Source of the DNA: Pseudomonadota bacterium
GTDB lineage: Bacteria > Desulfobacterota > Binatia > UBA1149
Assembly: GCA_014382245.1 (NCBI GenBank)
Contig: JACNKC010000077.1
Span: 7,395 to 71,394 of the forward strand
Direction of reading: 5' to 3'
Length of the DNA stretch: 64,000 nucleotides
A model generated the notes under the pieces. It did not search any database, had not been told where the DNA came from, and was given only the letters and a program-made list of their open reading frames with translations. Within the stretch, counting starts at the first letter, position 1. Each line of letters begins with the position of its first letter. Position numbers and translations under genes: made by a program. Below are positions 1 through 64,000 of this stretch, in pieces.

Positions 1-98
1 AAATGGTGAGCCAGAGACGCAAGATGCTCGACTACCTCAAGCGAACGGCCTACGACCGCTACCTGTCATTGATCGAGCGGCTGGGCCTGCGCAAATAA
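1..98 (+). CDS. rpsO: 30S ribosomal protein S15, C-terminal end (partial at the window edge)
   Basis: The frame-3 translation ...[31 protein letters not shown] matches the conserved S15 C-terminus. Stop TAA is at 96-98. Confidence 0.85.
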
Positions 99-119
99 CT
101 GCACTACGCTGTATGGTGC

Positions 120-219
120 GAGGCTGGTGGTCCTGGCGGAATGATGGGGCGGGGGCGCCTCACTTCAACGAATTTTTTTGACTACTGTAATTCCCGGGAG
201 GGGAAAGGAGAGCTCTGTA
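120..219 (+). promoter_or_regulatory. rpsO-pnp intergenic leader
   Basis: A GC-rich segment (GGGGCGGGGGCGCC) is followed by a T7 run at 170-176. A strong Shine-Dalgarno sequence (GGAAAGGAG) ends about 8 nt before the pnp ATG. By analogy, E. coli pnp has a structured autoregulatory leader; the exact structure here is not resolved. Confidence 0.3.
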
Positions 220-2331
220 ATGATTAAAAAAGTAGAACTGGAACTGGGTGGCAAGACACTCACACTTGAAACCGGCCGCATAGCCAGGCAAGCCGATGGC
301 GCTGTGTTCGTAACCTACGGGGATACAGTGGTCCTCGTCACAGCGGTTTCAGCACACCGGGTTCGAGAGGGTATTGATTTTTTTCCACTGACAGTTGAGT
401 ACCAGGAAAAGACAGCCGCCGCCGGTAAAATCCCGGGTGGCTTCTTTAAGAGGGAAGGGCGCCCCAGCCCTGCCGAGATCCTGACCTGTCGCATTATAGA
501 CCGGCCCATACGTCCGCTTTTTCCCAAGGGCTATGGCTTTGAAACACAGATTATCGCCACCGTGCTGTCTTATGACCGCACTGCGGGTCCCGATGTGGCC
601 AGCCTCATCGGTGCCTCGGCGGCGTTGACAATTTCGGATATTCCCTTCGCCGGTCCCCTGGGTGCTGTCAGGCTCGGCCGTGTCGACGGTAAGGTTGTCA
701 TCAATCCCGGTGTTGACGAGATGGAGAACAGCGACATCGATATCCTGATGGCCGCGAGTCGCGACGCCATAGTGATGGTGGAGGGCGGAGCCAGCGAAGT
801 GCCCGAAGACGAGATTCTCGAGGCCCTTTACGAGGGACATGAGGCCATACAGCCCATACTCGATGCCCAGGACAAGCTGGCTTCGGAGGCCGGGTGCGAA
901 AAGCGCAGCTATACTCCGCCGGAGCGCGATGATGAACTCATCGAGAAGGTGCGTGAACTCGCGACCACGGGACTTGAGAAAGCTTATTCCGTAAAGGAAA
1001 AGCTTGAGCGTTACGCCGCGCTTGACGCCTTCAAGGCGGAGTTCATGGATCAGCTTCCCGAGGACCTGGCCGAGCGCGGTGGCGATGTCAGCTCTGCCCT
1101 GGGAGTCGTTAAGCAGGAAATGGTTCGGGGTGCGATCACCAAGGACCACAAGCGCCTCGATGGTCGCGGCCTGGCTGACGTACGCTCCATATCGGTAGAG
1201 ACCGGGGTGCTTCCGCGCACCCATGGCAGCTCCCTGTTTACGCGTGGTGAAACGCAGGCCCTGGTCACGGCGACGCTTGGTACAGGTGCCGATGAACAGC
1301 GAATCGATTCGCTGGCCGGTGATCACTTCAAGCGTTTCATGATGCATTACAACTTTCCCCCTTACTGTGTTGGTGAAGCCAAGATGCTGCGCAGCGCCGG
1401 CCGCCGGGAAATTGGCCACGGTATGCTGGCCGAACGGGCCCTCATCCCGGTATTGCCCGATCCTGAGGATTTTCCGTACACCTTCCGTGTCGTGTCAGAG
1501 ATCACAGAATCGAATGGTTCGTCGTCGATGGCCTCGGTCTGCGGCGGAGCCCTTGCCCTGATGGACTGCGGGGTGCCGATCAAGGCTCCTGTCGCGGGCA
1601 TAGCGATGGGTCTTATTCGCGAAGACGGTGAGCACACTGTGCTTTCCGACATACTGGGTGACGAAGATCACCTGGGCGACATGGATTTCAAGGTCGCGGG
1701 TACGGAGAAGGGTATAACCGCGGTGCAGATGGACATCAAGATCGACGGTATCCCCCGGGACGTAATGCGCGACGCGCTCTACCAGGCTCGGGACGGTCGC
1801 CTGCACATCCTTGGCGAGATGGCCAAGGGGCTTGCAGCTCCTCGGGAAGAAGTCTCCGAATACGCGCCGCGAATCGAAACGATGAAAATCGATCCTGATA
1901 AGATCCGTAACGTCATCGGCGCCGGCGGCAAGGTGATACGCGGTATAGTGGAGCAGACCGGATGCAAGATAGACGTGCAGGATGACGGCACGGTGCTGGT
2001 AGCCTCGTCGGACAGGGACTCCCTGCTCAAGGCGATGGACATCATCGAAGGGCTGACAGCTTCGCCGAAGATCGGCCGCATCTACGACGGTACGGTACGC
2101 AAGATCATGGCGTTCGGCGCTTTCGTCGAAATACTGCCAGGCACCGATGGACTGGTTCACATCTCGCAACTTGCCGAAGAGCGAGTCGAAAACGTGACCG
2201 ACGTTGTCAAGGAAGGCCAGCAGATCCGCGTCAAGGTGCTGGAGGTCGATCGGCAGGGTAAGATTCGCCTTAGCCTCAAGGAAGCCTTGGGGGATCAAGA
2301 CGGGGAGGCCGAAGCCAGCGTTGGCGCCTGA
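220..2331 (+). CDS. pnp: polyribonucleotide nucleotidyltransferase (PNPase)
   Basis: About 703 aa. The N-terminus [29 protein letters not shown] is typical, followed by two RNase PH domains plus KH and S1 domains. ATG 220 sits behind a strong SD. Stop TGA is at 2329-2331. Confidence 0.95.
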
Positions 2332-3580
2332 AGTTCGCTCTACCCGGCTCGAGAACGGCCTGCGGGTCGTTAGCGAGTCGGTGCGCGATGTCCCTTCTGT
2401 GTCCCTCGGCGTTTGGCTCGAAACCGGTTCGCGCCACGAGGGCCAGTCGACCAACGGCTTATGTCATTTTCTCGAGCACTTGTTTTTCAAGGGCACCGAG
2501 AAGAGAACCCCGCGACAGATCGCCGAAGAGATCGAAGGTGTCGGTGGCACCATCGATGCCTTCACCGACAAGGAGCAGACCTGCTTTTTGACGCGCACTC
2601 TCGCGGAACATCTGGAACTATCGGTAGATGTCCTTGCCGACCTGTTGCTCAATTCTACTTTTCTCCCGGAGGATATCGAACTCGAACGGGAAGTGATCAT
2701 ACATGAAATCCAGGACGCGGAAGCGATACCCGAGGATTACATCTACGATTTCTATCTCCACTCGTGGTGGCCCGGCCATCCGCTGGGCTTACCGGTGGCG
2801 GGTACGGTTGCCAGTGTCGCGGCTATCAGCCGCGATGAAATACTTGCACAGGCACGAAAGGCTGTTCGTTCGGACCACATCGTAGTGTCGGCCGCGGGCG
2901 CGGTTGACCATGAGCAGCTGGTGGACTGGTGCCGCGAGAAATTTGCAGGGCTCGTTCCCGCCGTCACAGAAAGTGAAACCGACCGACCGGATTACAACCC
3001 GGGGGTGTTTGTCTGCGAGCGCGAGCTGGACCAGGCCCACCTGCTTCTCGGCTTGCCCGGCATATCGGTAACCGATCCTCGTTACGCCGCAGCCGAGGTG
3101 CTCGTATCTGCGCTGGGGGGAGGAATGAGCTCGCGGCTCTTCCAGTCAGTGAGGGAGGAGCGGGGTAAGGCTTACTCGGTGTACGCGTTTCTCTCGCCTT
3201 ACCGCGACATAGGCTACACGGGCATCTACGCGGCCACTGGTGGAGGCGACGTCGAGGAAGTGCTGGACCTCGTTTTCAAGGAGCTCAAGGCGATCAAACA
3301 GCAAGGCCTGGACCCCGGCGAACTCGCCCGCACGCGCGAGCAGATCGCGGGGGCTTGCCTGCTGTCCCTGGAATCGATGGAGAGTCGGATGGGCCGAATT
3401 GCCCGTAACCAGCTCTATTTCGGCCGCGAGATTGCAGTAGAAGAGGTCGTGGCCGAAGTCCGCGCGGTGAGCAACCAACAAGTAATGGAGATTGCGCTCG
3501 ATATACTCAGCACTGACCGGGCCGGGCTGGCCCTGGTGGGCGATGCCGGCGTGGGCACCGTCTCTTTGCCCCTGGCCTGA
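2321..3580 (+). CDS. M16-family zinc peptidase (insulinase/PqqL-like)
   Basis: Carries the [11 protein letters not shown] inverted zinc motif (HxxEH) and the ...RLENGLRVV... N-terminus typical of M16 proteins. The likely start is TTG 2321, overlapping the pnp stop by 11 nt. The start is uncertain. Confidence 0.8.
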
Positions 3581-3592
3581 GTGCTACCCTGT

Positions 3593-4039
3593 ATGGGGTT
3601 GAAAATTGCTATAACGCGGGTTGGAGACGTAAGTGTCGATCTGCCGCAACGCATGACCGAGGGCTCCGTGGGAATGGACCTTCGCGCGGCCCTCGAACTC
3701 GCGCTGGAGCTGGCGCCCGGCGAACGCGCAGCAATACCCTGTGGGTTTGCGATTGCCATACCCCGGGGATACGAGGGCCAAGTAAGGCCGAGAAGCGGTC
3801 TCGCTCTCAAGCAGGGATTATGCGTCCCTAACTCTCCGGGGACCATAGACCCGGATTACCGGGGCGAGGTGGCGGTTATCGTTGCCAACTTCGGCAACGA
3901 GACGGTCTGCATAGAGCCGGGACAGCGTGTTGCGCAGCTGGTGATTTGTCCGGTCGCGGTAGCGGATTTTGACGAGGTCGAAGAGCTCGAGCCCTCGGAC
4001 AGGGGTTCTGGTGGTTTCGGCCATACCGGGAGCGCCTGA
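3593..4039 (+). CDS. dut: dUTP diphosphatase
   Basis: KIAITRV...GSVGMDLRA...GTIDPDYRGEV...RGSGGFGHTG matches the Dut motifs. ATG 3593 is preferred; GTG 3581 is also in frame. Confidence 0.9.
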   Translation: MGLKIAITRVGDVSVDLPQRMTEGSVGMDLRAALELALELAPGERAAIPCGFAIAIPRGYEGQVRPRSGLALKQGLCVPNSPGTIDPDYRGEVAVIVANFGNETVCIEPGQRVAQLVICPVAVADFDEVEELEPSDRGSGGFGHTGSA

Positions 4040-4096
4040 CAGCACCGGGTCTGTTTACACTGGGAGCTAGTCGGCTGAACCGGCCTTACTGGAGAT

Positions 4097-5386
4097 ATGA
4101 TACCTCGTTACACCAGGGATCGAATGGGGTCGACTTGGTCGGACCAGCATCGCTACGACCTCATGCTCGAAGTCGAGATCCGCGTTTGCGAGGCCCTCGC
4201 CAAGCGCTCGGTTATTCCGGCCGAAGCGGTCGACCGCATCCGCGCGAAAGCCAGTGTCGACGGCTCACGGGTGGCTGAAATCGAAGCCGAAGTGCATCAC
4301 GACGTGATAGCCTTCGTCAGCGCCGCCGCCGAAAGCGTGGGTGAAGACGGCCGTTACCTGCACTACGGTATGACGTCCTCGGACGTTCTTGACACCGCTT
4401 TTGCCCTGCAGCTGGTCGAAGCCGCAGACCAGCTGCTCGAAGGCGTCTCAACCCTGATGGAGGCCCTACGCTCGAGGGCGAGGGAGCATCGAGACACCCC
4501 TACTGCTGGTCGTTCTCACGGTATACACGCGCAACCCACGACGTTCGGACTCAAGTTGGCGGGTTGGTACGCCGAGCTCCAACGAGACCGATTCCGGCTC
4601 CTCACCGCACGAGAGACCATAGCCAGCGGCAAATTATCGGGTGCCGTCGGTACTTACGGTGTAAATGGCCCGGACATCGAGGCCGAGGTTCTCGACGGAC
4701 TTGGCCTGGAGGTCGAGCCGGTGGCGACACAGGTGGTTCCGCGGGACCGGCACGCTGAATTCTTCTGTACCCTTGCTGTATTGGCGGGTGGGTTGGAACG
4801 TTTTGCGACCGAAATCCGTCACCTGCAGAGAACCGAGGTGGGCGAAGTCCTCGAATCCTTCAGTAAGGGCCAGAAGGGCTCGTCTGCCATGCCCCACAAG
4901 CGCAACCCCATTCTGACCGAGAACATAAGCGGACTGGCGCGCCTGGTTCGTGCCAATTCACTGGCCGCACTTGAGAACATCGCCCTGTGGCACGAACGCG
5001 ACATCTCGCATTCGTCGGTGGAGCGGGTGATAGCTCCCGACTCGACCATTGCTCTGGATTTCATGCTCGCGCGCATGACCTCGGTGGTTACCGGCATGGA
5101 GGTTCGGCCCGAAGCAATGGCCGCTAACCTGGAGCGTACCGGCGGCAGGATGTTCTCCGAGAAGATCCTCCTGGCACTGGTAGAAAACGGTATATCCCGC
5201 GATGAAGCCTACCGCTGGGTTCAGCGTTGCGCACTGGCGGAAGGCGACTTCCGCACCAACGCCCAAAAAGATACCGATATAAGCCGCGTACTCGACGCAA
5301 GCAGGTTCGAGAAGGCGTTTGATATACAGGCCGCCCTGGGCCATGCGCACGAAGTATTTGACCGCGTTATAGAGGAGGGAACATAA
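4097..5386 (+). CDS. purB: adenylosuccinate lyase
   Basis: 429 aa. The sequence is lyase class I (fumarase/ASL family) with the ...GSSAMPHKRNP... signature. Confidence 0.93.
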   Translation: MIPRYTRDRMGSTWSDQHRYDLMLEVEIRVCEALAKRSVIPAEAVDRIRAKASVDGSRVAEIEAEVHHDVIAFVSAAAESVGEDGRYLHYGMTSSDVLDTAFALQLVEAADQLLEGVSTLMEALRSRAREHRDTPTAGRSHGIHAQPTTFGLKLAGWYAELQRDRFRLLTARETIASGKLSGAVGTYGVNGPDIEAEVLDGLGLEVEPVATQVVPRDRHAEFFCTLAVLAGGLERFATEIRHLQRTEVGEVLESFSKGQKGSSAMPHKRNPILTENISGLARLVRANSLAALENIALWHERDISHSSVERVIAPDSTIALDFMLARMTSVVTGMEVRPEAMAANLERTGGRMFSEKILLALVENGISRDEAYRWVQRCALAEGDFRTNAQKDTDISRVLDASRFEKAFDIQAALGHAHEVFDRVIEEGT

Positions 5387-5388
5387 CC

Positions 5389-6099
5389 ATGGCAACAAGC
5401 GGAAAAATGATTGCGGAGGGTAAGGCCAAGCGCATTTACGAGACCGATGATCCGGAATTCCTGATGTTTTATTTCAAGGACGACGCGACCGCGTTCAACG
5501 CGCAGAAAAAAGGCAGCATCGAGTCCAAGGGAATACTCAATAACAGGATATCTCGCCGCTTCTTTGAACTACTGCGGGAGAATGGAGTCGACAATCACTT
5601 TGTTGACTGTCCGTCGGAGCGCGAAATGCTGGTACGCAAGGTCGAGATCATTCCGGTCGAGACCGTGGTGCGCAATATCATAACCGGCAGCCTGCAGAAA
5701 CGCTGTGGGCGGCCGGAAGGCGAAACGCTACCGCGCCCCATAGTTGAGTATTTCTACAAGGACGATGACCTCGGCGATCCCATGATCAACGACGAGCACA
5801 TCCTGATCTTCTCATGGGCCACGCGCGAGGAACTCGACGAAATACACCGGCAGGCCCTGGCCGTGAACGCAGTCCTGGAACCGTTCATGCGCGAGAGGGG
5901 GGTTCTGCTGGTTGACTTCAAGCTGGAGTTCGGACGGGACTCTTCGGGCAATGTGTTGCTCGCTGACGAGATCTGTCCTGATACCTGCCGTTTCTGGGAT
6001 ATCGAAACCCGCAAGAAGCTGGACAAGGACAGGTTCAGGCAGGACATGGGTGGAGTTGAAGACGCCTACCAGGAAATTGCACGGCGAGTTGCCGGCTGA
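5389..6099 (+). CDS. purC: phosphoribosylaminoimidazole-succinocarboxamide synthase (SAICAR synthetase)
   Basis: 236 aa. The N-terminus GKAKRIYETDDPEFLMFYFKDDATAFN is characteristic of PurC. Confidence 0.93.
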   Translation: MATSGKMIAEGKAKRIYETDDPEFLMFYFKDDATAFNAQKKGSIESKGILNNRISRRFFELLRENGVDNHFVDCPSEREMLVRKVEIIPVETVVRNIITGSLQKRCGRPEGETLPRPIVEYFYKDDDLGDPMINDEHILIFSWATREELDEIHRQALAVNAVLEPFMRERGVLLVDFKLEFGRDSSGNVLLADEICPDTCRFWDIETRKKLDKDRFRQDMGGVEDAYQEIARRVAG

Positions 6100-6109
6100 A
6101 GGGGGAGAA

Positions 6110-6382
6110 ATGGATTTCGTTGCCAGGGTGTACGTGACTCCCAAGAAAGCGATTCTGGACCCGCAGGGTAAAGCCGTGGCTTCGTCTCTGCAGGCCCTTG
6201 GCTATGACGGCGTCGATGATGTTCGCCTGGGCCGTTACATTGAGCTGCAATTGAGTGGCGTTGCTGGAAGCAAAGCTGCAGAAAATCGCGTTGACGAAAT
6301 GTGCCGTCGCCTGTTGGCCAACGACGTGATCGAGGACTACCGCTTTGACATCGAGGAGAAGCTCGAGGAGCAGCGAGCCTGA
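6110..6382 (+). CDS. purS: phosphoribosylformylglycinamidine synthase subunit PurS
   Basis: About 90 aa, starting MDFVARVYVTPKKAILDPQGKAV... The ATG at 6110 lies inside a longer six-frame ORF, from which I trimmed it. Confidence 0.88.
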   Translation: MDFVARVYVTPKKAILDPQGKAVASSLQALGYDGVDDVRLGRYIELQLSGVAGSKAAENRVDEMCRRLLANDVIEDYRFDIEEKLEEQRA

Positions 6383-6384
6383 TC

Positions 6385-7065
6385 GTGACCTGGGGCGTAA
6401 TAGTTTTTCCTGGTTCCAACGATGATCGGGATACCCGGCGCGTGCTCGCGGATGTGATGGGCGCCAAGGTGCGAATGCTCTGGCACAAGGACACCGACCT
6501 CAAGGGAGTGGACGCGATCGTTTTGCCGGGTGGATTTTCTTACGGCGACTACCTCAGGGCAGGAGCCATCGCCAGGATCTCGCCCGTGATGGAAGAAGTT
6601 TCTCGATTTGCGAACGCAGGCGGCCCGGTGCTCGGAATCTGCAACGGCTTCCAAGTGCTATGCGAAGCAGGACTGCTGCCCGGCGCCCTCATACGCAACA
6701 GCGGCCTGCGCTTCGTTTGCCGGGATGAGCCGATCGAGGTTGCGAACACCGCGACCGCGTTCACCGCTTCCTGCTCGGGCGGCGAGGTTTTGCGCATCCC
6801 GGTAAAACACGGCTGCGGTTGTTATGTGCTCGAGAAAAACAGGCTCGAAGAACTCGAAGGACGAGGCGGGGTTGCCTTTCGTTACGCGGACACGGCGCCA
6901 AACGGCTCGGTTAACAACATAGCGGGCGTCTGCAACGAGCGCGGTAACGTTGTTGGGCTGATGCCGCACCCTGAGCACGCCGTCGATCCTGCTCTTGGCT
7001 TGGTGGATGGGCGCGTCTTGTTTGAGTCGGCCGCGGACTGGGCCGTTAACGGTGTAGCCGCGTGA
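6385..7065 (+). CDS. purQ: phosphoribosylformylglycinamidine synthase glutaminase subunit PurQ
   Basis: It has a class I glutamine amidotransferase fold (GGFSYGDY..., ...MPHPEH). Start is GTG 6385. Confidence 0.9.
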
Positions 7066-9320
7066 TTCACGGCAGCGACAGGACCATAGATGAAGCCCTG
7101 GCTGCCGAACACGGCCTCAGCGCTGAAGAATACGCGGCCATACTAGAGCATCTCGGGCGCACGCCGACGATAGAAGAGTTGGGCGTATTTTCGGTGATGT
7201 GGTCCGAGCACTGCAGCTACAAGAGTTCGCGGGTGCATCTCAAGAGGTTTCCGGTCTCGGGTCCGGCGGTGCTGCAGGGGCCTGGTGAGAACGCTGGAGC
7301 CGTGGACATCGGCGGTGGGATGGCTGCTATCTTCAAGATCGAGAGTCACAACCACCCCTCTTACGTCGAGCCCTACCAGGGGGCGGCGACAGGCGTGGGC
7401 GGAATACTTCGGGACATTTTCACCATGGGCGCGAGACCTGTGGCTAACATGAATGCCCTGTTTTTCGGCGAGCCCGAAGACGAACGCACCTCCTACCTCC
7501 TTTCCGGCGTGGTCTCAGGCGTAGGCGACTACGGCAACAGTGTCGGTGTGCCAACCGTTGGCGGGCAGGTCAACTTCGACGCCGCTTATAACGGCAACAT
7601 ACTCGTCAACGCTTTTTCGCTGGGCATAGCCAGGGCCGACAACATCTTCAGCGCGGTAGCGAGCGGCGAAGGAAACCCGGTACTTTACGTGGGCTCGCGC
7701 ACCGGTCGTGACGGTGTTCACGGCGCCAGCTTGCTCGCATCCTCCGAGTTCAAAGAAGAATCAGAGCAGATGAAGCCCACCGTGCAGGTAGGCGACCCCT
7801 TCGCAGAAAACCTCCTGATAGAGGCTTGCCTCGAAGTACTCAAGGGCGATGATGTGGTGGCTATACAAGACATGGGTGCCGCTGGCTTGACGAGTAGCTC
7901 GGCCGAGATGGCCGGTCGGGGCGGAGTGGGCATTTCTCTTGACCTCGACAAGGTTCCGCTACGCGATTCTTCGGTGAGTCCTTACGAAATACTGCTGTCG
8001 GAATCGCAGGAGCGAATGTTGCTCGTTGCCAGGCAGGGACGCCAAGGGGCCGTCGCCGAACTCTTTTCTCGCTGGGACCTCGAGTGCGTTGAAGTAGGAG
8101 TCGTCACCGGTGACGGAAGGTTGCGTGCGAGCTGGCGTGGCGAAGAGATACTCTCTATCCCCGTTGCTGCGCTTACCGACGACGCCCCCGCTTACCAGCG
8201 CCCAATCAAAGAACCAGCCACCCGGCCAGTCAGTAGTGGAGGGGTGCTCGGCGATGGTGAACTCTGCGAACCGGCTTCCGTGTTGTTGGAGATGTTGGCT
8301 TGTCCGGAACTTTGCAGCCGACGCTGGGTTTTTGAGCAATACGACTCCTGGGTAGGGGCCAATACCGTGATCCACCCGGGTGGCGATGCCGCCGTGATAA
8401 GGGTGGCCGAAACGGGTGCTGGACTGGCGATGACAGTGGATTGCAATCCTAACTACGTGGCAAGCGATCCATACCTGGGCGCCCAACACGCAATAGCCGA
8501 GGCGGTGCGAAATATATCAGTCACCGGCGCGACACCGCTCGCGGTGAGCGACTGCCTGAATTTCGGGAGCCCCGAAAAGCCCGAGGTGATGTGGCAGTTC
8601 AGCCAGGCGGTCGACGGGATGGCAGCAGCCTGTCGTCATTTCTGCACGCCGGTTATCTCGGGCAACGTGAGCTTTTATAACGATACTCGGGGCGAATCGA
8701 TCCCGCCGACGCCGGTGATCGCAATGGTCGGCCTGATGGCCGATTCAACCACTGCGGTGGGCTGTGCGGCCATCGGCCAAGGCCGCAGGATTTATCTACT
8801 CGGTGGCGGTGTGGCAACTCTTGAAGGCAGCGTTTTCGAGCGCCTTTACGCCAATAACCCCGTGGGTGGGGTACCCGCACTCGATCTCGATGCCGAGAAG
8901 GATTGCTCGGCTTTGTGCGTGGACCTGGTCCAGCAGGGTCTCGTCACCGCAGCCCACGATCTGTCGGAGGGCGGCTTGGCTGTCGCCCTTGCCGAGATGG
9001 TTGTACAGGAGGGCTCATGCGGCATTGTCGCCCGGGTACCCGATCATGGCCGCCTGGACAGTTCCATGTTCGGCGAGAGCGCTACGCGAATCCTGGTTGT
9101 TGTTGAAGCTGGGGATACAGATGCCGTCGAAGCTGCGGCATCGGCCAGCGGCGTGCCCTGTCGATTGCTCGGCGAAACCGGCGGCGATCGTTTCCGCCTG
9201 GAGCGCGACGGTGAGACGGGTGAGCGGCTGCTCGATCTCGAATTGGCACAGCTACGGGCAGCCCGCGAGCAGACCCTACCGACGATCGCTGCAGGCCTGA
9301 AGGATTTTGAAGCGGCATGA
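7062..9320 (+). CDS. purL: phosphoribosylformylglycinamidine synthase subunit PurL (FGAM synthase II)
   Basis: 752 aa with AIRS-like domains. The start GTG 7062 overlaps the purQ TGA (GTGA). Confidence 0.93.
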
Positions 9321-9348
9321 CGTCGAACAGCGCAGAGGCGGTGGCTTT

Positions 9349-10809
9349 GTGATTTACGACCGTCGCGAAGATCGCTTTAACGAAGAGTGCGGGGTCGTAG
9401 GGGTCTACGGCCGTCCGGAAGCCGCGAACCTTGCGTACCTGGGCCTGTATTCCTTGCAGCACAGGGGACAGGAGGGCGCCGGCATTGCCTCGAGCGACGG
9501 TAGCTCGCTGGTCCAACACAGGGGTCTTGGCCTGGTGGCCGATGTGTTTGACGAGGACGTCATACGGGCACTGGGCGGCGATATGGCCATTGGCCACAAC
9601 CGCTATTCTACCAGTGGACAGACGATGCTGCGTAACACCCAGCCTTTCGTGGTGGAGTACGCCCTGGGCCCCCTGGCGGTTGCCCACAACGGTAATTTTG
9701 TTAATACCGAGCTGCTCAGGGCTAACCTCGAGGCTCACGGGTCTATTTTTCAGTCGACGGTGGATACCGAGGTCCTCATACACCTCATCGCCAGCTACAA
9801 TCGTTCTACGCTGCTCGAGCGCACCATAGATGCGCTGAAGGTCGTTGAGGGCGCCTACTCGGTCTTGTTCATGTCTGACCGGGAAATGATTGCCGCCAGG
9901 GATCCAAACGGTTTCAGGCCCATGGTCATAGGCCGTTTCGAAGGCGGGGGCTACGTCGTGGCATCGGAAACCTGTGCCCTGGATCTCATGGAAGCCGAGT
10001 ACGTCAGGGAGGTGGAACCGGGAGAGCTGATTCATTTCAGGGACGGCAGCATGAAAAGCATACGTCCCTTTGAAAAGCGTGAGCGCCACGCCTGCATTTT
10101 TGAGCATATTTACTTCGCTCGCCCTGACAGCATGGTTTTCGGCACCCACGTTTACGGCAACCGCAAGGAGTTCGGCAGGCAACTGGCGCGCGAAGCACCA
10201 GTGGAAGCGGACATAGTGATACCGGTACCCGACTCGGGTGTGCCGGCAGCCCTGGGTTACGCCGAGGAATCAGGCATTCCCTTCGAGATGGGCCTCATCC
10301 GCAACCACTACGTGGGCAGGACATTCATCGAGCCGCAGGATTCGATCCGGCACTTCGGTGTAAAGGTCAAGCTCAACCCTCAGCGCGAAATCCTGACGGG
10401 GAAACGGGTTGTCATCGTTGACGACTCGATTGTGCGTGGTACCACGAGTCGTAAGATCATCCGCACGATACGCGCCGCAGGCGCGCGCGAGGTGCACTTC
10501 AGGGTGAGCGCCCCGCCCACTACCGGGCCCTGCTATTACGGGGTGGACACACCTACCCACGGGGAGCTGGTGGCCAATAACCATACCCTGGAAGAAATCC
10601 GCCAGTACATACTCGCCGATTCGTTGGCTTACCTGAGCGAAGCAGGTATGTACTCTTTTCTTGGCGGCAAAGATCCTGGTTTCTGCGACGCGTGTTTTAC
10701 GGGTCGCTATCCGCTGGGCGCAGCCGATACCGCCGCCGGTGGGCAAATGCACCTGTTCCAGTCCGGCGATAAGAAACGCGGTCCACGCCTGCGTGTCGTG
10801 AAAGAGTAA
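9349..10809 (+). CDS. purF: amidophosphoribosyltransferase
   Basis: Contains ...NEECGVVGVYG... with the Ntn-hydrolase catalytic Cys preceded by a propeptide, as in B. subtilis PurF. A PRTase domain follows, and the C-terminal Cys cluster suggests a 4Fe-4S type. GTG 9349 gives a 13-aa propeptide. TTG 9307 is an alternative start. Confidence 0.88.
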   Translation: MIYDRREDRFNEECGVVGVYGRPEAANLAYLGLYSLQHRGQEGAGIASSDGSSLVQHRGLGLVADVFDEDVIRALGGDMAIGHNRYSTSGQTMLRNTQPFVVEYALGPLAVAHNGNFVNTELLRANLEAHGSIFQSTVDTEVLIHLIASYNRSTLLERTIDALKVVEGAYSVLFMSDREMIAARDPNGFRPMVIGRFEGGGYVVASETCALDLMEAEYVREVEPGELIHFRDGSMKSIRPFEKRERHACIFEHIYFARPDSMVFGTHVYGNRKEFGRQLAREAPVEADIVIPVPDSGVPAALGYAEESGIPFEMGLIRNHYVGRTFIEPQDSIRHFGVKVKLNPQREILTGKRVVIVDDSIVRGTTSRKIIRTIRAAGAREVHFRVSAPPTTGPCYYGVDTPTHGELVANNHTLEEIRQYILADSLAYLSEAGMYSFLGGKDPGFCDACFTGRYPLGAADTAAGGQMHLFQSGDKKRGPRLRVVKE

Positions 10810-10833
10810 ACGCTGCGATTCGCGCGGCCCTTT

Positions 10834-12426
10834 TCAGATTACCGTCGGCCGACGCCAGGTACTGTTGTCGAGGTCAGGACAGTCTACATTGTAGTGCAGG
10901 CCGCGGCTTTCTCTCCTTACCCTGGCACATTGAATCAGCAGGTCGGCTACCAGTGCGAGGTTGCGCAGCTCGAGCAGGTCCCCCGTTATCCTGAAATCCC
11001 AATAGTACTGCTGGATCTCGTCGCGCAGCATGCTGATGCGCTTGGCCGCTCGCTCGAGCCTCCTGTCACTGCGCTCGATGCCCACGTAGTTCCACATGAG
11101 CCGACGGATCTCGTCCCAGTTGTGCTTGATGACCACCAATTCGCCTTCGTCGCTGGCATCACCCGTCACCCAGCTCGGAAATACGGGCGGGGCGATGTCG
11201 TCTTCGCTCGTCATTTGCCTGGCGTGTTCAGCCGCACGGTGGGCAAAGACCAGTGCTTCGAGAAGGGAGTTAGAAGCGAGCCGGTTTGCTCCGTGCAGGC
11301 CCGTCATGGCTACCTCGCCGATCGCGTATAGCCGGTCGAGATTGGTCGCACCCACAGAGTCGGTAACCACGCCTCCACAGAGGTAGTGGGCGGCGGGAAC
11401 CACGGGCACTCGCTCCGAAGGTACGTTTATGCCGAGTGAGCGGCACTTATCGAGTATTCGCGGAAAGCGCGTTCGCATGAAATCGTCGGCGAAACCCGTG
11501 AGGTCGAGGTGCACGTATTCCAAGCCTTCTTTTTTCATCTGGTGGTCAATAGCTCTCGCAACTATGTCCCGCGGCGCCAGTTCGGCGCGGTGATCGTAAG
11601 CCTCGAGGAAATAGTTCCCTGCCGGCGTACAAAGTTTTGCTCCTTCGCCGCGCAAGGCTTCGGTCACGAGAAATGACTTGGCGCTGGGGTGGTACAGGCA
11701 GGTTGGATGAAACTGCATGAACTCCAGGTTAGCAACGCGACAGCCTGCGCGCCTGGCCATCGCGAGGCCGTCTCCGCTGGCCACGTCGGGGTTGGATGTA
11801 TAGAGGTAGACCTTACCGGTTCCGCCGCTCGCGAGTACGGTGCGGCTGGCGACAATCGTGCGTACTTCGCTGCCGTCGGCATCGAGTACGTAGGCTCCCC
11901 AGCAGGAGGCTGCACCTTTGGACAATCCGAATTTTTCGTCGACCAGCAGATCGACGGCGTGGTGGCCTTCGAAGACATCGATTGACGCGTGATCCCGTAC
12001 CCTTAGCACCAACGCGCGTACAAGCTCGGCACCCGTTTGGTCGGCAGCGTGCAGTACACGCCGATGCCCATGCCCCCCCTCAAGGCCGAGAGCAAGCTCG
12101 CCAGAATCGCCCGCCATTGTCGAAAAACGTACTCCCAGCTCCAGGAGTTCCGCTATCCTCGCCGGACCCTCCGCCACGACATCACGAACTATATCTTCGG
12201 CGCACAGGCCCGCTCCTGCTGATATGGTGTCCGCAGCATGGCTTTCGAGGGAATCGTCGCTGTCCCATACCGTCGAGACACCCCCCTGGGCCATGGCCGT
12301 GTTGGAATCCAGCAGGGAGCGCTTGGTAACTAACGCAACCCTGCCATTATCCGCGACTTTGAGCGCAAAACTCAGTCCAGCGAGACCACTGCCGATAACA
12401 AGATAGTCGTAGCTTGTCAGATTCAC
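10834..12426 (-). CDS. nadB: L-aspartate oxidase
   Basis: FAD-binding N-terminus DYLVIGSGLAGL in a succinate dehydrogenase/fumarate reductase flavoprotein-like fold. The likely start is GTG 12426 (VNLTSYDY...). Confidence 0.88.
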   Translation of the reverse strand: MNLTSYDYLVIGSGLAGLSFALKVADNGRVALVTKRSLLDSNTAMAQGGVSTVWDSDDSLESHAADTISAGAGLCAEDIVRDVVAEGPARIAELLELGVRFSTMAGDSGELALGLEGGHGHRRVLHAADQTGAELVRALVLRVRDHASIDVFEGHHAVDLLVDEKFGLSKGAASCWGAYVLDADGSEVRTIVASRTVLASGGTGKVYLYTSNPDVASGDGLAMARRAGCRVANLEFMQFHPTCLYHPSAKSFLVTEALRGEGAKLCTPAGNYFLEAYDHRAELAPRDIVARAIDHQMKKEGLEYVHLDLTGFADDFMRTRFPRILDKCRSLGINVPSERVPVVPAAHYLCGGVVTDSVGATNLDRLYAIGEVAMTGLHGANRLASNSLLEALVFAHRAAEHARQMTSEDDIAPPVFPSWVTGDASDEGELVVIKHNWDEIRRLMWNYVGIERSDRRLERAAKRISMLRDEIQQYYWDFRITGDLLELRNLALVADLLIQCARVRRESRGLHYNVDCPDLDNSTWRRPTVI

Positions 12427-12539
12427 GGGAAGGTATGATAGACATTGGAAGCGAAGGAACAAGCCGCGCACCGGGTACCCGCTCTGCTACGTGCTGCGGC
12501 GTGGTTATTTGAAACCATGGCTGTCCAGGAGATGGGACG

Positions 12540-13151
12540 ATGACCGGTAATTGGCGGCAAAGATCCGACAGGGGAGCTTGGGTTCCCCACGCTCAAGTAC
12601 CAAACGTGCTGAGCGTGGCGCGAATCTGCGCGGTTCCCTTGTTGGTGTGGTTGTTGGACCGCCCCTCGCAGGGCTACGCGCTGACGGCCTTCGGGCTTTA
12701 TTTCATCGCGTCCATGACTGATATCCTCGACGGCTACCTGGCCCGTAAGTATGATCTGGAAAGCCCGCTCGGCAAGCTACTCGACCCCCTCGCCGACAAG
12801 TTACTCGTGGTTTCCGCCCTTCTGATGCTGGCCTTGATCAATAGGGAGCCAGGGATACCAGGCTGGTTCATGGTGATCGTAGTCGGCAGGGAAATAGCTG
12901 TGACCGGACTACGAAGTATCGCTGCCAGTGAGGGCCTGGTGCTCGGAGCCGAAGCCAGCGGCAAAATGAAAATGATCCTGCAGACGGTAGGCATCCACGC
13001 CCTCATACTCCACTACACCTATTTCGGGGTTAATTTTTATCTCCTGGGCATGGTGATGTTATCCATAGGTACGGTGGTCGGCCTGTGGTCGGCTGCTGGG
13101 TATCACTTGTCAGTATTCAGGCAGCTGGGTGGCCGACGTCTATTGGATTGA
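12540..13151 (+). CDS. pgsA: CDP-diacylglycerol--glycerol-3-phosphate 3-phosphatidyltransferase
   Basis: The CDP-alcohol phosphatidyltransferase motif DGYLARKYDLESPLGKLLDPLADK is present, and the protein is multi-TM. The true start may lie downstream of 12540. Confidence 0.78.
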   Translation: MTGNWRQRSDRGAWVPHAQVPNVLSVARICAVPLLVWLLDRPSQGYALTAFGLYFIASMTDILDGYLARKYDLESPLGKLLDPLADKLLVVSALLMLALINREPGIPGWFMVIVVGREIAVTGLRSIAASEGLVLGAEASGKMKMILQTVGIHALILHYTYFGVNFYLLGMVMLSIGTVVGLWSAAGYHLSVFRQLGGRRLLD

Positions 13152-13218
13152 GGCGACAAAGCCGAGGCGCACTTGCAAAGTGCATCGGGCGTGGTCAACA
13201 TATGGGTTCGCGTTTGAC

Positions 13219-13295
13219 GCGGGTGTAGCTCAGCTGGCTAGAGCATCTGCTTGCCATGCAGAAGGTCGTGGGTTCGAATCCCATCACCCGCTCCA
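13219..13295 (+). tRNA. tRNA-Gly (anticodon GCC)
   Basis: 77 nt. Acceptor arms GCGGGTG / CACCCGC, then T, then CCA. Anticodon stem-loop TCTGC-TTGCCAT-GCAGA, T-loop GGTTCGAATCC. Closely resembles E. coli tRNA-Gly3. Confidence 0.85.
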
Positions 13296-13462
13296 TTGAA
13301 TACGACGCTATTTCAGGTAGTTAAGCGCAGCTTCCCGCCGCCGTTGCTCATTGTTATCAGTGTCACTTTAGCACTGGACAATACTATTGATGGAGTAGTA
13401 GCATCATGGCAGGTAACGACGGCTGCCACGTCAGGGAGCTGCCGGTCACCGGGAGATAATGC

Positions 13463-14056
13463 GTGGAATCTACAGCTGAGAAAATACTCAACGTTGCAAC
13501 CGAATTGTTTGCCCGGGTTGGTTACGATGGCGTAGGGATACGAGACGTTGCGCGCGAAGCAGAGGTTACTCCAGGTGCCATCAACTATTACTTTGGTCGC
13601 AAGGAAGTGCTCTTCCGGGAGTGTGTAAGCGAACTGGTAAGAAGATACGTCGGGGACGCGCAAGGCTATATCGACCGCGACGACCTTTGCGGTCTCTACT
13701 TGAATTTTCAGGCTTGGGCCACGCGAAATCCCCAGCTACTCCGGCTTTGGGTCAGCGCTGAAATTTCTGACAACGAAGATCGGCGCGAGTTTATTCACGA
13801 CCACGTGGCTATGCCGATCTGGAAGATCCTCGCTAAAGAGATACCAGGCGATGCCCCGCCCGAGGACCGGATGATGTTGCTCACTTTTATTGGCAGCGTG
13901 CTGATGGCCGAAGTAGTGGACGACAATCTTCTGTGTAACATGATCGGGGGCGACGGCGTGAGAACCGATGAAGCCTGGAGCAGGATGAGGCTCGACATGC
14001 TGAGTCTCTGGGCCATGCGTGGGATAAACCAGAAAAGCACCGACATCGCTGTTTGA
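13463..14056 (+). CDS. TetR/AcrR family transcriptional regulator
   Basis: The N-terminal HTH ...ILNVATELFARVGYDGVGIRDVAREAEVTPGAINYYFGRKE is classic TetR. A CAGTG-N9-CACTG inverted repeat lies upstream, around 13360-13383. Confidence 0.8.
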   Translation: MESTAEKILNVATELFARVGYDGVGIRDVAREAEVTPGAINYYFGRKEVLFRECVSELVRRYVGDAQGYIDRDDLCGLYLNFQAWATRNPQLLRLWVSAEISDNEDRREFIHDHVAMPIWKILAKEIPGDAPPEDRMMLLTFIGSVLMAEVVDDNLLCNMIGGDGVRTDEAWSRMRLDMLSLWAMRGINQKSTDIAV

Positions 14057-14279
14057 TAGACCCCCGACCCGGCCCCACAGAAAGGACGTTCATTGGACCC
14101 CGGTCAGAGCGTGCACACAATAGGCAGATCGCAATCCCTGGCACTTGCAGAGGACGCCGTAGTTGGCGTCCCGGAACACTGACCGCCAGGCCGTCGGCTG
14201 ATCAGCCACGGGGCGTTGTAGCGACGCTATGCAAGTGGCTGCAGCTGGTGCTTCAGCGCCGGGCCGGCGTTAAAAAAAG

Positions 14280-14372
14280 TTAATTAATCCACCTGGGGGG
14301 GATTGTTCCCCGCTGGGGGATAGGTCAGTTTTGGAGTCAACGCGGCCCCCCGTACGGGGCCACGGGGGTCAT
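14280..14372 (+). promoter_or_regulatory. G-rich repeat/palindrome block immediately upstream of the FG-GAP gene
   Basis: TTAATTAA palindrome at 14281-14288. Two direct CTGGGGG(G)AT repeats. Perfect palindrome CCCCGTACGGGG at about 14346-14357. There are four or more G-runs on the + strand. The block ends at the ATG at 14373. Confidence 0.35.
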
Positions 14373-16838
14373 ATGGTTCAGAAAAAGACTAGGTTTTCTT
14401 ACTCGACGCTGCTCTTTGCTGGCCGCAACCTCGCGGTTGTCGTGATACTGTTCTGCGCTGCCGGGACAGCAAGTGCGCAAAAGGATGGGGATCTTCCATT
14501 CGATTGCGCTCCAGGTGACGGTTACGGGCGTACCGTCGTTTACGGTGGCGATTTCAACGGTGACGGTGTAGCCGATTTCGCCATAGGAGCGCCTTGCGCT
14601 TTCGTCAACGGTAAACTCGAGGCCGGCTACGTAGAAGTACGGTCGGGTGTTGACGGGCGCAGGTTGCTCAAGCGCAAAGGCAAGCAGGAGCGCCAGTTTT
14701 TTGGCAAGTCAGTGGCGTTTACTCACGACATCAATGGTGATGGCAAAGATGAGGTTGTGGTCGGTTCGCCGGGCTGGGACCGTCGCCCCTTGCCGGATCC
14801 CCTCACAGCTGAAGCGGTCCTACGACCCAACTACGGCGCCTTCCACGTATTTGAATCGCGGCGCGGTATAGCGTTGAGAGTTTTCGGCACTGCGCGGCAG
14901 GGCTACTTCGGCGAGACGGTGGCTGGTCTTGAAGACACCAACGGAGACGGAGTTGCTGACCTCGTTATCGGCGCTCCCGGTGAACGAAACACCGAGGGTA
15001 AGCGTTCGGGCGTGGTTTACGTGTATTCCGGGCAGCGCAGGAAAGCTTTAAGGAAAATAGAGGGCGAGCGGCTCGGCGATCGATTCGGACGTACTCTCGT
15101 TGCCGGCGGCGATCACGACGGCGACGGGGTAGCCGATTTTATCGCCGGGTCGCCAGTTCTGAGGGGTTTAGCCGGCGAGGAAAGCGGCGTACTCCGAGTG
15201 TACTCCGGCATTTCTCCCCAGGAGCTAATCCTCGATCTGCAGGGTGCCCGGCGTGACCACCTGGGTATATCTGCCGCGTCAGTTGGCGATGTAAACGGCG
15301 ACGGGCTTGACGACATTGCTTACGGATCCGAACTTGCCGACGATGTTGCGGTTAAAAAAGCGGGGACGGCTTCTGTGGCCAGTGCTTCAAATGGTTCGAG
15401 AATCCTGGGTGTAGTAGGTAGCCAACCGCAGAAAAATGCGCGTTTCGGTAGCTCGATTGCCGGTACTGGCGATATCAATGGCGACGGAGTGCCCGATGTT
15501 GTAACGGGTGCACCGCTGGCCGACTCGGCCGACGGCTTCACCCGGTTAGCGGATGCGGGACGCTTTCTGCTTTTTTCCGGCAGTGATGGGTCGCCGCTCC
15601 TGGAAGTCGAAGGGTCGCGGCATTCGCTGCTGCTCGGCCAGGCAGTAAGCGGGGGCCCGGATCTTGATGGAGACGGGGTGAGTGAAATCCTGGTGGCGGC
15701 GCCCGGCGCTGCCCCCCGGCAACGCAGGGGCGCGGGCTCAGTTACTGCCTGGTCACCGGTCAGCGGAGAACCAGTCCAGGTGTTCAAAGGCCGCCGCGGT
15801 CTCGAAACACGGGTGATAACCGTTGGCGTGGAGCCGAGAGAGGGGCGCTCGGGTTTCGCGGTTTTCGGCTTTCTGCCTGACCGCCGGCAGCGAGGACTCC
15901 GTGCCAATATCTTTGCGGGAACCCGCCCCGGTGTGATGTCGATTGATCTCATAGATGACAAGCCGAAGGCGGCGCCAGGCACACTGAAAGTGGTGGTAGG
16001 CTCCGGTGCTGGAGCCAAGCATGGCCTCGTTGCGGTAATCGATTCGGCAAGGCGAAATTCAGTTACAGCGGTATTCGACGGTATGCAGGGCGTGGTGGGC
16101 CTCGTGGGCTCCAACGCTGCTGGTGGCCACTTCCAGGATGAAGACACCTTGCAGATAATCGCAGTGCAGGCCGGTTCCCGTAACGGGGACGTCGTGGCCC
16201 AGGTCTTCGAGAGGTTCCACGGCCCAGAAGGTACGTGGAACCCGATTCGCCGTTTCAGGGTGTTTTCCCGCCTGGAAGAAGTTCTCAATAATGTGAGGAT
16301 AGACGCTGGGGGTGCGACTGCTGCTGCCGGCGAGCTGATTTCAAGCAGCGGAAAGCGCGATGAATTGTTAGTTGGTACGGAAAGTGGAGTCTCCGTTGTC
16401 AGGATATATTCAGGGACGGGGTCCCTACTGGAACAGTGGGTCGCCTACTCACCTAGCGACGGTCATCGAGGAGCCAGTGTAGCCATCGGTGATGTTAATG
16501 GCGACGGCAGTAACGACGTTGTTACAGTACCGCGTTACGGCGGTGCCCAGGTCAAGGCTTTTTCAGCAGATGGCGATCCGTTGATCATGCCCGGCCAGAT
16601 TGAACCGGTGCGCTTCGAAGCTTTCGGACCGGATTTTACCGGCGGCGCGACCCTGGCATTGGCCGACATTGATGACGATGGCGTACTGGAGGTTCTCCTG
16701 ACCCCTTTCCAGGTTAAGGGCGGCGCTGTGTCAGCCTACGAGTTCGACGGCAGCCTCGTCGAAGGTTGGGTCGACCTCAAGCCTTACACGACCGGCTACA
16801 CTTCGGTCGGGGGCACCGACGCTTTCCAGAGACTCTAA
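14373..16838 (+). CDS. secreted FG-GAP (integrin-alpha-like beta-propeller) repeat protein
   Basis: Signal peptide MVQKKTRFSYSTLLFAGRNLAVVVILFCAAGTASA. There are at least 10 repeats of the form DxNGDGxxDxxxGAP (for example DFNGDGVADFAIGAP and DINGDGKDEVVVGSP). Total length is about 822 aa. Confidence 0.8.
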   Translation: MVQKKTRFSYSTLLFAGRNLAVVVILFCAAGTASAQKDGDLPFDCAPGDGYGRTVVYGGDFNGDGVADFAIGAPCAFVNGKLEAGYVEVRSGVDGRRLLKRKGKQERQFFGKSVAFTHDINGDGKDEVVVGSPGWDRRPLPDPLTAEAVLRPNYGAFHVFESRRGIALRVFGTARQGYFGETVAGLEDTNGDGVADLVIGAPGERNTEGKRSGVVYVYSGQRRKALRKIEGERLGDRFGRTLVAGGDHDGDGVADFIAGSPVLRGLAGEESGVLRVYSGISPQELILDLQGARRDHLGISAASVGDVNGDGLDDIAYGSELADDVAVKKAGTASVASASNGSRILGVVGSQPQKNARFGSSIAGTGDINGDGVPDVVTGAPLADSADGFTRLADAGRFLLFSGSDGSPLLEVEGSRHSLLLGQAVSGGPDLDGDGVSEILVAAPGAAPRQRRGAGSVTAWSPVSGEPVQVFKGRRGLETRVITVGVEPREGRSGFAVFGFLPDRRQRGLRANIFAGTRPGVMSIDLIDDKPKAAPGTLKVVVGSGAGAKHGLVAVIDSARRNSVTAVFDGMQGVVGLVGSNAAGGHFQDEDTLQIIAVQAGSRNGDVVAQVFERFHGPEGTWNPIRRFRVFSRLEEVLNNVRIDAGGATAAAGELISSSGKRDELLVGTESGVSVVRIYSGTGSLLEQWVAYSPSDGHRGASVAIGDVNGDGSNDVVTVPRYGGAQVKAFSADGDPLIMPGQIEPVRFEAFGPDFTGGATLALADIDDDGVLEVLLTPFQVKGGAVSAYEFDGSLVEGWVDLKPYTTGYTSVGGTDAFQRL

Positions 16839-16858
16839 GCGCAGCTGCCAACCAGAAA

Positions 16859-16895
16859 GGCCACCCACGGCTGTGTTCTATTGTCCGTTGTGGCC
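16859..16895 (+). terminator. imperfect inverted repeat after the FG-GAP gene stop (candidate terminator)
   Basis: GGCCACCCACGG ... CCGTTGTGGCC arms with about a 14-nt loop, sitting 20 nt after TAA 16836-16838. No U-tract follows. Confidence 0.3.
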
Positions 16896-16922
16896 GCAAA
16901 CCGGCGAGTCTATTCTGCGCCT

Positions 16923-18125
16923 ATGAGCGAGCGCGAGCGGCGGCCTCTTGACGGTATCAAGGTCCTTGATTTCAGCCACGTCCTGGCTGGCCCATACTGC
17001 GGCCGTATACTCTGCGACCTCGGTGCCGAAGTCGTTAAGGTCGAAGCCCCGGCGGGAGACGTCTCGCGGAGGCTCGGAGCGCGAAGGGCGGGTATAAGCG
17101 GTTACTTCATGCAGCAGAACTGCGGCAAGCTGAATATCTCCATTGATCTCAAGACCGATGACGGGTGCTCCCTCGCTGAACGACTGGTGAAGACAGCCGA
17201 CGTGCTCATTGAAAATTTCAGGCCAGGGGTGATGCAGCGGGCGGGTTTGGGCCCGGAGGCGTCCCTGGCTGTTAACCGCGGGCTGGTCTATTGCTCGATA
17301 AGCGGCTTCGGCCACCAGAGCAGTTTGCGCGACAGGCCTGCCTTTGCCGGCATTGCGCACGCCACGACCGGAACTTTGTATCGGCAAGGCAAGTTCCACA
17401 GCCATGACCCCGAAGACTCGGTGCTGGCGATCGGCGACACGGTCAGCGGCATGCATTCTGTTATAGCCATACTGGCGGCCCTTCGGCTTCGCGAAAGCAG
17501 CGGGGAGGGGCAGTTCATCGACATGGCCATGCACGACGCGCTGCTTTCCATACAGGAGTGCGCACACTCTTATCTATTTGGAGAAGACGGAACAGGAGAC
17601 GACGTTTTCTGTTCCTGGATCTACCGCTGCGGGGATGAGTTCGTGGCCATGCCTTCTGATCCACGTGCTAACTGGGACCAACTCACGGTCGTTATGCAGC
17701 GACCGGAACTCCTGGCCGACAAACGTTACTTGACTCTCGGGCAGCGCAACGCCTGCCTTGATGAACTCGAAGCCCACGTGCAGGCCTGGGTTGCCGATGA
17801 GGGCAGCGCCGACGTCGTGGTTGATAAACTCTCAGCGGCGGGATTGCCGGGTGCTCGTGTACTGAGCCTGGCCGAGGCTCTCGATTCCGGGCAGGTGGCC
17901 GAACGCGCCATGGCGCCGGAAATGGACGACCGCAGTGGCTCGACTTGCCGGGTACTCAACACGCCGTATCGTTTTTCTAACGCGCGGGCCGGCGTAAGGG
18001 GGCGGCCAGCCTACAGGGGCGAGCACAACCGCGAGGTGCTTGAGCGCTGGCTCGCTGCGGAGTCCGACGAGGTAGATGCTTTGCTGGAGGCGGGGGTGCT
18101 GTCCGACCGCCTGCCGAGCGATTAG
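16923..18125 (+). CDS. CoA-transferase family III (CaiB/BaiF-like)
   Basis: RPLDGIKVLDFSHVLAGPYCGRILCDLGAEVVKVEAP is the hallmark N-terminus of this family. ATG 16923 is preferred over the upstream extension. Confidence 0.85.
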   Translation: MSERERRPLDGIKVLDFSHVLAGPYCGRILCDLGAEVVKVEAPAGDVSRRLGARRAGISGYFMQQNCGKLNISIDLKTDDGCSLAERLVKTADVLIENFRPGVMQRAGLGPEASLAVNRGLVYCSISGFGHQSSLRDRPAFAGIAHATTGTLYRQGKFHSHDPEDSVLAIGDTVSGMHSVIAILAALRLRESSGEGQFIDMAMHDALLSIQECAHSYLFGEDGTGDDVFCSWIYRCGDEFVAMPSDPRANWDQLTVVMQRPELLADKRYLTLGQRNACLDELEAHVQAWVADEGSADVVVDKLSAAGLPGARVLSLAEALDSGQVAERAMAPEMDDRSGSTCRVLNTPYRFSNARAGVRGRPAYRGEHNREVLERWLAAESDEVDALLEAGVLSDRLPSD

Positions 18126-18129
18126 CCGC

Positions 18130-18741
18130 TCAGGCAGGCTTTATCGCGGTTCCCCTGTATACGGGCAGCACTGTCCAGTCTTCCCTGCCGCAGGGTTTGA
18201 CCTGCAGCTCCTCGTAGCCGCTGTCACGAATCAGGTCTACCGAGTTGCGATTCAGGTTGCAGCCGCCCGCGATGCGGTTCCACAAGGGATTCAGCCTGTC
18301 CTGCATCTGTTGCGCTCTCGGGCCGCGGCTACGGGTATGTTCCACGTAAAGCAAGCGACCGCCGGGCTTAGTGACGCGACACATCTCCTCGAGCGCAGGC
18401 GCGGGCTCAGGTATCGTGCACAGAACCCAGGTGGCCACTACCGTGTCGAAGTAGTTGTCAGGCCAGGGCAGGTCTTCTGCACCCGCGTCTACCAGTTCGA
18501 TCGGCAGGTCTACTTCCAGGGCGCGTTGCTGCGCTCGCTTGAGCATGAAGGGGTCCGGCTCTACGCCGTGGAGAATCTCGATGTCCCCGTAACGCGCAAA
18601 GTTCATGCCGGTGCCGACACCGATCTCGAGCACCTTGCCACTTGCTTCTCCCACCACCTTGCCGCGCAGGTGGCGCAGTGGAAACATCATGAGGTCGAGC
18701 CCAGCGGCAACCCACGGATGCCCTTTGCACGCAGTAGTCAT
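18130..18741 (-). CDS. class I SAM-dependent methyltransferase (Methyltransf_11/UbiE-like)
   Basis: VLEIGVGTGMN is SAM motif I, and ...TKPGGRLLYVEH is motif III. Length 203 aa. Confidence 0.82.
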   Translation of the reverse strand: MTTACKGHPWVAAGLDLMMFPLRHLRGKVVGEASGKVLEIGVGTGMNFARYGDIEILHGVEPDPFMLKRAQQRALEVDLPIELVDAGAEDLPWPDNYFDTVVATWVLCTIPEPAPALEEMCRVTKPGGRLLYVEHTRSRGPRAQQMQDRLNPLWNRIAGGCNLNRNSVDLIRDSGYEELQVKPCGREDWTVLPVYRGTAIKPA

Positions 18742-18789
18742 GCAGCCAACCTATACCAGCCCGGTATTTAATTGTAGGTCAGCACGGCA

Positions 18790-18820
18790 GGGCGGCGACC
18801 CCGTAGGGGAATCGCCGCCC
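18790..18820 (-). terminator. strong GC hairpin after the membrane-protein gene (candidate intrinsic terminator)
   Basis: GGGCGGCGA-CCCCGTAGGGGAA-TCGCCGCCC: perfect 9-bp arms with an inner CCCC/GGGG stem. It sits about 35 nt downstream of the stop of the 18854-19615 gene. No U-tract follows. Confidence 0.4.
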
Positions 18821-18853
18821 GCAGTACTGGAAGGCCAGTGCAATTGGGAAGTT

Positions 18854-19615
18854 TCAGGCTCCTTCGACCTTGGCCGATCGAGCGTAGAGCTGAAACACCA
18901 GGTGCCAGCCCACCAGGATGATGACCAGCAAGCCGACGACACCGGCCCCCGCGAAGGCGCCCGTGTGGGTGTTGATCATGGTCCAGAGCAACGGCACAGA
19001 CATGTAGGTGTTGTGGCGCGACCGACCACCGGCAAGTGCGGGCAGCGCCGCGTCCGGGGCCTCGCCAGCCTTCACGGCCGCAATGATCTGTTGCTGGGCC
19101 GGCCAGATGCGGAACCATACGTTGAAAGCCATCGCCGTGCCGAACATCGAGCCGATGTGAATAGACATGCCTCGGTAACCGTAACCTGCCCATTCGGTCA
19201 TCAGGTAAGCCACGACAGCGGTAAAAACGAAGCCCACTGAGTAGGCCACCCTGAGGTTGCCAGCGGCCGGGCTCTTGAACCAGGCGTCGTAAATAAATAC
19301 GCCGAGAAGTGTAACCCCCAGCATTACCAGGTTGGCGGTGGTGAGCAGCTCGCCTTCACCGTCGAGCAAGGCGCCGCCGTGATAGAAAACCAGCAGTAAC
19401 AAGAGGACACCGGTCACCCAGGTCCAGGCCGCTCCCCAACGAAACCAGAACAGCGCCCTCGGCATCAGCTCGGGCACCACGGTGCCGGCCGCACCCGCTT
19501 CTTTCATCTTCGCTGCGAAGGGGATGTTGACGAAGTTAAAAAACCAGAGCAGGCCGATCCAGAGAACGCCTGCGATCACGTGTATCCAACGAAAGAGCGG
19601 CTCAAGGTATTCCAT
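18854..19615 (-). CDS. polytopic membrane protein (HemJ/CopD/PuuD-N-terminal-like; function unknown)
   Basis: MEYLEPLFRWIHVIAGVLWIGLLWFFNFVN... with several TM helices. A strong SD (AAGGAG) lies 7 nt upstream of ATG 19615. The family assignment is tentative. Confidence 0.5.
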   Translation of the reverse strand: MEYLEPLFRWIHVIAGVLWIGLLWFFNFVNIPFAAKMKEAGAAGTVVPELMPRALFWFRWGAAWTWVTGVLLLLLVFYHGGALLDGEGELLTTANLVMLGVTLLGVFIYDAWFKSPAAGNLRVAYSVGFVFTAVVAYLMTEWAGYGYRGMSIHIGSMFGTAMAFNVWFRIWPAQQQIIAAVKAGEAPDAALPALAGGRSRHNTYMSVPLLWTMINTHTGAFAGAGVVGLLVIILVGWHLVFQLYARSAKVEGA

Positions 19616-19744
19616 CGTTTTCTCCTTTTGTATGGGCCCGTAAAAGGCCAACCCCGATTGTAGTTGCGCAGCGGGGGGGAATCCAGACCCGGAAGGTCGA
19701 TAATGCGGCTAACAATCGCCTTGCCGGCTGGATAAGTCGGCTTA

Positions 19745-21115
19745 TCAGCGGCCTGTCGAGATGATGTAAGAAAGGGAAAAGACGTTCTCGCTGGTGCCCT
19801 GGGCGTCACCGAAGTTGAAATACCAGCCTTCTTCGCCCGGGTACTCGCGCGAGGGCAAGGTGCAGTAAGTGGCGTGGTCCAACAGCATGTCGAACATGGT
19901 TACGGCGGGCAGGAACTGCTGCTCGTAATCGTACACAGCTGTTTTTGCGCCGGGAAACGGTCGACGGCCTATCTTCCACTGGTTGAACCAGGCCTTCCAC
20001 AGCTGTTCTTCATGGTCGTACATCTCGGCATAGGGGATGACAAAACTCTGTTGGTCGAGATAGACGATGCGCCGGGAGTAGGCATAACCCGGAAGCCGCG
20101 AACGTCCTTCTATAATCCACAAGTCGCGCAGTTCCCAGGTATCGTCAAAAATAAAATCAGCGGTGCCGGTGGCCCTTCGCCCTGGAAAGTGTCGCGTGTG
20201 CATGGGCGCGAGCATTTTTTTTCGACCCAACAAACTCCAATCCATCCATGCAACGCTACCAGCCCAACCGGCGTAACTGTCCAGATCAGTGTCCTGGCCG
20301 AAGAGGGCTTCCGATCTTTGCGCGGTAGATAGCCTGCGTACTCGCTTGAGCAAAGGGTAGTACAGCCAACTGTCGTCTTGCCTCGCCGGATCGAGGTAGC
20401 GGTTGTAGCTCAGTCCCACACCCTTGAGGTCGAAAGGCTCTATTATTGGATGCAGGGACTCTCGGTAGCGAATACCATCGGGGGTGGGCCAGCCGGGCTT
20501 CGGCTCGTGGTAAAGGCGCCCGACGTGGTACAAACGTCTGAAGTGGCCGAGCACGAAATGTCGTTCCACCAGCATGCCGCGGTCGCTGCGTAAGCTGCCA
20601 GTGTCGCAGTCAAAATTACGGATGTCGAGGTCGTCCACCAGGATGCGGTTTTCGTAGTTGAACATCAGCTTGACCGCGAGGTCCGGGTCGTCGTCAGAAA
20701 GCGAAGGAAAGGGGAGACCCGCAACGTAGTTTTCAAGCGCCAATCCGTCGGCGGAAAGCTGCACCTGCGCAGAGTACTTTTCAGTAGCCGCGAGGCGGGC
20801 GGGCTCCAGTGGTATGAGACGGCTTTCCACCACCTCGATGGGAAGATCTCGGCCCAGGGCCCAGTTTGCCGACGGGGGCAACCAGCGGCCGTAGACCTTC
20901 GCATCTGCCGCAGAAAGAAGCTGGCCCGGCGCAGGCGGCTCGGCGTCAAGTATCGAGGGCGGTGTGCTCTTCTCCCCCTGATTGGCCCTCAACTCCGCGG
21001 TAGCCGGGCTGCTCAAAAGCGACGAGAAAGCCAGGGCTGAAACCGTGGCAAACAGTTTCAGACTGAAGTCGGGCGGGCTATACTTATCGACTGACAAAGG
21101 ACTTTCCTCGGCCAT
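19745..21115 (-). CDS. DUF1329 family protein (LolA-like outer-membrane lipoprotein-sorting fold), secreted
   Basis: Contains the conserved WLYYPLLKRVRRLSTAQRSEALFGQDTDLDSY block (the WxYxPxLRRVRR motif of DUF1329). Predicted signal peptide KLFATVSALAFSSLLSSPATA. I trimmed the start to ATG 21115; the long N-terminal extension in the ORF track is low-complexity and overlaps metH. Confidence 0.65.
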   Translation of the reverse strand: MAEESPLSVDKYSPPDFSLKLFATVSALAFSSLLSSPATAELRANQGEKSTPPSILDAEPPAPGQLLSAADAKVYGRWLPPSANWALGRDLPIEVVESRLIPLEPARLAATEKYSAQVQLSADGLALENYVAGLPFPSLSDDDPDLAVKLMFNYENRILVDDLDIRNFDCDTGSLRSDRGMLVERHFVLGHFRRLYHVGRLYHEPKPGWPTPDGIRYRESLHPIIEPFDLKGVGLSYNRYLDPARQDDSWLYYPLLKRVRRLSTAQRSEALFGQDTDLDSYAGWAGSVAWMDWSLLGRKKMLAPMHTRHFPGRRATGTADFIFDDTWELRDLWIIEGRSRLPGYAYSRRIVYLDQQSFVIPYAEMYDHEEQLWKAWFNQWKIGRRPFPGAKTAVYDYEQQFLPAVTMFDMLLDHATYCTLPSREYPGEEGWYFNFGDAQGTSENVFSLSYIISTGR

Positions 21116-24100
21116 GATAACAGACCGCCAAAAACAACTTAAAGCCCTGCTTGAACAGAGGATCCTGGTGCTCGACGGCGCCACCGGCACAAGCCTGCAG
21201 GAAATAGAGCTCACGGCCGAAGACTTCGGTGGGCCGGCGCTCGAGGGCTGTAACGAGAACCTGGTAGTCACGCGCCCCGACGTCGTAGAGGCTGTCCACC
21301 GCGGCTTTCTCGAGGCTGGAGCCGATATCATCGAAACCAATACTTTCGGCTCAAGCTCGGTTGTACTCGAGGAGTACGAGCTCGCCGACCGCGCCCGCGA
21401 ATTGAGCCGCCTGGGTTCCGAAATTGCCCGCAAGGCAGCCGACCAGGCGTCCACCAGCGGACAAACGCGCTTCGTCGCGGGTTCGATGGGGCCCACCACC
21501 CGGGCCCTGTCTGTCACCGGGGGCATAAGCTGGGAAGAACTCGCCGCATCTTACCAGGAACAAGCCGCCGGCCTGCTCGAGGGCGGATCGGATTTCCTGC
21601 TTGTCGAAACCTGCCAGGACACCCTCAACATCAAGGCAGCACTGGAAGGCATAGACCGGGCAGAAAAAGAACTGGGCGTCGAAGCGCTGGTGGCCGTGCA
21701 GGGCACCGTTGAAACCATGGGTACTCTCCTGGCCGGCCAGGACGTTGAAGCCTTGTACGTTTCGTTGGAGCACAGGGAGCTTTTATGGATGGGGCTCAAC
21801 TGCGCGACCGGCCCTGATTTCATGACCGACCACCTGCGAACTCTGGCCGATATCTCGCGCTTTCCGGTTGCGTGTATTCCCAACGCCGGGCTTCCCGACG
21901 AGGAGGGCAACTACAACGAAGACCCCGAGCGCCTCGCAGGCAAGTTGCGGCAGTTTGCAGAGCAGGGCTGGCTCAATGTTGTGGGTGGGTGCTGTGGCAC
22001 CGTGCCCGAACACGTGCGCGCAATTGCAGAGGCTGTTAAGGACTGCAGCCCGCGTAAAGCGGCTCCTCGACTACGCAGCGTCGTGTCGGGTATCGAGGCC
22101 TGCGAAATAAGCGATGAGAAGCGACCAGTGCTCGTTGGCGAGCGAACCAACGTGCTGGGTAGCCGCCGTTTCAAGCGGCTGATAGCAGAGCGCAAGTTTG
22201 AAGAAGCAGCCGAAGTCGGCCGCGGGCAGGTGCGACGCGGAGCCGCGATCATGGACGTCTGCCTGCAGGACCCTGACGGAGACGAGTTGAATGATCTTCC
22301 GGTGTTCCTTGAGCTCCTGGTCAAGAAGATCAAGGTTCCCATCATGGTCGACACCACCGACGTGGAGGTGCTCGAAGCGGTTCTCCCGGTTCTCCAGGGA
22401 AAGTGCGTCATAAACTCGATCAACCTCGAAGACGGAGAAGAAAAGTTTGAGCAGGTCGTGCCCCTTCTGCGCCGCTTCGGCGGTGCCGCGGTGGTGGGTT
22501 GTATAGACGAGGACCCCGAACAGGCCCAGGCTGTTACCCGTGAGCGCAAGCTCGAGGTGGCCCGGAACTCCAGTGTACTGCTCACCGAAAAATACGGGCT
22601 CCCGATCGAGGACATATTTATTGATCCCCTGGTGTTTCCGGTAGGAACCGGCGACCGCAACTACGTGGGCTCGGGCATAGAAACCATCGAAGGCATACGC
22701 CTGATCAAGCGCGATCTGCCTGGATGCAAGACCATACTGGGCATTTCCAATGTCTCCTTCGGCCTGCCCACCGCCGGTCGCGAGGTGCTCAACAGCGTGT
22801 TTCTACACCACTGCGTAGAGGCGGGCCTTGATATGGCCATAGTCAGCACCGAGTCACTGGCTCCTTACAGCCGCATACCTCACGAAGAACGACGACTGTG
22901 CGACGATCTCCTCGAAGACCGGGGAGATGATCCGATCGCGGCTTTTGCCGCTCACTTCAAGGACGTACAGCCGGTCGTTTCCGAGGACGAACGGGCGGCC
23001 CTGTCTGCCGAAGAACGCATCAGCTTGTGCGTTCTCGAGGGCAGCAAGCAGGGGCTTGAAGAATCACTTGAAGAATTCCGGCAGGGCAAGGAAGCCCTCG
23101 ATGTCATAAACGGCCCCCTGATGGCCGGCATGGACGAGGTCGGCAAACGTTTTTCTGCAAACGAAATGATCGTCGCCGAGGTCCTGCAGTCCGCCGAGGC
23201 CATGAAGGCCGGTGTCGGCTACCTCGAACAGTTCATGGACAAGAACACTACCGCGAGCCGGGGTCGCATTCTCCTTGCAACGGTAAAGGGCGACGTACAC
23301 GACATCGGTAAAAACCTGGTAGACATTATTCTCTCCAACAACGGTTTCGAGATCATCAACCTGGGTATTCGAGTTCCGCCCGAGGACCTTCTCGCGGCCT
23401 GCCGGGAACACTCACCCGACCTGATCGGCTTGTCGGGGCTGTTGGTCAAAAGCGCCAGGCAGATGGTCACCACAGCCACCGATCTCGCGGCAGCTGGCGT
23501 AGATGTCCCCTTGCTCGTAGGCGGCGCGGCATTGTCCAATCGCTTTACTCGACTCAAGATCGCACCGGAATACCCGGGGCCGGTCGTATACGCCCGCGAT
23601 GCCATGCTTGGACTCGAACTGGCCGGACGGCTTCGTAACGAAGACGAACTGCCCAGCCTGGTTTCCGAGTTGGAAGCGGAGAGGCAGCAGCTCGAAGAAT
23701 CAGAGCAACGTAGTGCTGCGCGTCGACGCAGCGAAGGCGACCGCGAATATGCGCCGCCGAAACTGGCCCCTCCAGGGGAACTTCCGCGAGCGCCGGACTA
23801 CCGGCTGCACGTTGAACGCGACCGCGATCCAGCCGAGTTATTTGACTGGATAAACCCGGCTATGCTGTACGGTCGGCACCTGGGTTTCAAGGGCAATTTT
23901 GCAAACGCCCTTGCCGCTGGAGATGCAAAAGCGATCGAGCTGCGCAGCGAAGTAGAAAAAGTGCAGGACTGGACCTGTTCACTTGAGGATGTCGCTGCGT
24001 CTGCCGTGTATCGCTTCTTCTCGGCCCGCGGCGATGGCGAGAGCCTCGTAGTATATCCTTCGGGGCCACAATCGGAGAGCTCGACTTTCGTTTTCGGCAG

Positions 24101-24623
24101 GCAGCAGCGCGACGGGGGATTGTGCTTGTCTGACTACGTTTCGCCCTGCGGGGACGACAACATCGCGATGTTCGTCACCAGTTTCGGTCCTGGTGTGCGC
24201 GGGCATGCCGATAAACTGATCAAGGATGGCGAATTTCTCAAGGCTCATATTTTTCAGGCACTGGCACTGGAGACAGCAGAGGCTTACGCGGAGTTTCTTC
24301 ACTCCCGCTTGAGAGCCGCCTGGGGTTTTGCCGACCCCGCTGAACTCAGCCGAGCCGACCTGTTCAAGGCCCGTTACCACGGCAAGCGATATTCCTTTGG
24401 TTACCCGGCCTGTCCTCGACTCGAAGACCAATCCCTTCTTTTCGAGTTTCTTGAGGTCTCTGCAAGCCTGGGAGTGGAACTCACCGAGGGTTTTATGATG
24501 GAACCCGAATCGTCGGTAAGCGCGGTGGTATTTCACCACCCCGAGGCGAGTTACTTCAGCCTGAACGAGGCAGATTCCGAGTTGCTGGACCGAAACCTGG
24601 GGGAGCCTCCTCCCGGCGCTTGA
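21114..24623 (+). CDS. metH: cobalamin-dependent methionine synthase
   Basis: About 1169 aa. The N-terminus MITDRQKQLKALLEQRILVLDGATGTSLQ is typical. Includes the Hcy-binding domain, a pterin-binding (GCCGT) domain, a B12-binding domain (DVHDIGKN) and an AdoMet reactivation domain. Confidence 0.95.
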   Translation: MITDRQKQLKALLEQRILVLDGATGTSLQEIELTAEDFGGPALEGCNENLVVTRPDVVEAVHRGFLEAGADIIETNTFGSSSVVLEEYELADRARELSRLGSEIARKAADQASTSGQTRFVAGSMGPTTRALSVTGGISWEELAASYQEQAAGLLEGGSDFLLVETCQDTLNIKAALEGIDRAEKELGVEALVAVQGTVETMGTLLAGQDVEALYVSLEHRELLWMGLNCATGPDFMTDHLRTLADISRFPVACIPNAGLPDEEGNYNEDPERLAGKLRQFAEQGWLNVVGGCCGTVPEHVRAIAEAVKDCSPRKAAPRLRSVVSGIEACEISDEKRPVLVGERTNVLGSRRFKRLIAERKFEEAAEVGRGQVRRGAAIMDVCLQDPDGDELNDLPVFLELLVKKIKVPIMVDTTDVEVLEAVLPVLQGKCVINSINLEDGEEKFEQVVPLLRRFGGAAVVGCIDEDPEQAQAVTRERKLEVARNSSVLLTEKYGLPIEDIFIDPLVFPVGTGDRNYVGSGIETIEGIRLIKRDLPGCKTILGISNVSFGLPTAGREVLNSVFLHHCVEAGLDMAIVSTESLAPYSRIPHEERRLCDDLLEDRGDDPIAAFAAHFKDVQPVVSEDERAALSAEERISLCVLEGSKQGLEESLEEFRQGKEALDVINGPLMAGMDEVGKRFSANEMIVAEVLQSAEAMKAGVGYLEQFMDKNTTASRGRILLATVKGDVHDIGKNLVDIILSNNGFEIINLGIRVPPEDLLAACREHSPDLIGLSGLLVKSARQMVTTATDLAAAGVDVPLLVGGAALSNRFTRLKIAPEYPGPVVYARDAMLGLELAGRLRNEDELPSLVSELEAERQQLEESEQRSAARRRSEGDREYAPPKLAPPGELPRAPDYRLHVERDRDPAELFDWINPAMLYGRHLGFKGNFANALAAGDAKAIELRSEVEKVQDWTCSLEDVAASAVYRFFSARGDGESLVVYPSGPQSESSTFVFGRQQRDGGLCLSDYVSPCGDDNIAMFVTSFGPGVRGHADKLIKDGEFLKAHIFQALALETAEAYAEFLHSRLRAAWGFADPAELSRADLFKARYHGKRYSFGYPACPRLEDQSLLFEFLEVSASLGVELTEGFMMEPESSVSAVVFHHPEASYFSLNEADSELLDRNLGEPPPGA

Positions 24624-25584
24624 AAATAATTCCCGCTACCACGCCTGCCAACAGGCCGCCGAGGTGCGCGGTGTTGTCGCGGCCCGGACCGAAACCTATC
24701 GCCATGCCGTAAATAGCGGCCATAGCGCCGATTACCTGCCAGGATGGCCTTGAGCCTGAGCTGCGCCGCCCGGGCAAGGACAGGCCCGCCAGTGCCCCGA
24801 GAATACCAGCCACGCCCCCCGAGGCACCTGCCTTGACCGCCATGGACGGGGTCAGAATATGGCTCGCAACGTTGCCCGCAATACCCGCAACCATGAAAGT
24901 GAGAAGGAAAGGCCAGGCTCTCATCTCACGGGCCAGGTGGGGTCCGAGTATCCACAGCATGACCATGTTCGACATGATGTGGCCAAGGTCGAAGTGTAGA
25001 AAAACGGCGCTGAGCAACCGCCAGTACTCGCCCGCTTCGACCAGGCTCCATGTTATGGCACCCATTTGGATCATGCGCGCTTTTCCCACCGGGTCGAGGC
25101 CACCGTGGGTGAAGAAAAACGCGGCCAGGCAGGCAGCGGTGATGGCAATTACTACGCCGAGTTGTTCAGGGCGTGAATCCGACACCGTTTCGGCTCCCTC
25201 CGGATCGTCGGACTGCAGTATTTCGGGGTATTCTTCGGCCAGCAGCTCGTTGGCCCGCTCGAGCTGCTCGGCCGGGACGAGCACGGTGAACGAATTCTTT
25301 GAACGGGCTTGCAGCCGGGAAGCGAGACCCATTGAAGCAAAAAGTAACGCCAGTGCGTCGGCTTCCGCTTTCGGGAGGCCGCTTCGTACGGCAACCGAAG
25401 CCATGGTTTCGCCGCTGGACGAGGAGCCTGCCTTGCTCATGGGGTAAGACTGCCACAAGCTGCCCTTCGGGGATACAGGCCGGGTGGCGGATTGCAGAGC
25501 CCAGCCCGTATCGAAGGTGAACCAAGGCGTGGACAACAAGCAAGCGACCGAGGGGACAGGCTCCAGCGATACCGAGATCTTCAT
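24556..25584 (-). CDS. rhomboid-family intramembrane serine protease with an N-terminal soluble extension
   Basis: The C-terminal half has the rhomboid motifs ...WRLLSAVFLHFDLGHIMSNM... and ...GASGGVAGILGA... (GxSG) plus a conserved His. Its 3' end overlaps the metH 3' end convergently by 68 nt. The start is uncertain; ATG 25584 is chosen, and 25632 and 25608 are alternatives. Confidence 0.7.
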   Translation of the reverse strand: MKISVSLEPVPSVACLLSTPWFTFDTGWALQSATRPVSPKGSLWQSYPMSKAGSSSSGETMASVAVRSGLPKAEADALALLFASMGLASRLQARSKNSFTVLVPAEQLERANELLAEEYPEILQSDDPEGAETVSDSRPEQLGVVIAITAACLAAFFFTHGGLDPVGKARMIQMGAITWSLVEAGEYWRLLSAVFLHFDLGHIMSNMVMLWILGPHLAREMRAWPFLLTFMVAGIAGNVASHILTPSMAVKAGASGGVAGILGALAGLSLPGRRSSGSRPSWQVIGAMAAIYGMAIGFGPGRDNTAHLGGLLAGVVAGIIFKRREEAPPGFGPATRNLPRSG

Positions 25585-26338
25585 GACCGCGGTAGCGGGG
25601 CTCTGCATGGTTTTCGTTTTCGGTGGGATCATCTTCGAGGGATTAAAAGCCGGCGGCGATACGTCGGGCTACGTTACCTTGCTGGCCCTCATTGCACCCG
25701 TTGAATCGGTGCGGCCACTGTACTTTGCCTTCGTAATGCTGCCCGCCCTCGTGGCCTTTCTCGCCGTCGGCGTACCCGTGCTGGTGAGGATCCTGCTCAG
25801 AATCAGGCAGGCCCAAGCCGGTGACCGGGCATTTCTTTTTGCGTTGGCGCTCTGTTGCCTCTTGCTCTACGTCGACGGAGCGGCCGGTAACGCGTCACTT
25901 CTGGGCCAGCTGTTGGCGCTTGGCATTGGCCTGCGTGGGGGTTCAAGAACGATAAAGCGGCTTGCTACAAAACTAGCGGGAGGCCTGTGCCTGCTGACGG
26001 CCTCCAGCCTGGCACTTTTGATTTGGATGGGAGCCAGGGTTCAAGCCGGGGCCCCCCCGGGGGTAGCGGTGCTTCCGACGCTGGTCATGCTCACTTGTTT
26101 TCTATTGCTGTTGAGCATGGTCTCGGCGGCACTGGCCCAGCGGGGGCGGCTGGCAAGCCTGGCAGCCATCCTGCTGTGGTGTGCGGCCCTGGGATGGTAT
26201 CCACTGGCCGTGACCGGCACGGAACTACTGGCAGCGGCAGTTGATATGCAGGCGGCGGCCGGGCTCGTCGTGATCTTTGTACTGCTGGCCGACGGGGCCC
26301 TGCTCGTTGTTGCAAGGCGTTCCATGGGCCAGGCCTGA
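25583..26338 (+). CDS. hypothetical multi-pass membrane protein
   Basis: Hydrophobic, Ala/Leu-rich ORF with about 7 TM segments and no recognisable family. The ATG at 25583 shares a TCATGA palindrome with the divergent rhomboid start. Confidence 0.4.
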   Translation: MTAVAGLCMVFVFGGIIFEGLKAGGDTSGYVTLLALIAPVESVRPLYFAFVMLPALVAFLAVGVPVLVRILLRIRQAQAGDRAFLFALALCCLLLYVDGAAGNASLLGQLLALGIGLRGGSRTIKRLATKLAGGLCLLTASSLALLIWMGARVQAGAPPGVAVLPTLVMLTCFLLLLSMVSAALAQRGRLASLAAILLWCAALGWYPLAVTGTELLAAAVDMQAAAGLVVIFVLLADGALLVVARRSMGQA

Positions 26339-26399
26339 CCTCCCGGCTGCAGGCGGACGAGCGCTTCCCTTTGACGTCTCCGTCGTTCATTTTACGGCG

Positions 26400-27635
26400 G
26401 TGTCCGAGCAGGTACTCAAAAACAGTGAAGCCCTCTACGACCGGGCTCGTCGGGTTATTCCGGGTGGGCTCTATGGCCACCAGGCCCGCGGCCTGCTCAC
26501 CCGCGGCAGTCACCCGGTTTTTCTTGAGTCTGCGTCGGGCTGCCGTCTCAAGGACGTAGACGGTAACGAGTACATCGATTTTCTCTGCGCCTATGGGCCG
26601 ATGGTCGTCGGGTACGGAAACGAGGCTGTAGAGCGAGCAGCGGCCTTGCAGAGAGAGGCCTGCGACACCATGAACGTGCCTGCGCCCGCGATGGTGGAAC
26701 TCGCCGAGAAACTCGTCGGGCTGACTCCCGGCGCCGACTGGGCGCTTTTTGCCAAGAACGGCTCAGACGTTACGACCTGGTCGCTGGCCGTCGCGCGCGC
26801 GGCAACCGGGCGTGACAAAGTGGCCATGGTGGCGGGCACCTACCACGGGGTGCACGGCTGGTGCAACCAACTCGAAAAGGGTTTTCCGGGCAGCGAACGC
26901 TCGGCTGTCGTCAACTTTGATTGGAACGACCTCGATTCGCTCGATCGTTGCCTGGCGGTAGAGGGTGGGTTGGCCGCGGTCATGGTAACACCGTTTCGTC
27001 ACGAGGCATTCAGTGATTCGCAGCTACCCACCGACGGCTTTCTCGAGGGCGTCCGGCAGCGCTGCAGCAAACACGGGGCCGTGATGATAGTGGACGACGT
27101 TCGCGCCGGTTTCCGCCTTCACCTGGGTGGCTCAAGCCAGTTGTGGGGTGTGACGCCCGACCTGTTGCTCTACTCCAAGGCGCTGGCCAACGGCTACCCC
27201 CTGTCGGCCATGCTGGGTACCGACAGCCTGCGCTCGGCCGCCCGTGAAGTCTTCTACACCGGTACTTTCGGCACGCAGGCTGTACCCCTGGCAGCCGCCC
27301 TGGCTACACTGGAACTCCTCGAGGCCGCGGACGGCCCATCGGTCATGCGAGGGCGAGGAGAGAGCCTTTGCTCGGGCTTGCGGGAGCAGGCGCAGGCGGC
27401 TGGTTTCGGGGTAACTATCAGCGGCCCGGCCGCCATACCTTTCATGACTTTTAACGACGACAGCGAATTCGACCTGTCGCGGCGCTTCGCGGGACTGTGC
27501 GCCGACGGGGGTGTCTTTATTCACCCACTTCATAACTGGTTCCTGTCTACGGCCCACCGCGCCGAGGATGTTGAACAGGCACTTTCCATAACAGCGGAAG
27601 CCTTCTCCAGGCTCGCGCAGGAAAGGGGAGGGTGA
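26400..27635 (+). CDS. class III (omega) aminotransferase, HemL/GSA-aminomutase-like
   Basis: ...RARRVIPGGLYGH...YIDFLCAYGPMVVGYGN... belongs to the PLP-dependent AT-III family. The likely start is GTG 26400. Confidence 0.82.
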   Translation: MSEQVLKNSEALYDRARRVIPGGLYGHQARGLLTRGSHPVFLESASGCRLKDVDGNEYIDFLCAYGPMVVGYGNEAVERAAALQREACDTMNVPAPAMVELAEKLVGLTPGADWALFAKNGSDVTTWSLAVARAATGRDKVAMVAGTYHGVHGWCNQLEKGFPGSERSAVVNFDWNDLDSLDRCLAVEGGLAAVMVTPFRHEAFSDSQLPTDGFLEGVRQRCSKHGAVMIVDDVRAGFRLHLGGSSQLWGVTPDLLLYSKALANGYPLSAMLGTDSLRSAAREVFYTGTFGTQAVPLAAALATLELLEAADGPSVMRGRGESLCSGLREQAQAAGFGVTISGPAAIPFMTFNDDSEFDLSRRFAGLCADGGVFIHPLHNWFLSTAHRAEDVEQALSITAEAFSRLAQERGG

Positions 27636-27952
27636 GCACCATTACCCTGCTCCACCGGGGGCGTAAAAGCGGCGAGCTCTACGAGGTGCAGGTCTGGGCA
27701 GCTACACTCGATGGAACGCTGTACGTTGCCAGTCTCGATGATTCGCGCAACTGGGTTCGCAACCTTCGGGCCGCGGGATCGGTCGGGTTGTTGGAGGCCG
27801 AGCAGGAGCGCGCTTATACCGTGACCGAAGTGAATGACGACGCGTTGTTATTAAGATTCAGAAGACAGACGCGCAGGGATCATCCCTTCGCGGCCAGGCT
27901 GTTGCCGTTATTCAACCGCGGATCTCGATCCGTTTTATTCAAACTCACCTAG
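27632..27952 (+). CDS. F420H2-dependent reductase family protein (Ddn-like, DUF385/PF04075), short
   Basis: LLHRGRKSGELYEVQVWAATLDGTLYVAS...SRNWVRNLRAAGSV parallels the Ddn motifs TTGRKTGQPR...VIVAAS...NPMWYLNLKANPKV. The start GTG overlaps the upstream stop (GTGA). At 106 aa it may be C-terminally short. Confidence 0.55.
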   Translation: MSTITLLHRGRKSGELYEVQVWAATLDGTLYVASLDDSRNWVRNLRAAGSVGLLEAEQERAYTVTEVNDDALLLRFRRQTRRDHPFAARLLPLFNRGSRSVLFKLT

Positions 27953-27968
27953 AGCAGGGAGAGCGACT

Positions 27969-28301
27969 GTGCCGATACCTGAGAAACATTTTTTCGTATG
28001 TACCAACCGTCGCCCCCCGGGCGTAGAAGTTCCATCCTGTGGAGTCCAGGATGGTTTCGAAATACTTGCCGCCCTGCGCGAAGAACGGGACCGGCGCGGC
28101 CTGGCGGCCAGCGTTTTTATCACCGCCACCGGCTGCCTCGGACCCTGTCCTGCCAACGGGGGTACCGTCGTCGTCTACCCCGATGGCTCCTGGTACACCG
28201 GCCTCAGCACCACTGATGTTGCCGAAATAGGAGAACAGCACATGGCTGGTGGCAAGCCGGTGTCGCGGCTCCTCGATAAAGAGTTTTCCCGCGTCGAGTA
28301 G
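27969..28301 (+). CDS. thioredoxin-like [2Fe-2S] ferredoxin
   Basis: HFFVCTNRR...SCG...TGCLGPCPANGGTVVVYPDGSWY shows the Cys pattern and fold signature of Trx-like 2Fe-2S ferredoxins. Confidence 0.72.
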   Translation: MPIPEKHFFVCTNRRPPGVEVPSCGVQDGFEILAALREERDRRGLAASVFITATGCLGPCPANGGTVVVYPDGSWYTGLSTTDVAEIGEQHMAGGKPVSRLLDKEFSRVE

Positions 28302-28323
28302 CTGTCGGCCGTAGGCCGGCAGC
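28301..28323. terminator. hairpin between convergent stop codons (possible bidirectional terminator)
   Basis: GCTGTCGGCC-GTA-GGCCGGCAGC, a 9-10 bp stem with one mismatch. It lies exactly between the ferredoxin TAG (28299-28301) and the reverse TGA (28324-28326). Confidence 0.35.
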
Positions 28324-29379
28324 TCAGCTGACGAGTTCGGCCACCATGTCTCCGGCTTCTGACGTGCTGCAGCCCATCGCGCCGGCCGACATGGATTTCA
28401 AGCGCTTTGAAAGCACCTCGGTGATGGCCTTTTCCACGCGCACCGAGGCGTCTTTCTCGCCGAGGTGACTGAGCATCATCTGGCAGGCCGAGATCGCCGC
28501 CATGGGATTGATCACTCCCTGGCCGGTGTACTTGGGCGCCGAGCCCCCGATGGGCTCGAACATGGAAACGCCTTCGGGGTTGATGTTGCCTCCGGCAGCA
28601 ATACCCATCCCCCCCTGGATCATGGCACCGAGGTCAGTGATGATGTCGCCGAACATGTTGTCGGTCACTATGACGTCAAACCATTCCGGGTTCTTGACCA
28701 TCCACATACAGGTAGCGTCCACGTGGGCGTAGTCCCGCTTGATGTCGGGGAACTCGTTCTCGCCCAACTCGTTGAAAACCCGCTCCCACAGATCAAACGC
28801 ATAAGTCAGCACGTTGGTCTTCCCGCAAAGCGTCAAGGTGTTGTTCTTGCCACGGTCCCGGGTCGCCTCAAAAGCGTATCGCAGGCATCGCTCGACACCC
28901 TTGCGGGTGTTGATGGATTCCTGCACGGCGACTTCGTCTGGAGTACCTTTTTTCAAAATACCACCCGCACCCGCGTAAAGTCCCTCTGTGTTTTCGCGCA
29001 CGACCAGGAAGTTTATGTCTTCCGGCCCCTTGTCCTTCAAGGGTGTTTCCACGCCGGGGTAAAGTTTTACCGGGCGGAGGTTTATATACTGGTCCAGCTC
29101 AAAGCGCAGGCGCAGAAGTATACCTTTTTCCAGTATTCCTGGTTTGACTTGGGGGTGGCCAATCGCGCCGAGTAATATCGCATCCAGGCCACGGAACTCC
29201 TCGACGACGGAGTCCGGAAGGATCTCGCCGGTTGACAGGTACCGCTCTCCCCCGATGTCGTAGTTTGTGGTTTCGTATTGAAATTCGCACCCTTGTGCCG
29301 CCGCCTGCAGCACCTTGAGCGCTTCCGCCGTAACCTCGGGCCCGGTACCATCTCCTGGAATAACACCGATCTTGTACAA
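28324..29379 (-). CDS. isocitrate/isopropylmalate dehydrogenase family enzyme (LeuB/tartrate dehydrogenase-like)
   Basis: YKIGVIPGDGTGPEV...NLRPVKLYPG... matches the family. The likely start is TTG 29379, with a GGAGGA SD 6 nt upstream. The ORF-track N-terminal extension was trimmed. Confidence 0.82.
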   Translation of the reverse strand: MYKIGVIPGDGTGPEVTAEALKVLQAAAQGCEFQYETTNYDIGGERYLSTGEILPDSVVEEFRGLDAILLGAIGHPQVKPGILEKGILLRLRFELDQYINLRPVKLYPGVETPLKDKGPEDINFLVVRENTEGLYAGAGGILKKGTPDEVAVQESINTRKGVERCLRYAFEATRDRGKNNTLTLCGKTNVLTYAFDLWERVFNELGENEFPDIKRDYAHVDATCMWMVKNPEWFDVIVTDNMFGDIITDLGAMIQGGMGIAAGGNINPEGVSMFEPIGGSAPKYTGQGVINPMAAISACQMMLSHLGEKDASVRVEKAITEVLSKRLKSMSAGAMGCSTSEAGDMVAELVS

Positions 29380-29565
29380 TGGTCGTCCTCCATTGGTCGC
29401 TCTTGAAGAGCGATAATCCCGAACTATTGCAGCAACGTGGGTCCTGAACAAGCTAGAATGGTTTCAGCGTAGTACAGGTGGCTAAAAGCGCGAAACGGGG
29501 TTGAGAACCTGTTGGGGCGCTGCAATACTTTATGAGTAGCGTACCGAGCCACGCTAAACGTTTCA

Positions 29566-29641
29566 GGCGGCGTGCCCAAGTGGTTAAGGGAGAGGTCTGC
29601 AAAACCTCCATTCAGCGGTTCGAATCCGCTCGCCGCCTCCA
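29566..29641 (+). tRNA. tRNA-Cys (anticodon GCA)
   Basis: Acceptor GGCGGCG / CGCCGCC, then T, then CCA. Anticodon stem-loop GAGGT-CTGCAAA-ACCTC. T-arm AGCGGTTCGAATCCGCT. Confidence 0.85.
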
Positions 29642-29696
29642 TCCTTATTCTGATGAGCCGCAGTGGCGGCTTGGTTTCTGCAGTGACGGGCAGGAC

Positions 29697-30443
29697 TCAA
29701 GCTCGGGCAACGACCGCGTCGTCGCTCCAGACCGGCCTGTATTCGGGAGCAACTTCTACTCCGAGCCGTTGACGAACTTCAGTCAGTGGCCGCGCGAGCA
29801 GGGCCTCCCAGTCCTGGGCCGGTAGCAGGCCGGCCTCTAGGCCACTGCGGCGACCGCGCCGCACGACCGCCGGTACCCAGAAGTGTCTCATCTGAAGACT
29901 TTTCAAAGTAGCAAGAAAAACTATAAGGCGAATGCCCCGGTTTCGCGTCTGTGCCCATGTGAAGGCCAGCAGCGCGTCCTCGCCGACGAGATCGCAGCCG
30001 TAGCCGGTGACCACGTGCCACAGATCGTGCATGTCGCGCAGCCGTGTACTAAGTGTTTCGGCCCGTGGGTCGATAAACTCGATTACCTGCGCTTTTTGCT
30101 TGCTGGCTTCTGGGAGGCCGTTGGCCGAAAGCTGTTCGGTGTTTACGAAGTCAAGGTAGGCTCGCCCCAGGCTGCCTTCTGGCAGGCCCGCAAGCATTCG
30201 TTTGTCGCGTAGGACCTCGAGCAGGGCCTCCGGGTGGCGGGTTATGACTCGGCGACCCACCTCGTCCGCTTCCACCCGCCGAAACAGCCGCTCGAAGCCG
30301 GAGCCCGAAAGGGCGCTGATGATGATAAACACCTGGCCGGTGTCGTCCGGGTCAGCGAAGAGTTTCCTGATGGCTCTCCACGCCACCAATGGCTTGAGTT
30401 TCACGTCGTTTGTTATGCGCTGTCTGGCCACCGGGAGCTCCAA
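29697..30443 (-). CDS. Coq4-family protein (ubiquinone biosynthesis Coq4 homolog)
   Basis: HDLWHVVTGYGCDLVGEDALLAF is the Coq4 HDxxH-x11-E zinc motif. Confidence 0.65.
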   Translation of the reverse strand: MELPVARQRITNDVKLKPLVAWRAIRKLFADPDDTGQVFIIISALSGSGFERLFRRVEADEVGRRVITRHPEALLEVLRDKRMLAGLPEGSLGRAYLDFVNTEQLSANGLPEASKQKAQVIEFIDPRAETLSTRLRDMHDLWHVVTGYGCDLVGEDALLAFTWAQTRNRGIRLIVFLATLKSLQMRHFWVPAVVRRGRRSGLEAGLLPAQDWEALLARPLTEVRQRLGVEVAPEYRPVWSDDAVVARA

Positions 30444-30504
30444 CAGCTATTGTCATTTGCTGTGGTCGGTGAGTCAACGCTGGCTGGCAAAACAGGCACC
30501 CCAG

Positions 30505-30591
30505 GCCGGGATGGCGGAACTGGTAGACGCAGGGGACTTAAAATCCCCTGGGCGTAAGCCCGTCCGGGTTCAACTCCCGGTCCCGGCACCA
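30505..30591 (+). tRNA. tRNA-Leu (anticodon TAA)
   Basis: 87 nt with a long variable arm. Acceptor GCCGGGA / TCCCGGC, then A, then CCA. Anticodon loop CTTAAAA in a GGGGA/TCCCC stem. Confidence 0.85.
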
Positions 30592-30600
30592 TTATTTCAA

Positions 30601-30985
30601 TGACTGACTGGACTTCCCCCGGTTCTGTGGACAGAAGGATGGTATGCCCCGGGTTTCCCGGAGTCCGATTATTGGAATTTGGTGCTGCTCTCCATAGGAG
30701 GGCACCATGGGCAGACGGGGATATACATCGGAGTTTCGGCGTCCCGTACTCGAGTTGATCGGTACCGGGCGACCAGTGCGAGAGGTCGCCGGCGATCTCG
30801 GGATCAGCGAGCAGACGATCTACACGTGGAGGCGCCAGGATCGGATCGACCGGGGGTTGGAGCCGGGCCTGGCCTCGACCGAGCGTGCAGAATTGGTCGC
30901 CGCCCGAAAGCGTGTGCGCGAGTTGGAGACCGAGCTGGCAGTGCACCGACGCGCAGCCGAGTTGCTCAAGGAGAAGGCCCGCCCA
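30601..30985 (+). mobile_element. IS3-family insertion-sequence remnant (left end plus orfA only)
   Basis: A putative left inverted repeat TGACTGACTGGACTTCCCCC sits at 30601-30620, directly after tRNA-Leu. The 30707-30983 ORF encodes an IS3 OrfA-like HTH/leucine-zipper protein (MGRRGYTSEFRRPVLELIG...DLGISEQTIYTWRRQDRIDRG...RKRVRELETELAVHRRAAELLKEKA). There is no orfB and no right inverted repeat. Confidence 0.6.
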
Positions 30986-31621
30986 AAAGCAGGTACGCGG
31001 CAGCAGCCATACTCGGAGGCATTGTCAGGCGATCCGGCAGCTGATGGCTACGTGCTGCTGGTGGATCAGAAGGGCCCACGTATTGTAGCCGACAACATTG
31101 CACTCACCAACGAACTTCGAATTGATCCGACCGGGCAGTACCTCTACCTTGCTGAGTCGATGGCGAGCCGTATCCTGCGATTTCCGATTCTGGAAGATGG
31201 AGGCCTCGGTGAGAGAGAGATTGCCGGCCCGGATGTGTTCGGCCCGGCTGACTGGCCAGACGGTATCGCATTCGATGCCGAAGGTAACCTCTGGATTACA
31301 TTTTTTACCACCAATGAATTGAAGATATTAACGCCCGGGGGTGACGTACATACGGTTTTCAGTGACCGGCAGACTGAGGCCGTTGAACTCGTGGCCAGGG
31401 AATTCGCTGCGAGAGACATGTCCATCCCGGACGTGTTTGCCTGTGCCGGTCCACGCGTCGGACTGTGCGCCAGCGTAAATTTTGGTGGCCCGGACCTGCG
31501 AGATGTCTACATCGGTTCGCTGGCCATGGACCGGGTACTCACGTTTCGCTCACCCGTTCCCGGTCATCCCATGCCGCATTGGAATCGGTATATTAATATG
31601 GAGAAAACCCCGGTGGCGTAA
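30986..31621 (+). pseudogene. 5'-truncated SMP-30/gluconolactonase/LRE-like gene fragment
   Basis: The C-terminal SGL motifs DGIAFDAEGNLWIT and GGPDLRDVYIGS are present, but the N-terminal roughly one-third of the family is missing. It is read in-frame with the IS3 orfA fragment as a single 304-aa chimeric ORF (30707-31621). Confidence 0.55.
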
Positions 31622-31740
31622 CCGTAGATCAGCAATTCGACGACAAAGCGTGCCAAGTGATCTTCAGGAAGCCAGTCCTGCATAGAGGGAGGAAACAAAT
31701 AGTCTGTTTCTCTATCAGCGGTTATGAAATTTCCCATCAC
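31564..31740 (-). mobile_element. IS5/IS1182-family (DUF772) transposase N-terminal remnant
   Basis: A 58-aa minus-strand ORF, VMGNFITADRETDYLFPPSMQDWLPEDHLARFVVELLIYGYATGVFS..., carries the DUF772 signature (LxPxSLDDWLPEDHxxRF ... LLYGYATGV), then diverges and stops. The local sequence is more AT-rich than its surroundings. Confidence 0.55.
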
Positions 31741-31810
31741 CTTATTCCTGTCTCTCCAGCTAGCCGTGATTATCTCACTTTGATCCAGTTAGGTTAAGTC
31801 CGACAGGCTG

Positions 31811-33262
31811 CTAGTAGCGATAGTGGGCAGGCTTGTATGGCCCTTCCACCGGGATTCCCAGGTATTCGGCCTGCTCCGGAGTGAGCTCGGTGAGTTGCAC
31901 GCCGAGTTGGCCGAGATGAAGGCGGGCGACTTCCTCGTCGAGGGTCTTGGGCAGCATGTAAACATTGTTCTCGTAGTTGCCAGCGTTCTCGTGCAGCTCG
32001 ATCTGGGCCAGCACCTGGTTGGTGAAGGAAGCACTCATCACGAACGAAGGGTGGCCCGTGGCGCAACCCAGGTTCAGCAACCGGCCCTCGGCCAGGATCA
32101 TTACGCTGTGGCCGTCGGGAAAGATCCACTCGTCGTATTGGGGCTTGATGGTAACGTTCTTGATACCCGGTATCTTTTTCAGCCCGGCCATATCGATCTC
32201 GTTGTCAAAGTGGCCGATGTTGCCCACGATCGCCTTGTCCTTCATGCGCGCCATGTGGTCGGCGGTAATGATGTTGAAGTTGCCCGTGGTGGTGACGAAT
32301 ATATCCGCTTGCCCTACCACGTTCTCGAGGGTGTTGACTTCGTATCCTTCCATCGCGGCCTGGAGTGCGCAGATAGGATCAATCTCGGTGACGATTACCC
32401 GGCAGCCCTGGCCCCGCAGGCTCTGGGCGCTACCCTTGCCCACTTCTCCGTATCCGCAGACCAAGGCCACCTTGCCGCCGAGCATCACGTCCGAGGCTCG
32501 CATCAGCCCGTCGGGCAGGCTGTGGCGACAGCCGTAGACGTTGTCGAATTTACTCTTGGTGACCGAGTCGTTGACGTTGATGGCGGGAAAGAGCAGTTCG
32601 CCCTTCTCGGCCATCTGGTAGAGGCGGTGCACACCGGTGGTGGTTTCCTCGGACACGCCGCGCAGGCCTTCGGCGATGTTCGTCCAGGTGCCCGGGTGGG
32701 CGGCGAGGGTGCGGCTGAGCAGTCCGAGGATCACTCCGTATTCCTCCGAGTCGGTTTCGGGGTTAAAGGCGGGCACCTTCCCGCTCTTTTCGAATTCGGC
32801 AGCCTTGTGAACCAGCAGGGTGGCGTCGCCTCCGTCGTCGACGATGAGGTCGGGACCACCGCCATCGGGCCACATAAGGGCAGCCTCGGTGCAGTCCCAG
32901 TATTCTTCGAGGCTCTCGCCCTTCCACGCATACACGGGTATGCCCCTGGGCGCGTCCACGCTGCCATCCGGGCCCACCACCACAGCGGCGGCGGCATGGT
33001 CCTGGGTGGAGAAGATGTTGCAGCTCACCCAGCGCACGTCGGCCCCGAGATCCACCAGGGTCTCGATCAGCACCGCGGTCTGAATGGTCATGTGGAGGCT
33101 ACCCATGATCCTGGCGTTGGCGAGGGGCTTCTTGCCCGCGTAGCGTTCGCGCAGGGCCATCAACCCCGGCATTTCGTGCTCGGCCAGGCGAATTTCCTTG
33201 CGGCCGAATTCGGCCTCGTTAATGTCGGCTATTTTGAAAGGCTGTTCGGTCAATTTGATCAT
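31811..33262 (-). CDS. ahcY: adenosylhomocysteinase
   Basis: About 483 aa, starting [35 protein letters not shown], with an NAD-binding domain. I trimmed it to ATG 33262, which has a GAGGGGAA SD. The antisense six-frame ORF at 31823-33331 is an artifact. Confidence 0.93.
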
Positions 33263-33734
33263 GAGTTCCCCTCGCGTGGTGTTGCGCCCCAGGTCGGCCG
33301 GGTCTGGGCCGCGGTTGAAACGCGGCATTGAGATATGTTGAGCTGCGTTTCGTCGAAGAAATACGCCCAGACGCGGGTTCAAAGCGGGCTGGACCCGAAC
33401 TGAACCTTTGCATACGGACGCAGTCTTCCGGGATCTCGGCTGCGTGTCAAGGCGAATACCCTGCTTTGACGGGCGTTTCGGACCCGTGCCTCTCTGGACC
33501 TCAAGTTACTCAGCCCGGTCTCAACACCCAACAAAGCCGTAGAGGGTAACCGAGTCGAAACGCCGTTGCGCAGGTAAAAGGTCGACAGGGCAGGGGGATA
33601 GATCCCTCGATCTCAAGTTCGGCGACATCGATCTCGTCTCCGACCGGGACGAAGCTGCTCTCTAGAAAACTGCTACCGAGTTTGTTTGCAACCAGCTCAT
33701 GGGTTCCCCCTTTCGTGTAGAGCCCGCTGTGAGT

Positions 33735-35813
33735 TCACGCCCGGTCTTCGAGCCTGTAGTCTCCATCATCGTCAACAACAGCCCTCCATCCCGGATAGAC
33801 GACAATGGTCGTGAAATCAGCTTCGATTATGGCCGGTCCTTCAATGGCGTGCCCGGGCAACAAGTCTGTATCACTATATATCGCTGTCTCCGCGAAACCT
33901 TCGCCGAGGTTGGCCCGCCTGCTCTCGCGAACAGGAGCTGGACCCTCAGCTGGCTGAGCCTTGCTGCCGAACTCAAGCCCCGGAACATCGGTGGAGGTCT
34001 GCAGCCTCACACCCGTGATTTCTGGAGTCTCTCGTTCCCTGTGGTGACCGTATTCTTTCTCGTGGACAGCGTGAAACGCCTCGCAGCTCCTTCGGGGTAA
34101 CTCAGCGTCTACGAAAGCCGCGCCGCTGTTGCCCCTCTCTTCGTGTACGACTACCGAGAGACTCCAGTTTTGGCCGGGATAGCGGAGGTTGAGAAGATAC
34201 CTGCTCTGCACCTGTCCCGGTGCAAAACCTGCAGCTGCAAAATAAGCAAAGGACTTGTCCAGCAACTCCCGCCACAAGCCGCTGAGTCTGGCCAGGTCAA
34301 TATCGGGCAACGGGCTGAGCAGTGCGCGCTCTTCGTCAATGGCCGGACGGGCGACCAGTGCTCCAAGGGCCGAAAAAGCCGGCGAGAAGCGGGGAATGAG
34401 CACGCGTTTGATTCCAAGGGCACGGGCTTGCACGCCGGCAAAGACCGGGCCGTTGCCGCCGTAAGCGAGCATCGTGAGCTCACGGGGATCCACGCCCCGG
34501 CCCGCGGTGGCCCGGCGGACAGCCTGGGTCATCGTAGCGTTAACAAGGCGCCAGCAGTCGTGGGCCGCTTGCTCGACGTCGAGGCCAAGGGGGCCAGCCA
34601 CGTGGGCTCGCATGGCTTCTTCGACGCCCTCGCGACTGAGCTGAAAGCCACCCCCCGCGAAGGTAGCAGTCTCGGACAACAGGCCCAGCAGGAGATTGGC
34701 ATCGGTGACCGTGGGCTCTCTTCCTCCACGGCCATAGCACACCGGGCCGGGGTCGGACCCTGCGCTACCCGGGCCAACGCTAAGCGAGCCGCTTCGTGCA
34801 CTGCACAACGACCCGCCACCGGCTCCCAGGGTTTCGACTTTCACCATGGGAGTGGCCACAAGGTAGCGATGGTGCCAGTTCCAACCGGCCTCGGCTGGCG
34901 CGGTGCCAGCCCGCACCAGTGCCACGTCGTAACTGGTCCCGCCCATGTCGACACAGAGCAGATCGGGCTCGTCTTTTCTTGCGGCGATGGCGGCGGCGCC
35001 GACCACTCCACCCGCAGGCCCGGAAGCTAATACACGTACCGGGCTACCGCGAAGGTAGTCCCTGGTCATCACTCCGCCACTGGACTGCATCACCAGGAGG
35101 TCGTTCTGGTAGCCGCCCGCACGCAATTGTTGCTCAAGTCGATCGAGATAGCCGCTCACCCGTGGCCCTATGTAAGCGTTTACCACCGTGGTGCTCGTTC
35201 GCTCGAATTCCGGTGCTCTCGGCAGGACCTGGTGAGACAGTGATTGTTCGGCTCCCGGCATCTCTTCTGAAATGATCTCGGAAAGTCTGAGCTCGTGAGC
35301 GGGGTTTACAAACGAAAACAGCAGGCTCACTGCCACCGACTCAACACCCTGGGATGCCAGGCGTTTTACGGCGAGTCGGGCGGTACTTTCATCCAGCTCC
35401 TGGTAGACCGAGCCGTCGAACAGCACCCGCTCATCGATTACCAGTCTTCGACGCCTTGGTACCAGGGGTATGGGTGGGGGAAGGCGGACATCCCAGATGT
35501 CTTCTTTGAAGCCTCTCCTCAGCTCGATCTCGTCTCGAAAACCGCTGGTCGTAAGCAGGCCGGTGAGGGCACCGCTGCCTTCGATGAGCGTGTTGTCGCC
35601 AACCGTAGTGCCATGAACTACCGCGTCGAGACGGCCCAGCAGTGAAGCCGTGTCGAGATCGAGGCGCCGGGCGAGTTTTTCCAGGCCGTTGATAACCGCA
35701 TTAGAGCGGTCGCCTGGCGTACTGAGCACCTTGTCGAGAATCAGTCCCCGGTCAGTCTGCAGGGCGAAATCGGTAAAGGTCCCGCCAATGTCGATTCCAA
35801 CGCGCCAGCCCAT
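33735..35813 (-). CDS. hydantoinase/oxoprolinase family protein, subunit A (HyuA-like)
   Basis: MGWRVGIDIGGTFTDFAL... is the Hydantoinase_A N-terminus. Its start overlaps the hyuB stop (TGATG). Confidence 0.88.
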   Translation of the reverse strand: MGWRVGIDIGGTFTDFALQTDRGLILDKVLSTPGDRSNAVINGLEKLARRLDLDTASLLGRLDAVVHGTTVGDNTLIEGSGALTGLLTTSGFRDEIELRRGFKEDIWDVRLPPPIPLVPRRRRLVIDERVLFDGSVYQELDESTARLAVKRLASQGVESVAVSLLFSFVNPAHELRLSEIISEEMPGAEQSLSHQVLPRAPEFERTSTTVVNAYIGPRVSGYLDRLEQQLRAGGYQNDLLVMQSSGGVMTRDYLRGSPVRVLASGPAGGVVGAAAIAARKDEPDLLCVDMGGTSYDVALVRAGTAPAEAGWNWHHRYLVATPMVKVETLGAGGGSLCSARSGSLSVGPGSAGSDPGPVCYGRGGREPTVTDANLLLGLLSETATFAGGGFQLSREGVEEAMRAHVAGPLGLDVEQAAHDCWRLVNATMTQAVRRATAGRGVDPRELTMLAYGGNGPVFAGVQARALGIKRVLIPRFSPAFSALGALVARPAIDEERALLSPLPDIDLARLSGLWRELLDKSFAYFAAAGFAPGQVQSRYLLNLRYPGQNWSLSVVVHEERGNSGAAFVDAELPRRSCEAFHAVHEKEYGHHRERETPEITGVRLQTSTDVPGLEFGSKAQPAEGPAPVRESRRANLGEGFAETAIYSDTDLLPGHAIEGPAIIEADFTTIVVYPGWRAVVDDDGDYRLEDRA

Positions 35814-37651
35814 CAGTTCGAAGATTCAGGTTCGGGATCTGTAGACCGTTCGGCAGTGAGAAGTTGGCGAAGGTCGTTGGTGGCGGGCAAGTCGATTTCG
35901 AGGTCCCCCTGCTCCAGCGTTCCGGTCAGCACGACACCGTACCGGGAGCGCGCTCCTTCCGGGCTCACGTACTCGTCGAGAATGTCTTCTAAAACGGCGG
36001 CGGGGTCGCGTAGAAGCGGGTTCTCAAATCCACCGCCACCGCCATACTGGTACGCTATCACCGCGCCCGCAGGCAACTGGGCGCGAAGCGAATTTTCTAC
36101 CTCGTACTCCTCGGGTGTGCCCACGCAGAAACGGTTGCCGTAGGGGCTGCCGGGGTCTCCACCCCTGAGGCCGTTGAGCGGATGCTTCTGCGAAACCATC
36201 CAGGCAATCGCCATGGTTGGTTCAAGAACTTTCTTGCTGTTGAGCGTGCCAGGTTGCCCGCGCCAGCGCCCGGCACCGCCCGTGTCAGTAGTCATTTCAC
36301 GCGACAGGTTGATAACCGGGAAACGGCTCTCTGCGTCTTCGGCTTGCGCGAGCACGAGATTGCCAAGACCGCTGCACATCGACCCCCATCCGTCGACACC
36401 CTGGGTTGCCGACGCGTCGGAAGCCCTGACGTCAACGCCCTGGTCCATCCACATGTTGCCGTGTTCGTCGACACCAACCACGGCGTTGGGCATGCCGAGC
36501 TTGTACACCTGCGGAGAGGAGCGTTCCGGAAGAATCTCGGACAGGGCCACGCAGATAGCTTCGGCGATCTCGCAGGCCGGGTGAAAAGCTCCCAGCGCTG
36601 CTGGCTTGTTGGGCGGAGGCTGCAGGATGGTGCCGTATGGAATGACCAGGTCGACCGCGTTGAACAAGCCCTCGTTCTTGGCGATGGTCGGGTCAACCAT
36701 CGATGCCAACTGGGCCATGGCATAACCTCGGCTGTTGGAGAAAGTATTCCATACGTTGGAGAGCTCTGGCCTGTCGTCGCTGCCCGTCATGTCGACGGTC
36801 AATTGGTCGCCGGCAACAGTACAATTAACGTGAACGTGCACGTCCGGGTTGCCCGCCGTGTCCTGGTCAATGAAGACATCGGCTTCGTAGGACCCATCGG
36901 GCCAGCTCTCCACTTCGGTCCTGAAACGTCGCTCGGTCTCGTCGATGTTGTAGTTGATCGCTGCCTTGATGCGGTCGTCGCCTTCGCGGTCAACCAACTC
37001 GCCCAGCAGGCTGGCACCGAGTTGCGCCGCGGCGATCATCGCCGAAATGTCGCCCTCGAAAGAGGGGAGGCGGTTGTTGCGCACCAACATGTCCACTGCG
37101 TCACCGCGCTTGCGGCCGCGGTGAACCAGCTTGAGGCGGGGAATGGCCATGCCTTCCTGGAAAATATCGACAGCGTCGGGCGAAAAACCACCGGGGTCCT
37201 TGCCCCCGGTGTCGCCCTGGTGGGCTTGCAGTGCAGCGATGAGCAACACCTTGCCGTCACGGTCGAATACCGGCGCGTAAACCGTGTAATCGGGTAGGTG
37301 GCCTCCGCCGTAGTCGGGGTCGTTGCCGACGAAGACGTCCCCCGCTCCCCAGTCATCTGCTTCGTGGTTCTCGAGTCCCCACCTCACAGCCATCGGTGAA
37401 ATGAAGAGTAGCTGGGGAATGCCCACCGAAAGCCCGGCGAGCCTACCGTTTCCGTCCATGATGCTACCGTTGCGCTCGTTGGACTGGTTGATGATAGCCG
37501 AGGAAGCCGATCGCCCCAGCAGCGTCGCGGTCTCAAAGCATACTGTTTCGAAGGCGCCGCGTATTATGTCCGCGCTTACTGCGTCTATCTGGCCCGCGCC
37601 ATCCAGGGCTGCCCGCCTGGCAGCCAACCTGAAGTTTAGCTCTTCGCTCAA
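35813..37651 (-). CDS. hydantoinase B/oxoprolinase family protein (HyuB-like)
   Basis: Hydantoinase_B homology runs from ...IDAVSADIIRGAFETV... through the C-terminus. The start is uncertain; TTG 37651 is a candidate, and the ORF-track extension to 37963 would overlap the divergent TetR. Confidence 0.8.
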   Translation of the reverse strand: MSEELNFRLAARRAALDGAGQIDAVSADIIRGAFETVCFETATLLGRSASSAIINQSNERNGSIMDGNGRLAGLSVGIPQLLFISPMAVRWGLENHEADDWGAGDVFVGNDPDYGGGHLPDYTVYAPVFDRDGKVLLIAALQAHQGDTGGKDPGGFSPDAVDIFQEGMAIPRLKLVHRGRKRGDAVDMLVRNNRLPSFEGDISAMIAAAQLGASLLGELVDREGDDRIKAAINYNIDETERRFRTEVESWPDGSYEADVFIDQDTAGNPDVHVHVNCTVAGDQLTVDMTGSDDRPELSNVWNTFSNSRGYAMAQLASMVDPTIAKNEGLFNAVDLVIPYGTILQPPPNKPAALGAFHPACEIAEAICVALSEILPERSSPQVYKLGMPNAVVGVDEHGNMWMDQGVDVRASDASATQGVDGWGSMCSGLGNLVLAQAEDAESRFPVINLSREMTTDTGGAGRWRGQPGTLNSKKVLEPTMAIAWMVSQKHPLNGLRGGDPGSPYGNRFCVGTPEEYEVENSLRAQLPAGAVIAYQYGGGGGFENPLLRDPAAVLEDILDEYVSPEGARSRYGVVLTGTLEQGDLEIDLPATNDLRQLLTAERSTDPEPESSN

Positions 37652-37798
37652 TTTGATCGCCTGGCTGCAGAACCGTGAACTCGTGAAAGGGATTATAATC
37701 TTGGCGACAATCCTGCAAGAGCCCCCGTGACCGTCTGAACTGCAACAGGCGGAATGTAACAGATTGACGAAGTGTGTCCAATTTGTTAGATTCAGCAC

Positions 37799-38476
37799 GT
37801 GGACGGGAAACCAGGCTTCTTGAAGGAGAATCCCGCGGCGCCGGGAAATCGCTTGCTGCCGACCGAGGGCCAGCTGCGGACCGGCCCCTTCGCGCGCGGG
37901 ACCGTACGCGAGGCTACACGGGAACGTATTCTTGAGGGCGCCATGAAAGCAGTGTCCAGCCACGGACTCTCCAAGCTAGAAATGACCGATGTCAGCGCCA
38001 GCGCCGGGGTTTCCCGGGGCACGCTGTACCGATACTTCTCGAACCGGGAGGAGTTGCTTCACAGCCTCACTATTCGCGAAGCCCAGGACTTCTGGAAGCG
38101 CTGCGTGGAGGCGCTGGAGGCCTGCGAGAGGGATGACGAGCGCCTGAAGTTGCTGATGCTTCACGCCACCCGCTACGTCAGTGACCACGCCGCCCTGCAA
38201 CGCTTACTTGAGACCGACCCGGCCTTTGTCCTTTGCTCGCTCAGGCAGAGTTTTACCTCGGTGCGCGACGAGCTGGGGAGACTGCTCGCGCCGGCCCTGG
38301 AGAACAGCGGGCCGGTAAAAGCAGGCGTTGTTTCGGTGGACCAGCTGGTGGATTGGCTGACACGCATTCTCGTCACCACTTACCTCTTTCCGATCGAAGA
38401 CAGCGCTGCCATGGAGAGCGCCATGGAGTCCATGCACGGCCTGCTGGTCGGGCTGAGAGGATCTGATGAAGCGTGA
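37799..38476 (+). CDS. TetR/AcrR family transcriptional regulator (head of the oxidative cluster)
   Basis: HTH ...GLSKLEMTDVSASAGVSRGTLYRYFSNREEL. The start may be downstream of 37799. Confidence 0.78.
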   Translation: MDGKPGFLKENPAAPGNRLLPTEGQLRTGPFARGTVREATRERILEGAMKAVSSHGLSKLEMTDVSASAGVSRGTLYRYFSNREELLHSLTIREAQDFWKRCVEALEACERDDERLKLLMLHATRYVSDHAALQRLLETDPAFVLCSLRQSFTSVRDELGRLLAPALENSGPVKAGVVSVDQLVDWLTRILVTTYLFPIEDSAAMESAMESMHGLLVGLRGSDEA

Positions 38477-39419
38477 CTTTCCTTTTCCGCTGCCGAACGG
38501 TTGGTTCCAGGTAGCGTGGTCGGACGAACTTGCTCGCGGTGAGCTCAAGCGACTGAAGTACTTCGGGAAAGAACTCGTGCTTTACCGTGGCGAAAACGGC
38601 AACGCGCACGCGCTTGACGCCTACTGCCCCCATCTCGGTGCCGACCTTGGTTGCGGGGGCAGGGTCGTGGGCAACAACCTCCGCTGCCCATTCCACCACT
38701 GGGAATTCGACGGTGACGGAGCATGTGTCGAGATACCTTACGCGAACAGGATTCCACCGAAAGCGTCGCTGAAATCCTGGCTGGTAGTAGAGAAAAACGG
38801 CATGATATACGCCCACTACCACCAGCAGGGAGAGGCTCCCGTCTTTGACGTACCCGACCTGCCCGAGTTTGGTGATGAGCAGTGGACCCCGTTTATCAAG
38901 CGGGACTTCATCGTCCGTAGCCGCAACCAGGAGCTGGCCGAGAACACCTGCGACCCGGCTCACTTCAAGTACGTGCACGGCACCGCCGGGCTGCCTACCG
39001 CCGAAGCCGATTTCGATGGCCCACTGCTCAAGGTCAAGCTGGACTACCCCATAGAAACCCGGAGCGGTGAGAAGCACGGTGAGGTTTCGATCTGCAGCTG
39101 GGGCTACGGCATAGGCATCACGCGCTTCACCGGCATAGTAGAAACTACCGTGTTCGTCGGCGGCACCCCGGTGGACGACGAATACGTCCACAATCGCATG
39201 TCTTTCACCCTCAAGAAACTGGACAGCGACGAAGCGACGAAGGCTGTGGGTGAAGCTTTTGTCAACGAGATCTCGCGGCAGTTCACCGAGGACATCCCGA
39301 TCTGGGAAAACAAGATTTACCTTGACCGTCCACTACTCTGCGACGGCGACGGCCCGATAGCCGTCATGCGCAGGTGGGGGCAGCAATTCTATTCGCCGTC
39401 GCCCGGGAGCTCCACGTGA
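38466..39419 (+). CDS. Rieske [2Fe-2S] non-heme iron oxygenase, alpha-subunit-like (KshA/phthalate-dioxygenase-like), copy 1
   Basis: Rieske site CPHLGADLG...CPFHHW (CxH-x17-CxxH). Mononuclear iron motif DPAHFKYVHG (D-x2-H-x4-H). Length 317 aa. Overlaps the TetR 3' end by 11 nt. Confidence 0.83.
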   Translation: MKRDFPFPLPNGWFQVAWSDELARGELKRLKYFGKELVLYRGENGNAHALDAYCPHLGADLGCGGRVVGNNLRCPFHHWEFDGDGACVEIPYANRIPPKASLKSWLVVEKNGMIYAHYHQQGEAPVFDVPDLPEFGDEQWTPFIKRDFIVRSRNQELAENTCDPAHFKYVHGTAGLPTAEADFDGPLLKVKLDYPIETRSGEKHGEVSICSWGYGIGITRFTGIVETTVFVGGTPVDDEYVHNRMSFTLKKLDSDEATKAVGEAFVNEISRQFTEDIPIWENKIYLDRPLLCDGDGPIAVMRRWGQQFYSPSPGSST

Positions 39420-40411
39420 GCAATGAAGACCGATGTTCTTCCCGCGGGCGTGATTCCAACAGGTACCCTTTTCCGGCTTATCCCAACGGCTGGTTTCGCG
39501 TCGCCTATTCGGACGAACTTCGTGCGGGACAGGTCCTATCGCTGGAGCTGTTCGGCACGCGGCTGGTGGCCTTCAGGACCGTGCAAGGAACCCCGTTCGT
39601 GCTGGACGCTTATTGCCCGCACATGGGAGCCGACATGGGGGTGGGCGGTCGCGTAGACGGTGAGGCCCTGCGCTGTCCTTTCCACGACTGGCTGTGGAGT
39701 GGCGACGGCCGTTGCCTGGAGGTCCCTTACGCCAGTCGTATCCCGGCCAGGGCCATGACCAGGGCCTTCGAGGTTGTCGAGAAAAACGGCATACTCATGG
39801 CCTGGTGGCACTCTGAAGGCGAAGCGCCGCAGTGGCAGGTGCCCGACGTGGACGCGTTCTCCTCGTCCGGATGGCGCGAGCCCGTAGTAAAACACTGGAA
39901 AGTAAACGCCCGCTGGCTGGACATGAACGAAAACTGCGTTGACCAGGCCCACTTTCGCTACATACACGGCACCCTGGCTATTCCCGCCACCCAGGCCTCT
40001 CATGACGGTCACGTCTTCAGGGCGGAGTCTCACATTCGCCAGAAAGCCCCGGGGGGAGAAGCCGAGGGCTGCCTGGTCACCGTCGACCACGGACCCGGAT
40101 TCCAGGTCGTCACCCTCGCCGGGCTTATCGATACAGTGCTCTTGAACACCGCCACCCCCATGGACGAGGAAACCACCGACGTCAGCTTCATGTACACGGT
40201 GAAAACCGAGGGGCACCCGCGTAAGGAAAAACTGGCCGCCGCGGTCGTCGATGACCTCGTAACCCAGTTCCACAACGACCTGCCCATATGGGAAAACAAG
40301 TCATACTGGAGCCGGCCTATGCTCTGCGACGGTGATGGCCCCATAGGCGAATACCGGGACTGGATGAAGCAATTCTTTACAGAAGCGCCGGGAAAGGAAA
40401 AAACGCCATGA
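39416..40411 (+). CDS. Rieske [2Fe-2S] non-heme iron oxygenase, copy 2 (tandem paralog)
   Basis: The N-terminus NRYPFPAYPNGWFRVAYSDE parallels copy 1. Motifs CPHMGADMG...CPFHDW and DQAHFRYIHG. The start GTG 39416 overlaps the upstream TGA (GTGA). Confidence 0.83.
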   Translation: MSNEDRCSSRGRDSNRYPFPAYPNGWFRVAYSDELRAGQVLSLELFGTRLVAFRTVQGTPFVLDAYCPHMGADMGVGGRVDGEALRCPFHDWLWSGDGRCLEVPYASRIPARAMTRAFEVVEKNGILMAWWHSEGEAPQWQVPDVDAFSSSGWREPVVKHWKVNARWLDMNENCVDQAHFRYIHGTLAIPATQASHDGHVFRAESHIRQKAPGGEAEGCLVTVDHGPGFQVVTLAGLIDTVLLNTATPMDEETTDVSFMYTVKTEGHPRKEKLAAAVVDDLVTQFHNDLPIWENKSYWSRPMLCDGDGPIGEYRDWMKQFFTEAPGKEKTP

Positions 40412-41526
40412 AAGATTACAAGGTCATTGACTGTGACCAGCACGTCATCGAACCGCCCGAGCTCTGGGAAGAGTGGCTGCCGAAGGAATTCGCGGACCGG
40501 GCGCCGCGCCTGGTCAAGGACGAGGACGGCGGGGACGCGTGGTTGCTCGGCGAGCACAAGGAGGCGATCGGCTTGGTAGCGGCCAAGGGTGTTTCGCCCA
40601 AGGATCTCAAGTGGACCGGCACCCGCTACGCCGATTTGCACCCTGGCATATTTCGCTCGGCCGAACGGCTCGAACTGATGGACGAGGACGGCATTGACGC
40701 GGCGGTTTTCTTTCCCCCCCAACGCACGATGATCTACTTCATGACGCTGAAAGACGCCGAATTCCATCTAGCGGGCATGCGCGCGTATAATGATTTTATA
40801 AGCGACTGGGTATCGGTAGACCGGAGCAGGCTCGGGGCTATCTGGCAGATGCCGGCAACGGGTGCCGACGACGCGGCAGCCGAGCTACGCCGGGCTGCCG
40901 CTGCCGGGGCCGTGGGTGTGGGGCTGGCTTCCTGGCCCAGTGGTGAAATGGTTCTCTCTGCTGCCGACGATCCGTTCTGGGCTGTCGCCGACGAACTGAA
41001 GATGCCGGTGCACGTCCACATCGGCCTCACGCCGGCGAGGCAACCGGTAAAGCGCGTTGCCGCACGCAAAGGTGGGGCCGCGCAGCTCGTCCTGTTGGCA
41101 GGCACGATGTCACGTATGCCCTTGATAATCGCCGAGATGATATTCAACGAAGTATTCGACCGTTTCCCGGGCCTGGTCATGGTCGGTGGGGAAGTCGGAG
41201 CGGGCTGGGTTCCTTACCTTCTCAGTGAAATGGATGACCGTTACCGGCGTAACCGTTACTGGTGCGATGTAAACCTGGAACTGGAGCCGAGCGAATACTT
41301 CCAGCGTAACTGGAAGGTGGGTTTCCTGAGGGATCCCTACGGCGTGCGCAACTGTCGCGACGTTGGTGTTGAAAACATGATGTGGTGCAGTGACTTCCCC
41401 CACCACATCAACGACTGGCCCAACTCCGGCCAACTTATAGCTGAAATGAGCAAAGGCGTAGACGCGGATGACGCCAGGAAGTTATTCTGCGAAAATGCAG
41501 GTCGGCTCTACGGCTTTACCACCTAG
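40408..41526 (+). CDS. amidohydrolase-2 family protein (ACMSD/LigW-like metal-dependent hydrolase/decarboxylase)
   Basis: MKDYKVIDCDQHVIEPPELW at the N-terminus and ...WCSDFPHH... at the C-terminus are typical of PF04909. The ATG overlaps the upstream stop (ATGA). Confidence 0.8.
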   Translation: MKDYKVIDCDQHVIEPPELWEEWLPKEFADRAPRLVKDEDGGDAWLLGEHKEAIGLVAAKGVSPKDLKWTGTRYADLHPGIFRSAERLELMDEDGIDAAVFFPPQRTMIYFMTLKDAEFHLAGMRAYNDFISDWVSVDRSRLGAIWQMPATGADDAAAELRRAAAAGAVGVGLASWPSGEMVLSAADDPFWAVADELKMPVHVHIGLTPARQPVKRVAARKGGAAQLVLLAGTMSRMPLIIAEMIFNEVFDRFPGLVMVGGEVGAGWVPYLLSEMDDRYRRNRYWCDVNLELEPSEYFQRNWKVGFLRDPYGVRNCRDVGVENMMWCSDFPHHINDWPNSGQLIAEMSKGVDADDARKLFCENAGRLYGFTT

Positions 41527-41554
41527 GCTCGATAGCAGAAGGATATACAGAAAA

Positions 41555-42763
41555 ATGGCTGGAAATGATTTCGATCCTGGCGAGCTGAGTCTTTTCGACC
41601 CGCGTTTCATAAGCGACCCCCACCCGGTGTACCGAAAGGTTCGCGCGCAATGCCCGGTGGCGGTCGACCCCTTTGCAGGCAACCCCATGCTGACGCGACA
41701 CGAAGACATCGCCGATGCCCTGCGCACGCCCGGTGTCTACTCCTCGGGTATGGACGCCACTGCGCTGGGCAACCAGCGCCCGCTGATCCCGCTGCAGGTC
41801 GACCCCCCGTTGCACACCGAATACCGTAAGCTGCTCGACCCCCGTTTTTCGCGGGCGCGCGTGCGCGAACTCGAAGGAGACGTCCGTCAGCTCGCCGGCC
41901 GCTTGGTCAATGACTTTGTTGAAAACGGACGTTGCGAATTCAACAGCGAATTCGCGATCCCGTTTCCCTGCTCCGTGTTCCTCGGCCTCATGGGGCTGCC
42001 CTTGGAAGATCTCGACACCTTCCTGGCGCTGAAAAACGGTATTATCAGGCCGCCGGCTACGGACCAGCAAGACGCCGAGGCAGCGCGTGAAAGAGCAGCC
42101 AGGAAGATAGACGATTACTTCACCCGCGCGCTGGCCAGGAAGAAAAAGAACCCCGGCGAAGATCTCATGAGTTGGTTCCTTGGCGCTGAGATCGAGGGAC
42201 GCAAGCTCACCCACGACGAGGTACTCGGGATTTGTTTTCTTTTCCTGCTGGGCGGCCTCGACACTGTCACGGCAACCCTGGGTTGCTCGGTTGAGTGGTT
42301 GGCGCGTAACCCGGTGGATCGCGCAAGGTTGGTCGCCGACCCGTCGCTGCTACCCGGGGCTGTTGACGAGTTGTTGCGTTTTCACACGCCGGTGGTCGGC
42401 GTAGCCAGGGTCCTGCGGCGGGGGGTTACCCTGGGCGGTCACGAGTACGAAGCGGGACAACCCATCACCCTGTTGCTGGGCTCAGCTAACACAGACAGCG
42501 ACGCCTTCAAGGAAGGCGACAGCGTAAAATTTGACCGGGAGCCCAATCCCCACCTGGCCTTCGGTGCCGGACCCCACCGTTGCCTGGGCTCCCACCTGGC
42601 TCGAATGGAATTAAAAATAGCTCTCGAAGAACTGCACAAGCGTATTCCCTCCTACGCTATAGCCGACGGCGAGAAGGTTCGCTTCGGCTTGGCCATTCGC
42701 GAAGTAGAATGCCTCCCGTTGGTGTTTCCTCCCGGAATCCGAACCCAGGCCGATGCGTCCTAG
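41555..42763 (+). CDS. cytochrome P450
   Basis: Heme-thiolate loop FGAGPHRCLGSHLARMELKIAL. I-helix and ExxR are present. An AAGGA SD precedes ATG 41555. Length 402 aa. Confidence 0.9.
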   Translation: MAGNDFDPGELSLFDPRFISDPHPVYRKVRAQCPVAVDPFAGNPMLTRHEDIADALRTPGVYSSGMDATALGNQRPLIPLQVDPPLHTEYRKLLDPRFSRARVRELEGDVRQLAGRLVNDFVENGRCEFNSEFAIPFPCSVFLGLMGLPLEDLDTFLALKNGIIRPPATDQQDAEAARERAARKIDDYFTRALARKKKNPGEDLMSWFLGAEIEGRKLTHDEVLGICFLFLLGGLDTVTATLGCSVEWLARNPVDRARLVADPSLLPGAVDELLRFHTPVVGVARVLRRGVTLGGHEYEAGQPITLLLGSANTDSDAFKEGDSVKFDREPNPHLAFGAGPHRCLGSHLARMELKIALEELHKRIPSYAIADGEKVRFGLAIREVECLPLVFPPGIRTQADAS

Positions 42764-44028
42764 TGCGGCTGTTGCTGGACCAAACCCGTTGCGTGGGGCA
42801 CGGCCGCTGCTACGAACTCGCGTCCGGCCTGTTCGGCGAAGACGATCGCGGGCACTGCGTGTTGCTGGCGAGCGAGGCCGACTGCGATGACGAGGGGGCC
42901 AGGAAAGCGATCGCCAATTGCCCCGAGGGCGCTATATCCATGGCCCAGGATGGTCACGCTGAAGCAGACACCTGGGACCTCTTCTGCGATCGCCTCAAGG
43001 AAGCCGGAAAGGTCATCAGCGAGGCTCGCGCGCCCGGCGACGAGCTGACAAGGGCCGAAGGATATCGATACTTGTCCCGACTGACCCGGCTCGCGCTTGA
43101 AAAACACCTTGAGCACGCCGATCCGGCAGCGCCGACTTTCTACAGTCTCAGCCACGAAACGGCCAAGATCGGCTGCGATAACCCGGATAGTTTTTACCAG
43201 AATGCCGTACTCGATGGGCAATTCGAATACCGAGTCAGCGGCACGCGCGGCACGGCCGCCTACCTGGGCATAGGCGCTTATTATGGCAACTACGGCAGCG
43301 ACGCGCCGTCCGGCTGCAGCGGCTATCTCGAAGGAGCGCAACTGGAATTGGATGAGCAGGGCGGTTTCGAGCTTTTACTGGGTGGCGAGAAGAAGCCTGG
43401 CAACTGGATCGCCTTGCGCCCGGACAGCTCAATGCTCATCGTCAGGCAGGTGTTCCTGGATCGGGTCAACGAGGCCGCGGGCAATCTGGCCATTGAGCGA
43501 ACCGGCGGCAATTCACCGCGCATGCTGGACATAACCGCGTTGGAAGATGGATTGGATGCCGCCGCGGCTTTTGTTAAAGGCACCGCGGTGATGTTTGCCG
43601 AGTGGGCCGAGGAGTTCGAACGCTGCCCCGGGGAGCTCATCGCCATGGACAGTGCCCGTACCGCGGGTGCCCACGGGGATCCAAACATTTCGTTTTACAT
43701 GGGCGCGTGGCAACTGGAAGAGGGCGAAGCGCTGCTGGTCGAGCTAGTCGCACCGCCTTGCCTGTACTGGAACTTCCAGTTGAACAATCACTGGATGGAG
43801 TCGCTCGATTACCGTTGGCAGCGCATCCACGTCAACTCGCATGATGCAGTAGAAGACTCGGACGGGGTAGTCCGGATCGTGATCAGCCCGAGCGACCCCG
43901 GTTTGCCTAACTACCTGCACACCAGCGGCCACGGTCACGGAACCATGGGTTTAAGGTGCATCAAGGGGCGAGCTCCGTTCTCGATCCAGACGAAACGCTG
44001 CCGTATTTCCGAGCTCGGGGGTGTTTAA
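42763..44028 (+). CDS. ferredoxin (3Fe-4S/4Fe-4S type) fused in-frame to a DUF1254/DUF1214 domain protein
   Basis: GTG 42763 overlaps the P450 TAG (TAGTG). The first roughly 65 aa, VRLLLDQTRCVGHGRCYELASGLFGEDDRG...DCDDEGARKAIANCPEGAI, match the C-x5-C...CP P450-partner ferredoxins. No stop precedes the roughly 350-aa DUF1254 (DNPDSFYQNAVLD) and DUF1214 (GNWIALRP...LIVRQVF; GLPNYLHTSGHG) part. Confidence 0.65.
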   Translation: MRLLLDQTRCVGHGRCYELASGLFGEDDRGHCVLLASEADCDDEGARKAIANCPEGAISMAQDGHAEADTWDLFCDRLKEAGKVISEARAPGDELTRAEGYRYLSRLTRLALEKHLEHADPAAPTFYSLSHETAKIGCDNPDSFYQNAVLDGQFEYRVSGTRGTAAYLGIGAYYGNYGSDAPSGCSGYLEGAQLELDEQGGFELLLGGEKKPGNWIALRPDSSMLIVRQVFLDRVNEAAGNLAIERTGGNSPRMLDITALEDGLDAAAAFVKGTAVMFAEWAEEFERCPGELIAMDSARTAGAHGDPNISFYMGAWQLEEGEALLVELVAPPCLYWNFQLNNHWMESLDYRWQRIHVNSHDAVEDSDGVVRIVISPSDPGLPNYLHTSGHGHGTMGLRCIKGRAPFSIQTKRCRISELGGV

Positions 44029-44112
44029 AAAACCCCTGACTTTACAGATGCTTATGGCCTTACTGGCGACTGACTACCTGACTTGTTAGTGCTGGCCACA
44101 GCCCGGGAGTTT

Positions 44113-45225
44113 TCAGTTCTCCTGCGAAAAACCCGTCCGTCCCTCACCGGGAGGCGCGAGGTCGAGAAGCCCGGCCAAAAGATTAGTGCAGGTATTATTC
44201 AGCTCGAAAGCGTAGCCAGCGGCTTCATCCATCAGCTCGTAGCGCACCAGTTGTTGAGAAATCCGCATCATGATCACCGAAAATCGAAAACCCGCAAACA
44301 CCTCCCAGTAGTGGAGGTCTCCCAGTTCTCTGCCCGCGCAGCGCTGGTAGTATTCAAGCGATTCTTCGTAGGAGCAGAAACCCTCGAGCCGCGGGGTAGA
44401 GATGCCCTCGCTGTGATGACGGTCCAGGAAGATACCCCAGGCCACGTCCTGCTCCGCGGTGCCGATGCAGGCCATCTCCCAGTCGAGTACGGCGGCGGGG
44501 CGACAATCGTCATCGAAAATAACGTTGCCGATACGGGCATCTCCCCAGGACACAACGGGGTGATCAACCGCTGGGGCGTTCTTTCGTAACCACTCACGGG
44601 CCACCTCCACTACTGGTTGCTCTCGGCCGCGCGAGGCCCAGTGAAAAAAATCATCGTAGTTGTCCAGCTGTGCCTGCAACACGTCCGATGAGCCAGCACC
44701 CGCGAGAAAATCGAAGCCCATGTTTTTCCAATCGAGACTGTGCACCCCGGCCATGCACTCAAAGCCCCCCAGCCATACCTGGTTGCGTTCTTTCGGCGAG
44801 AGTTCATGCAACCAGCCTTCGCTGTGGTAGGGCGGGTTATCACCAGGGACACGGCCTTTTACGTGTCGCATCACGTAAAACGGAGCGCCGAACACCGACT
44901 GGTCGTCGTTTTCGGTCCACAAGACCGACGGCACCGGCACCGGGCTATCGGCGAGCTTTTGCATACACAAATATTGCAGCGAGAGGTCGTAGTCCGGAAA
45001 CACAGTGAAGCCTTGTGGCTGAATGCGTACAACGCAGCTTTCACTCTGCCTGCCATCGTCCCAGGTGACATCGCAGAGCAGCGTGTCGTTCGAGAAGCCA
45101 GAAGAAGCGGGCGAAACGAGTTCACTCACTAACAGTTTTTGGGGGCGATCCAGCTTGCGATCCAGCCAGCCATAAAATTGCGCCCGGTCTCGGTCGAGAT
45201 CTCGCTGCCACATGGTCGGCATCGC
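44113..45225 (-). CDS. phosphotransferase family protein (APH/choline-kinase-like fold)
   Basis: Brenner/catalytic region ...VVSWGDARIGNVIFDDD...AVLDWEMACIGTAEQDVAW. The start is uncertain (ATG 45225 or 45216; ORF-track start 45276). Confidence 0.72.
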   Translation of the reverse strand, partial: AMPTMWQRDLDRDRAQFYGWLDRKLDRPQKLLVSELVSPASSGFSNDTLLCDVTWDDGRQSESCVVRIQPQGFTVFPDYDLSLQYLCMQKLADSPVPVPSVLWTENDDQSVFGAPFYVMRHVKGRVPGDNPPYHSEGWLHELSPKERNQVWLGGFECMAGVHSLDWKNMGFDFLAGAGSSDVLQAQLDNYDDFFHWASRGREQPVVEVAREWLRKNAPAVDHPVVSWGDARIGNVIFDDDCRPAAVLDWEMACIGTAEQDVAWGIFLDRHHSEGISTPRLEGFCSYEESLEYYQRCAGRELGDLHYWEVFAGFRFSVIMMRISQQLVRYELMDEAAGYAFELNNTCTNLLAGLLDLAPPGEGRTGFSQEN

Positions 45226-45235
45226 GGTAGCTTCC

Positions 45236-46039
45236 TCAGCGGTCCCAGGCGATGTTTTGACCCCACGAGGAGCCAAGCATCGCCGCCGGCGTGTTCTTGT
45301 TTATGTGGCCGATAAGGCCGCCGTAGATTCCGTATCCCACGAGTTCCTGCAAGCGCGGATCAAAGTCGCGCACCCTCTCCCGGGGAATGCCCAGTTGTTG
45401 GTTTTCCTGCTGCCGTATGTAGCCGGCACAATAGTTCATGGCGACCCCCAACCTGGCCCCATCGCTGGCGTTACGTCCACCACCGTGCCACATGGAACCG
45501 TTCCACAGCAACACGTCACCCCGCTTCATTTCCGCGGCAACGGTTTCAAGCGGGACGCCGTACTCCGGAACGTCCTCGCGCAGGTGAGAGCCCGGTATGA
45601 TACGAGTGGCCCCGTTCAGCTCGGTAAACTCGGTCAGTGCCCACATGGTGTTACAGACCAGGGCCGGGTGGGGACGCGCAATAGGAATGAGCTGGTCATC
45701 GGCGTGCAGGGGTTGGGCTAATTCACCGGGTAGTATTTTGATCGACGACAAGGACGACACCAGGCAGCCGCTGTCGAGGACGCCTTCAACGACAGGCAAC
45801 ACGGCTGGGTGTACTGGTATTTTCTCAAAAACCGGGTCAAGGGCCAGCAAGTTGTAGATTCTCAGCGTGTTGACACCTTCGAAATCGTTACCGGCGGGCT
45901 CGACAGATAATTCCTTCTCGAGGCGGCTGACGGCGGCTTCAATTTCGTCTATCAACCCTGGATCAACCGAGTCTTCAACAACGGTGTAACCCTGCTTTTC
46001 TACCCTCGCGAGGTGCGCAGCTATTTCGGTTTCGCTCAA
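45236..46039 (-). CDS. phytanoyl-CoA dioxygenase (PhyH) family Fe(II)/2-oxoglutarate oxygenase
   Basis: PhyH motifs ...PLHADDQ... (H-x-D), ...IIPGSHLRE... and ...GSMWHGGGRN. The proposed start TTG 46039 overlaps the TGA of the DIO-like gene (TTGA); GTG 46087 is an alternative. Confidence 0.75.
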   Translation of the reverse strand: MSETEIAAHLARVEKQGYTVVEDSVDPGLIDEIEAAVSRLEKELSVEPAGNDFEGVNTLRIYNLLALDPVFEKIPVHPAVLPVVEGVLDSGCLVSSLSSIKILPGELAQPLHADDQLIPIARPHPALVCNTMWALTEFTELNGATRIIPGSHLREDVPEYGVPLETVAAEMKRGDVLLWNGSMWHGGGRNASDGARLGVAMNYCAGYIRQQENQQLGIPRERVRDFDPRLQELVGYGIYGGLIGHINKNTPAAMLGSSWGQNIAWDR

Positions 46040-46785
46040 CTGGCCACTGCCTGTTCGCGAGAATAGGAGGAGATAGCCTCTTCCCACTCGGCCGGTAGGA
46101 AGAACATGGGACCGGGCCCGCTCTTGTAAACCACGCTACCGTCCAATCCGACCAGCGCCAGGCGTTCGGGAATCGCGTTCCACGCGTTCGATACGGCATT
46201 GTCCATGCCATCAACGAGGGCTGGCGGCTCAAGCGCGGTTTGTAACATGCACGCCTGGCCAGCGTCTATCCTCTGGTCGATGCTCGTGGGTTGGGTAAAA
46301 ACTACACCGTCTGCAAGGTTCTCGTCCACCTGCCAGCCATCGCTCGGGTGAATTTCCTTGATGTAAACAACGTAAAAATCGACCTGGTCTTTCCAGCGAC
46401 GGTAGATCTCGTTAACGGCACCAGCCTGGTACCGGAAGGGCGGTCAAGTGTAGCTGCCAAAAACGAGAGCGACCGGCCGTTTGCCGAAATGATCTGAGAG
46501 GGTGACCGCCGGACCGTCCTTGTCGTTGAGCCGAGCGAGAGTGAAGTCAGTCGCAGCCTGTCCGGCCTGCAGCGATCCCGGCTCGGCCGCCATGGATTCG
46601 GTCAGGTGCTGGGCCGACAGGGGATTCTCCATCGCCGCGGCCAAGCGCCCCCAGCCTTCTTCGCCCAGCTCTGCATCTACGGCCTTGAAATTGAGTCCCT
46701 GCTGTTCTGCCAGGGCCTGGACCAGTTCCCGAATTTTTGCTGTTTCCATGGGGCCTAATCTGAGACAGGGGTCGGCCTCTTGCAA
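46036..46785 (-). CDS. iodothyronine-deiodinase-like thioredoxin-fold selenoprotein (in-frame UGA = selenocysteine)
   Basis: Two same-frame ORFs (46444-46785 and 46036-46329) are separated only by TGA 46444-46446. Reading through gives ...KRPVALVFGSYT-U-PPFRYQAGAVNEIYRRWKDQVDFYVVYIKEIHPSDGWQV...VDGMDNAVSNAWNAIPERLALVGLDGSVVYKSGPGP..., collinear with the vertebrate deiodinase core (FGSxTUPPF; VYIxEAHPSDGW; DRMDN...YG; GGKGP). The start is TTG 46785 or ATG 46749. Confidence 0.72.
46416..46434 (-). other. candidate bacterial SECIS hairpin downstream of the UGA
   Basis: The mRNA reads UGA-CCGCCCUUC-[CGGUACC-AGGCU-GGUGCCG]. This is a 7-bp stem (one G-U pair) with a 5-nt loop, starting 10 nt after the UGA, within the positional window of bacterial SECIS elements. 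Confidence 0.4.
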
Positions 46786-46814
46786 GCAGAATCCCTGGCG
46801 GTGGCGCCGGCGCG

Positions 46815-47792
46815 TCAGGCTGTTTCAGCCTGGGCGCTGATGCCCGCTACAGTCAGACCTGCCTGCTCGAGCAAGCGGCGGTCAGCGCCGGTGTCGGGAT
46901 TACCGGTGGTCAGCAGTTTCTCGCCAAAGAAAATCGAATTTGCGCCCGCCATGAAGCACAACATCTGGGCTTCTTCTGAGAGGCGGCTGCGGCCTGCTGA
47001 CAGCCTGACCACTGAAGCCGGCATCAGCACCCTGGCGCAGGCCACCATGCGCACCAACTCCAACGCTTCCACCGGTTCGCGGTCGCCCAGGGGTGTGCCC
47101 TTTACCGGCACCAGCGCGTTGACCGGCACGCTCTCCGGGTGCCTGGGCAGGTTGGCCAGTTCGACCAGCATGGCGCAGCGATCGTTGATGCTTTCGCCCA
47201 TCCCGATTATGCCGCCGCAACACACGTTAATACCGGCTTCGCGAACGTGGGCTAGTGTTTCGAGTCGTTCATCAAAGTTGCGGGTCGTGATGATCTTGTC
47301 GTAGTACTCGCGGGAAGTGTCGATGTTGTGGTTGTATGACGTAAGTCCGGCATCCTTGAGCTCGCCCGCCTGCTCGGCGTTGATCATGCCCAGGGTCACG
47401 CAGCTCTCCATGCCGAGGGAGTTGACCCCACGCACCATGTCGAGGACCGAGTCGAACTGGCTGCCCGAACGTACGTCCCGCCACGCGGCCCCCATGCAGA
47501 AACGGGTTGCGCCGGCGTCCCTGGCCTCCGACGCCGAGGCCAGGACAGCCTCTACGTCGATCAGCGCCTCGTTCTCAACGTCGGCCTCGTAGTGAGCGCT
47601 CTGGGGACAGTAGGAACAGTCCTCGGGGCAACCGCCCGTCTTGATTGAAAGCAGCGAACAGAGCTGAACCTGCCTGGGGTCGTGGTGCTGGCGGTGTATG
47701 CCCTGGGCCAGGTAGAGCAGCTCGCTCAGGGGCGTGTCGTGGATCTCGCGGGCTTCGGCCACCGCCCAGTCGTGTCTAAGTCCTTCGGTCAT
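46815..47792 (-). CDS. bioB: biotin synthase
   Basis: Radical-SAM CPEDCSYC plus the BioB-specific C-terminal region. Length 325 aa. Confidence 0.93.
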
Positions 47793-47848
47793 CCTCCTTT
47801 TTTAGGCCGAGTCCCTCGCTGCTTCAAACCCACGAAGTGGGGGCGGGC

Positions 47849-49057
47849 TCAGCTGGGTGGGTGACCGGACAGCGTGATCACAGTGATTTCCCTTGGGGTC
47901 GCGATGCGTACCGGCTGCCCGGTCATCCCCAGGCCCCGGTTCACGTGCAGGCAGGACCCCTCGCTGTGGTAAGTACCGCGTGGGTACCTGGTCATAAAAC
48001 GCGCCAGGGATAACCGTACCCGCCCGGGCAGAGGCAGTGACAATTGCCCGCCATGGGTGTGGCCAGCCAGGACGAGATTCAAGCCAAGTTCGGCCGCCTG
48101 GGGAAACAAGTCGGGGCGATGCGCGAGAAGAATACTGGGCTCCCCGGCCGGCAGCGCGACTGCGAGTTCGCCGAGGACCGGGTCTTTTAACAGGCCCCTG
48201 GCCCAGTCCTTGCCACGATCGTCGAGACCAATCAGGTGCAGCCGGGCCCCGCCAACATCCACCACTGTGCCCCTGTCGCGCAACACCTCGAAGTCGGTCC
48301 AGGAGTGGAGGGCGGCCGTCACGGCATCGGCGCCGGTCGCTCGATCATGATTGCCCAGTATGGCGTAAACACCATGACGAGCGCGGAGATCGCCCAGTGC
48401 GGGAAATGTCTGCGGGGCATGTTGAAGGCCATCGGTGATGTCCCCGGTAATACACAGAAGGTCGGGTTCAAGAGCGTTTATGATCGAAACGTAACGGCTG
48501 ATGCGTTCAGCCGACATGAAGCGCCCGAGGTGGATATCACTCAGTTGCACCAGGCGCAGGCCCTCGAGATTCGTAGCGAGGTCGGGAACCGCGACCGATA
48601 TCTGGTTGATGTGCAGCTCGGCCTGCCCACGCGTGTACCCCCAGGCCATGGCCGCGAATACCGCGAGCAGTCCCGCGGTGGTGAGTTGCCGAGCGATTTC
48701 GTGTGCGCCGGGCGAAAGCGGCAGTGTGGGCGATGCTCCAAGCGCGTACAGCACAACACCGGTAAGGGAGCCTACGACCCACGCGAAAACGAGGAAGGAG
48801 GAAGCGAAGATTGAGCTGAACGCCAGCCCTGTCCAGGCTCGCTGTATCCGCGCAGTGATCTTACCGCGCGGCGAAAGAGACAGCAGCGACCGGTTAACTA
48901 AGAAAAAACTCAGCGGAGCAGCCAGGTGCACCAACCAACCGCCTGTGAATCGGGGACCGAACAACCACGAAATCAGCCACCAGGCACAAGCCCACTGCGA
49001 AAGAGCTACGAAACCCAGCAGTAGTGAAAAGAAATGTCTCCAGAAAAAGGAGACCAA
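47849..49057 (-). CDS. membrane-anchored metallophosphoesterase (calcineurin-like)
   Basis: N-terminal TM helices, then LVQLSDIHLG..., ...CITGDITD... and ...GNHD/GHTHGGQ phosphoesterase motifs. Confidence 0.8.
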   Translation of the reverse strand: MVSFFWRHFFSLLLGFVALSQWACAWWLISWLFGPRFTGGWLVHLAAPLSFFLVNRSLLSLSPRGKITARIQRAWTGLAFSSIFASSFLVFAWVVGSLTGVVLYALGASPTLPLSPGAHEIARQLTTAGLLAVFAAMAWGYTRGQAELHINQISVAVPDLATNLEGLRLVQLSDIHLGRFMSAERISRYVSIINALEPDLLCITGDITDGLQHAPQTFPALGDLRARHGVYAILGNHDRATGADAVTAALHSWTDFEVLRDRGTVVDVGGARLHLIGLDDRGKDWARGLLKDPVLGELAVALPAGEPSILLAHRPDLFPQAAELGLNLVLAGHTHGGQLSLPLPGRVRLSLARFMTRYPRGTYHSEGSCLHVNRGLGMTGQPVRIATPREITVITLSGHPPS

Positions 49058-49059
49058 TG

Positions 49060-49329
49060 TCAGGCAGGCATACGCCGAACCAGCTTGTCTCGCATGCGCT
49101 CGCAGTGCCGGTCAACGGTGGCCCGCAGCGCACTCAGACTTTCGTCATCAGAGTCGCCGTGGAGGCTCTCGATCCTGTTGACCAGCGAGTCCAACCTCAT
49201 GCGCACCTCGTTGAGCTCGCACACCATGCTCGAGAGTTGTTCGGTTTTTTTTATACGCTCTCGCGCACTGCTTGTTTTGATTGTCGATTCCACTGCGACT
49301 GTTCCCCCCGCTGCCGGTTGTGTACCCAC
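49060..49329 (-). CDS. small hypothetical protein (possible coiled coil)
   Basis: An 89-aa ORF directly abutting the downstream gene (3-nt gap). No recognisable family; coding status is uncertain. Confidence 0.3.
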   Translation of the reverse strand: MGTQPAAGGTVAVESTIKTSSARERIKKTEQLSSMVCELNEVRMRLDSLVNRIESLHGDSDDESLSALRATVDRHCERMRDKLVRRMPA

Positions 49330-49410
49330 ACCTCATTAAAGGCCGATGGCCACAAGAAGTCCACGCCCGATGGTGCGTAAGTCGGCAGGGCGCGTCGGGG
49401 CCCTGCGTGT

Positions 49411-50160
49411 TCAGGTGAACAGGTCGTCTTCGGGCGGCCGAAGGAGCTCAATGGCACTGCCGGCACCCAGTTCGGCGCCGCTACCTCGCACCAGTACGGC
49501 CGGCACTCCAGCATCCTTTTTCATGGCAATACCGGCTGCGGCAGCCAGCTGGTCGGCGACCGCGAGGGATGTGTGCTCGAGGGTTCTTCCCGTCCAGTCA
49601 CGGCCGCCCTCCCTGTTGTCGACGGGCAACAAGCCCGCGCAGCCTATGGCCAGGTCGATCTGCCCCAATCTCCAGGCGCGGCCGAAGGTATCCGAAATGA
49701 TCACGCCGACCTGCGCTTCGTAGTGGACAGCAAGCCGCGACATCAGTCGGAGCGCCGACTTGTCCGAATCTTCGGGCAGGAGGGTAGCGTCGCCCTCGAC
49801 GGCCTGGTTTGAGCAGTCAACGCCCGAGTTGGCGGCAACAAAGCCGGGACCGGTGCGAGTGATGAGATGCCCGTCCTTCTTGCGCAGGATTTGGCTCGCT
49901 TCGAGTAGCGCCAGCTCTACGACGGCCGGGTCCTTATCGTGCGCATTGGCAAACTCAAGGGCCTCGTCCGAGGGCTCGACCTCGGACAGCTTGCGTACCC
50001 TTCCTTCGGCCCGTGACACGACCTTCTGGCATACGACCAGGACGTCGCCGGATTTTACGCCGACCTTCTGCTTGTCGATAGCATCGATGAGCAAGGCGGC
50101 GAGATCGTTCCCAGGCAGGACCATGGGGACGCCTTCGATGGGTATCAACATGGTTACCAT
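49411..50160 (-). CDS. cofE: coenzyme F420-0:L-glutamate ligase
   Basis: 249 aa. ...GVKSGDVLVVCQKVVSRAEGR..., ...VAANSGVDCSN... and ...IISDTFGRAWRLGQIDLAIGCAGL match the F420_ligase family (PF01996). Confidence 0.8.
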   Translation of the reverse strand: MVTMLIPIEGVPMVLPGNDLAALLIDAIDKQKVGVKSGDVLVVCQKVVSRAEGRVRKLSEVEPSDEALEFANAHDKDPAVVELALLEASQILRKKDGHLITRTGPGFVAANSGVDCSNQAVEGDATLLPEDSDKSALRLMSRLAVHYEAQVGVIISDTFGRAWRLGQIDLAIGCAGLLPVDNREGGRDWTGRTLEHTSLAVADQLAAAAGIAMKKDAGVPAVLVRGSGAELGAGSAIELLRPPEDDLFT

Positions 50161-50161
50161 T

Positions 50162-51130
50162 TCAGCGTTCCGTCCCGCCGAGCGGTATCTTCAAGAGAAA
50201 CCGCGCGAGTGCCAGCGAACGCCGCTTACTATTCAGCAGGGTGTTGCGCTCAAGCAGGCGGGGCCAGGTGGCTTCAGGCCGCCGTGGTGCGTCCCCGGGC
50301 GAAACGACCAGCGACGTCGCGAGGCCCTCGTAAAAGTCTGCTATGCCAGCGCTTCCTCGACCCGCACCAAGGCTTTTCATCATAGCGACCAAGGGGCCCT
50401 TCACCGCCCGACCATTGACCAGTGGACTGACCGCAATGGTCTTGCGGCACACGGCCCCCAGCGCTGCGCGTAGACCCGGAATCGCAAGCATGGGCGCAAT
50501 GCTTACGTAGGGGTTGCTGGGAGCGATTATTACCTTGTCGGCCGATGCCAGGGCCTCGCTGACCCCGGGCGCCATGCTGGCCCCGGACGCGCCCTTGTAA
50601 GTGATGCCGTCCACCCTCGGGCGGGCGCCTTGCTTGACGAACCACTCCTGGAAGGCAAAACGGCGTCTACCCGACCTGAGCACGGTACGCACCGGGTCGT
50701 TGCTCATGGGCAATACCGAGGTCCGAATACCCAGTTGTGTGCAGATTCGCCGGGTAGCCTGGGCAAGAGAGGAGCCCTCTCTCAACAAGTGGCTACGGTA
50801 AATGTGAAGGGCGAGGTCCTGGTCGCCAAGCGAGAACCATTGGTCACCGAAATAACGACCCAGCCAGGGCAGGGCGTTCCGGGTATCGCCGCGTATACCC
50901 CAGCCCCTCTTGATCGGGGCAAGCCCGGCCAGTGTGTACGCCACCGTGTCGAGGTCCGGAGATACCTGCAGTCCATAAAAACTCTCGTCGTCTCCCGTGT
51001 TGACGATCACGGTCAACCTGCGGGGATCAACGACTTCAGCGAGTCCCCTAAGGAGTCGGCAGGCTCCCACTCCACCCGCCAGCAGGGTGATTCGTGGGTT
51101 GGCCGGCAAGGCGTCCATCATCGCTTTCAT
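50162..51130 (-). CDS. cofD: 2-phospho-L-lactate transferase (LPPG:FO transferase)
   Basis: ...ITLLAGGVGACRLLRGL...VIVNTGDD... matches the CofD/UPF0052 N-terminal motif. The annotated start overlaps the cofH 3' end by about 80 nt; the real start is unresolved. Confidence 0.78.
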   Translation of the reverse strand: MKAMMDALPANPRITLLAGGVGACRLLRGLAEVVDPRRLTVIVNTGDDESFYGLQVSPDLDTVAYTLAGLAPIKRGWGIRGDTRNALPWLGRYFGDQWFSLGDQDLALHIYRSHLLREGSSLAQATRRICTQLGIRTSVLPMSNDPVRTVLRSGRRRFAFQEWFVKQGARPRVDGITYKGASGASMAPGVSEALASADKVIIAPSNPYVSIAPMLAIPGLRAALGAVCRKTIAVSPLVNGRAVKGPLVAMMKSLGAGRGSAGIADFYEGLATSLVVSPGDAPRRPEATWPRLLERNTLLNSKRRSLALARFLLKIPLGGTER

Positions 51131-52304
51131 CCAACAGCTCGTACAGGGTGTTCCGTTGCCGGGGTTCTCTACCCCGCGACATGATCATGCTCCTGAGTTC
51201 ATCGGCCGAAGTGTACTCTCCTGAATCCGCACCCGCTTCGCGCGAGATGCTCTCTTCCATCAGGGTGCCGCCAACATCATTGCAACCCGCGTCGAGACTC
51301 AGGGTTGCCAACTCGCGACCGAGCTTGACCCAGGAACTCTGCAGGTTATCAACCAGCCCGTCCAGCATCAGTCGGCTGGTTGCGTACACGGCTATGTCGA
51401 GACGCCCCTGTGGCACCGGGGATACCAGGCCCTCGGCGTAAAGCTGGGTGTTCTGCCAGATAAAACGCAAGGGTACGAACTCGCTGAGTCCACCGGTGTT
51501 GCGCTGGATGCCGCGCAGTACCTCGATGTGTTCGGCCATGTGCCGCGGTGTTTCCAAGTGGCCGTAGAGCATGGTGGAGGTCGTAGGCAAACCCACCTCG
51601 TGGGCGGTGGTCACGATCTCTATCCAGCTGTCGGTGTCGAGCTTGTCGTGGGTAAGGACCTTGCGGATCTCCGGGTCAAAAATTTCCGCGGCGGTACCGG
51701 GCATGGTATTCAACCCCGCTTCGAGGAGTAGCTCGAGATACGGCCGGTAGGCCAGGTTCATTCGATGGGCGCCGTACTGGATCTCCATCGGCGAAAACGC
51801 GTGAATATGAAGGTCGGGGTAGGCCCCGCGCACCGCTCGGAGCAGTTGCAGGTAGCCGTCGTCGGGCATAACCGGGTTGAGTCCACCCTGCATGCATACC
51901 TCGGTAGCTCCCAGCGCCACGCCCTCGCCGATACGGTGGAGAACGTCAGAGACATCGCGGTCGTAAGCCCGGGGACTGTTCTTGAGGTGGGCGAAGGAGC
52001 AGAACTTGCAGCCCACGAAACAAACGTTAGTCCAGTTCACGTTGCGGTTGATGACATAGGTCACCGTATCGCCTACCGCGCGCCGCCTCAGCTCGTCGGC
52101 GACTCCCACGAGGGCGGCCAGCGAATCGCCTTGCAAAGCAAACAGCTCGCTAGCCTCGTCTACGGTCGGCGCTCGGCCGGCCAGCGAACGCTCGAGGATG
52201 GCCGCCAGGCCGGGCGGAGTGGCCGCCAGGCGGTTTTCGAGATCCCGCTGGTCCGCAAAGAGGTACTCGACTCTCTCGGGTGACTGTTCGGTCTGGTAAC
52301 TCAC
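51048..52304 (-). CDS. cofH: FO synthase subunit 2 (7,8-didemethyl-8-hydroxy-5-deazariboflavin synthase), radical SAM
   Basis: CFVGCKFC radical-SAM cluster motif and the CofH-type C-terminal domain. It is a gene separate from cofG. Confidence 0.83.
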   Translation of the reverse strand: MSYQTEQSPERVEYLFADQRDLENRLAATPPGLAAILERSLAGRAPTVDEASELFALQGDSLAALVGVADELRRRAVGDTVTYVINRNVNWTNVCFVGCKFCSFAHLKNSPRAYDRDVSDVLHRIGEGVALGATEVCMQGGLNPVMPDDGYLQLLRAVRGAYPDLHIHAFSPMEIQYGAHRMNLAYRPYLELLLEAGLNTMPGTAAEIFDPEIRKVLTHDKLDTDSWIEIVTTAHEVGLPTTSTMLYGHLETPRHMAEHIEVLRGIQRNTGGLSEFVPLRFIWQNTQLYAEGLVSPVPQGRLDIAVYATSRLMLDGLVDNLQSSWVKLGRELATLSLDAGCNDVGGTLMEESISREAGADSGEYTSADELRSMIMSRGREPRQRNTLYELLDESDDGRLAGQPTNHPAGGWSGSLPTP

Positions 52305-53515
52305 AGGGTTGCACCCCCCTGGGCCGTGATCGCCGCGGGCAGCTCCGCAAAGCGTTCAACCGCCAATCGCATGTCAGGATCCAGGAACTCGTCGTTCACG
52401 TACTCAGGATAAACCGGCAAGCGGGGCTCGAGTTCGAAACCCAGCCCGGAACAGGTCTGCGCCAGGTCTTCTAGATGAGGCCAGGGGTCGCCGGGGTTAA
52501 CGTAGTCCGCGGTCACCGGAGAGATGCCACCCCAATCGTTTATACCGGCATTAACCAGGCGCGCGTGCCCCTGGGGGCTGAGGTTGGGCGGTGCCTGGAT
52601 GTTCATAGCTGGTCCCAGGATCAGGCGGGCGATCGCCACGCAGCGTATGAACTCGTCTTCTGTCGGTTCCGGAAATCCGCTCATCGGCGTGGAGTCCTTG
52701 TGCCTGAAGTTCTGTATGATGACTTCCTGCAGGTGACCGTACTGCTCGTGTAATCGGCGCAATTCGAGGAGGCTCGCGATTCTTTCAGCCTCGGTTTCAC
52801 CAATGCCCACGAGGATGCCGCTGGTGAAGGGTATCCGGAGCTCGCCCGCGTCGGCGATCATGCTGACCCTTGCCGCCGGATCCTTGTCGGGCGCAAACTG
52901 GTGAGGCATTCCTCGTGCGCGCAAACGGGGGCTGACATTCTCGAGCATCAAGCCGAAGCTCACGTTCAGCGGTCGCAGGTTGCGCATCTCATCGTGCGAG
53001 AGCAGCCCCGCGTTGGTGTGCGGCAGCAGATCTGCTTCGAGGGCCAGCGAGCAGGCAAGGCCCACGTACTCGGCCGTGCTCGCGGCTCCCCATCGTTCGA
53101 GCTCGGCACTGAACCCGCGAAAAGCGATCTCGGGTTTGTCGCCAAGGCACATGAGGGCTTCTATGCAGCCGGCTGCTTTACCCCGTTCAGACCACTGGCG
53201 GATCTCGTCAGGGGTCATGGTCCATTCGCCTGCCTCGCCGGGATCCCGGCGAAAGGTGCAGTACGTACACCTGTCCCGGCATAGATTGGTCACAGGGAGA
53301 AAGACCTTCGGGGACCAGGTGAGCACTCGGTCCCGATCGCGGTCGCGCTGCCGGCAGGCCAGCTCACAGATTTCTGCGGTCAGGGACCACTCGCGGTCGC
53401 CGTCAGCACTCCCGCGGGGACTGCCAGCGTGCAGAAGGGCATAAGCATCGTCGTCGCCCAGGCGCTCAAAAGCGCGGGCCCTGGCGAGCGCCCTGTCTAG
53501 AGGATTACCGACCAT
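52301..53515 (-). CDS. cofG: FO synthase subunit 1, radical SAM
   Basis: Motifs ...VFLPVTNLCRDRCTYCTF... The start overlaps the cofH start region by 4 nt. Confidence 0.83.
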   Translation of the reverse strand: MVGNPLDRALARARAFERLGDDDAYALLHAGSPRGSADGDREWSLTAEICELACRQRDRDRDRVLTWSPKVFLPVTNLCRDRCTYCTFRRDPGEAGEWTMTPDEIRQWSERGKAAGCIEALMCLGDKPEIAFRGFSAELERWGAASTAEYVGLACSLALEADLLPHTNAGLLSHDEMRNLRPLNVSFGLMLENVSPRLRARGMPHQFAPDKDPAARVSMIADAGELRIPFTSGILVGIGETEAERIASLLELRRLHEQYGHLQEVIIQNFRHKDSTPMSGFPEPTEDEFIRCVAIARLILGPAMNIQAPPNLSPQGHARLVNAGINDWGGISPVTADYVNPGDPWPHLEDLAQTCSGLGFELEPRLPVYPEYVNDEFLDPDMRLAVERFAELPAAITAQGGATL

Positions 53516-53588
53516 CTCGGTCGCTGATAGTAGAGCAATCCGCTGCTCTTGCCCAACCCCGAAAGCCCTGCCGGGAGCCGATCGGCTG

Positions 53589-54983
53589 CTACTGCGCGTC
53601 GGGCTGCTCTATGCCGAGCTTGTCCATGCGGTATTTCAGAATCCGCCTGGTCGTGCCCAGGGTCCGCGCGGCCCGGGTCTGGTTGTGCCGGGCCCGGCTG
53701 AGGGCCTCTTCGATGATGTCCTTTTCAAACTCGTCCACGGCGAGGTTGAGGCTCTTGCGTCCATCGAGCACCATCTGCCGCGTGCCCGGTCCCGCAGTAG
53801 AGGGCCCCGCCGCCATGTCAGGCGGTAGGCTGTTGACCCCGATCTCATCGCAGTCCGGCGCCAGTACCAGGGTTCTCTCGATCACGTTCTCCAGTTCGCG
53901 CACGTTGCCCGGCCAGGGATAGCCGAGCAGCTGCTCCACTGTCTCCTGGCCCAGCGTCCTCGAAGGCAGACCGTGCTCCCTGGTTTTCTTTTCGACGAAG
54001 TGGCGAATCAGCAGCGGAATGTCTTCAGGCCTGTCGCGCAGGGGAGGGAGGGTCACCGTGACCACGTTCAACCGGTAGTACAGGTCTGCCCTGAACGCGC
54101 CTTCATCAATCAGCTTGCGCAGGTCCCTGTGGGTGGCAGCCACCACGCGCACGTCCACTTGCAAGGGGCCCGAGCCGCCCACCCGCATGATCTCGCCTTC
54201 TTCGAGCACCCTCAGCAACTTGGCTTGCAAGGACGGGCTCATCTCTCCTATTTCGTCAAGGAACAGGGTGCCCTTGTCAGCGATTTCGAACTGGCCGGTC
54301 TTTTTTGCCGACGCGTCGGTGAACGAACCTTTTTCGTGACCGAACAGTTCGCTCTCGAGCAGGTTGTCGGGAATCACCGCGCAATTAATAATGACCAGGG
54401 TCTCACTGGCCCTCGGGCTGTTGTAGTGAATAGCCTTGGCGATGAGTTCTTTGCCGGTGCCTGACTCGCCGCTGATGAGCACCGTGGTTTTGAGCGGGGC
54501 CACTCGACCCACGGTATTGAAGACGTCCTGCATAAGGGAGGATTCGCCGATCATGTTGTCCACGGAGTAGTGAGAACCAACTTCACTGCGGAGTTGGTCA
54601 ACCTCGCGAAGCAGGGCGGCATTTTTGATTGCACGCGAGGCGACCATGCGCAGCTCGTCGACATCGAAGGGCTTGGTGATGTAGTCAAAGGCTCCCAGTT
54701 TCATGGCCTTCACTGCCGTGCGCACCGTCTTGGTGGCCGTCAACATGACTACTGGTAGGGCAGCATCACCCTCGCGGATGTGCTCGAGCACTTCGAGCCC
54801 ATCGATACCCGGCATGAGTATGTCGAGAAAGGCGAGGTCGGGACTGTTGTCCTTCAACCACTCGATGGCGTCTTCGCCACAGGGCTGGGTCACCGTCTCC
54901 CAATCGTCCTTGAGTACCATGCGCACCGATTCGCGCACGCCAGCCTCGTCATCAACTATCAGAACTACCGGTTTGCCTGTCAT
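53589..54983 (-). CDS. sigma-54-dependent Fis-family response regulator (NtrC-type)
   Basis: Receiver domain VLIVDDEAGVRESV...D. AAA+ sigma-54 activator domain with GESGTGKE, GAFTDA-type and LYYRLNVVTVTLPPLRDR motifs. C-terminal Fis HTH. Length 464 aa. Confidence 0.9.
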   Translation of the reverse strand: MTGKPVVLIVDDEAGVRESVRMVLKDDWETVTQPCGEDAIEWLKDNSPDLAFLDILMPGIDGLEVLEHIREGDAALPVVMLTATKTVRTAVKAMKLGAFDYITKPFDVDELRMVASRAIKNAALLREVDQLRSEVGSHYSVDNMIGESSLMQDVFNTVGRVAPLKTTVLISGESGTGKELIAKAIHYNSPRASETLVIINCAVIPDNLLESELFGHEKGSFTDASAKKTGQFEIADKGTLFLDEIGEMSPSLQAKLLRVLEEGEIMRVGGSGPLQVDVRVVAATHRDLRKLIDEGAFRADLYYRLNVVTVTLPPLRDRPEDIPLLIRHFVEKKTREHGLPSRTLGQETVEQLLGYPWPGNVRELENVIERTLVLAPDCDEIGVNSLPPDMAAGPSTAGPGTRQMVLDGRKSLNLAVDEFEKDIIEEALSRARHNQTRAARTLGTTRRILKYRMDKLGIEQPDAQ

Positions 54984-56667
54984 CTACCTCATCCTCCACC
55001 GCCCTTGGCAGTTTCCACGTCAGTCTCGATCCATCCTTGGTATTGGTCACACCGAGGTCACCCCTGTTACGCCTGCTCAGTTCACGGGCCAGCGCCAGTC
55101 GCCATGAAGCCGGCGGCCCACCTCCCGAAGTCATGCCAGCCAGGGCCGCGAGTTGCCCTGAACTACCCGGCACGTCGACCACCATCGCTCCGTCTTCGCT
55201 TACGGTCACCATCGCCGCGGACCCGCGTGGCAGGGTTTCAACAACGGCGTCCACCATGCAGTCGATCGCAAAACAAAGCTGTTGCAGGTCGGCTTCTACG
55301 CGCCACCCCCGCGGCAGATCAATGTGTACCGCTGCGCGGGCCTCATCGCCCCGGTCGATGAGCGCGTGCTCAAACAACTCAGCCACGTCGGCCGTTATCG
55401 GGTCGGGAAGCGAGAACCCCTCGTACTCGACAAGCGTGTCAACGATGCCGCTCAAGCGATCGCAGGCCCCCCTGGCCAGGCGCGCGAGCTCGTTGTCTTC
55501 AGGCGCAATAGAACTGAAGGTTTTCAGTGTCGTCAGCGGATTTCGCAGGTCATGGGCCAGGTGAGCAAGCAGCTGTTCCAGGGGGAGAGGCTCGCCAATA
55601 TCCTCACCGCCATCGCTCTCCGCAACAACGCGGGCCGGAGCGGGAATCGACTGCAAGGTCGGACGGGTCACGCGCTCGACTCCGAACACGATGTCTTCGG
55701 CCTCCAGCTCACGACGCCCGCCGGGTTCGCAGAGCAACAACGCACGACTCCTGCGCAGCACGACTTCGAGCTCGGTAGTGTTGCCCGGCCAGGCGTAAGC
55801 CTGCAGGCGTTCGGCAGCCGAAGCAGCAAGGCAGAACGGAGAGCTGCCGGAGTTCTCGAAAGCGGCGAGCATTGCCCGCGCTAGCTCCGGGATGCAGAAG
55901 GCCTGTTCCCTGAGTGGAGGCAGCAGGGCCGTGAGGCCAGCCACCCTGTAGTACAGTGCCCTTACGAGTCGGCCGTCGGTAGCGAGGCTCTCGGGGCCTT
56001 CGGCCATGCCGGCGACCACGCTGCAACCTGAAACCGCCAGCAGAACCGCCAGTTGTTCTTGCTCGGCGTGGCTGCGCAGCTCGATATCTGGAAGGTAAAC
56101 CACACCCCGCTCGCAAGCAGCTATGAGGCCGGCCGCATCCGCAGCAGCCGTGACGACGATGAACTCGCTGTCGGGGCCTCGCAAAGCAGCCAACGCCGCG
56201 GCCACGTTTTCTTTTCCAACACCTGGCTCACCCACCAGCACGAGCGGGACCTGGCCGGCCGCGGCTTGCTTGAGGACGGGTTCGGCGTGGGCCGGAATCC
56301 AGGGAAAAGTGAGCCACGCGGCTGGCAATGCTTCTTCGCCTACACGGCCACCCGAGCAAAGCCTGGCCACGGCCGCGCTCAACTCAAAGAGGGCAAAAGG
56401 GTGCGGCAGCACTTCCCGACCGGGGCCTTCCAGCGAGCCGCCCCGGGCTGCGCTATCAACCAGGAGCAGCGACGGCGCCGAGCTGCCGATTTCGACAGCG
56501 GCAGAGTCACAGCAATTGACCACCACGGCGTCGGCCTTCGCCAAAGCGGCGGGATCGGCTGATCTGCTCAAGGTCCAGCCCTCGGGCAATACTTCCTCCA
56601 CGGCAACCACGAAACGCCCAAGAGAGTCCAGGAGCAGCAGCTCAGGCATGGATGAGGCCCTCGGCAT
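54952..56667 (-). CDS. atypical regulatory protein: degenerate sigma-54-activator-like AAA domain fused to a histidine-kinase-like module
   Basis: Walker A GEPGVGKE, ...LYYRVAGLTALLPPLRE... and ...YAWPGNTTELEVV... resemble EBP central domains, but the GAFTGA region is deleted. The C-terminus has a HisKA H-box (LAHLAHDLRNPLTT) and a degenerate HATPase_c. The start may be ATG 56649 (an 8-nt overlap with the upstream gene). Confidence 0.55.
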   Translation of the reverse strand: MPRASSMPELLLLDSLGRFVVAVEEVLPEGWTLSRSADPAALAKADAVVVNCCDSAAVEIGSSAPSLLLVDSAARGGSLEGPGREVLPHPFALFELSAAVARLCSGGRVGEEALPAAWLTFPWIPAHAEPVLKQAAAGQVPLVLVGEPGVGKENVAAALAALRGPDSEFIVVTAAADAAGLIAACERGVVYLPDIELRSHAEQEQLAVLLAVSGCSVVAGMAEGPESLATDGRLVRALYYRVAGLTALLPPLREQAFCIPELARAMLAAFENSGSSPFCLAASAAERLQAYAWPGNTTELEVVLRRSRALLLCEPGGRRELEAEDIVFGVERVTRPTLQSIPAPARVVAESDGGEDIGEPLPLEQLLAHLAHDLRNPLTTLKTFSSIAPEDNELARLARGACDRLSGIVDTLVEYEGFSLPDPITADVAELFEHALIDRGDEARAAVHIDLPRGWRVEADLQQLCFAIDCMVDAVVETLPRGSAAMVTVSEDGAMVVDVPGSSGQLAALAGMTSGGGPPASWRLALARELSRRNRGDLGVTNTKDGSRLTWKLPRAVEDEVDDRQTGSSDS

Positions 56668-58930
56668 AAAGGTTGTCGGTCGCCTGTTCGAGAGCCGGGG
56701 AATCGACAGGCAGGGTTATGGTAAAGGTCGTACCACTGCCCGGCGTGCTGTCGACAGCGACCGAGCCACCGTGATTGAGTACCAGCTGCCTGGCGATGGC
56801 GAGTCCGAGCCCGGTGCCCTCTGTCCTGGTAGTAAAAAACGGTTCGAAGGCCTGTTCGACCTGCTCTTCGCTCATGCCGCAGCCATCGTCAGAGATCGTA
56901 AGCGTGGCTGCGTCGGATCCGTTGATCCAACCCCGCCCGGTGCTCACCGTGACACAGCCCTTGCTCCTGCCTTCGCAAGCCTGGATCGCGTTGTGAACTA
57001 TGTTGACGAGGACCTGGTTGATCTTATCCTCGTCGGCGATAACGGGAGGAACCGACGCGTCGGTTTCGATACTCAGCGATACTCCGCTCTTTCGCGCGTG
57101 GCTGTCCAGCAGCGTCGCCACCCGTTCGACCAGCTCGTCGAGGTTCAGCGGGTTTCGTTCGTGCGTGGCCGGGCGCGCAAAAGTAAGAAGCTCGTTAACC
57201 AGGGCAGTTATCCGATCGACCTCGGACAAGGTCAGGTCAAGAAAGGATTCCCGGTACTCTTCGTCGAGGTAACGTTCGGGTAATAGCTGCGTAAAGGTTC
57301 TTATCGAAACCAGCGGGTTGCGAATTTCGTGCGCAAGCACGGCTGCCATGGTGCCGATGGTGGCCAAACGCTCGGAGTGTTGCAACACCTCGTTGCTGCG
57401 CGACAGCGCTTCGTTCAAGCGGACGCTGAGAACGGCCACGGCCAGTTGCCCGGCCAGGGCATCGAGCAGCTCCAGGTCGTGGCGAGAAAATATCCGCGCG
57501 TCGCGTCGCGGACCGAGCAGCATCAAGCCCACGAACTGTTCCCGCGCGACCAGTGGCACCACCACGTCGCTCTCGTAGCGCTCCATTTCGAGGCAACCCT
57601 GCGCGGCCAGCGAAAGCGGCGCGGCGGCCTGTTCGGCTTCTTCGCGCACAGTCGGGGCGCGCAATGACAACGCCCAACCTGCCACCGGGTTGCCGGTTTC
57701 CAACTCCTCGGGCCAGTGTCCCCCGTGAGGCCGGGCCCCGTGGAGGACGTAGTGACCCTTGCCTTTCTCCAGGTAGATCGCGCAGGAAGCCACGCCGTGC
57801 CGCGACGCCAGGGTGCGGGCAACCCGCGACACCATCTCATCGGTGTCGCGAAGCAGGCAAAGCTCCCGGCTCAACTCCAAGACAGCGTCGCGATGCCCGC
57901 GACCATCTTCGAGCAGCGATTCCTCTATACGACTGCCGGCACGTTGCGAGAGGCGGGGGTAGAGGAGAATGCCGCCCACCAGCAGTCCACACGCGAGCAG
58001 CGAGAAGCGGGGTGATACCTGCCCGAAGCTTGCCTCCTGGCCCAGGGCGAGCAGCACCCAGCAAACAGAGCCCACCGCGGCCAGCACCGCCGAGTTGGCA
58101 AGAGTTCGCGCGAGGGCCTGGTCGAGGTCCATCAAGCGGTGGCGAAAAAATGCAAACGACATCAACCACGCCAGGGCGATGCTGCCCGTAGACCCCACGA
58201 GATAGCCGGAAGCCCAGGACGCGGTCCAGTCTGCCGGCGCTGAAAAACGCAAAAAGCCATGCGCAGCACAAACCCAGGCCAGGCCCGCTCCCAGGCGCAG
58301 GTAGCGGGCCTGGTTGCGCTTGAGACCCACGTTTTCACCAGCGGCAGTATGCAGCGAGAGAAACAACACGGCGACCACCAGCATCACGTAGACGGGAACC
58401 AGGCCGCCCATGGGCCCGGCCACCAGGGTCCAGCGAACTTCACCGCTGCCGGCGGTCACCGCCTGTACACCTCCCACGGTGGCCGCGGCGTAGGTACAGG
58501 CCACCAGGGCGACTGCCCCCGCGTAAGCAGCCCTGAGAGTCGGTTTTTCGGGCGTACCGAAGAGCAGCCGTACCGTGTGGAGGAAAAGCAGCGGCGCCAG
58601 TATCGTTCCAAGCAGGAGCTGTTCCGACCAGGCCCTGGCAGCGAGTTCAGAAAGTGGCCGCGTAAGGGCAAAGGCAGCTACGTTGGCGATCACCATTGCC
58701 AGGCAGAAGGCAAAGAAAAGCTGGTGAAGAAGCCGACCGGGCCGACGCGCGAATACAAGCACGCCCAGGAACAGGTGGAATGCCGCCGCTGCAAGGGGGA
58801 GTGCGCTGACCGCGGTCACCCGCGTTCCTCCCTGCTCGCGACCAATGCCGCTGTTGCATTCAGCTTTACGCCCACCCAGACCCCTCAGCGGCTTACCGAC
58901 CAGCCTGTCGGCAACACCCAGCGGCCCCAA
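56642..58930 (-). CDS. sensor histidine kinase (polytopic membrane sensor + GAF + HisKA + HATPase_c)
   Basis: About 7 N-terminal TM helices and a GAF-like region. H-box MAAVLAHEIRNPL. N/G boxes ...HNAIQA...DDGCGM...GTGLGLAIARQLV...GSGTTFTITLP. The start is possibly downstream of 58930. Confidence 0.85.
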   Translation of the reverse strand: MGPLGVADRLVGKPLRGLGGRKAECNSGIGREQGGTRVTAVSALPLAAAAFHLFLGVLVFARRPGRLLHQLFFAFCLAMVIANVAAFALTRPLSELAARAWSEQLLLGTILAPLLFLHTVRLLFGTPEKPTLRAAYAGAVALVACTYAAATVGGVQAVTAGSGEVRWTLVAGPMGGLVPVYVMLVVAVLFLSLHTAAGENVGLKRNQARYLRLGAGLAWVCAAHGFLRFSAPADWTASWASGYLVGSTGSIALAWLMSFAFFRHRLMDLDQALARTLANSAVLAAVGSVCWVLLALGQEASFGQVSPRFSLLACGLLVGGILLYPRLSQRAGSRIEESLLEDGRGHRDAVLELSRELCLLRDTDEMVSRVARTLASRHGVASCAIYLEKGKGHYVLHGARPHGGHWPEELETGNPVAGWALSLRAPTVREEAEQAAAPLSLAAQGCLEMERYESDVVVPLVAREQFVGLMLLGPRRDARIFSRHDLELLDALAGQLAVAVLSVRLNEALSRSNEVLQHSERLATIGTMAAVLAHEIRNPLVSIRTFTQLLPERYLDEEYRESFLDLTLSEVDRITALVNELLTFARPATHERNPLNLDELVERVATLLDSHARKSGVSLSIETDASVPPVIADEDKINQVLVNIVHNAIQACEGRSKGCVTVSTGRGWINGSDAATLTISDDGCGMSEEQVEQAFEPFFTTRTEGTGLGLAIARQLVLNHGGSVAVDSTPGSGTTFTITLPVDSPALEQATDNLYAEGLIHA

Positions 58931-59059
58931 GACGCCGCCCTAGAGACAAGATACAGTCCAAAGCTGTACACGGCAATAGCGCCGCGAGAGTAAGACACCG
59001 TTCAGGTGTTGTTTTTTGTGGACATTCGCGGGGTCGAGCCTACAACTATCGACCGCACA

Positions 59060-59389
59060 CTAACGAACAGGCACCAACCAGCGGCGAAGCAACGCCGCCG
59101 AGGAGAGCAGTAGCCCAAGGAGCACGAATAACTTGCCGCCACTGGCGACCACCCTGTACTGTTCGCGCTTGCCCAGGGCGTTTTCGTAGACGGCGTCGCT
59201 TTCATCCGAATCGTGTAGAAGCGAAGCGGTGTCGGTAGCAGTGACCCGTACTGCCTGGTTGAGCGTCCGTACCGCGGTAATGTCATCGCCGTACTGGGAG
59301 ACCTTGGAAAGACCCATCCACCAGTTGCCCGCTCCGAGGAGGAGAAGCGCGACGCCCAGCGCCAGTACCCGGGATGACCTGCGTTGCAC
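59060..59389 (-). CDS. small two-TM membrane protein (hypothetical)
   Basis: A 109-aa ORF with two hydrophobic segments (ALGVALLLLGAGNWW; LFVLLGLLLSSAALL). No recognisable family. Confidence 0.35.
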   Translation of the reverse strand: MQRRSSRVLALGVALLLLGAGNWWMGLSKVSQYGDDITAVRTLNQAVRVTATDTASLLHDSDESDAVYENALGKREQYRVVASGGKLFVLLGLLLSSAALLRRWLVPVR

Positions 59390-59402
59390 AGGGTAATATT
59401 AG

Positions 59403-59414
59403 CCTCTCGAGAGG
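59403..59414. promoter_or_regulatory. perfect 12-bp palindrome CCTCTCGAGAGG in the divergent intergenic region upstream of lipB
   Basis: The sequence is its own reverse complement. It sits between the divergent starts at 59389 (reverse) and 59486 (forward). Confidence 0.3.
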
Positions 59415-59485
59415 GTTTATACCAAGGCCCGGACCGGCGAACAGCCGCGCTTGAGAGCCAGAAACGGGCGGGCTAGGTTTGGACG

Positions 59486-60154
59486 GTGAAATCAAACAAA
59501 AATGGCTGCCGTGAGCAGGATTGGGGGAGGCTCGACTACGCAGCTGCCATGAAGCGACAGCGCGCGCTCGCCAGTCTCCGTGCGGCAGGCAGATGTCGCG
59601 ACACCATCGTCAGGGTCGCGCATCCGCCAACGATCACCCTGGGTCGACACGCCCCCCTGGACGACCTGCTGCTGGACAGCAAACAGCTGCAATCGAGGGG
59701 TATAGCGCTGCAGCGCAGCGACCGCGGCGGCAGGGCCACCTGGCACGGCCCGGGGCAGGCCGTGGTCTACCCCGTGGTGTCCCTGTCCGAGTTGCAGATG
59801 GGTGTAGCCGCCTGGGTGTGCCTGCTCGAGTCGGCGGTCATAGAAGTGCTGCAAGGCTACGGCGTAGACGCTGAGCGCCGAGGAGGTTCGCCGGGCATAT
59901 GGACCCAGCTGGGCAAAATTGCGTCGCTGGGCCTCAGGGTGAGCAGGGGCGTAAGTTACCATGGCGTGGCACTCAACGTCGGCTTGGATGTCAGTGGATT
60001 TGAGGTTATTGTCACCTGCGGCGTTGAAGGCGAGCGGGTGACCAGCCTCGAAGCTCACGGCGCTTCGGCCCTTGAACCCGCCGTTGTATCGCGGCAACTG
60101 AGCGCCGCTGTTTCGACCCGATTACACGGCTCGGCTCCATATGAAAAAGAATGA
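59486..60154 (+). CDS. lipB: lipoyl(octanoyl) transferase
   Basis: ...RVAHPPTITLGR... with RGG..TWHGPGQ catalytic motifs and ...KIASLGLRVSRGVSYHG..., matching the BPL/LPL catalytic domain. GTG start at 59486. Confidence 0.85.
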   Translation: MKSNKNGCREQDWGRLDYAAAMKRQRALASLRAAGRCRDTIVRVAHPPTITLGRHAPLDDLLLDSKQLQSRGIALQRSDRGGRATWHGPGQAVVYPVVSLSELQMGVAAWVCLLESAVIEVLQGYGVDAERRGGSPGIWTQLGKIASLGLRVSRGVSYHGVALNVGLDVSGFEVIVTCGVEGERVTSLEAHGASALEPAVVSRQLSAAVSTRLHGSAPYEKE

Positions 60155-61136
60155 ACGCGACGGCCAGTCTCTCACCAGCGCCATGCTCGAAGGCGACAGG
60201 GTTGCCCTTGCGCGCCTGATAACAGCGGTCGAAAACCGCGGCAGCGACACGGCCGCTATAATGTCGAGGGTCTACGCGCGCTGCGGCGACACCTTCATCA
60301 TAGGAATCACGGGTCCGCCGGGCGCGGGTAAATCAACCATCACCAGCTGCCTGGTCCAACACCTGAGGGCGAAAGACCAGTCGGTCGGGGTAGTTGCAAT
60401 TGACCCGTCGAGCCCTTTTTCCGGCGGCTCGGTACTGGGCGACCGCATTCGCATGCAGGATCACTTTCTTGACCCCGAGGTGTTCATCCGCAGCCTTTCC
60501 ACGCGCGGTAGCCACGGTGGACTGGCGAGGGCCGGCCGAGACGTCGCACGTATCTTCGGCGCCTATGGCAAGGACGTGGTCATTATCGAAACCGTCGGGG
60601 TAGGCCAGACCGAACTCGACATCATGGAAGTAGCCGACACGGTGGCCGTCGTGCTCGTGCCCGAGTCAGGGGACACCGTGCAGGTCATGAAAGCCGGCCT
60701 GCTCGAAATCGCCGACCTTTTCGTGGTCAACAAGGCGGATCGTGAAGGCGCGGTGCGCATGAAAACCGAACTGCAGACCATGCTCTCGCTGAGAGCCGGA
60801 AACGGCGGGGAAAACTCCTGGGAAGTTCCGGTTCTGCTCACCGAAGCCCACAACGGCAAGGGAACAGAGGAAATCCTCAACGGCTGCCTGGCCCATCATG
60901 AACGCCCCGGAGACGAGGAGCGGAGCCGCAATCGCGGAGAACGCCTGCGTGAAGAAGTAATTGAGATCTGCACCGAGGAACTGGTCAGGCGTCTCCACGA
61001 ACGCAGCGATGATGCGCCTCTGGCGCCGGTACTCGAGCGCGTGGCCAGTGGAGAGCAGGACCCCTACGCCGCGGCCCTGGAAATTATCAACGACGATGGC
61101 AGTCTCGCCCGGGTGCTGTCGGGGGGAGACGAGTAG
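60141..61136 (+). CDS. meaB: methylmalonyl-CoA mutase-associated GTPase MeaB/ArgK
   Basis: P-loop GITGPPGAGKST, plus ...DPSSPFSGGSVLGDRIRM... and ...NKADR..., belonging to the G3E family. Confidence 0.88.
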   Translation: MKKNERDGQSLTSAMLEGDRVALARLITAVENRGSDTAAIMSRVYARCGDTFIIGITGPPGAGKSTITSCLVQHLRAKDQSVGVVAIDPSSPFSGGSVLGDRIRMQDHFLDPEVFIRSLSTRGSHGGLARAGRDVARIFGAYGKDVVIIETVGVGQTELDIMEVADTVAVVLVPESGDTVQVMKAGLLEIADLFVVNKADREGAVRMKTELQTMLSLRAGNGGENSWEVPVLLTEAHNGKGTEEILNGCLAHHERPGDEERSRNRGERLREEVIEICTEELVRRLHERSDDAPLAPVLERVASGEQDPYAAALEIINDDGSLARVLSGGDE

Positions 61137-61189
61137 GGTCAAGGCTGCTTGACTTCGGAACAGCCCATTTTCATCCTGCACGATTCAGT

Positions 61190-61266
61190 GGCGAGGTAGC
61201 TCAGGCGGTTAGAGCGAGGGTCTCATAATCCCTAGGTCGTGAGTTCGAGTCTCACCTTCGCCACCA
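61190..61266 (+). tRNA. tRNA with CAT anticodon (elongator Met, or Ile2 read via lysidine)
   Basis: Acceptor GGCGAGG / CTTCGCC, then A, then CCA. D-arm GCTCAGGCGGTTAGAGC. Anticodon loop CTCATAA. T-arm GTGAGTTCGAGTCTCAC. It lacks the initiator features (C1:A72 and the three G:C pairs adjacent to the loop). Confidence 0.78.
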
Positions 61267-61349
61267 TTTTTTCCTTCAAGTACGAATACTTGGGGCAGTG
61301 TCTCTGGCCCGCTGCCGATTATGGGGTGATGGCTCGCCGCGAGGAAACG

Positions 61350-62828
61350 TCAGTCCCGGCCGAAGGCACTGTCGTTGAGGTCAACGGCGATTTCCCAGGC
61401 CGTGTCGCCCAGGCAGTCAGTGTCCAGCGGATCCGTGACCAGGCAGTAGCCCAGGCCCGTCTGGTCGTCACAGCGCGCAGGCTCAGCGTTAACCCTGGCC
61501 CTTAGCTTGTCGGTACTTGCAGCCGTGTCAGCCAGGCAATCGGTTTCCAGGCCGGCGGCGAGGGCCTTGACCTCGCAGCGCGACAGCAGCCTGGCCATAC
61601 GGGTGACCGCACGGGCGACTTTTCGCGCCAACAACTGCTGGCAGCGGCTCGCAGAATCAGTGCCTGCCAGGACGGCGGGCAGGTCGGGCGGGCTATCGCC
61701 GATGACGCCGGATAGAAAATCTCCGGTGAACACATCCTGGCGACAACGCTGGCAATCAGCCGAGTCTGACATCGTCGCCAACTCAATATCTTCGCAGGGC
61801 GAAGCGCACGTAGCTTGCCAGTTCATAGAGTAGGGGGTCAGCCCCTTGCCGGCACAGGTCCTATCGTCGCTACCACCGATCCGCTTGTCCAGGCGAAGGT
61901 CTGCTCTCGCAACGCCGAGGTCACGCGCGCCCGAGTCGCAGGCCAGCCCGTCAACCTCGTCGGTGTAACACTCACTCCATTCCTTGATTACGTTCTTCGA
62001 GTATCTGAAAAATGATCTCGCCGTACGTGCCTGGCAGGACACCCGTTGATCGATGGGTGCCAGGTCTCTCACCGTCGCCAGTACCAGCACCTGTATAGAA
62101 ACCACGGGCTCGTCGGGGTCGTTGCTGCTGACTTCAAGATCAACGAACTGGAATACGTCTGAAAGCGGAATGAAGTCCAGCTGCAGATCCACCGATTCGC
62201 CCACCTGGACGTCAAACGGCAGGCCCGGTCCGCTCACAACCAGGTCGGCCGGGCCTCCCGGCGCGAGGCCGTAACCAGACACCGTCAGGGCCTGGCTGGA
62301 GCCATTGTTGTATACCGTCAGCACCGCGGAACTGCTGTCGCCCACCTCGGCCGACATGCTGATAGAAACTGGCGACAAGCGAATGTCTAGCGGCTCAAGG
62401 CAAGTGGCCACCATGGGTGTTATCCACTGGTCATAGCCGCTGGGCGCGTCGAGAGCTGTAAAGTAATCAGCGCAGGAGTATCCGGGCAGGGTCTCCCAGG
62501 TCAGTAGTTCGTCGAGATTGCTGAACCCATCCCCATCGCTGTCTATCGCCTCGACGTCATCCAGCGACTGCTCGATGCTCTTGCCCAGGTAGAGGTGCTG
62601 CTGAACTGAAGCTCCATATAGATTGCGAGCGCCGGTTCCTGCCCACTTTAAATGGCAAACCCCACAGGCGTCGAGCTTAGATTCATCGGCGATGGAATAC
62701 CGGGCCTTGAGAGTCTCAAAGTAGGTAGGCCTGGCCTCAACGCCGCCGACACTGGCCAGCAGGAAAGCTCCAGCCGCCGCAAGCATAGCGACTTTTCCCG
62801 CCAGTAATCTTTTGCATAGCGCGATCAT
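61350..62828 (-). CDS. secreted cysteine-rich protein, paralog A (unknown function)
   Basis: Signal peptide MIALCKRLLAGKVAMLAAAGAFLLASVGG. A single CGVCH motif. A Ca-binding-like DSDGDGFSNLDEL motif. A C-terminal Cys-rich module (…ADCQRCRQD…) is shared with the upstream paralog. Confidence 0.55.
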   Translation of the reverse strand: MIALCKRLLAGKVAMLAAAGAFLLASVGGVEARPTYFETLKARYSIADESKLDACGVCHLKWAGTGARNLYGASVQQHLYLGKSIEQSLDDVEAIDSDGDGFSNLDELLTWETLPGYSCADYFTALDAPSGYDQWITPMVATCLEPLDIRLSPVSISMSAEVGDSSSAVLTVYNNGSSQALTVSGYGLAPGGPADLVVSGPGLPFDVQVGESVDLQLDFIPLSDVFQFVDLEVSSNDPDEPVVSIQVLVLATVRDLAPIDQRVSCQARTARSFFRYSKNVIKEWSECYTDEVDGLACDSGARDLGVARADLRLDKRIGGSDDRTCAGKGLTPYSMNWQATCASPCEDIELATMSDSADCQRCRQDVFTGDFLSGVIGDSPPDLPAVLAGTDSASRCQQLLARKVARAVTRMARLLSRCEVKALAAGLETDCLADTAASTDKLRARVNAEPARCDDQTGLGYCLVTDPLDTDCLGDTAWEIAVDLNDSAFGRD

Positions 62829-62829
62829 G

Positions 62830-64000
62830 TCAGGGCCTCAGCTCCGCAAATGACGGAGAAACCATCGCCGGCGCCAGGTCCGAGACCGCGGTTTCAACAC
62901 AGGCCGCCGCCGCTGCTGCGTCGTTGCCCTCGGCGCAGCCTGGTAGCACACCCGTGTCATCACAGCGCTTGACGATCTTGCGCGCCGATTTTTCAATCGC
63001 CCGGGCTATGCGTCCCTCCGGGTCGGTGTTGCAGTCGAGCGGGCCTCCGCCCGGGTTCTTGAGCTTTTTCTTTTCACAGCGCGCGAGCTCTTTGGTCCAA
63101 CGCCGGGACAATGACGCCGAAGCTGAAGCCAGCGCCCGCTGGCAGACGTCGGGTACACCCGGTCCGCTCGCAGCGGGGAGCGAGGGCGGTATCACGCCGT
63201 AAGCCGATTCCATGGTCGCGCCAACGAGTTGGTCGGCCAGGCAGCGATTGCAGTCGGCAAGGTCACTAGCGTCGAACAGCAACTCGCCGGCACAGGGAGC
63301 AGGACACCAGCCGGGGTGCCCGAGCGAGGCCGGGGTTAATCCCGCTCCTGCGCAGAACCTGTCGCCGGCGCCGCCCAGCTTGGATTCCAGCCTGTCCCTT
63401 GCCGTGGCCACCTTGGCCGAGAGCAAGGCCCCATCGCAAGTCAGACCACCGGCTTCGAGATAGAAACACTTGCGCCATTGTCGCAAAACGTTCTTGAAAT
63501 AACGCGAGCCGGCCTTCCACGAATTCAACGAACAACCTGCGAGTTTATCCTCGTCGGTCTCTACCACGACCCGCGCCATCTCTACCGGCAGGGATCGATT
63601 GTAGGTGTTCCAGAGGTCGTAAAGTATCGGTCCGGCTGCGTTGGTTACGTTTTCGTCACGCAGAAACTCTATGTATTCACGCGTCGCGGTCTGGTAGAAA
63701 AGCGACACCTCGGCCTTCACTGCGCCTGCACCCACGGGGTAGACTATGTCTTCCCAGTACTGCCCCTCGGGATAGTCATCGGGCACCGGCGTGGCATCCA
63801 CCGCGTCGTACTGGGCCTTGACCCAGCCCCTGGGTGGAATGCGATTGTCGTGCTCCCTCACGTTAGCCAGGGCGAGGTGCTGGGTGGGACCAGGCACAAT
63901 TCCCAGCAGGGCGGCAAGCGCCGGGGAGGTGCCGTGCAGGGCTTCCCATGTGTGCAATGAAGCGTCGTAGTCTGGGTCGCCCAGCTCCGCGTGAACACCC
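62830..64000 (-). CDS. cysteine-rich protein, paralog B (5' end beyond the window)
   Basis: The frame is open to the window edge. The C-terminal module (...RYFKNVLRQWRKCFYLEAGG...ADCNRCLADQ...) is collinear with paralog A. The stop lies 1 nt before the paralog A start. Confidence 0.5.
   Translation of the reverse strand, partial: GVHAELGDPDYDASLHTWEALHGTSPALAALLGIVPGPTQHLALANVREHDNRIPPRGWVKAQYDAVDATPVPDDYPEGQYWEDIVYPVGAGAVKAEVSLFYQTATREYIEFLRDENVTNAAGPILYDLWNTYNRSLPVEMARVVVETDEDKLAGCSLNSWKAGSRYFKNVLRQWRKCFYLEAGGLTCDGALLSAKVATARDRLESKLGGAGDRFCAGAGLTPASLGHPGWCPAPCAGELLFDASDLADCNRCLADQLVGATMESAYGVIPPSLPAASGPGVPDVCQRALASASASLSRRWTKELARCEKKKLKNPGGGPLDCNTDPEGRIARAIEKSARKIVKRCDDTGVLPGCAEGNDAAAAAACVETAVSDLAPAMVSPSFAELRP

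Follow-up and report, generated by a model that had tools for sequence, protein, structure and literature searches.

An in-frame UGA, very probably read as selenocysteine, in an iodothyronine-deiodinase-family gene of a probable Binatota genome

The window, i.e., the whole 64 kb stretch of DNA that was analysed, carries on its minus strand a deiodinase-like selenoprotein gene at 46036-46749. It comprises 237 codons from the ATG at 46749 to the stop at 46036 and contains one in-frame TGA. The N-terminal part of the coding sequence (46447-46749, minus strand, 101 codons) encodes METAKIR...LVFGSYT and is followed by this TGA (46444-46446), the proposed codon of Sec102. The C-terminal part (46039-46443, minus strand, 135 codons) encodes PPFRYQ...AVAS and ends at the true stop codon TGA (46036-46038), which shares bases with the TTG start codon of the following gene (TTGA). 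A hairpin of the bacterial SECIS type was located at 46416-46434 on the same strand, +13 to +31 from the U of the UGA and covering codons R106-V112.

In the ORF listing, the gene appears as two minus-strand ORFs, 46444-46785 and 46036-46329, which share one frame and are separated only by the TGA at 46444-46446, as a preliminary description of this DNA had stated. Reading through gives ...RPVALVFGSYT*PPFRYQAGAVNEIYRRWKDQVDFYVVYIKEIHPSDGWQV...VDGMDNAVSNAWNAIPERLALVGLDGSVVYKSGPGP..., in which the TGA stands in the context FGSYT-TGA-PPFR. The split was described correctly, whereas the start at 46785 was not retained. From the sequence comparison, the likely start is the ATG at 46749-46747 (METAKIR...) rather than the TTG at 46785: it matches the N-terminus of P0001, the closest full-length homologue, and is also called in two assemblies, where 101-aa genes begin at this position (L123 and L129). 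After the TGA, no in-frame ATG, GTG or TTG occurs before codon 38 downstream (GTG at 46329); thus, the 38 most conserved codons (PPFR...HPSDGWQ) are missing from both ORF calls. Public assemblies list it as a pair of hypothetical ORFs.

Residues 1-60 form a charged, helical N-terminal extension without a hydrophobic stretch or anchor; the helices are those of the AF2 model of the orthologue P0001. Prx-like N-terminal strands follow after residue 60 and lead to the FGSYT active-site segment. The C-terminal part contains the insertion YIKEIHPSDGW (Tyr129, Glu132, His134, Trp139), Arg160, Cys167, Asp180, Pro194-Glu-Arg196 and Gly213-Pro214.

Upstream on the same strand lies bioB, encoding biotin synthase (46815-47792, minus strand). 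A 65-nt gap separates it from the selenoprotein ATG, and no terminator-like site was found in this gap. The downstream gene (45236-46039, minus strand, 267 aa) encodes a PhyH-family Fe(II)/2-oxoglutarate dioxygenase with an H-A-D motif according to gene calls and Pfam; an APH-type kinase gene (44113-45222) comes after it. Since the start of the PhyH gene and the stop of the selenoprotein gene overlap by 4 nt, both are probably translationally coupled. An assignment of the PhyH neighbour as Fe/2OG halogenase was rejected, as its motif is the hydroxylase-type H-A-D (LHADD) and not H-x-A/G. Among the matches listed, the pairing with PhyH was found only in the window and in L029 and is not family-wide; the gene following the orthologue in L001 is unrelated to PhyH. 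When 624 flanking ORFs from 121 loci among the matches listed were clustered, no neighbour was common to more than 9 loci. The selenoprotein gene faces a cluster encoding TetR, two KshA-like Rieske oxygenases, an amidohydrolase, a P450 and a ferredoxin. The closest Cys orthologue is preceded by genes for a luciferase-like monooxygenase and a Rieske ring-hydroxylating oxygenase. The host is an uncultured marine MAG that encodes the proteins MBC8293129-MBC8293165 and is labelled 'Proteobacteria bacterium'; it probably belongs to the Binatota, as its close relatives are labelled Candidatus Binatota or Deltaproteobacteria. A literature search combining Binatota and selenocysteine returned nothing relevant.

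The read-through product matches the Pfam family PF00837 (T4_deiodinase) with 94.6 bits (cut-off 27, E 7e-27), whereby residues 84-221 align with profile positions 95-228. Searches with phmmer gave E 1e-20 for mouse Dio3 (4TR3) and E 4e-16 for Dio2 (9H48); hence, the family match is far above chance, and the collinearity with the deiodinase core noted in the preliminary description holds. The TGA falls in the catalytic Sec/Cys column of both deiodinases, the crystal constructs of which are Sec-to-Cys variants. Most of 30 database homologues have Cys in this column; W at the site occurs in a few database homologues. The placing of the UGA at the catalytic position was therefore right. The Dio-specific insertion motif (YIxEAHPSDGW, loop-D) is present as VYIKEIHPSDGW.

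The fold comparison was run on P0001, the closest full-length Cys orthologue, as a stand-in for the window protein, to which it is 52% identical. Its AF2 model (pLDDT 88.3) has Dio2 (E 5e-14, TM 0.80) and Dio3 (E 2.6e-13) as top fold matches in the PDB, whereas ResA, AhpE and Bcp trail by five orders of magnitude (AhpE and Bcp about 1e-7 versus 1e-13). The Pfam scores of the window protein for AhpC-TSA (PF00578, 24.7 bits versus 26) and Redoxin (PF08534, 21.2 versus 26.6) are both under the cut-off. As judged from these comparisons, the protein is related to peroxiredoxins at superfamily level only. The NCBIfam model NF038285 (deiodinase_rel) scored 174 bits, which is under the curated 250, over profile positions 131-340 of 347. 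The catalytic domain can be aligned, and nothing in the window protein corresponds to profile positions 1-130; together with the score, this indicates a different subfamily or architecture.

Bacterial deiodinase-like selenoproteins were described in 2005 from the Sargasso Sea by Zhang, Fomenko & Gladyshev (PMC1088965). They were re-counted in the GOS data in 2008 (22 Sec and 21 Cys sequences; PMC2398784) and are listed in reviews of 2022 and 2026 (PMC9312934, PMC13188914). The novelty implied in the preliminary description can therefore not be upheld. Both reviews give the family motif as 'UxxC', unlike the U-P-P-F of the window gene and of all the at least 120 loci reported below. With the prokaryotic family of 2005, the window copy shares homology to PF00837, an in-frame UGA where homologues have Cys, a bacterial SECIS directly downstream and a G in a small apical loop, and it differs in nothing of kind. 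Where other bacterial members have a signal peptide, a membrane anchor or TPR/EF-hand fusions, it has the soluble helical extension; further particulars are the probable Binatota genome and the PhyH coupling.

For the locus survey, a degenerate DNA pattern containing TGA was used, which catches only Sec forms with the exact motif FGSYT-U-PPF, so that all counts are lower bounds. FGSYT-TGA-PPF was found in at least 120 loci or bacterial species (one-genome-per-species contigs), and all listed read-through products are homologous to the window protein. The window's own genome is absent from the matches. Members of the family are frequent in Acidobacteriota, Planctomycetota, Chloroflexota and Alphaproteobacteria, among other groups, and widespread in soil and marine bacteria; one copy belongs to a cultured strain, Acidobacteriaceae bacterium KBS 83 (L023).

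The window protein has in common with DIO1-3 the catalytic Sec in FGS-x-T-U-PPF, and the Trx/Prx-like fold with the insertion VYIxEAHPSDGW. Also kept are the Ser/Thr/Tyr/Glu/His part of the proton relay, the stacking Trp, the strand E/D-R-L-Y-V-I and a GxGP turn; identity over the core is 29-32%. In contrast to the animal enzymes, it is devoid of an N-terminal transmembrane helix, and the SECIS is of the bacterial type inside the frame instead of a eukaryotic one in the 3'-UTR. Roles of the Dio residues and a selenenyl-sulfide cascade have been described for Dio2 (PMC11592359). Five of the six proton-relay positions (Dio2 Ser127, Thr129, Tyr157, Glu160, His162 and His182) are kept in the window protein. 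The sixth, Dio2 His182 or Dio3 His219, is Pro154; in the family, 96 of 122 Sec forms among the matches listed have Pro at this position and 13 have His. Ser99, Thr101, Tyr129, Glu132, His134 and Arg196 are almost invariant in the same 122 sequences. From the thyronine clamp (Dio3 His202 with Arg275; Lys241 in Dio2), the His is kept as His134 and Arg275 is replaced by Pro212, a position with Pro in 63/122 and Arg in 7/122 Sec forms among the matches listed. The change of the clamp Arg speaks against thyronine as the substrate but leaves family membership untouched. Thyroid hormones would be an unexpected substrate in bacteria.

Dio3 Cys239 is likewise Pro in the window protein. Its own Cys167, located in the helix after the insertion, differs from the Dio Cys and is most likely the resolving residue, judging from its distribution: it is present in 96/122 Sec forms among the matches listed, and in 130/154 proteins with Cys102 versus 2/10 with Ser or Ala102 (Fisher p 3e-5). 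In the proposed mechanism, the Sec102 selenolate would be activated by the network of Ser99, Thr101, Tyr129, Glu132 and His134 together with Arg196 and would attack an electrophilic atom of the substrate, being oxidised to Se-X or Se-OH. Cys167 would resolve the oxidised Sec102, and a reductant of the thioredoxin or glutaredoxin type would then reduce the resulting selenenyl-sulfide. Such a cycle would correspond to the Prx-like cycle proposed for Dio3 and Dio2.

In agreement with the preliminary description, the searchable literature names no substrate for the bacterial proteins. Our preferred guess, offered tentatively and as nearly an even chance, is that iodine or bromine is removed reductively from a halogenated phenolic compound other than thyroid hormone. 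A hydroperoxide or another thiol-redox substrate is the second choice and appears possible, though we would not favour it. The corresponding rival concerns function only: a genuine selenoprotein might act as a peroxiredoxin-like thiol peroxidase or a general thiol-disulfide oxidoreductase, unrelated to halogens, for which we see an appreciable but minor chance.

Several features speak for such an oxidoreductase. The window protein shares with PrxQ/BCP, AhpE and TlpA/ResA the thioredoxin fold with an N-terminal beta-hairpin, the placing of the nucleophile at the start of helix alpha1, the S/T-x-x-C/U motif and the catalytic Arg before the R-x-x-F/Y-h-h-D strand. Specifically, S-x-x-U resembles T-x-x-C of Prx, and R196-LxLxxxDG the catalytic Arg motif of Prx. 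A distant resolving Cys is shared with atypical 2-Cys Prx, and Sec/Cys interchange combined with a resolving-type Cys167 is typical of thiol oxidoreductases. Weak AhpC-TSA and Redoxin scores, the loss of Dio3 Arg275 and His219, and a wide spread in soil and sea lacking conserved neighbours, as for a housekeeping redox enzyme, point in the same direction. Zhang, Fomenko & Gladyshev (2005) predicted 'a redox function' only (PMC1088965). Against this stands that AhpC-TSA and Redoxin remain under their Pfam cut-offs, whereas T4_deiodinase is far over its own. Moreover, peroxiredoxins have no counterpart to the deiodinase insertion of about 25 residues; within the bacterial family, no block is better conserved than its motif YIxEAHPxDGW. 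The window protein has no CxxC. To our knowledge, PF00837 has no characterised member other than dehalogenases. The insertion is reported to be essential for substrate binding or turnover in Dio enzymes (PMC11592359).

The dehalogenase guess has its own difficulties. The positions of Dio3 His219 and Arg275 are Pro in the window protein and most of the family, and no neighbour is conserved across the 121 loci among the matches listed, none being tied to halogen metabolism. Many family members have Cys, a change that is costly in Dio enzymes, where Sec-to-Cys lowers activity about 1000-fold (PMC11592359). The literature search yielded no experimental report of reductive dehalogenation by a bacterial member, no experimentally characterised bacterial member of any kind and no link between the family and the Bmp8-type debrominase. 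A more specific version of the dehalogenase guess appears unlikely: that the Binatota selenoprotein serves aerobic catabolism as a reductive dehalogenase of aryl halides that depends on selenium, stripping iodine or bromine from marine halophenolics before or after ring oxidation. This version would draw on the coupling to the PhyH and kinase genes, the facing oxygenase cluster and the oxygenase genes beside the closest Cys orthologue.

Independent of function, the TGA at codon 102 is very probably read as selenocysteine, as suggested by the RNA element following it and by the conservation of the downstream frame. A SECIS prediction between 46380 and 46446 had been recommended in the preliminary description, and the hairpin at 46416-46434 was found there. 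It has the sequence 5'-CGGUACC-AGGCU-GGUGCCG-3', forming 7 pairs (dG -11.9 kcal/mol) with the apical loop AGGCU, which contains G21 and G22. The hairpin begins about 10-11 nt past the UGA, and its apical loop, GG(C/U), lies about 20 nt from the UGA. Folding stability of the whole 81-nt region is unremarkable (z -0.49); the window hairpin is thus significant only by comparison with other genes. In 116 same-motif genes among the matches listed, pairing in the helix +14-19/+25-30 reaches 76.9% of cells versus 51.4% after shuffling (0/500), and its covariation is 0.576 versus 0.207 in shuffled alignments and 0.13-0.37 in slid registers. The loop nucleotides G21 and G22 occur in 109/118 and 104/118 sequences among the matches listed, respectively. 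The RNA element is shown by this covariation. About ten mostly alphaproteobacterial members have the hairpin in a second register (stem +19-23/+29-33, loop CGUGC). An Rfam search of the SECIS region gave matches at chance level only and no family covering the hairpin.

The hairpin is scarce in genes of the Cys type. In 38 Cys-type homologues, 2.87 of 6 pairs are formed versus 4.62 in Sec-type genes, dG is -6.0 versus -11.0 (p 4e-14), and the loop GG is present in 7/38 versus 97/118 Sec-type genes among the matches listed. Hairpins such as those in L125 and L162 would be 'fossils' that point to recent Sec-to-Cys conversions. The SECIS of E. coli fdhF is also a hairpin inside the ORF that begins about 11 nt past the UGA; its small apical loop carries G-U or G-G at some 20-24 nt from the UGA, and its stem sequence varies freely if pairing is kept. 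Compared with fdhF, the stem of the family is shorter (6-8 pairs) and the window copy has no obvious bulged U; it is regarded as a candidate SelB site. Features of bacterial SECIS elements were taken as summarised in PMC1088965. By analogy with fdhF, SelB-GTP-Sec-tRNASec would bind the hairpin and supply the ribosome with Sec before release factor 2 can act.

Neither selA, selB, selD nor tRNA-Sec was detected in the 64 kb window using ARAGORN, Rfam, Pfam on 40 long ORFs and tblastn with SelA and SelB from related loci; as the window is one piece of a genome, this absence is uninformative. ARAGORN and Rfam reported four ordinary tRNAs and no tRNA-Sec, and the sole AIRS-domain protein among the window ORFs scanned is PurL. 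At 7 of 120 related loci among the matches listed (L012, L023, L026, L060, L062, L113 and L120), selA, selB and/or tRNA-Sec adjoin the gene, with selA and selB calls exceeding the TIGR00474 and TIGR00475 cut-offs; in L023, the neighbours are selA-selB. From the SECIS and these relatives, we infer that the window's own organism may be Sec-competent.

A recent nonsense mutation of a Cys codon (TGC or TGT to TGA), which would make the gene a newly inactivated pseudogene, is very improbable. It would take a single base change at a site that is Cys in most database homologues, and the window lacks Sec machinery. However, the hairpin has the GG loop of the family at exactly the family's spacing from the TGA, which is generally absent from Cys-type genes. 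The 135 codons downstream are open, and pN of 0.26-0.28 is well under pS of 0.68-0.82 in comparisons with L001, L092 and L036, which indicates purifying selection after the TGA. These three are the closest relatives among the matches listed and all have the TGA, L001 being an independent orthologue. A region of 755 nt is 100% identical in contigs from four samples (ERZ24794644, SRR29139952, ERR13319469 and ERZ24794648), one of which (ERZ24794644, NODE_246) is a 208 kb contig of about 223x coverage; over 21 kb, L126 and the window disagree at 4 positions elsewhere. An assembly error as source of the TGA was ruled out, given the identical allele in four samples.

Least probable of all are two separate small genes (101 or 113 aa and 97 aa), as output by gene callers in all assemblies, or decoding of TGA as Trp or Gly under an alternative code, as W at this site in a few homologues might suggest. 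With two genes, the most strongly conserved stretch of the family, the 38 codons from the TGA to the first available start (26/38 identical to L001), would go untranslated, and neither half holds a complete thioredoxin fold. TGA is the ordinary stop of 33/52 other long ORFs of the window, which excludes genetic codes 4 and 25.

Sec recoding instead of a nonsense mutation, as first proposed, is thus sustained by the covarying SECIS, its scarcity in Cys-type genes, purifying selection and at least 120 Sec-type orthologues; the downstream frame is intact and conserved as claimed, and in close orthologues the site is either TGA or Cys. We consider it highly probable that 46036-46749 is one gene for a cytoplasmic, 237-residue selenoprotein of the iodothyronine deiodinase family, with the UGA read as Sec and a Prx-like mechanism. 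A GC3-based scan of the window for further genes with in-frame TGA gave 101 candidates without discrimination, so that no second selenoprotein can be claimed.

The window gene is real but ordinary, a member of a family known for two decades. As this family is also common, the single gene adds little biologically. The case shows that a correct selenoprotein call is possible from sequence alone, whereas the public assemblies of the organism, with their 'hypothetical' ORFs, lose the most conserved part of the protein. Useful by-products are a SECIS consensus of the family that is backed by covariation, a candidate for the resolving Cys, which is usually missing where the catalytic residue is Ser or Ala, and selA-selB-(tRNA-Sec) islands beside the gene in several phyla. 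The larger question is what the bacterial enzymes act on, and whether thyroid-hormone deiodination in animals came from a bacterial dehalogenase or from a peroxidase; the window copy makes this no more testable than the copy of the cultured strain KBS 83. If the reading as aryl-halide dehalogenase were true, the bacterial DIO-like family would be a class of dehalogenases that is unrecognised, widespread and free of cofactors, and from which thyroid-hormone deiodination descended.

The selenoprotein frame runs on the minus strand from the ATG at 46749-46747 to the stop at 46038-46036 and comprises 237 sense codons and one internal TGA (46446-46444) between FGSYT and PPFRYQ. The preliminary description had placed this TGA at the catalytic position of a deiodinase; its coordinates and peptide strings were correct, and the start was adjusted to the ATG at 46749, which is backed by the alignment with P0001, the closest full-length Cys orthologue, and by the gene calls of two assemblies. 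The ORF listing gives two separate halves (46444-46785 with an upstream TTG start, and 46036-46329). The first in-frame ATG, GTG or TTG after the TGA is the GTG at 46329, so a two-gene reading leaves 38 codons (PPFR...HPSDGWQ) untranslated. The gene callers of all public assemblies (contigs L122, L123 and L126-L129) split the selenoprotein into a 101/113-aa ORF and a 97-aa ORF, of which only the latter carries a weak Pfam T4_deiodinase flag; the 38 most conserved codons of the region (46036-46785) fall in neither. Since two NCBI accessions lie between PhyH, the downstream Fe(II)/2-oxoglutarate dioxygenase (MBC8293162), and BioB (MBC8293165), and the 97-aa C-terminal ORF is recorded at NCBI, the NCBI annotation very probably splits the gene as well.

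Seven independent lines agree and support the predicted reading of the TGA at codon 102 as selenocysteine, as had been proposed: Sec-type orthologues, covariation of the SECIS element, a control with Cys-type genes, selection, the genetic code, reproducibility and the Sec machinery of relatives. A degenerate DNA pattern for FGSYT-TGA-PPF was searched in a collection with one genome per species and gave at least 120 loci. The matches listed belong to Acidobacteriota (majority), Planctomycetota, Chloroflexota/Dehalococcoidia, Alphaproteobacteria, Myxococcota, Verrucomicrobiota, Gaiellales and others, and include the cultured Acidobacteriaceae bacterium KBS 83. In BLASTP, the read-through products of the matches listed were homologous to the window protein across the TGA in 121 of 121 cases. 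The database match P0005 from contig L001 is N-terminally truncated, and the upstream frame of L001 runs through FGSYT-TGA-PPFR. In comparisons with the closest Sec-type relatives (L001, L092 and L036), pN was 0.26-0.28 and pS 0.68-0.82 after the TGA, and the selection regime downstream is the same as upstream. TGA is the stop of 33 of the 52 other long ORFs in the window, hence the code of the window does not use TGA as a sense codon. Over a 755-nt region, the contigs of four sample accessions show no difference; elsewhere, one of these contigs (208 kb, ~223x coverage) differs from the window. Instead of Sec or Cys, some database homologues have W (P0006, P0104, P0125 and P0151) or R (P0007 and P0164) in this column. 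As a single step separates TGA from TGG and from CGA/AGA, these may represent inactivated derivatives, sequencing variants or a TGA translated by a pipeline under another code.

The SECIS hairpin of the window (CGGUACC-AGGCU-GGUGCCG; 46434-46416) spans positions +13 to +31 relative to the U of UGA and has a dG of -11.9 kcal/mol. Covariation was determined for 116 distinct Sec-type genes from the matches listed, aligned gap-free. In the helix +14-19/+25-30, 76.9% of cells are paired compared to 51.4% after shuffling, and 0 of 500 shuffles reached the former value. Double changes occur in all six pairs (pair 19-25: GC 46, CG 43, UG 11), and the covariation score is 0.576 versus 0.207 for shuffled alignments and 0.13-0.37 for slid registers. 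The loop reads A-G-G-U-U in consensus; of 118 Sec-type sequences, 109 have G21 and 104 have G22. As a control, 38 Cys-type genes were used, 37 from a metagenome scan with a TGY pattern and L125, the contig encoding P0001. These genes keep on average 2.87 of the six pairs (Sec-type, 4.62), have a local dG of -6.0 kcal/mol (Sec-type, -11.0; Mann-Whitney p = 4e-14) and contain GG at +21/22 in 7/38 cases (Sec-type, 97/118); the hairpin is thus not a by-product of the encoded peptide. In two Cys-type genes, of L125 (2289-2996; the Cys codon and 42 nt, UGC CCU CCU UUU CGGGCCCAGGCUGGGACCC) and of L162 (3214-3240 onward), a SECIS-like hairpin with a GG loop is retained almost perfectly. Such hairpins resemble 'fossil' SECIS elements, which would imply a recent replacement of Sec by Cys; the L125 product P0001 is the closest full-length homologue of the window protein. 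About ten mostly alphaproteobacterial genes (L008, L010, L021, L026, L068, L103, L104, L109, L120 and L121; compared over the 42 nt that follow the TGA) show a second register with the stem +19-23/+29-33 (AAGGC/GCCUU-like) and the loop CGUGC, compared to the stem +14-19/+25-30 and the loop AGGUU of the main register, and thereby reduce the percentage of paired cells obtained for the main model.

Concerning the Sec machinery, named as a check in the preliminary description, neither SelA, SelB or SelD nor a tRNA-Sec was found in the 64-kb window, and the machinery adjoins the gene in relatives. Among the matches listed, Sec machinery is found no more than a few kb from the deiodinase-like gene in 7 of 120 loci, whereas far fewer than one locus would be expected by chance. 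Both selA (TIGR00474, 592 bits) and selB (TIGR00475, 344 bits) are present in L012, L023, L060, L062, L113 and L120. In L012, the deiodinase-like gene (~2721-3150) is followed by selA (3159-4604), selB (4583-6499) and tRNA-Sec (6564-6659); L026 contains tRNA-Sec (4201-4296) and a selB fragment (4407-4712). Such compact 'Sec islands' span several phyla and include KBS 83 and a Devosia MAG, which suggests co-inheritance or co-transfer with the deiodinase-like gene.

With Cys in place of the TGA, the read-through product scores 94.6 bits for Pfam T4_deiodinase (cut-off 27), while AhpC-TSA and Redoxin remain just under their cut-offs. NCBIfam 'deiodinase_rel' reaches 174 bits, below its cut-off of 250 bits, and covers only the C-terminal 210 model positions. 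Among solved structures, strong matches were obtained only for mouse Dio3 (4TR3, 1e-20) and Dio2 (9H48, 4e-16), and the TGA aligns to their Sec column. A structure model was made for P0001 (52% identity over 92% of the query) to stand for the window protein and is confident (pLDDT 88.3, core > 92). Foldseek returned Dio2 first (E = 5e-14, TM 0.80), then Dio3 (E = 2.6e-13), with ResA, AhpE and Bcp trailing by about five orders of magnitude. A search of 1.84 billion proteins with a family profile matched 741 representative clusters at E ≤ 1e-30, and the number rises to 4,628 at E ≤ 1e-10; the bacterial deiodinase-like family is large.

BioB, PhyH, PurB and PurC of the window have exact copies in the NCBI MAG 'Proteobacteria bacterium' (MBC8293165.1, MBC8293162.1, MBC8293129.1 and MBC8293130.1), and proteins that cluster with them at > 90% identity carry the labels Candidatus Binatota or Deltaproteobacteria bacterium. 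The gap between bioB and the selenoprotein gene is 65 nt, in which no terminator-like site was found. The selenoprotein stop overlaps the TTG start of the PhyH-family gene (TTGA), followed by an APH-type kinase gene. Upstream on the minus strand lies an F420 biosynthesis cluster (49411-53515; two radical-SAM CofG/CofH-like genes, CofD and the F420 ligase CofE), then a 77-aa ORF and a metallophosphoesterase. A catabolic-looking cluster on the plus strand (37799-44028) converges on the selenoprotein-PhyH-APH unit and encodes TetR, two tandem KshA-like Rieske oxygenases, Amidohydro_2, a cytochrome P450 and a protein of 421-482 aa that begins with a single-cluster ferredoxin domain; just before the cluster lie the genes for hydantoinase/oxoprolinase A and B (33735-37963, minus strand). 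Further away (29566-31621), tRNA-Cys and tRNA-Leu(taa) precede an ORF (30707-31621) combining an HTH_Tnp_1 transposase N-terminus with an SMP-30/gluconolactonase-like region, which may be what is left of an IS, either fused with a host gene or wrongly joined to one. When 624 ORFs flanking the matches listed were clustered, any one neighbour recurred in at most 9 of the 121 loci, and PhyH adjoins the deiodinase-like gene only in the window and L029. In the locus of the closest Cys orthologue, the gene is preceded by those for a luciferase-like monooxygenase and a Rieske ring-hydroxylating oxygenase; together with the window context, this is a weak hint at oxidative catabolism.

Roles of active-site residues were taken from the Dio2 structure (PMC11592359). 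The window protein keeps Ser99, Thr101, Tyr129, Glu132 and His134 (proton relay/active site), the stacking Trp139 and Arg196; among the 122 Sec forms of the matches listed, all are nearly invariant except Trp139 (93/122). Compared to Dio3, Pro occupies the positions of His219 (family: Pro 96/122, His 13/122), of the proposed resolving Cys239 and of the substrate clamp Arg275 (family: Pro 63/122, Arg 7/122). Of the 122 Sec forms, 96 have Cys167, which lies in the helix that follows the insertion. In a set of 176 database proteins, this residue occurs in 130/154 with Cys102 and in 2/10 with Ser/Ala102 (Fisher's exact test, p = 3e-5), a pattern as a resolving partner would show. The Ser/Ala variants, e.g. 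P0020 and P0023, usually lack Cys167 too. Based on the retained relay residues and the Cys167 pattern, a Prx-like cycle is proposed, as described for deiodinases: the selenolate would attack the substrate to form Se-X or Se-OH, Cys167 would resolve this to a selenenyl-sulfide, and a Trx/Grx-type reductant would reduce the latter. The first step may be deiodinase-like, i.e., halogen-removing. A generic redox role, with peroxide oxygen as the target, is only somewhat less likely; it would fit the missing substrate clamp, the many Cys forms and a gene context without halogen-related genes, but the Dio-specific insertion is strongly conserved and speaks for a substrate site like that of deiodinases. 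The boldest reading, in which a selenium-dependent reductive dehalogenase of aryl halides forms part of aerobic catabolism, is unlikely.

The novelty implied in the preliminary description did not hold, as the family has been described since 2005, when bacterial deiodinase homologues with bacterial SECIS elements (four Sec and six Cys sequences) were reported from the Sargasso Sea and a redox function other than thyroid-hormone metabolism was considered probable (PMC1088965). In the GOS data, 22 Sec and 21 Cys sequences were counted (PMC2398784), and a later survey described a fusion with an EF-hand (PMC9402790). Reviews of 2022 and 2026 list the family among 110-plus prokaryotic selenoprotein families with largely unknown functions (PMC9312934, PMC13188914), and no experimental work on a bacterial member was found in the literature searched. 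These reviews give the family motif as 'UxxC', the GOS table as '-'; the window gene and 120/120 listed loci have U-P-P-F and no Cys three residues past Sec. The window gene agrees with the prokaryotic family in every testable feature and differs only by its soluble N-terminal extension and its host. A specialist would find it unsurprising, and this uncultured copy makes the functional question no more tractable than a copy from a cultured strain. The gene is a further member of a known selenoprotein family, mis-annotated in public records, and, judging from the Sec islands, the deiodinase-like protein may be a principal selenoprotein in some genomes.

Follow-up and report, generated by a model that had tools for sequence, protein, structure and literature searches.

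In Escherichia coli and Moorella, SelB uses its C-terminal winged-helix domain to bind the apical motif of the SECIS hairpin while the UGA is in the ribosomal A site, and it delivers Sec-tRNA(Sec). In the fdhF element of E. coli, G23, U24 and the bulged U17 are the determinants recognized by SelB. Deiodinase-like selenoproteins with a bacterial SECIS were described from the Sargasso Sea (Zhang, Fomenko & Gladyshev 2005; PMC1088965), and that report has four marine sequences. Its authors do not expect thyroid hormones to be present in bacteria (PMC1088965). Deiodinase-like proteins also appear among the prokaryotic selenoprotein families in a 2026 review (PMC13188914). Eukaryotic deiodinase mRNAs carry a kink-turn SECIS in the 3' UTR, which is read by SBP2 and eEFSec (PMC13188914). 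Bacterial elements are described by the bSECIS model (Zhang & Gladyshev 2005, bSECISearch), which, as summarised in PMC13188914, allows 3-9 nt in the apical loop and 4-16 bp in the upper stem, places a G in the first two loop positions within the pattern N1-G-(G or U)-N-N2 with N1 and N2 paired, sets the loop 16-37 nt from the UGA, and requires a minimum free energy (MFE) of -7.5 kcal/mol or lower.

The locus described here is an addition from Candidatus Binatia to the protein family and bSECIS known since 2005, and it reveals no new mechanism. The hairpin at 46434..46416 on the minus strand is very probably the bacterial SECIS of a deiodinase-like selenoprotein mRNA, with predicted SelB binding and selenocysteine incorporation. 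The locus resembles the Sargasso Sea family in having PF00837, a predicted Sec at the deiodinase catalytic position and Cys homologues, and in having a bacterial-type SECIS with a G in the small apical loop directly downstream of the UGA. In contrast to the 2005 marine set, the host lineage here is Candidatus Binatia/UBP10. The catalytic domain is homologous to that of vertebrate Dio1-3 and has the same Sec position in the motif GS-x-T-U-PPF, whereas the signal, unlike theirs, is a hairpin in the coding region. The evidence from covariation and from synonymous sites given below, like the A-GG-Y-U consensus, was obtained in the present analysis.

The window, that is, the whole stretch of DNA that was analysed, is 64 kb long and has a G+C content of 60%. 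The gene and its in-frame UGA are located as follows:

46036..46749, minus strand: deiodinase-like selenoprotein gene, 237 amino acids including Sec102, with the ATG at 46749..46747 and the terminal TGA at 46038..46036
46444..46446, minus strand: UGA, the inferred Sec codon (codon 102), in the motif FGSYT-U-PPFR

The mechanical ORFs 46785..46444 and 46329..46036 on the minus strand form one frame once the UGA is read through, and the read-through translation is uninterrupted except at the UGA. The ATG at 46749 was set as the start by comparison with orthologues. The product matches Pfam PF00837 (T4_deiodinase) above the gathering threshold (E=7.4e-27, 94.6 bits, cutoff 27). NCBIfam NF038285 (deiodinase_rel) gave 174 bits, below its curated cutoff of 250, and aligned only over profile positions 131-340 of 347; the product is therefore related to that family and not a member of the equivalog. 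The nearest solved structures are the catalytic domain of Dio3 (4TR3, E=1e-20) and Dio2 (9H48). The motif GS-x-T-(U/C)-PPF is present and aligns to both 4TR3 and 9H48, where the UGA codon falls on the catalytic Sec of Dio3 and Dio2, which is Cys in the crystals (FGSCT-C-PPF vs FGSYT-U-PPF; GS(C/A)T-C-PPF). TGA is the normal stop of 23 of the 34 genes in the window, the deiodinase-like gene included, which indicates that TGA is not reassigned genome-wide, and stop-codon reassignment was rejected on this count. The TGA at 46446..46444 deserves annotation as selenocysteine, and the gene should be annotated as one 237-aa selenoprotein, not as two fragments or a pseudogene.

A genome scan identified three orthologues (L001-L003) in metagenome-assembled genomes of Candidatus Binatia/UBP10, with 92, 87 and 63% amino-acid identity, respectively. 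All three have the same start and a TGA at the same codon, and the protein is conserved both before and after it. L001 and L002 share with the window the gene order cofE, a metallophosphoesterase, bioB, the deiodinase-like gene and APH, at a DNA identity of about 89-91%. The source of the window is accordingly a member of the Binatia. L001 and L002 were set aside as a test of the hairpin because their DNA is nearly identical to the window there and thus uninformative. For the metagenome scan, only the protein part after the Sec was aligned, using the pattern F(Y/F)x(V/I)YIxE(A/I)H, and the best 80 loci were taken. Since this pattern lies downstream of the catalytic codon, the search did not select for TGA. 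Among the matches listed, counting all loci with a findable motif, the catalytic codon is TGA in 83 of 84 relatives and TAA in the remaining one (L028). More distant homologues, including P0001-P0004 and P0008 among others, have Cys at the catalytic position. TGA in the relatives together with Cys in the distant homologues is the classical Sec/Cys signature.

Public protein sets misannotate these relatives. The database proteins P0005 and P0021 are C-terminal fragments of Sec genes that were split at the UGA, P0028 is truncated in a like manner, and P0006 has W where its DNA has TGA. Such records, together with the TAA of L028 and one extra stop codon in L021, could be taken to mean that the UGA is a true stop in a pseudogene or split gene, or that reassignment or read-through lets it encode a standard amino acid, in which case a SECIS would be unneeded. 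This explanation is extremely improbable, as both frame and protein similarity run on past the UGA in 83 loci spread over many lineages, alignments place the codon at the catalytic Sec or Cys, and TGA ends genes throughout the window at the frequency given above.

On the minus strand, the mRNA reads from 5' to 3' UUU GGC AGC UAC ACU, then the UGA, the spacer CCGCCCUUC and the hairpin 19-mer CGGUACCAGGCUGGUGCCG, and it continues with UU AAC. Columns are counted below from the UGA, and the parts of the element are as follows:

46435..46443, minus strand: 9-nt spacer CCGCCCUUC, codons Pro-Pro-Phe, columns 4-12, the invariant PPF, from reading of the sequence
46427..46434, minus strand: 5' arm of the hairpin CGGUACCA, columns 13-20, from RNAfold and pair counts
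46424..46426, minus strand: apical loop GGC, columns 21-23, which with the closing A-U is the family-conserved A-GG-Y-U
46416..46423, minus strand: 3' arm of the hairpin UGGUGCCG, columns 24-31, from RNAfold and pair counts
46418..46432, minus strand: family-conserved 15-nt SECIS core, columns 15-29, 6 bp and a triloop, starting 11 nt after the UGA

A preliminary description had proposed a SECIS-like hairpin at 46416-46434, 10-28 nt after the UGA, with the arms CGGUACC and GGUGCCG around the loop AGGCU, a stem of 7 bp and one G-U pair. The sequence is as proposed, and RNAfold adds the pair A20-U24, which gives 8 bp and a GGC triloop with an energy of -10.9 kcal/mol alone and -11.9 kcal/mol with short flanks. 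The canonical distance of about 11 nt that it had assigned to the element also holds, as the family-conserved core 46432..46418 begins 11 nt after the UGA.

The E. coli fdhF element is the natural standard for comparison, and its sequence was confirmed in 5,419 of 5,426 E. coli genomes with an fdhF annotation. Both elements are coding-region hairpins directly after the UGA, with the loop starting at 18 nt in fdhF and at 17 nt in the window. The hairpin core of fdhF and the family-conserved core both begin at 11 nt from the UGA, and the extension specific to the window starts at 9-10 nt. The preliminary description held that the loop differs from that of fdhF. This is correct in that the window has a GGC triloop (columns 21-23) and fdhF a GGUC tetraloop (columns 22-25), but the two are closer than was claimed, since the local sequence is CA-GGC-UG in the window and CA-GGUC-UG in fdhF. 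Other differences lie in the stem. fdhF has one bulged U on the 5' side, whereas the stem of the window is uninterrupted and many relatives have a one-nucleotide 3' bulge. The upper stem of the window is longer and more stable (-11.9 vs -4.2 kcal/mol for the 17-nt minimal fdhF element), and the lower helix that reaches back to the UGA in fdhF is absent. The resemblance of the element of the window to the fdhF type is limited to geometry and the CA-GG motif, and the element is not a member at the level of sequence.

Folding energy was compared with dinucleotide shuffles. The isolated hairpin (19-27 nt) has a z of about -3, and 1-4 of 200 shuffles fold equally well. In 41, 47 and 61 nt of context, the z values are -1.05, -0.35 and +0.39, respectively, which are not significant against the shuffles, and over 61 nt the MFE structure is another one, a long-range competing fold of -14.2 kcal/mol. 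The experimentally validated fdhF SECIS has a z of -1.33, no better than the hairpin of the window. As a validated element is equally unremarkable, thermodynamic significance was dropped as a criterion; folding energy alone decides nothing for SECIS status.

Against the bSECIS model, the window has a 3-nt GGC loop on 8 bp (or AGGCU on 7 bp), the loop pattern A-GGC-U with A and U paired, a UGA-to-loop distance of 17 nt and an energy of -11.9 kcal/mol, all of which lie within the bounds of the model. Its UGA is aligned with the Cys or Sec of homologues. With ungapped stems, 53 of 79 Sec-type sequences pass the model, and those that fail form this hairpin too, but with one bulged nucleotide on the 3' side. 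When bulges are allowed, the model is passed by 75 of 79 Sec-type sequences, by 27% of codon-order shuffles and by one of six Cys-type genes. Since more than a quarter of the shuffled controls pass, the model is generic and permissive, and passing it is necessary but weak evidence.

The comparison of orthologues for compensatory changes, which had been put forward as a check along with RNA folding and covariance models, was carried to the wider family. A gapless alignment of 48 nt from the UGA, in codon register, was made from the 78 distinct Sec-type sequences among the matches listed. In the stem (columns 13-20 with 24-31), 71.2% of the cells are standard pairs vs 47.0% in shuffles, a level reached by 0 of 500 shuffles. 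Double-sided changes occupy 146 cells vs 70 in shuffles (0/500), and the covariation score is 0.523 vs 0.165 (0/500), dropping to 0.06-0.30 once the 3' arm is displaced by 1-3 nt. The stem thus covaries across the 78 sequences above all 500 shuffles and all slid registers, as the check had called for. The pairs 15-29, 16-28, 17-27, 18-26 and 19-25 are each changed on both sides in 24-33 of the 78; these counts are of sequences and not of independent evolutionary events, and the 78 fall into few large clades. Pair 18-26, for example, is split between 40 sequences with C-G and 31 with G-C, and flips of this kind are seen at four pairs in a row. The RNAalifold consensus independently gives pairs 16-28 to 19-25.

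Among the 33 distinct 15-nt cores, at least eight different stem sequences hold one register, for example GCCCA/UGGGC, CGGGA/UCCCG, GCGGA/UCCGC, GCUCA/UGAGC, UACCA/UGGUG, UCCCA/UGGGA, UCGGG/CCCGA and CGGGC/GCCCG. The apical bases are conserved: in 79 sequences, column 20 is A in 71, column 21 is G in 75, column 22 is G in 73, column 23 is C in 43 and U in 36, and column 24 is U in 60. The outermost pair C13-G31 (46434/46416) is found in 2 of 78 sequences, which marks it as a clade-specific extension of the stem. The peptide encoded over the hairpin is variable (RYQAGA, RAQAGT, RAEAPL, RREVPA, RSGVPE, RAQVER), which indicates that the RNA is what is maintained. In L003, two central pairs of the 7-bp register are broken, and a bulged alternative of -8.5 kcal/mol has the same loop and spacing. 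This orthologue was at first suspected to refute the hairpin, a view that was dropped given the bulged fold and the wider family.

Covariance models were built on this basis. Model R1 was made from 74 Sec-type sequences with six stem pairs, leaving out the window and L001-L003, and R2 is its sequence-only twin. R1 matches the element of the window at 46399..46446 on the minus strand with 50.4 bits (E=2.6e-13), and R2 gives 29.8 bits, so that the stem adds about 20 bits to the score. This is the only significant R1 match in the 64 kb on both strands; the next best match in the window has 9.0 bits with R1 and 12.3 bits with R2. The held-out orthologues L001-L003 score 48.7-53.2 bits with R1 and 28.3-34.7 bits with R2, and the unused Sec-type sequence L094 scores 61.9 and 43.6 bits, respectively. 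Rfam at its gathering threshold found four tRNAs only and no SECIS match in the whole 64-kb window, and at a permissive E<=10 no Rfam family matched 46350-46500.

The folding results raise an alternative in which the UGA encodes Sec but SelB reads another structure, such as a longer-range fold or a shifted hairpin, and the observed stem is a by-product. The 61-nt MFE of -14.2 kcal/mol is indeed a different fold, the core pairs occur in only 39 of 79 MFE folds of 60 nt, and about ten relatives have a hairpin 3 nt further downstream with a CG(G/U)GC loop and a 20-nt spacing. The long-range pairing, however, needs RRWK codons that are specific to the clade of the window and are not conserved. The covariation peaks exactly at the proposed register and falls with a slide of 1 nt or more, RNAalifold finds the same core, and about 20 bits of the covariance-model score come from the structure. 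We consider this alternative unlikely and favour the 46434..46416 hairpin itself as the structure read by SelB.

The coding sequence was also examined for selection at synonymous sites. The 6,144 possible encodings of R-Y-Q-A-G-A-V were weighted by how often 29 long ORFs of the window use each codon, and encodings as good as the observed hairpin made up 0.8% by local MFE and 0.4% by the eight in-register pairs. The hairpin is therefore not a by-product of the protein sequence. In the family, 53 of 76 sequences have a pair between column 29 and column 15, the last base of the Arg CGN codon, vs 29 expected (0 of 10,000 permutations). At codon 8, 59 of 79 sequences carry GCU or GUU, vs 17% for GCU among Ala codons and 20% for GUU among Val codons in the genes of the window. 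These results bear on the explanation that the stem arose by chance or was driven by the protein in GC-rich coding DNA, with the covariation reflecting Q-A-G vs E-V-P and shared ancestry. A G+C content of 60%, unremarkable z values in context, the 27% of codon-order shuffles that pass the bSECIS model and stems shared by descent in large clades all speak for it. Yet synonymous sites favour pairing, both in the Arg CGN codons and in the U-ending codon 8, recodings that match the hairpin are as rare as 0.4-0.8%, and 33 distinct cores are present, which makes this explanation very unlikely, more so than a different structure read by SelB.

The Cys-type genes provide a further contrast. Six such genes served as the control, none of them among the best 80 metagenome matches. 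Four of them (L088, L089, L092, L093) have 2-3 of the 8 in-register pairs left, and L090 has 6 of 8 but a different fold. In covariance-model searches, these five score 15.1-23.8 bits with R1; with R2, L093 scores 12.5 bits and the rest are not listed at E<=10. The stem is thus kept by compensation in Sec-type genes and lost in Cys-type genes, with the one exception of L087. In L087, the closest Cys-type relative, every base of the hairpin is retained, and the scores are 54.4 bits with R1 and 41.5 bits with R2. Its peptide RAQAGTLNEI is shared with the Sec-type L009. The hairpin is accordingly not strictly tied to TGA, and L087 looks like a recent Sec-to-Cys switch with a fossil SECIS.

The exact retention of the hairpin in L087, together with the fact that the SelB interaction is a prediction, is the argument for a conserved structure that serves the mRNA in some other way (pausing, stability or folding during translation), to which the UGA would be coincidental. 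Against this stand the five of six Cys-type genes that fail the bSECIS model and score 15-24 bits vs at least 49 bits in Sec-type sequences, the close fit of distance, loop size and conserved GG to that model, and the identity of the L087 peptide with that of L009, which fits a recent switch. Another role is therefore improbable, by a shade more than a different structure read by SelB. The hairpin is selected at the RNA level and is coupled to the presence of TGA at the catalytic codon.

With the hairpin taken as a bacterial SECIS, its operation can be proposed by analogy with E. coli fdhF. When UGA102 is in the ribosomal A site, the hairpin core, 11 nt further on, would lie immediately outside the entry channel for the mRNA. 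SelB, carrying GTP and Sec-tRNA(Sec), would then bind the apical A-GG-Y-U with its C-terminal winged-helix domain. The ternary complex would thus be tethered to the ribosome, and the UGA would be read as selenocysteine and not as a stop. The product would be a thioredoxin-fold enzyme with Sec at its catalytic position.

The 64-kb window contains no tRNA-Sec, and Pfam scans of 40 ORFs within it found no SelA, SelB or SelD. The AIRS-domain protein at 7062-9320 is PurL. In the literature on Binatota and selenocysteine, a mention was found only within a reference list. Read as predicted, the UGA implies the use of selenocysteine in a poorly known candidate class, Binatia (UBP10).

The approximately 80 sequences, with their covariation, synonymous-site selection and Cys-type contrast, form a clean comparative data set for the bacterial SECIS, and the set can be converted into a family-specific covariance model for annotation. 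The family may carry its own SECIS subclass, a reading for and against which we give equal weight. This subclass would consist of an A-U-closed GGY triloop exactly 17 nt after the UGA on a stem of 5-8 bp, often with a one-nucleotide 3' bulge. In it, the RNA would dictate residues +6 to +9 of the protein, with Q-A-G and E-V-P exchanged as the stem flips from C-G to G-C. The subclass would have been replaced at least once by the CG(G/U)GC hairpin shifted by 3 nt, and it would persist as a fossil in L087. If this reading is true, the family offers a compact natural system for SECIS turnover and for the constraint that a SECIS places on the coding sequence.

The cysteine-type homologue L087 encodes protein P0001 and carries a TGC codon at the catalytic position, together with a SECIS hairpin (within L087:607-654) that is retained nucleotide for nucleotide. 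This hairpin reads GGGCCCA-GGC-UGGGACCC and scores 54.4 bits with R1, the covariance model with stem built from selenocysteine-type relatives outside the window clade. L087 is probably a recent replacement of selenocysteine by cysteine, with the hairpin left as a fossil SECIS.

A minority of the selenocysteine-type relatives (L005, L027, L038, L044, L046, L058, L073, and L085) carry an alternative hairpin located approximately 3 nt further downstream, at about 18-36 nt past the UGA of each. This hairpin is composed of a CAGGC/GCCUG stem and a CG[G/U]GC loop, with a spacing of 20 nt. Because these relatives carry the shifted form, turnover of the SECIS element within one gene family is suggested. 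Two other loci have aberrant codons. The selenocysteine codon of L028 (positions 90-92) is TAA, not TGA, and L021 (positions 868-876) has an extra in-frame stop two codons upstream of the selenocysteine codon (GS*T*PPFR). These two loci may be pseudogenes or sequencing errors.

The deiodinase-like selenoprotein family is mis-annotated in public protein sets. P0005 and P0021 are fragments whose first residues lie just past the UGA, and P0028 is a similarly truncated form known from its protein sequence alone. The protein record of P0006 has W, whereas its DNA has TGA; P0007, known from the protein record alone, has R at the selenocysteine position.

The selenoprotein begins with an extension of approximately 60 residues, as follows:
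46749..46560, minus strand, N-terminal extension of the selenoprotein (residues 1-60), METAKIRELVQALAEQQGLNFKAVD...

Residues 1-60 match no Pfam family, and their alignment to NCBIfam NF038285 is limited to the C-terminal two-thirds of the profile. The extension is kept in the Binatia orthologues.

The selenoprotein gene is flanked by the following features:
49411..53515, minus strand, coenzyme F420 biosynthesis gene run, a few kb upstream
45223..46026 (ORF 45236..46087), minus strand, PhyH-family dioxygenase gene (PF05721), just downstream

The F420 run comprises F420-0:gamma-glutamyl ligase, CofD, a CofH-like gene, and one more radical-SAM gene, and bioB lies directly upstream of the selenoprotein gene, with a gap of 65 nt. 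The PF05721 gene is an insertion of approximately 800 bp in the window locus. It is missing at L001 and L002, Binatia loci that are otherwise syntenic with the window, where a gap of about 48 bp separates the selenoprotein gene from the APH gene.

Two further features adjoin each other:
30505..30591, tRNA-Leu
30707..31621, plus strand, ORF with an HTH_Tnp_1 transposase N-terminus and an SMP-30/gluconolactonase region

The ORF directly follows the tRNA gene, and its two-part make-up may reflect gene fusion or disruption where an element has integrated.

Follow-up and report, generated by a model that had tools for sequence, protein, structure and literature searches.

Known F420 biosynthesis systems

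The closest described counterparts of the locus considered here are the archaeal-type Cof pathway of methanogens, the mycobacterial Fbi pathway, and the gene clusters of Proteobacteria and Chloroflexi. The archaeal-type set of CofG, CofH, CofC, CofD and CofE includes CofG and CofH as separate proteins for the synthesis of FO (7,8-didemethyl-8-hydroxy-5-deazariboflavin) and a CofE devoid of a nitroreductase domain, and its cofC is not adjacent to cofD; in the archaeal loci compared here (L012, L054, L061-L065), cofD stands without the other genes alongside. In the mycobacterial pathway, composed of FbiC, FbiD, FbiA and FbiB, FbiC is a CofG-CofH fusion, the C-terminal nitroreductase domain of FbiB reduces dehydro-F420-0, and the guanylyltransferase is encoded by a separate gene, fbiD (PMC8498797), unlinked from those of the transferase and the ligase. 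The proteobacterial and Chloroflexi clusters combine cofE-cofD-cofC with a fused cofGH and npdG; the cofG-cofH fusion is found in four annotated proteobacterial plasmid clusters, which also carry npdG (Fno), and in most of the proteobacterial loci. CofC and CofD have been reported to function only as a pair (PMC8498797), and cofC directly adjoins cofD in 33 loci from bacterial phyla other than that of the Binatia, while the actinobacterial loci L027, L036 and L037 contain cofD-cofE without cofC.

The locus described below lies in a 64-kb stretch of DNA (the window), which belongs to an uncultured marine Binatia (UBP10) bacterium, and consists of cofG-cofH-cofD-cofE without cofC and npdG. It shares with the archaeal-type pathway the separate CofG and CofH, the CofE lacking a nitroreductase domain, the lack of cofC beside cofD and a full-length match of CofD to the Methanosarcina mazei enzyme, but, unlike in the archaeal loci, the genes form one tight operon. 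The unlinked guanylyltransferase gene and the match of CofD to FbiA are common to the Binatia and the mycobacterial system, which differs by its FbiC fusion and by the nitroreductase domain of FbiB. The proteobacterial and Chloroflexi clusters employ the same enzyme families, with a CofD identity of 38-46%; across the Binatia, however, separate cofG and cofH genes precede cofD and cofE, and cofC is unlinked, a layout different from theirs. Our reading, to which a probability of about 0.8 may be given, is that this is the core F420 biosynthesis operon of marine Binatia, with cofC most likely located elsewhere and with F420 probably in use. The pathway itself is well known, and the operon is an ordinary one for cofactor synthesis, its only unusual point being that cofC does not adjoin it.

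The cof operon of Binatia

According to the list of open reading frames of the window, cofG, cofH, cofD and cofE are packed tightly on the minus strand between positions 49411 and 53515. The radical-SAM subunit of FO synthase, CofG (52301-53515, minus strand, 404 aa), scored 428.6 bits against the cut-off of 213 of TIGR03550, matched the Pfam Radical_SAM family and contains the CRDRCTYC variant of the radical-SAM CxxxCxxC motif. The second radical-SAM subunit, CofH (51048-52304, minus strand, 418 aa), with the motif CFVGCKFC and the Pfam domains Radical_SAM and CofH_C (PF19288), reached 451.9 bits with TIGR03551 (cut-off 374), while its assignment to MqnC or MqnE was rejected, both scores being under the respective cut-offs (322 against 428 and 303 against 434.5). 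The two subunits occupy separate reading frames, as had been proposed for this locus.

The gene cofD (50162-51130, minus strand) encodes a transferase of 322 aa that would attach the activated precursor of the side chain to FO, with F420-0 as the product, and cofE (49411-50160, minus strand) a single-domain F420-0:gamma-glutamyl ligase of 249 aa. The score of CofE with TIGR01916 was 230.6 bits (cut-off 180.65), F420_ligase (PF01996) was its sole Pfam match, and the CofE structures 2G9I, 2PHN and 7ULD were matched at E 2e-41. An FbiB-type fusion was rejected on the basis of the NF009810 score of 187 against a cut-off of 304, with only the profile positions 15-242 of 449 covered; correspondingly, the C-terminal nitroreductase domain is absent from the 249-aa protein. 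CofD exceeded its TIGR01819 cut-off by the narrow margin of 9 bits (266.4 against 257.45), which is the one point in favour of the reading that cofD and cofE are YvcK-like or folate-type ligase paralogs without a role in F420 synthesis. That reading, named in the original prediction as what would overturn it, is effectively refuted by the model scores and PDB matches and may be regarded as having next to no probability: CofD scored 34 bits with the YvcK model (cut-off 196), and the folate gamma-glutamate ligase model reached 45.6 (cut-off 350); the CofD structure of M. mazei (3C3D, residues 16-313) and the FbiA structure of M. smegmatis (6UVX) were matched at E 2.6e-55 and 3.8e-52 (of the order of 1e-55 and 1e-52), as against 4e-4 for the YvcK-type structures 2HZB and 2O2Z; both CofD and CofE align over their full length with the solved CofD/FbiA and CofE structures; and both genes share one operon with cofG and cofH. 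The predicted contiguous array of four cof genes is borne out, each product lying above its NCBIfam equivalog cut-off, and the gene identities and the operon structure are demonstrated.

The four genes are translationally coupled through a 4-nt overlap of cofG and cofH, an overlap of the 3' end of cofH with the 5' end of cofD, and a 1-nt gap between cofD and cofE. The cofH/cofD overlap (51048-51130, minus strand), estimated in the original prediction as about 80 nt, is a dual-coding segment of 83 nt with the longest cofD start and of 71 nt or more whichever ATG is taken as the start; it encodes a 25-residue C-terminal tail of CofH that is not conserved. Its length is unchanged in L014 and L015, both with about 92% DNA identity to the window, and varies among more distant Binatia, amounting to 59 nt in L005 and 17 nt in L002, with no overlap in L003.

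The CofD protein is 93% identical to those of 'Candidatus Binatia bacterium CB21_323.63' and 'UBP10_UBA1149', to which the DNA of the window is 91-93% identical across 10-15 kb; the exact CofD sequence was located only on one 4-kb Logan contig of the run ERR13319468. The order cofG-cofH-cofD-cofE, with all the reading frames intact, was found in 15 of the 15 independent Binatia-type loci retrieved, and its maintenance at CofD identities from 44% to 93% speaks for a functional pathway under selection. From these sequence data we infer that F420 is made by this bacterium, so that the globally distributed and uncultured Binatia (UBP10) would join the predicted F420 producers. In the literature searched, 'Binatia' and 'F420' did not occur together in any paper, and F420 goes unmentioned in the principal genomic study of the Binatota.

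Linkage of cofC

In agreement with the original prediction, no cofC or fbiD was detected in any reading frame of the window: Pfam scans of about 50 of its ORFs gave no match to PF01983 (CofC), and an HMM derived from five annotated CofC proteins gave no hit in the six-frame translation of the 64 kb (best E 2.1). Similarly, cofC was not found in the covered flanks (up to 10 kb) of any of the 15 Binatia-type loci. An unlinked cofC characterises the Binatia clade as a whole and is atypical among the Gram-negative lineages, because CofC and CofD reportedly work only together and are encoded by adjacent genes in the 33 non-Binatia loci. It does not follow from the 64 kb of the window that the genome is devoid of cofC, and by analogy with mycobacterial fbiD the gene is likely encoded elsewhere in the Binatia genome.

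A profile search with the five annotated CofC proteins returned only other clades among the best 120 matches. The same was obtained with the CofC of a metagenome-assembled genome of the Myxococcota, the nearest clade with linked cofC: the best 120 matches were of other clades, with none identifiable as Binatia, and the two 'Deltaproteobacteria' CofC matches that were checked showed the Myxococcota-type arrangement cofD-cofC-cofE. Since cofC is unlinked, the calls of pathway completeness for Binatia metagenome-assembled genomes depend on finding a distant cofC. It had also been proposed that the phylogeny of CofD would predict 2-PL, PEP or 3-PG chemistry; it is a poor predictor, because side-chain specificity is determined chiefly by residues of CofC, with further selection contributed by CofD (Hasan et al. 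2022, PMC8764529).

A Ddn-like protein in the window

The original prediction pointed to a Ddn-like gene at 27632-27952, which holds at the level of family and fold. This plus-strand ORF of 106 aa, with a GTG start overlapping the stop codon of the upstream aminotransferase gene, encodes a divergent FDOR-A/Ddn split-beta-barrel member, a probable F420H2-dependent reductase. Taken alone, the protein marginally misses the family cut-offs (TIGR00026, 37.9 against 46.35; PF04075, 21.6 against 22), a PDB sequence search with it gave nothing significant, and it has only 78 detectable relatives among 1.84 billion representative proteins; in being under the cut-offs and in forming so small a subfamily, it differs from the actinobacterial Ddn/FDOR-A proteins. 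A 21-sequence profile of its family matched the Ddn structure 3R5R at E 4.3e-8 and 3H96 at E 1e-6, and PF04075 was matched by 18 of the 21 members, DUF2255 being also matched by half of them. The AF2 model (pLDDT 88.5) had 3H96 and 3R5R as its top Foldseek matches (TM 0.77-0.79), and the first 14 matches were all of the FDOR-A/Ddn family, most of them annotated as F420 reductase or F420-binding. Thus, the profile and the predicted fold place the ORF in FDOR-A/Ddn. The GRKSG and W..N motifs, invariant across its family, align with GRKTG and W..N of Ddn, and this conservation suggests that the protein would bind F420 and oxidise F420H2. The ORF corresponds to the Ddn core only, without the N-terminal extension of Ddn.

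Proposed pathway and alternative interpretations

In the proposed pathway, CofG and CofH would convert tyrosine and 5-amino-6-ribitylaminouracil into the deazaflavin FO; CofC, encoded outside the operon, would supply the donor for CofD, a guanylylated three-carbon acid phosphate derived from 2-phospho-L-lactate, PEP or 3-phosphoglycerate; CofD would transfer the donor moiety onto FO with the formation of F420-0 or its variant, to which CofE would add the gamma-glutamyl tail; and the probable users of the cofactor would include the small FDOR-A protein that resembles Ddn. A side chain derived from PEP would call for a stand-alone reductase of the FbiE type; the Pfam scans revealed no FbiE-type nitroreductase in the window, nor an F420-reducing Fno or Fgd or an LLM oxidoreductase.

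The absence of cofC from the window and from the covered flanks of all the 15 loci, together with its retention beside cofD in most other bacteria, may be read in another way, namely that F420, or a form of it with a variant side chain, is made throughout the class Binatia with no homolog of CofC/FbiD, the three-carbon precursor being activated by an unrecognised, non-homologous nucleotidyltransferase or CofD accepting a different donor. This would account for the lack of cofC next to cofD in all the Binatia loci, unlike in most other bacteria, and neither of the CofC searches gave a Binatia-named match among the best 120; if it were so, side-chain activation of F420 would proceed by an unknown alternative enzyme. 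However, the absence concerns only about 10 kb around cofD and one 64-kb window, and the best 120 matches could miss a CofC of about 35-40% identity to the seeds, so that their silence weighs little. Besides, there is no replacement candidate common to the close and distant Binatia loci, and the review of the pathway (PMC8498797) offers no precedent for F420 synthesis independent of CofC. A Binatia lineage free of CofC is, therefore, held to be improbable, at something like one chance in ten.

Still further from probable is that the operon makes mainly FO, for example as an antenna chromophore of photolyase, with cofD and cofE decaying or recruited otherwise. Without CofC in cis, just the CofG/CofH step is self-sufficient, and the window contains no F420-reducing dehydrogenase; against this, cofD and cofE are intact, coupled in translation to cofH, conserved across the Binatia from 44% to 93% identity and full-length equivalog matches, a Ddn-family protein is encoded in the same window, and a photolyase was not found there. 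The reading preferred here remains the full F420 pathway with a distant cofC.

Neighbouring genes and regulation

An NtrC-type sigma-54 response regulator (53589-54983, minus strand) ends 73 nt upstream of cofG, and this order is kept in L002, L003 and L005. This conserved two-component system may be supposed to regulate the cof genes through sigma-54, but no canonical -24/-12 element was seen in the 73-nt gap; no promoter or terminator signals above chance were found.

Downstream of cofE, a small conserved ORF (49060-49329, minus strand; 77-89 aa), without a Pfam match or an assigned family, has homologues in the equivalent position in L014, L015, L005 and L006. It is followed by the gene of a calcineurin-like metallophosphoesterase (47849-49057, minus strand; PF00149), a predicted membrane protein with a hydrophobic N-terminal region, whose position is kept in L003, L005, L014 and L015 and which is missing from the equivalent position in the distant Binatia loci L016 and L019-L023. 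These two genes are conserved neighbours in the closer Binatia only, and any role of theirs in the pathway may be regarded as putative. In the distant Binatia, cofE is followed by the gene of a 408-aa protein of no family, with a hydrophobic N-terminal stretch resembling, by eye, a signal peptide, or by FBPase/aldolase genes.

All of these were considered as a replacement guanylyltransferase and rejected: the small ORF and the metallophosphoesterase because of their conservation in the closer Binatia only, the 408-aa protein because of its signal-peptide-like N-terminus and its occurrence in the distant group; the FBPase/aldolase genes were also rejected. The APH-family kinases encoded near the operon in both Binatia groups were rejected as well, being only about 27% identical and, therefore, paralogs. 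Elsewhere in the window, positions 46036-46785 hold a likely deiodinase-like selenoprotein gene, in which the in-frame UGA is conserved.

Identity of the F420 biosynthesis genes and anatomy of the operon

As was originally predicted, cofG (52301-53515, 404 aa), cofH (51048-52304, 418 aa), cofD (50162-51130, 322 aa) and cofE (49411-50160, 249 aa) are contiguous on the minus strand, and all four products exceed the NCBI curated equivalog cut-offs: TIGR03550 (428.6 bits versus a cut-off of 213), TIGR03551 (451.9 versus 374), TIGR01819 (266.4 versus 257.45) and TIGR01916 (230.6 versus 180.65), respectively. The Pfam domains are Radical_SAM in CofG, Radical_SAM with CofH_C in CofH, CofD in CofD and F420_ligase in CofE; the CxxxCxxC radical-SAM motif is present in CofG and CofH, and CofH stays below the cut-offs of both menaquinone paralog models, MqnC and MqnE. 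The scenario in which cofD and cofE encode YvcK-like paralogs, raised along with the original prediction, is excluded by these equivalog scores, by the weak score of CofD with the YvcK model (34 bits versus a cut-off of 196), and by the structure matches, namely the full-length alignments of CofD with M. mazei CofD 3C3D (E 2.6e-55) and M. smegmatis FbiA 6UVX (E 3.8e-52), with YvcK-type structures reaching E 4e-4 at best, and the match of CofE to the A. fulgidus CofE structure (E 2e-41). The FbiB-type nitroreductase domain is absent from CofE, for which the model NF009810 gave 187 versus 304, with its N-terminal half alone matched. The earlier observation is confirmed and its interpretation supported.

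A 4-nt overlap joins cofG to cofH, and a single nucleotide separates cofD from cofE. The overlap of cofH and cofD, previously put at about 80 nt, measures 83 nt when the longest start is used and no less than 71 nt for any choice of ATG start, and corresponds to a 25-residue CofH tail past the end of the CofH model. Its length is unchanged in the two closest relatives and falls to 59 nt, 17 nt or none in more distant ones, a variation which indicates a lineage quirk, not a functional signature. Simple scans gave no promoter or terminator signals above chance, and a canonical sigma-54 element was not found in the 73-nt gap upstream of cofG.

Relatives and conserved gene order

The closest genome records, 'Candidatus Binatia bacterium CB21_323.63' and 'bacterium UBP10_UBA1149', whose MAGs have the accessions CAUZFM01 and DBZX01, share 93% CofD identity each and 91-93% DNA identity over 10-15 kb with the window, followed by MAGs labelled Binatia or 'Deltaproteobacteria' with CofD identities of 44-57%. 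The gene order shared by the closer relatives comprises MeaB, LipB, a histidine kinase, a sigma-54-like/HisKA protein, an NtrC-type regulator, cofGHDE, a small ORF, a membrane metallophosphoesterase, bioB and PhyH. The sigma-54-like protein (54952-56667, minus strand) is an unusual one of 571 aa, carrying Sigma54_activ_2 and AAA_lid_14, a sigma-54-interaction-like AAA+ region, together with a HisKA phospho-acceptor domain and no HATPase_c match; it is flanked by a GAF histidine kinase (56642-58930) and the NtrC-type regulator (53589-54983), and the same trio stands upstream of cofG in three further Binatia loci (L002, L003, L005).

Directly 3' of cofE (47849-49329, minus strand), the family-less small ORF (77-89 aa) is followed by the metallophosphoesterase, whose hydrophobic N-terminal region suggests that it is probably membrane-bound. 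This pair is kept in the closer Binatia loci only (L003, L005, L014, L015), and in L003 and L005 the stop and start codons along this stretch overlap or nearly abut. In the more distant Binatia, cofE is followed by a conserved ~408-aa protein (L019, 12154-13389; L021, 11701-12927; L023, 12681-13895; L020, 15643-16932), without a Pfam family and with a signal-peptide-like N-terminus, whose start overlaps the cofE stop in L021 and which is adjoined by an APH-family kinase on the opposite strand.

Linkage of cofC across clades

The claim that the window lacks cofC was upheld by two approaches: the Pfam scans of about 50 ORFs spanning the whole window found neither CofC nor any Fno, Fgd, LLM or nitroreductase, and a CofC HMM, trained on five CofC proteins annotated in plasmid-borne F420 clusters (Paraburkholderia, Croceicoccus, Thermomicrobium, Miltoncostaea, Aromatoleum), had no match among all six-frame segments of the window (best E 2.1). 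The window's proteins and this HMM were also used to screen 84 loci, 80 around CofD relatives and 4 others, with flanks of up to 10 kb per side, shorter on some contigs. The order cofG-cofH-cofD-cofE was found in all 15 independent Binatia-type loci (L002, L003, L005, L013-L023, L058), none of which had cofC in its flanks (up to 10 kb per side), whereas cofC lies immediately beside cofD in 33 of the screened loci, belonging to Chloroflexota, Gamma- and Alphaproteobacteria, Holophagae, Myxococcota, Deinococcus, Armatimonadetes and some Actinomycetota. On this comparison, the unlinking of cofC from cofD is a trait of Binatia and no accident of this window. The proteobacterial cofC-linked loci mostly show the order cofE-cofD-cofC and a fused cofGH. 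In three Actinomycetota loci cofD-cofE stands without a cofC, the arrangement known from mycobacteria.

A large group of lone CofD homologues (35-43% identity) was met in Betaproteobacteria/Burkholderiales MAGs and some 'Enterobacteriaceae'-labelled MAGs (L069-L091), none of them with a cofC, cofE, cofG or cofH gene less than 10 kb away; they could be a CofD-like paralog that serves some other purpose, or their F420 genes may be fully dispersed. The locus L016 (CAMBFS010000013.1), titled 'MAG: Klebsiella pneumoniae isolate TH-08apr19-175', has the Binatia-type cofG-cofH-cofD-cofE and a CofD 45% identical to that of the window, and its public taxonomic label is probably wrong.

Probable location of the guanylyltransferase gene in Binatia

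That cofC is encoded elsewhere in the Binatia genomes is the likely case (probability about 0.8). Both the CofC profile search, among its best 120 matches listed, and a second search returned only other clades among the matches listed. The second search started from the CofC of L060, a Myxococcota MAG whose CofE resembles that of the window to the same degree as CofE from distant Binatia; the two inspected 'Deltaproteobacteria' matches have a cofD-cofC-cofE arrangement and are therefore not Binatia-type loci. Such silence would suit Binatia devoid of CofC altogether and using another activating enzyme, but it is weak evidence, since a CofC 35-40% identical to the seeds lies beyond the reach of these searches, and no candidate substitute gene is conserved in close and distant Binatia loci alike; we regard this alternative as unlikely. 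Closed Binatia chromosomes are on record (OZ243961.1, OZ246887.1, OZ241744.1).

The F420 pathway is well described in three precursor variants, with 2-PL, with PEP, reduced by FbiB-C or FbiE, and with 3-PG (PMC8498797). The Binatia operon resembles the archaeal Cof pathway in the split CofG/CofH and the single-domain CofE, and the mycobacterial pathway in the unlinked guanylyltransferase gene, but differs from the proteobacterial and Chloroflexi clusters, which keep cofC next to cofD; it is a mildly distinctive clade-wide arrangement of a known pathway. Because it is mainly CofC that determines which precursor is used, while CofD contributes (PMC8764529), the precursor is not predictable from the genes at this locus. 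Use of PEP would call for a stand-alone reductase, and the 64-kb window encodes none. The genomically predicted F420 producers of a 2021 review include Acidobacteria, Firmicutes, Nitrospinae, Rokubacteria, Tectomicrobia and Dadabacteria, with Binatia absent from the list (PMC8498797), and no link between Binatia or Binatota and F420 biosynthesis was found in the literature searched.

The Ddn-like protein

The ORF 27632-27952 (plus strand), earlier called Ddn-like, encodes 106 aa and narrowly misses the cut-offs of PF04075 (21.6 versus 22) and TIGR00026 (37.9 versus 46.35); as a lone query it matched no PDB sequence significantly. When 1.84 billion representative proteins were searched exhaustively, just 78 relatives emerged, mostly of 105-150 aa. 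In an alignment of 21 family sequences GRKSG and W..N are invariant, 18 members match PF04075 and 11 also DUF2255, and the derived profile matches Ddn 3R5R (E 4.3e-8), MSMEG_3358 (3H96) and other FDOR-A proteins. The AlphaFold model (pLDDT 88.5) has as its top structure matches the F420-dependent FDOR-A proteins 3H96, 3R5R, 8D4W, 7KL8 and 3R5Z (TM 0.74-0.79). The protein is equivalent to the core of Ddn and lacks its N-terminal extension. The label is justified at the family and fold level, and we infer that the protein may use F420.

Other features of the window

The minus-strand ORFs 46444-46785 and 46036-46329, which lie between PhyH and bioB, form one frame broken by a single TGA (46444-46446), and the read-through product of 46036-46785 (249 aa; PF00837 match on its C-terminal part) carries FGSYT-U-PPF, the active-site motif of iodothyronine deiodinases. 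The in-frame TGA and the protein sequence on either side are conserved in the close relatives L014 and L015, an 8-bp hairpin follows the TGA at a distance of 9 nt, and no tRNA-Sec occurs in the window; the frame is probably a deiodinase-like selenoprotein gene with UGA read as selenocysteine. The ORF 30707-31621 (plus strand), adjoining tRNA-Leu (30505-30591), has a transposase HTH at residues 2-78 (HTH_Tnp_1) and, at residues 114-215, a region resembling SMP-30/gluconolactonase. It probably represents the remnant of an insertion sequence that is fused to a neighbouring gene or disrupts it. The block of Rieske oxygenase, amidohydrolase, P450 and ferredoxin genes at 38441-43032 is partly shared with the ~91%-identical L014, and the BLAST segments between the two leave gaps at about 38441-40408 and 41521-43032, a pattern suggestive of a variable catabolic island.
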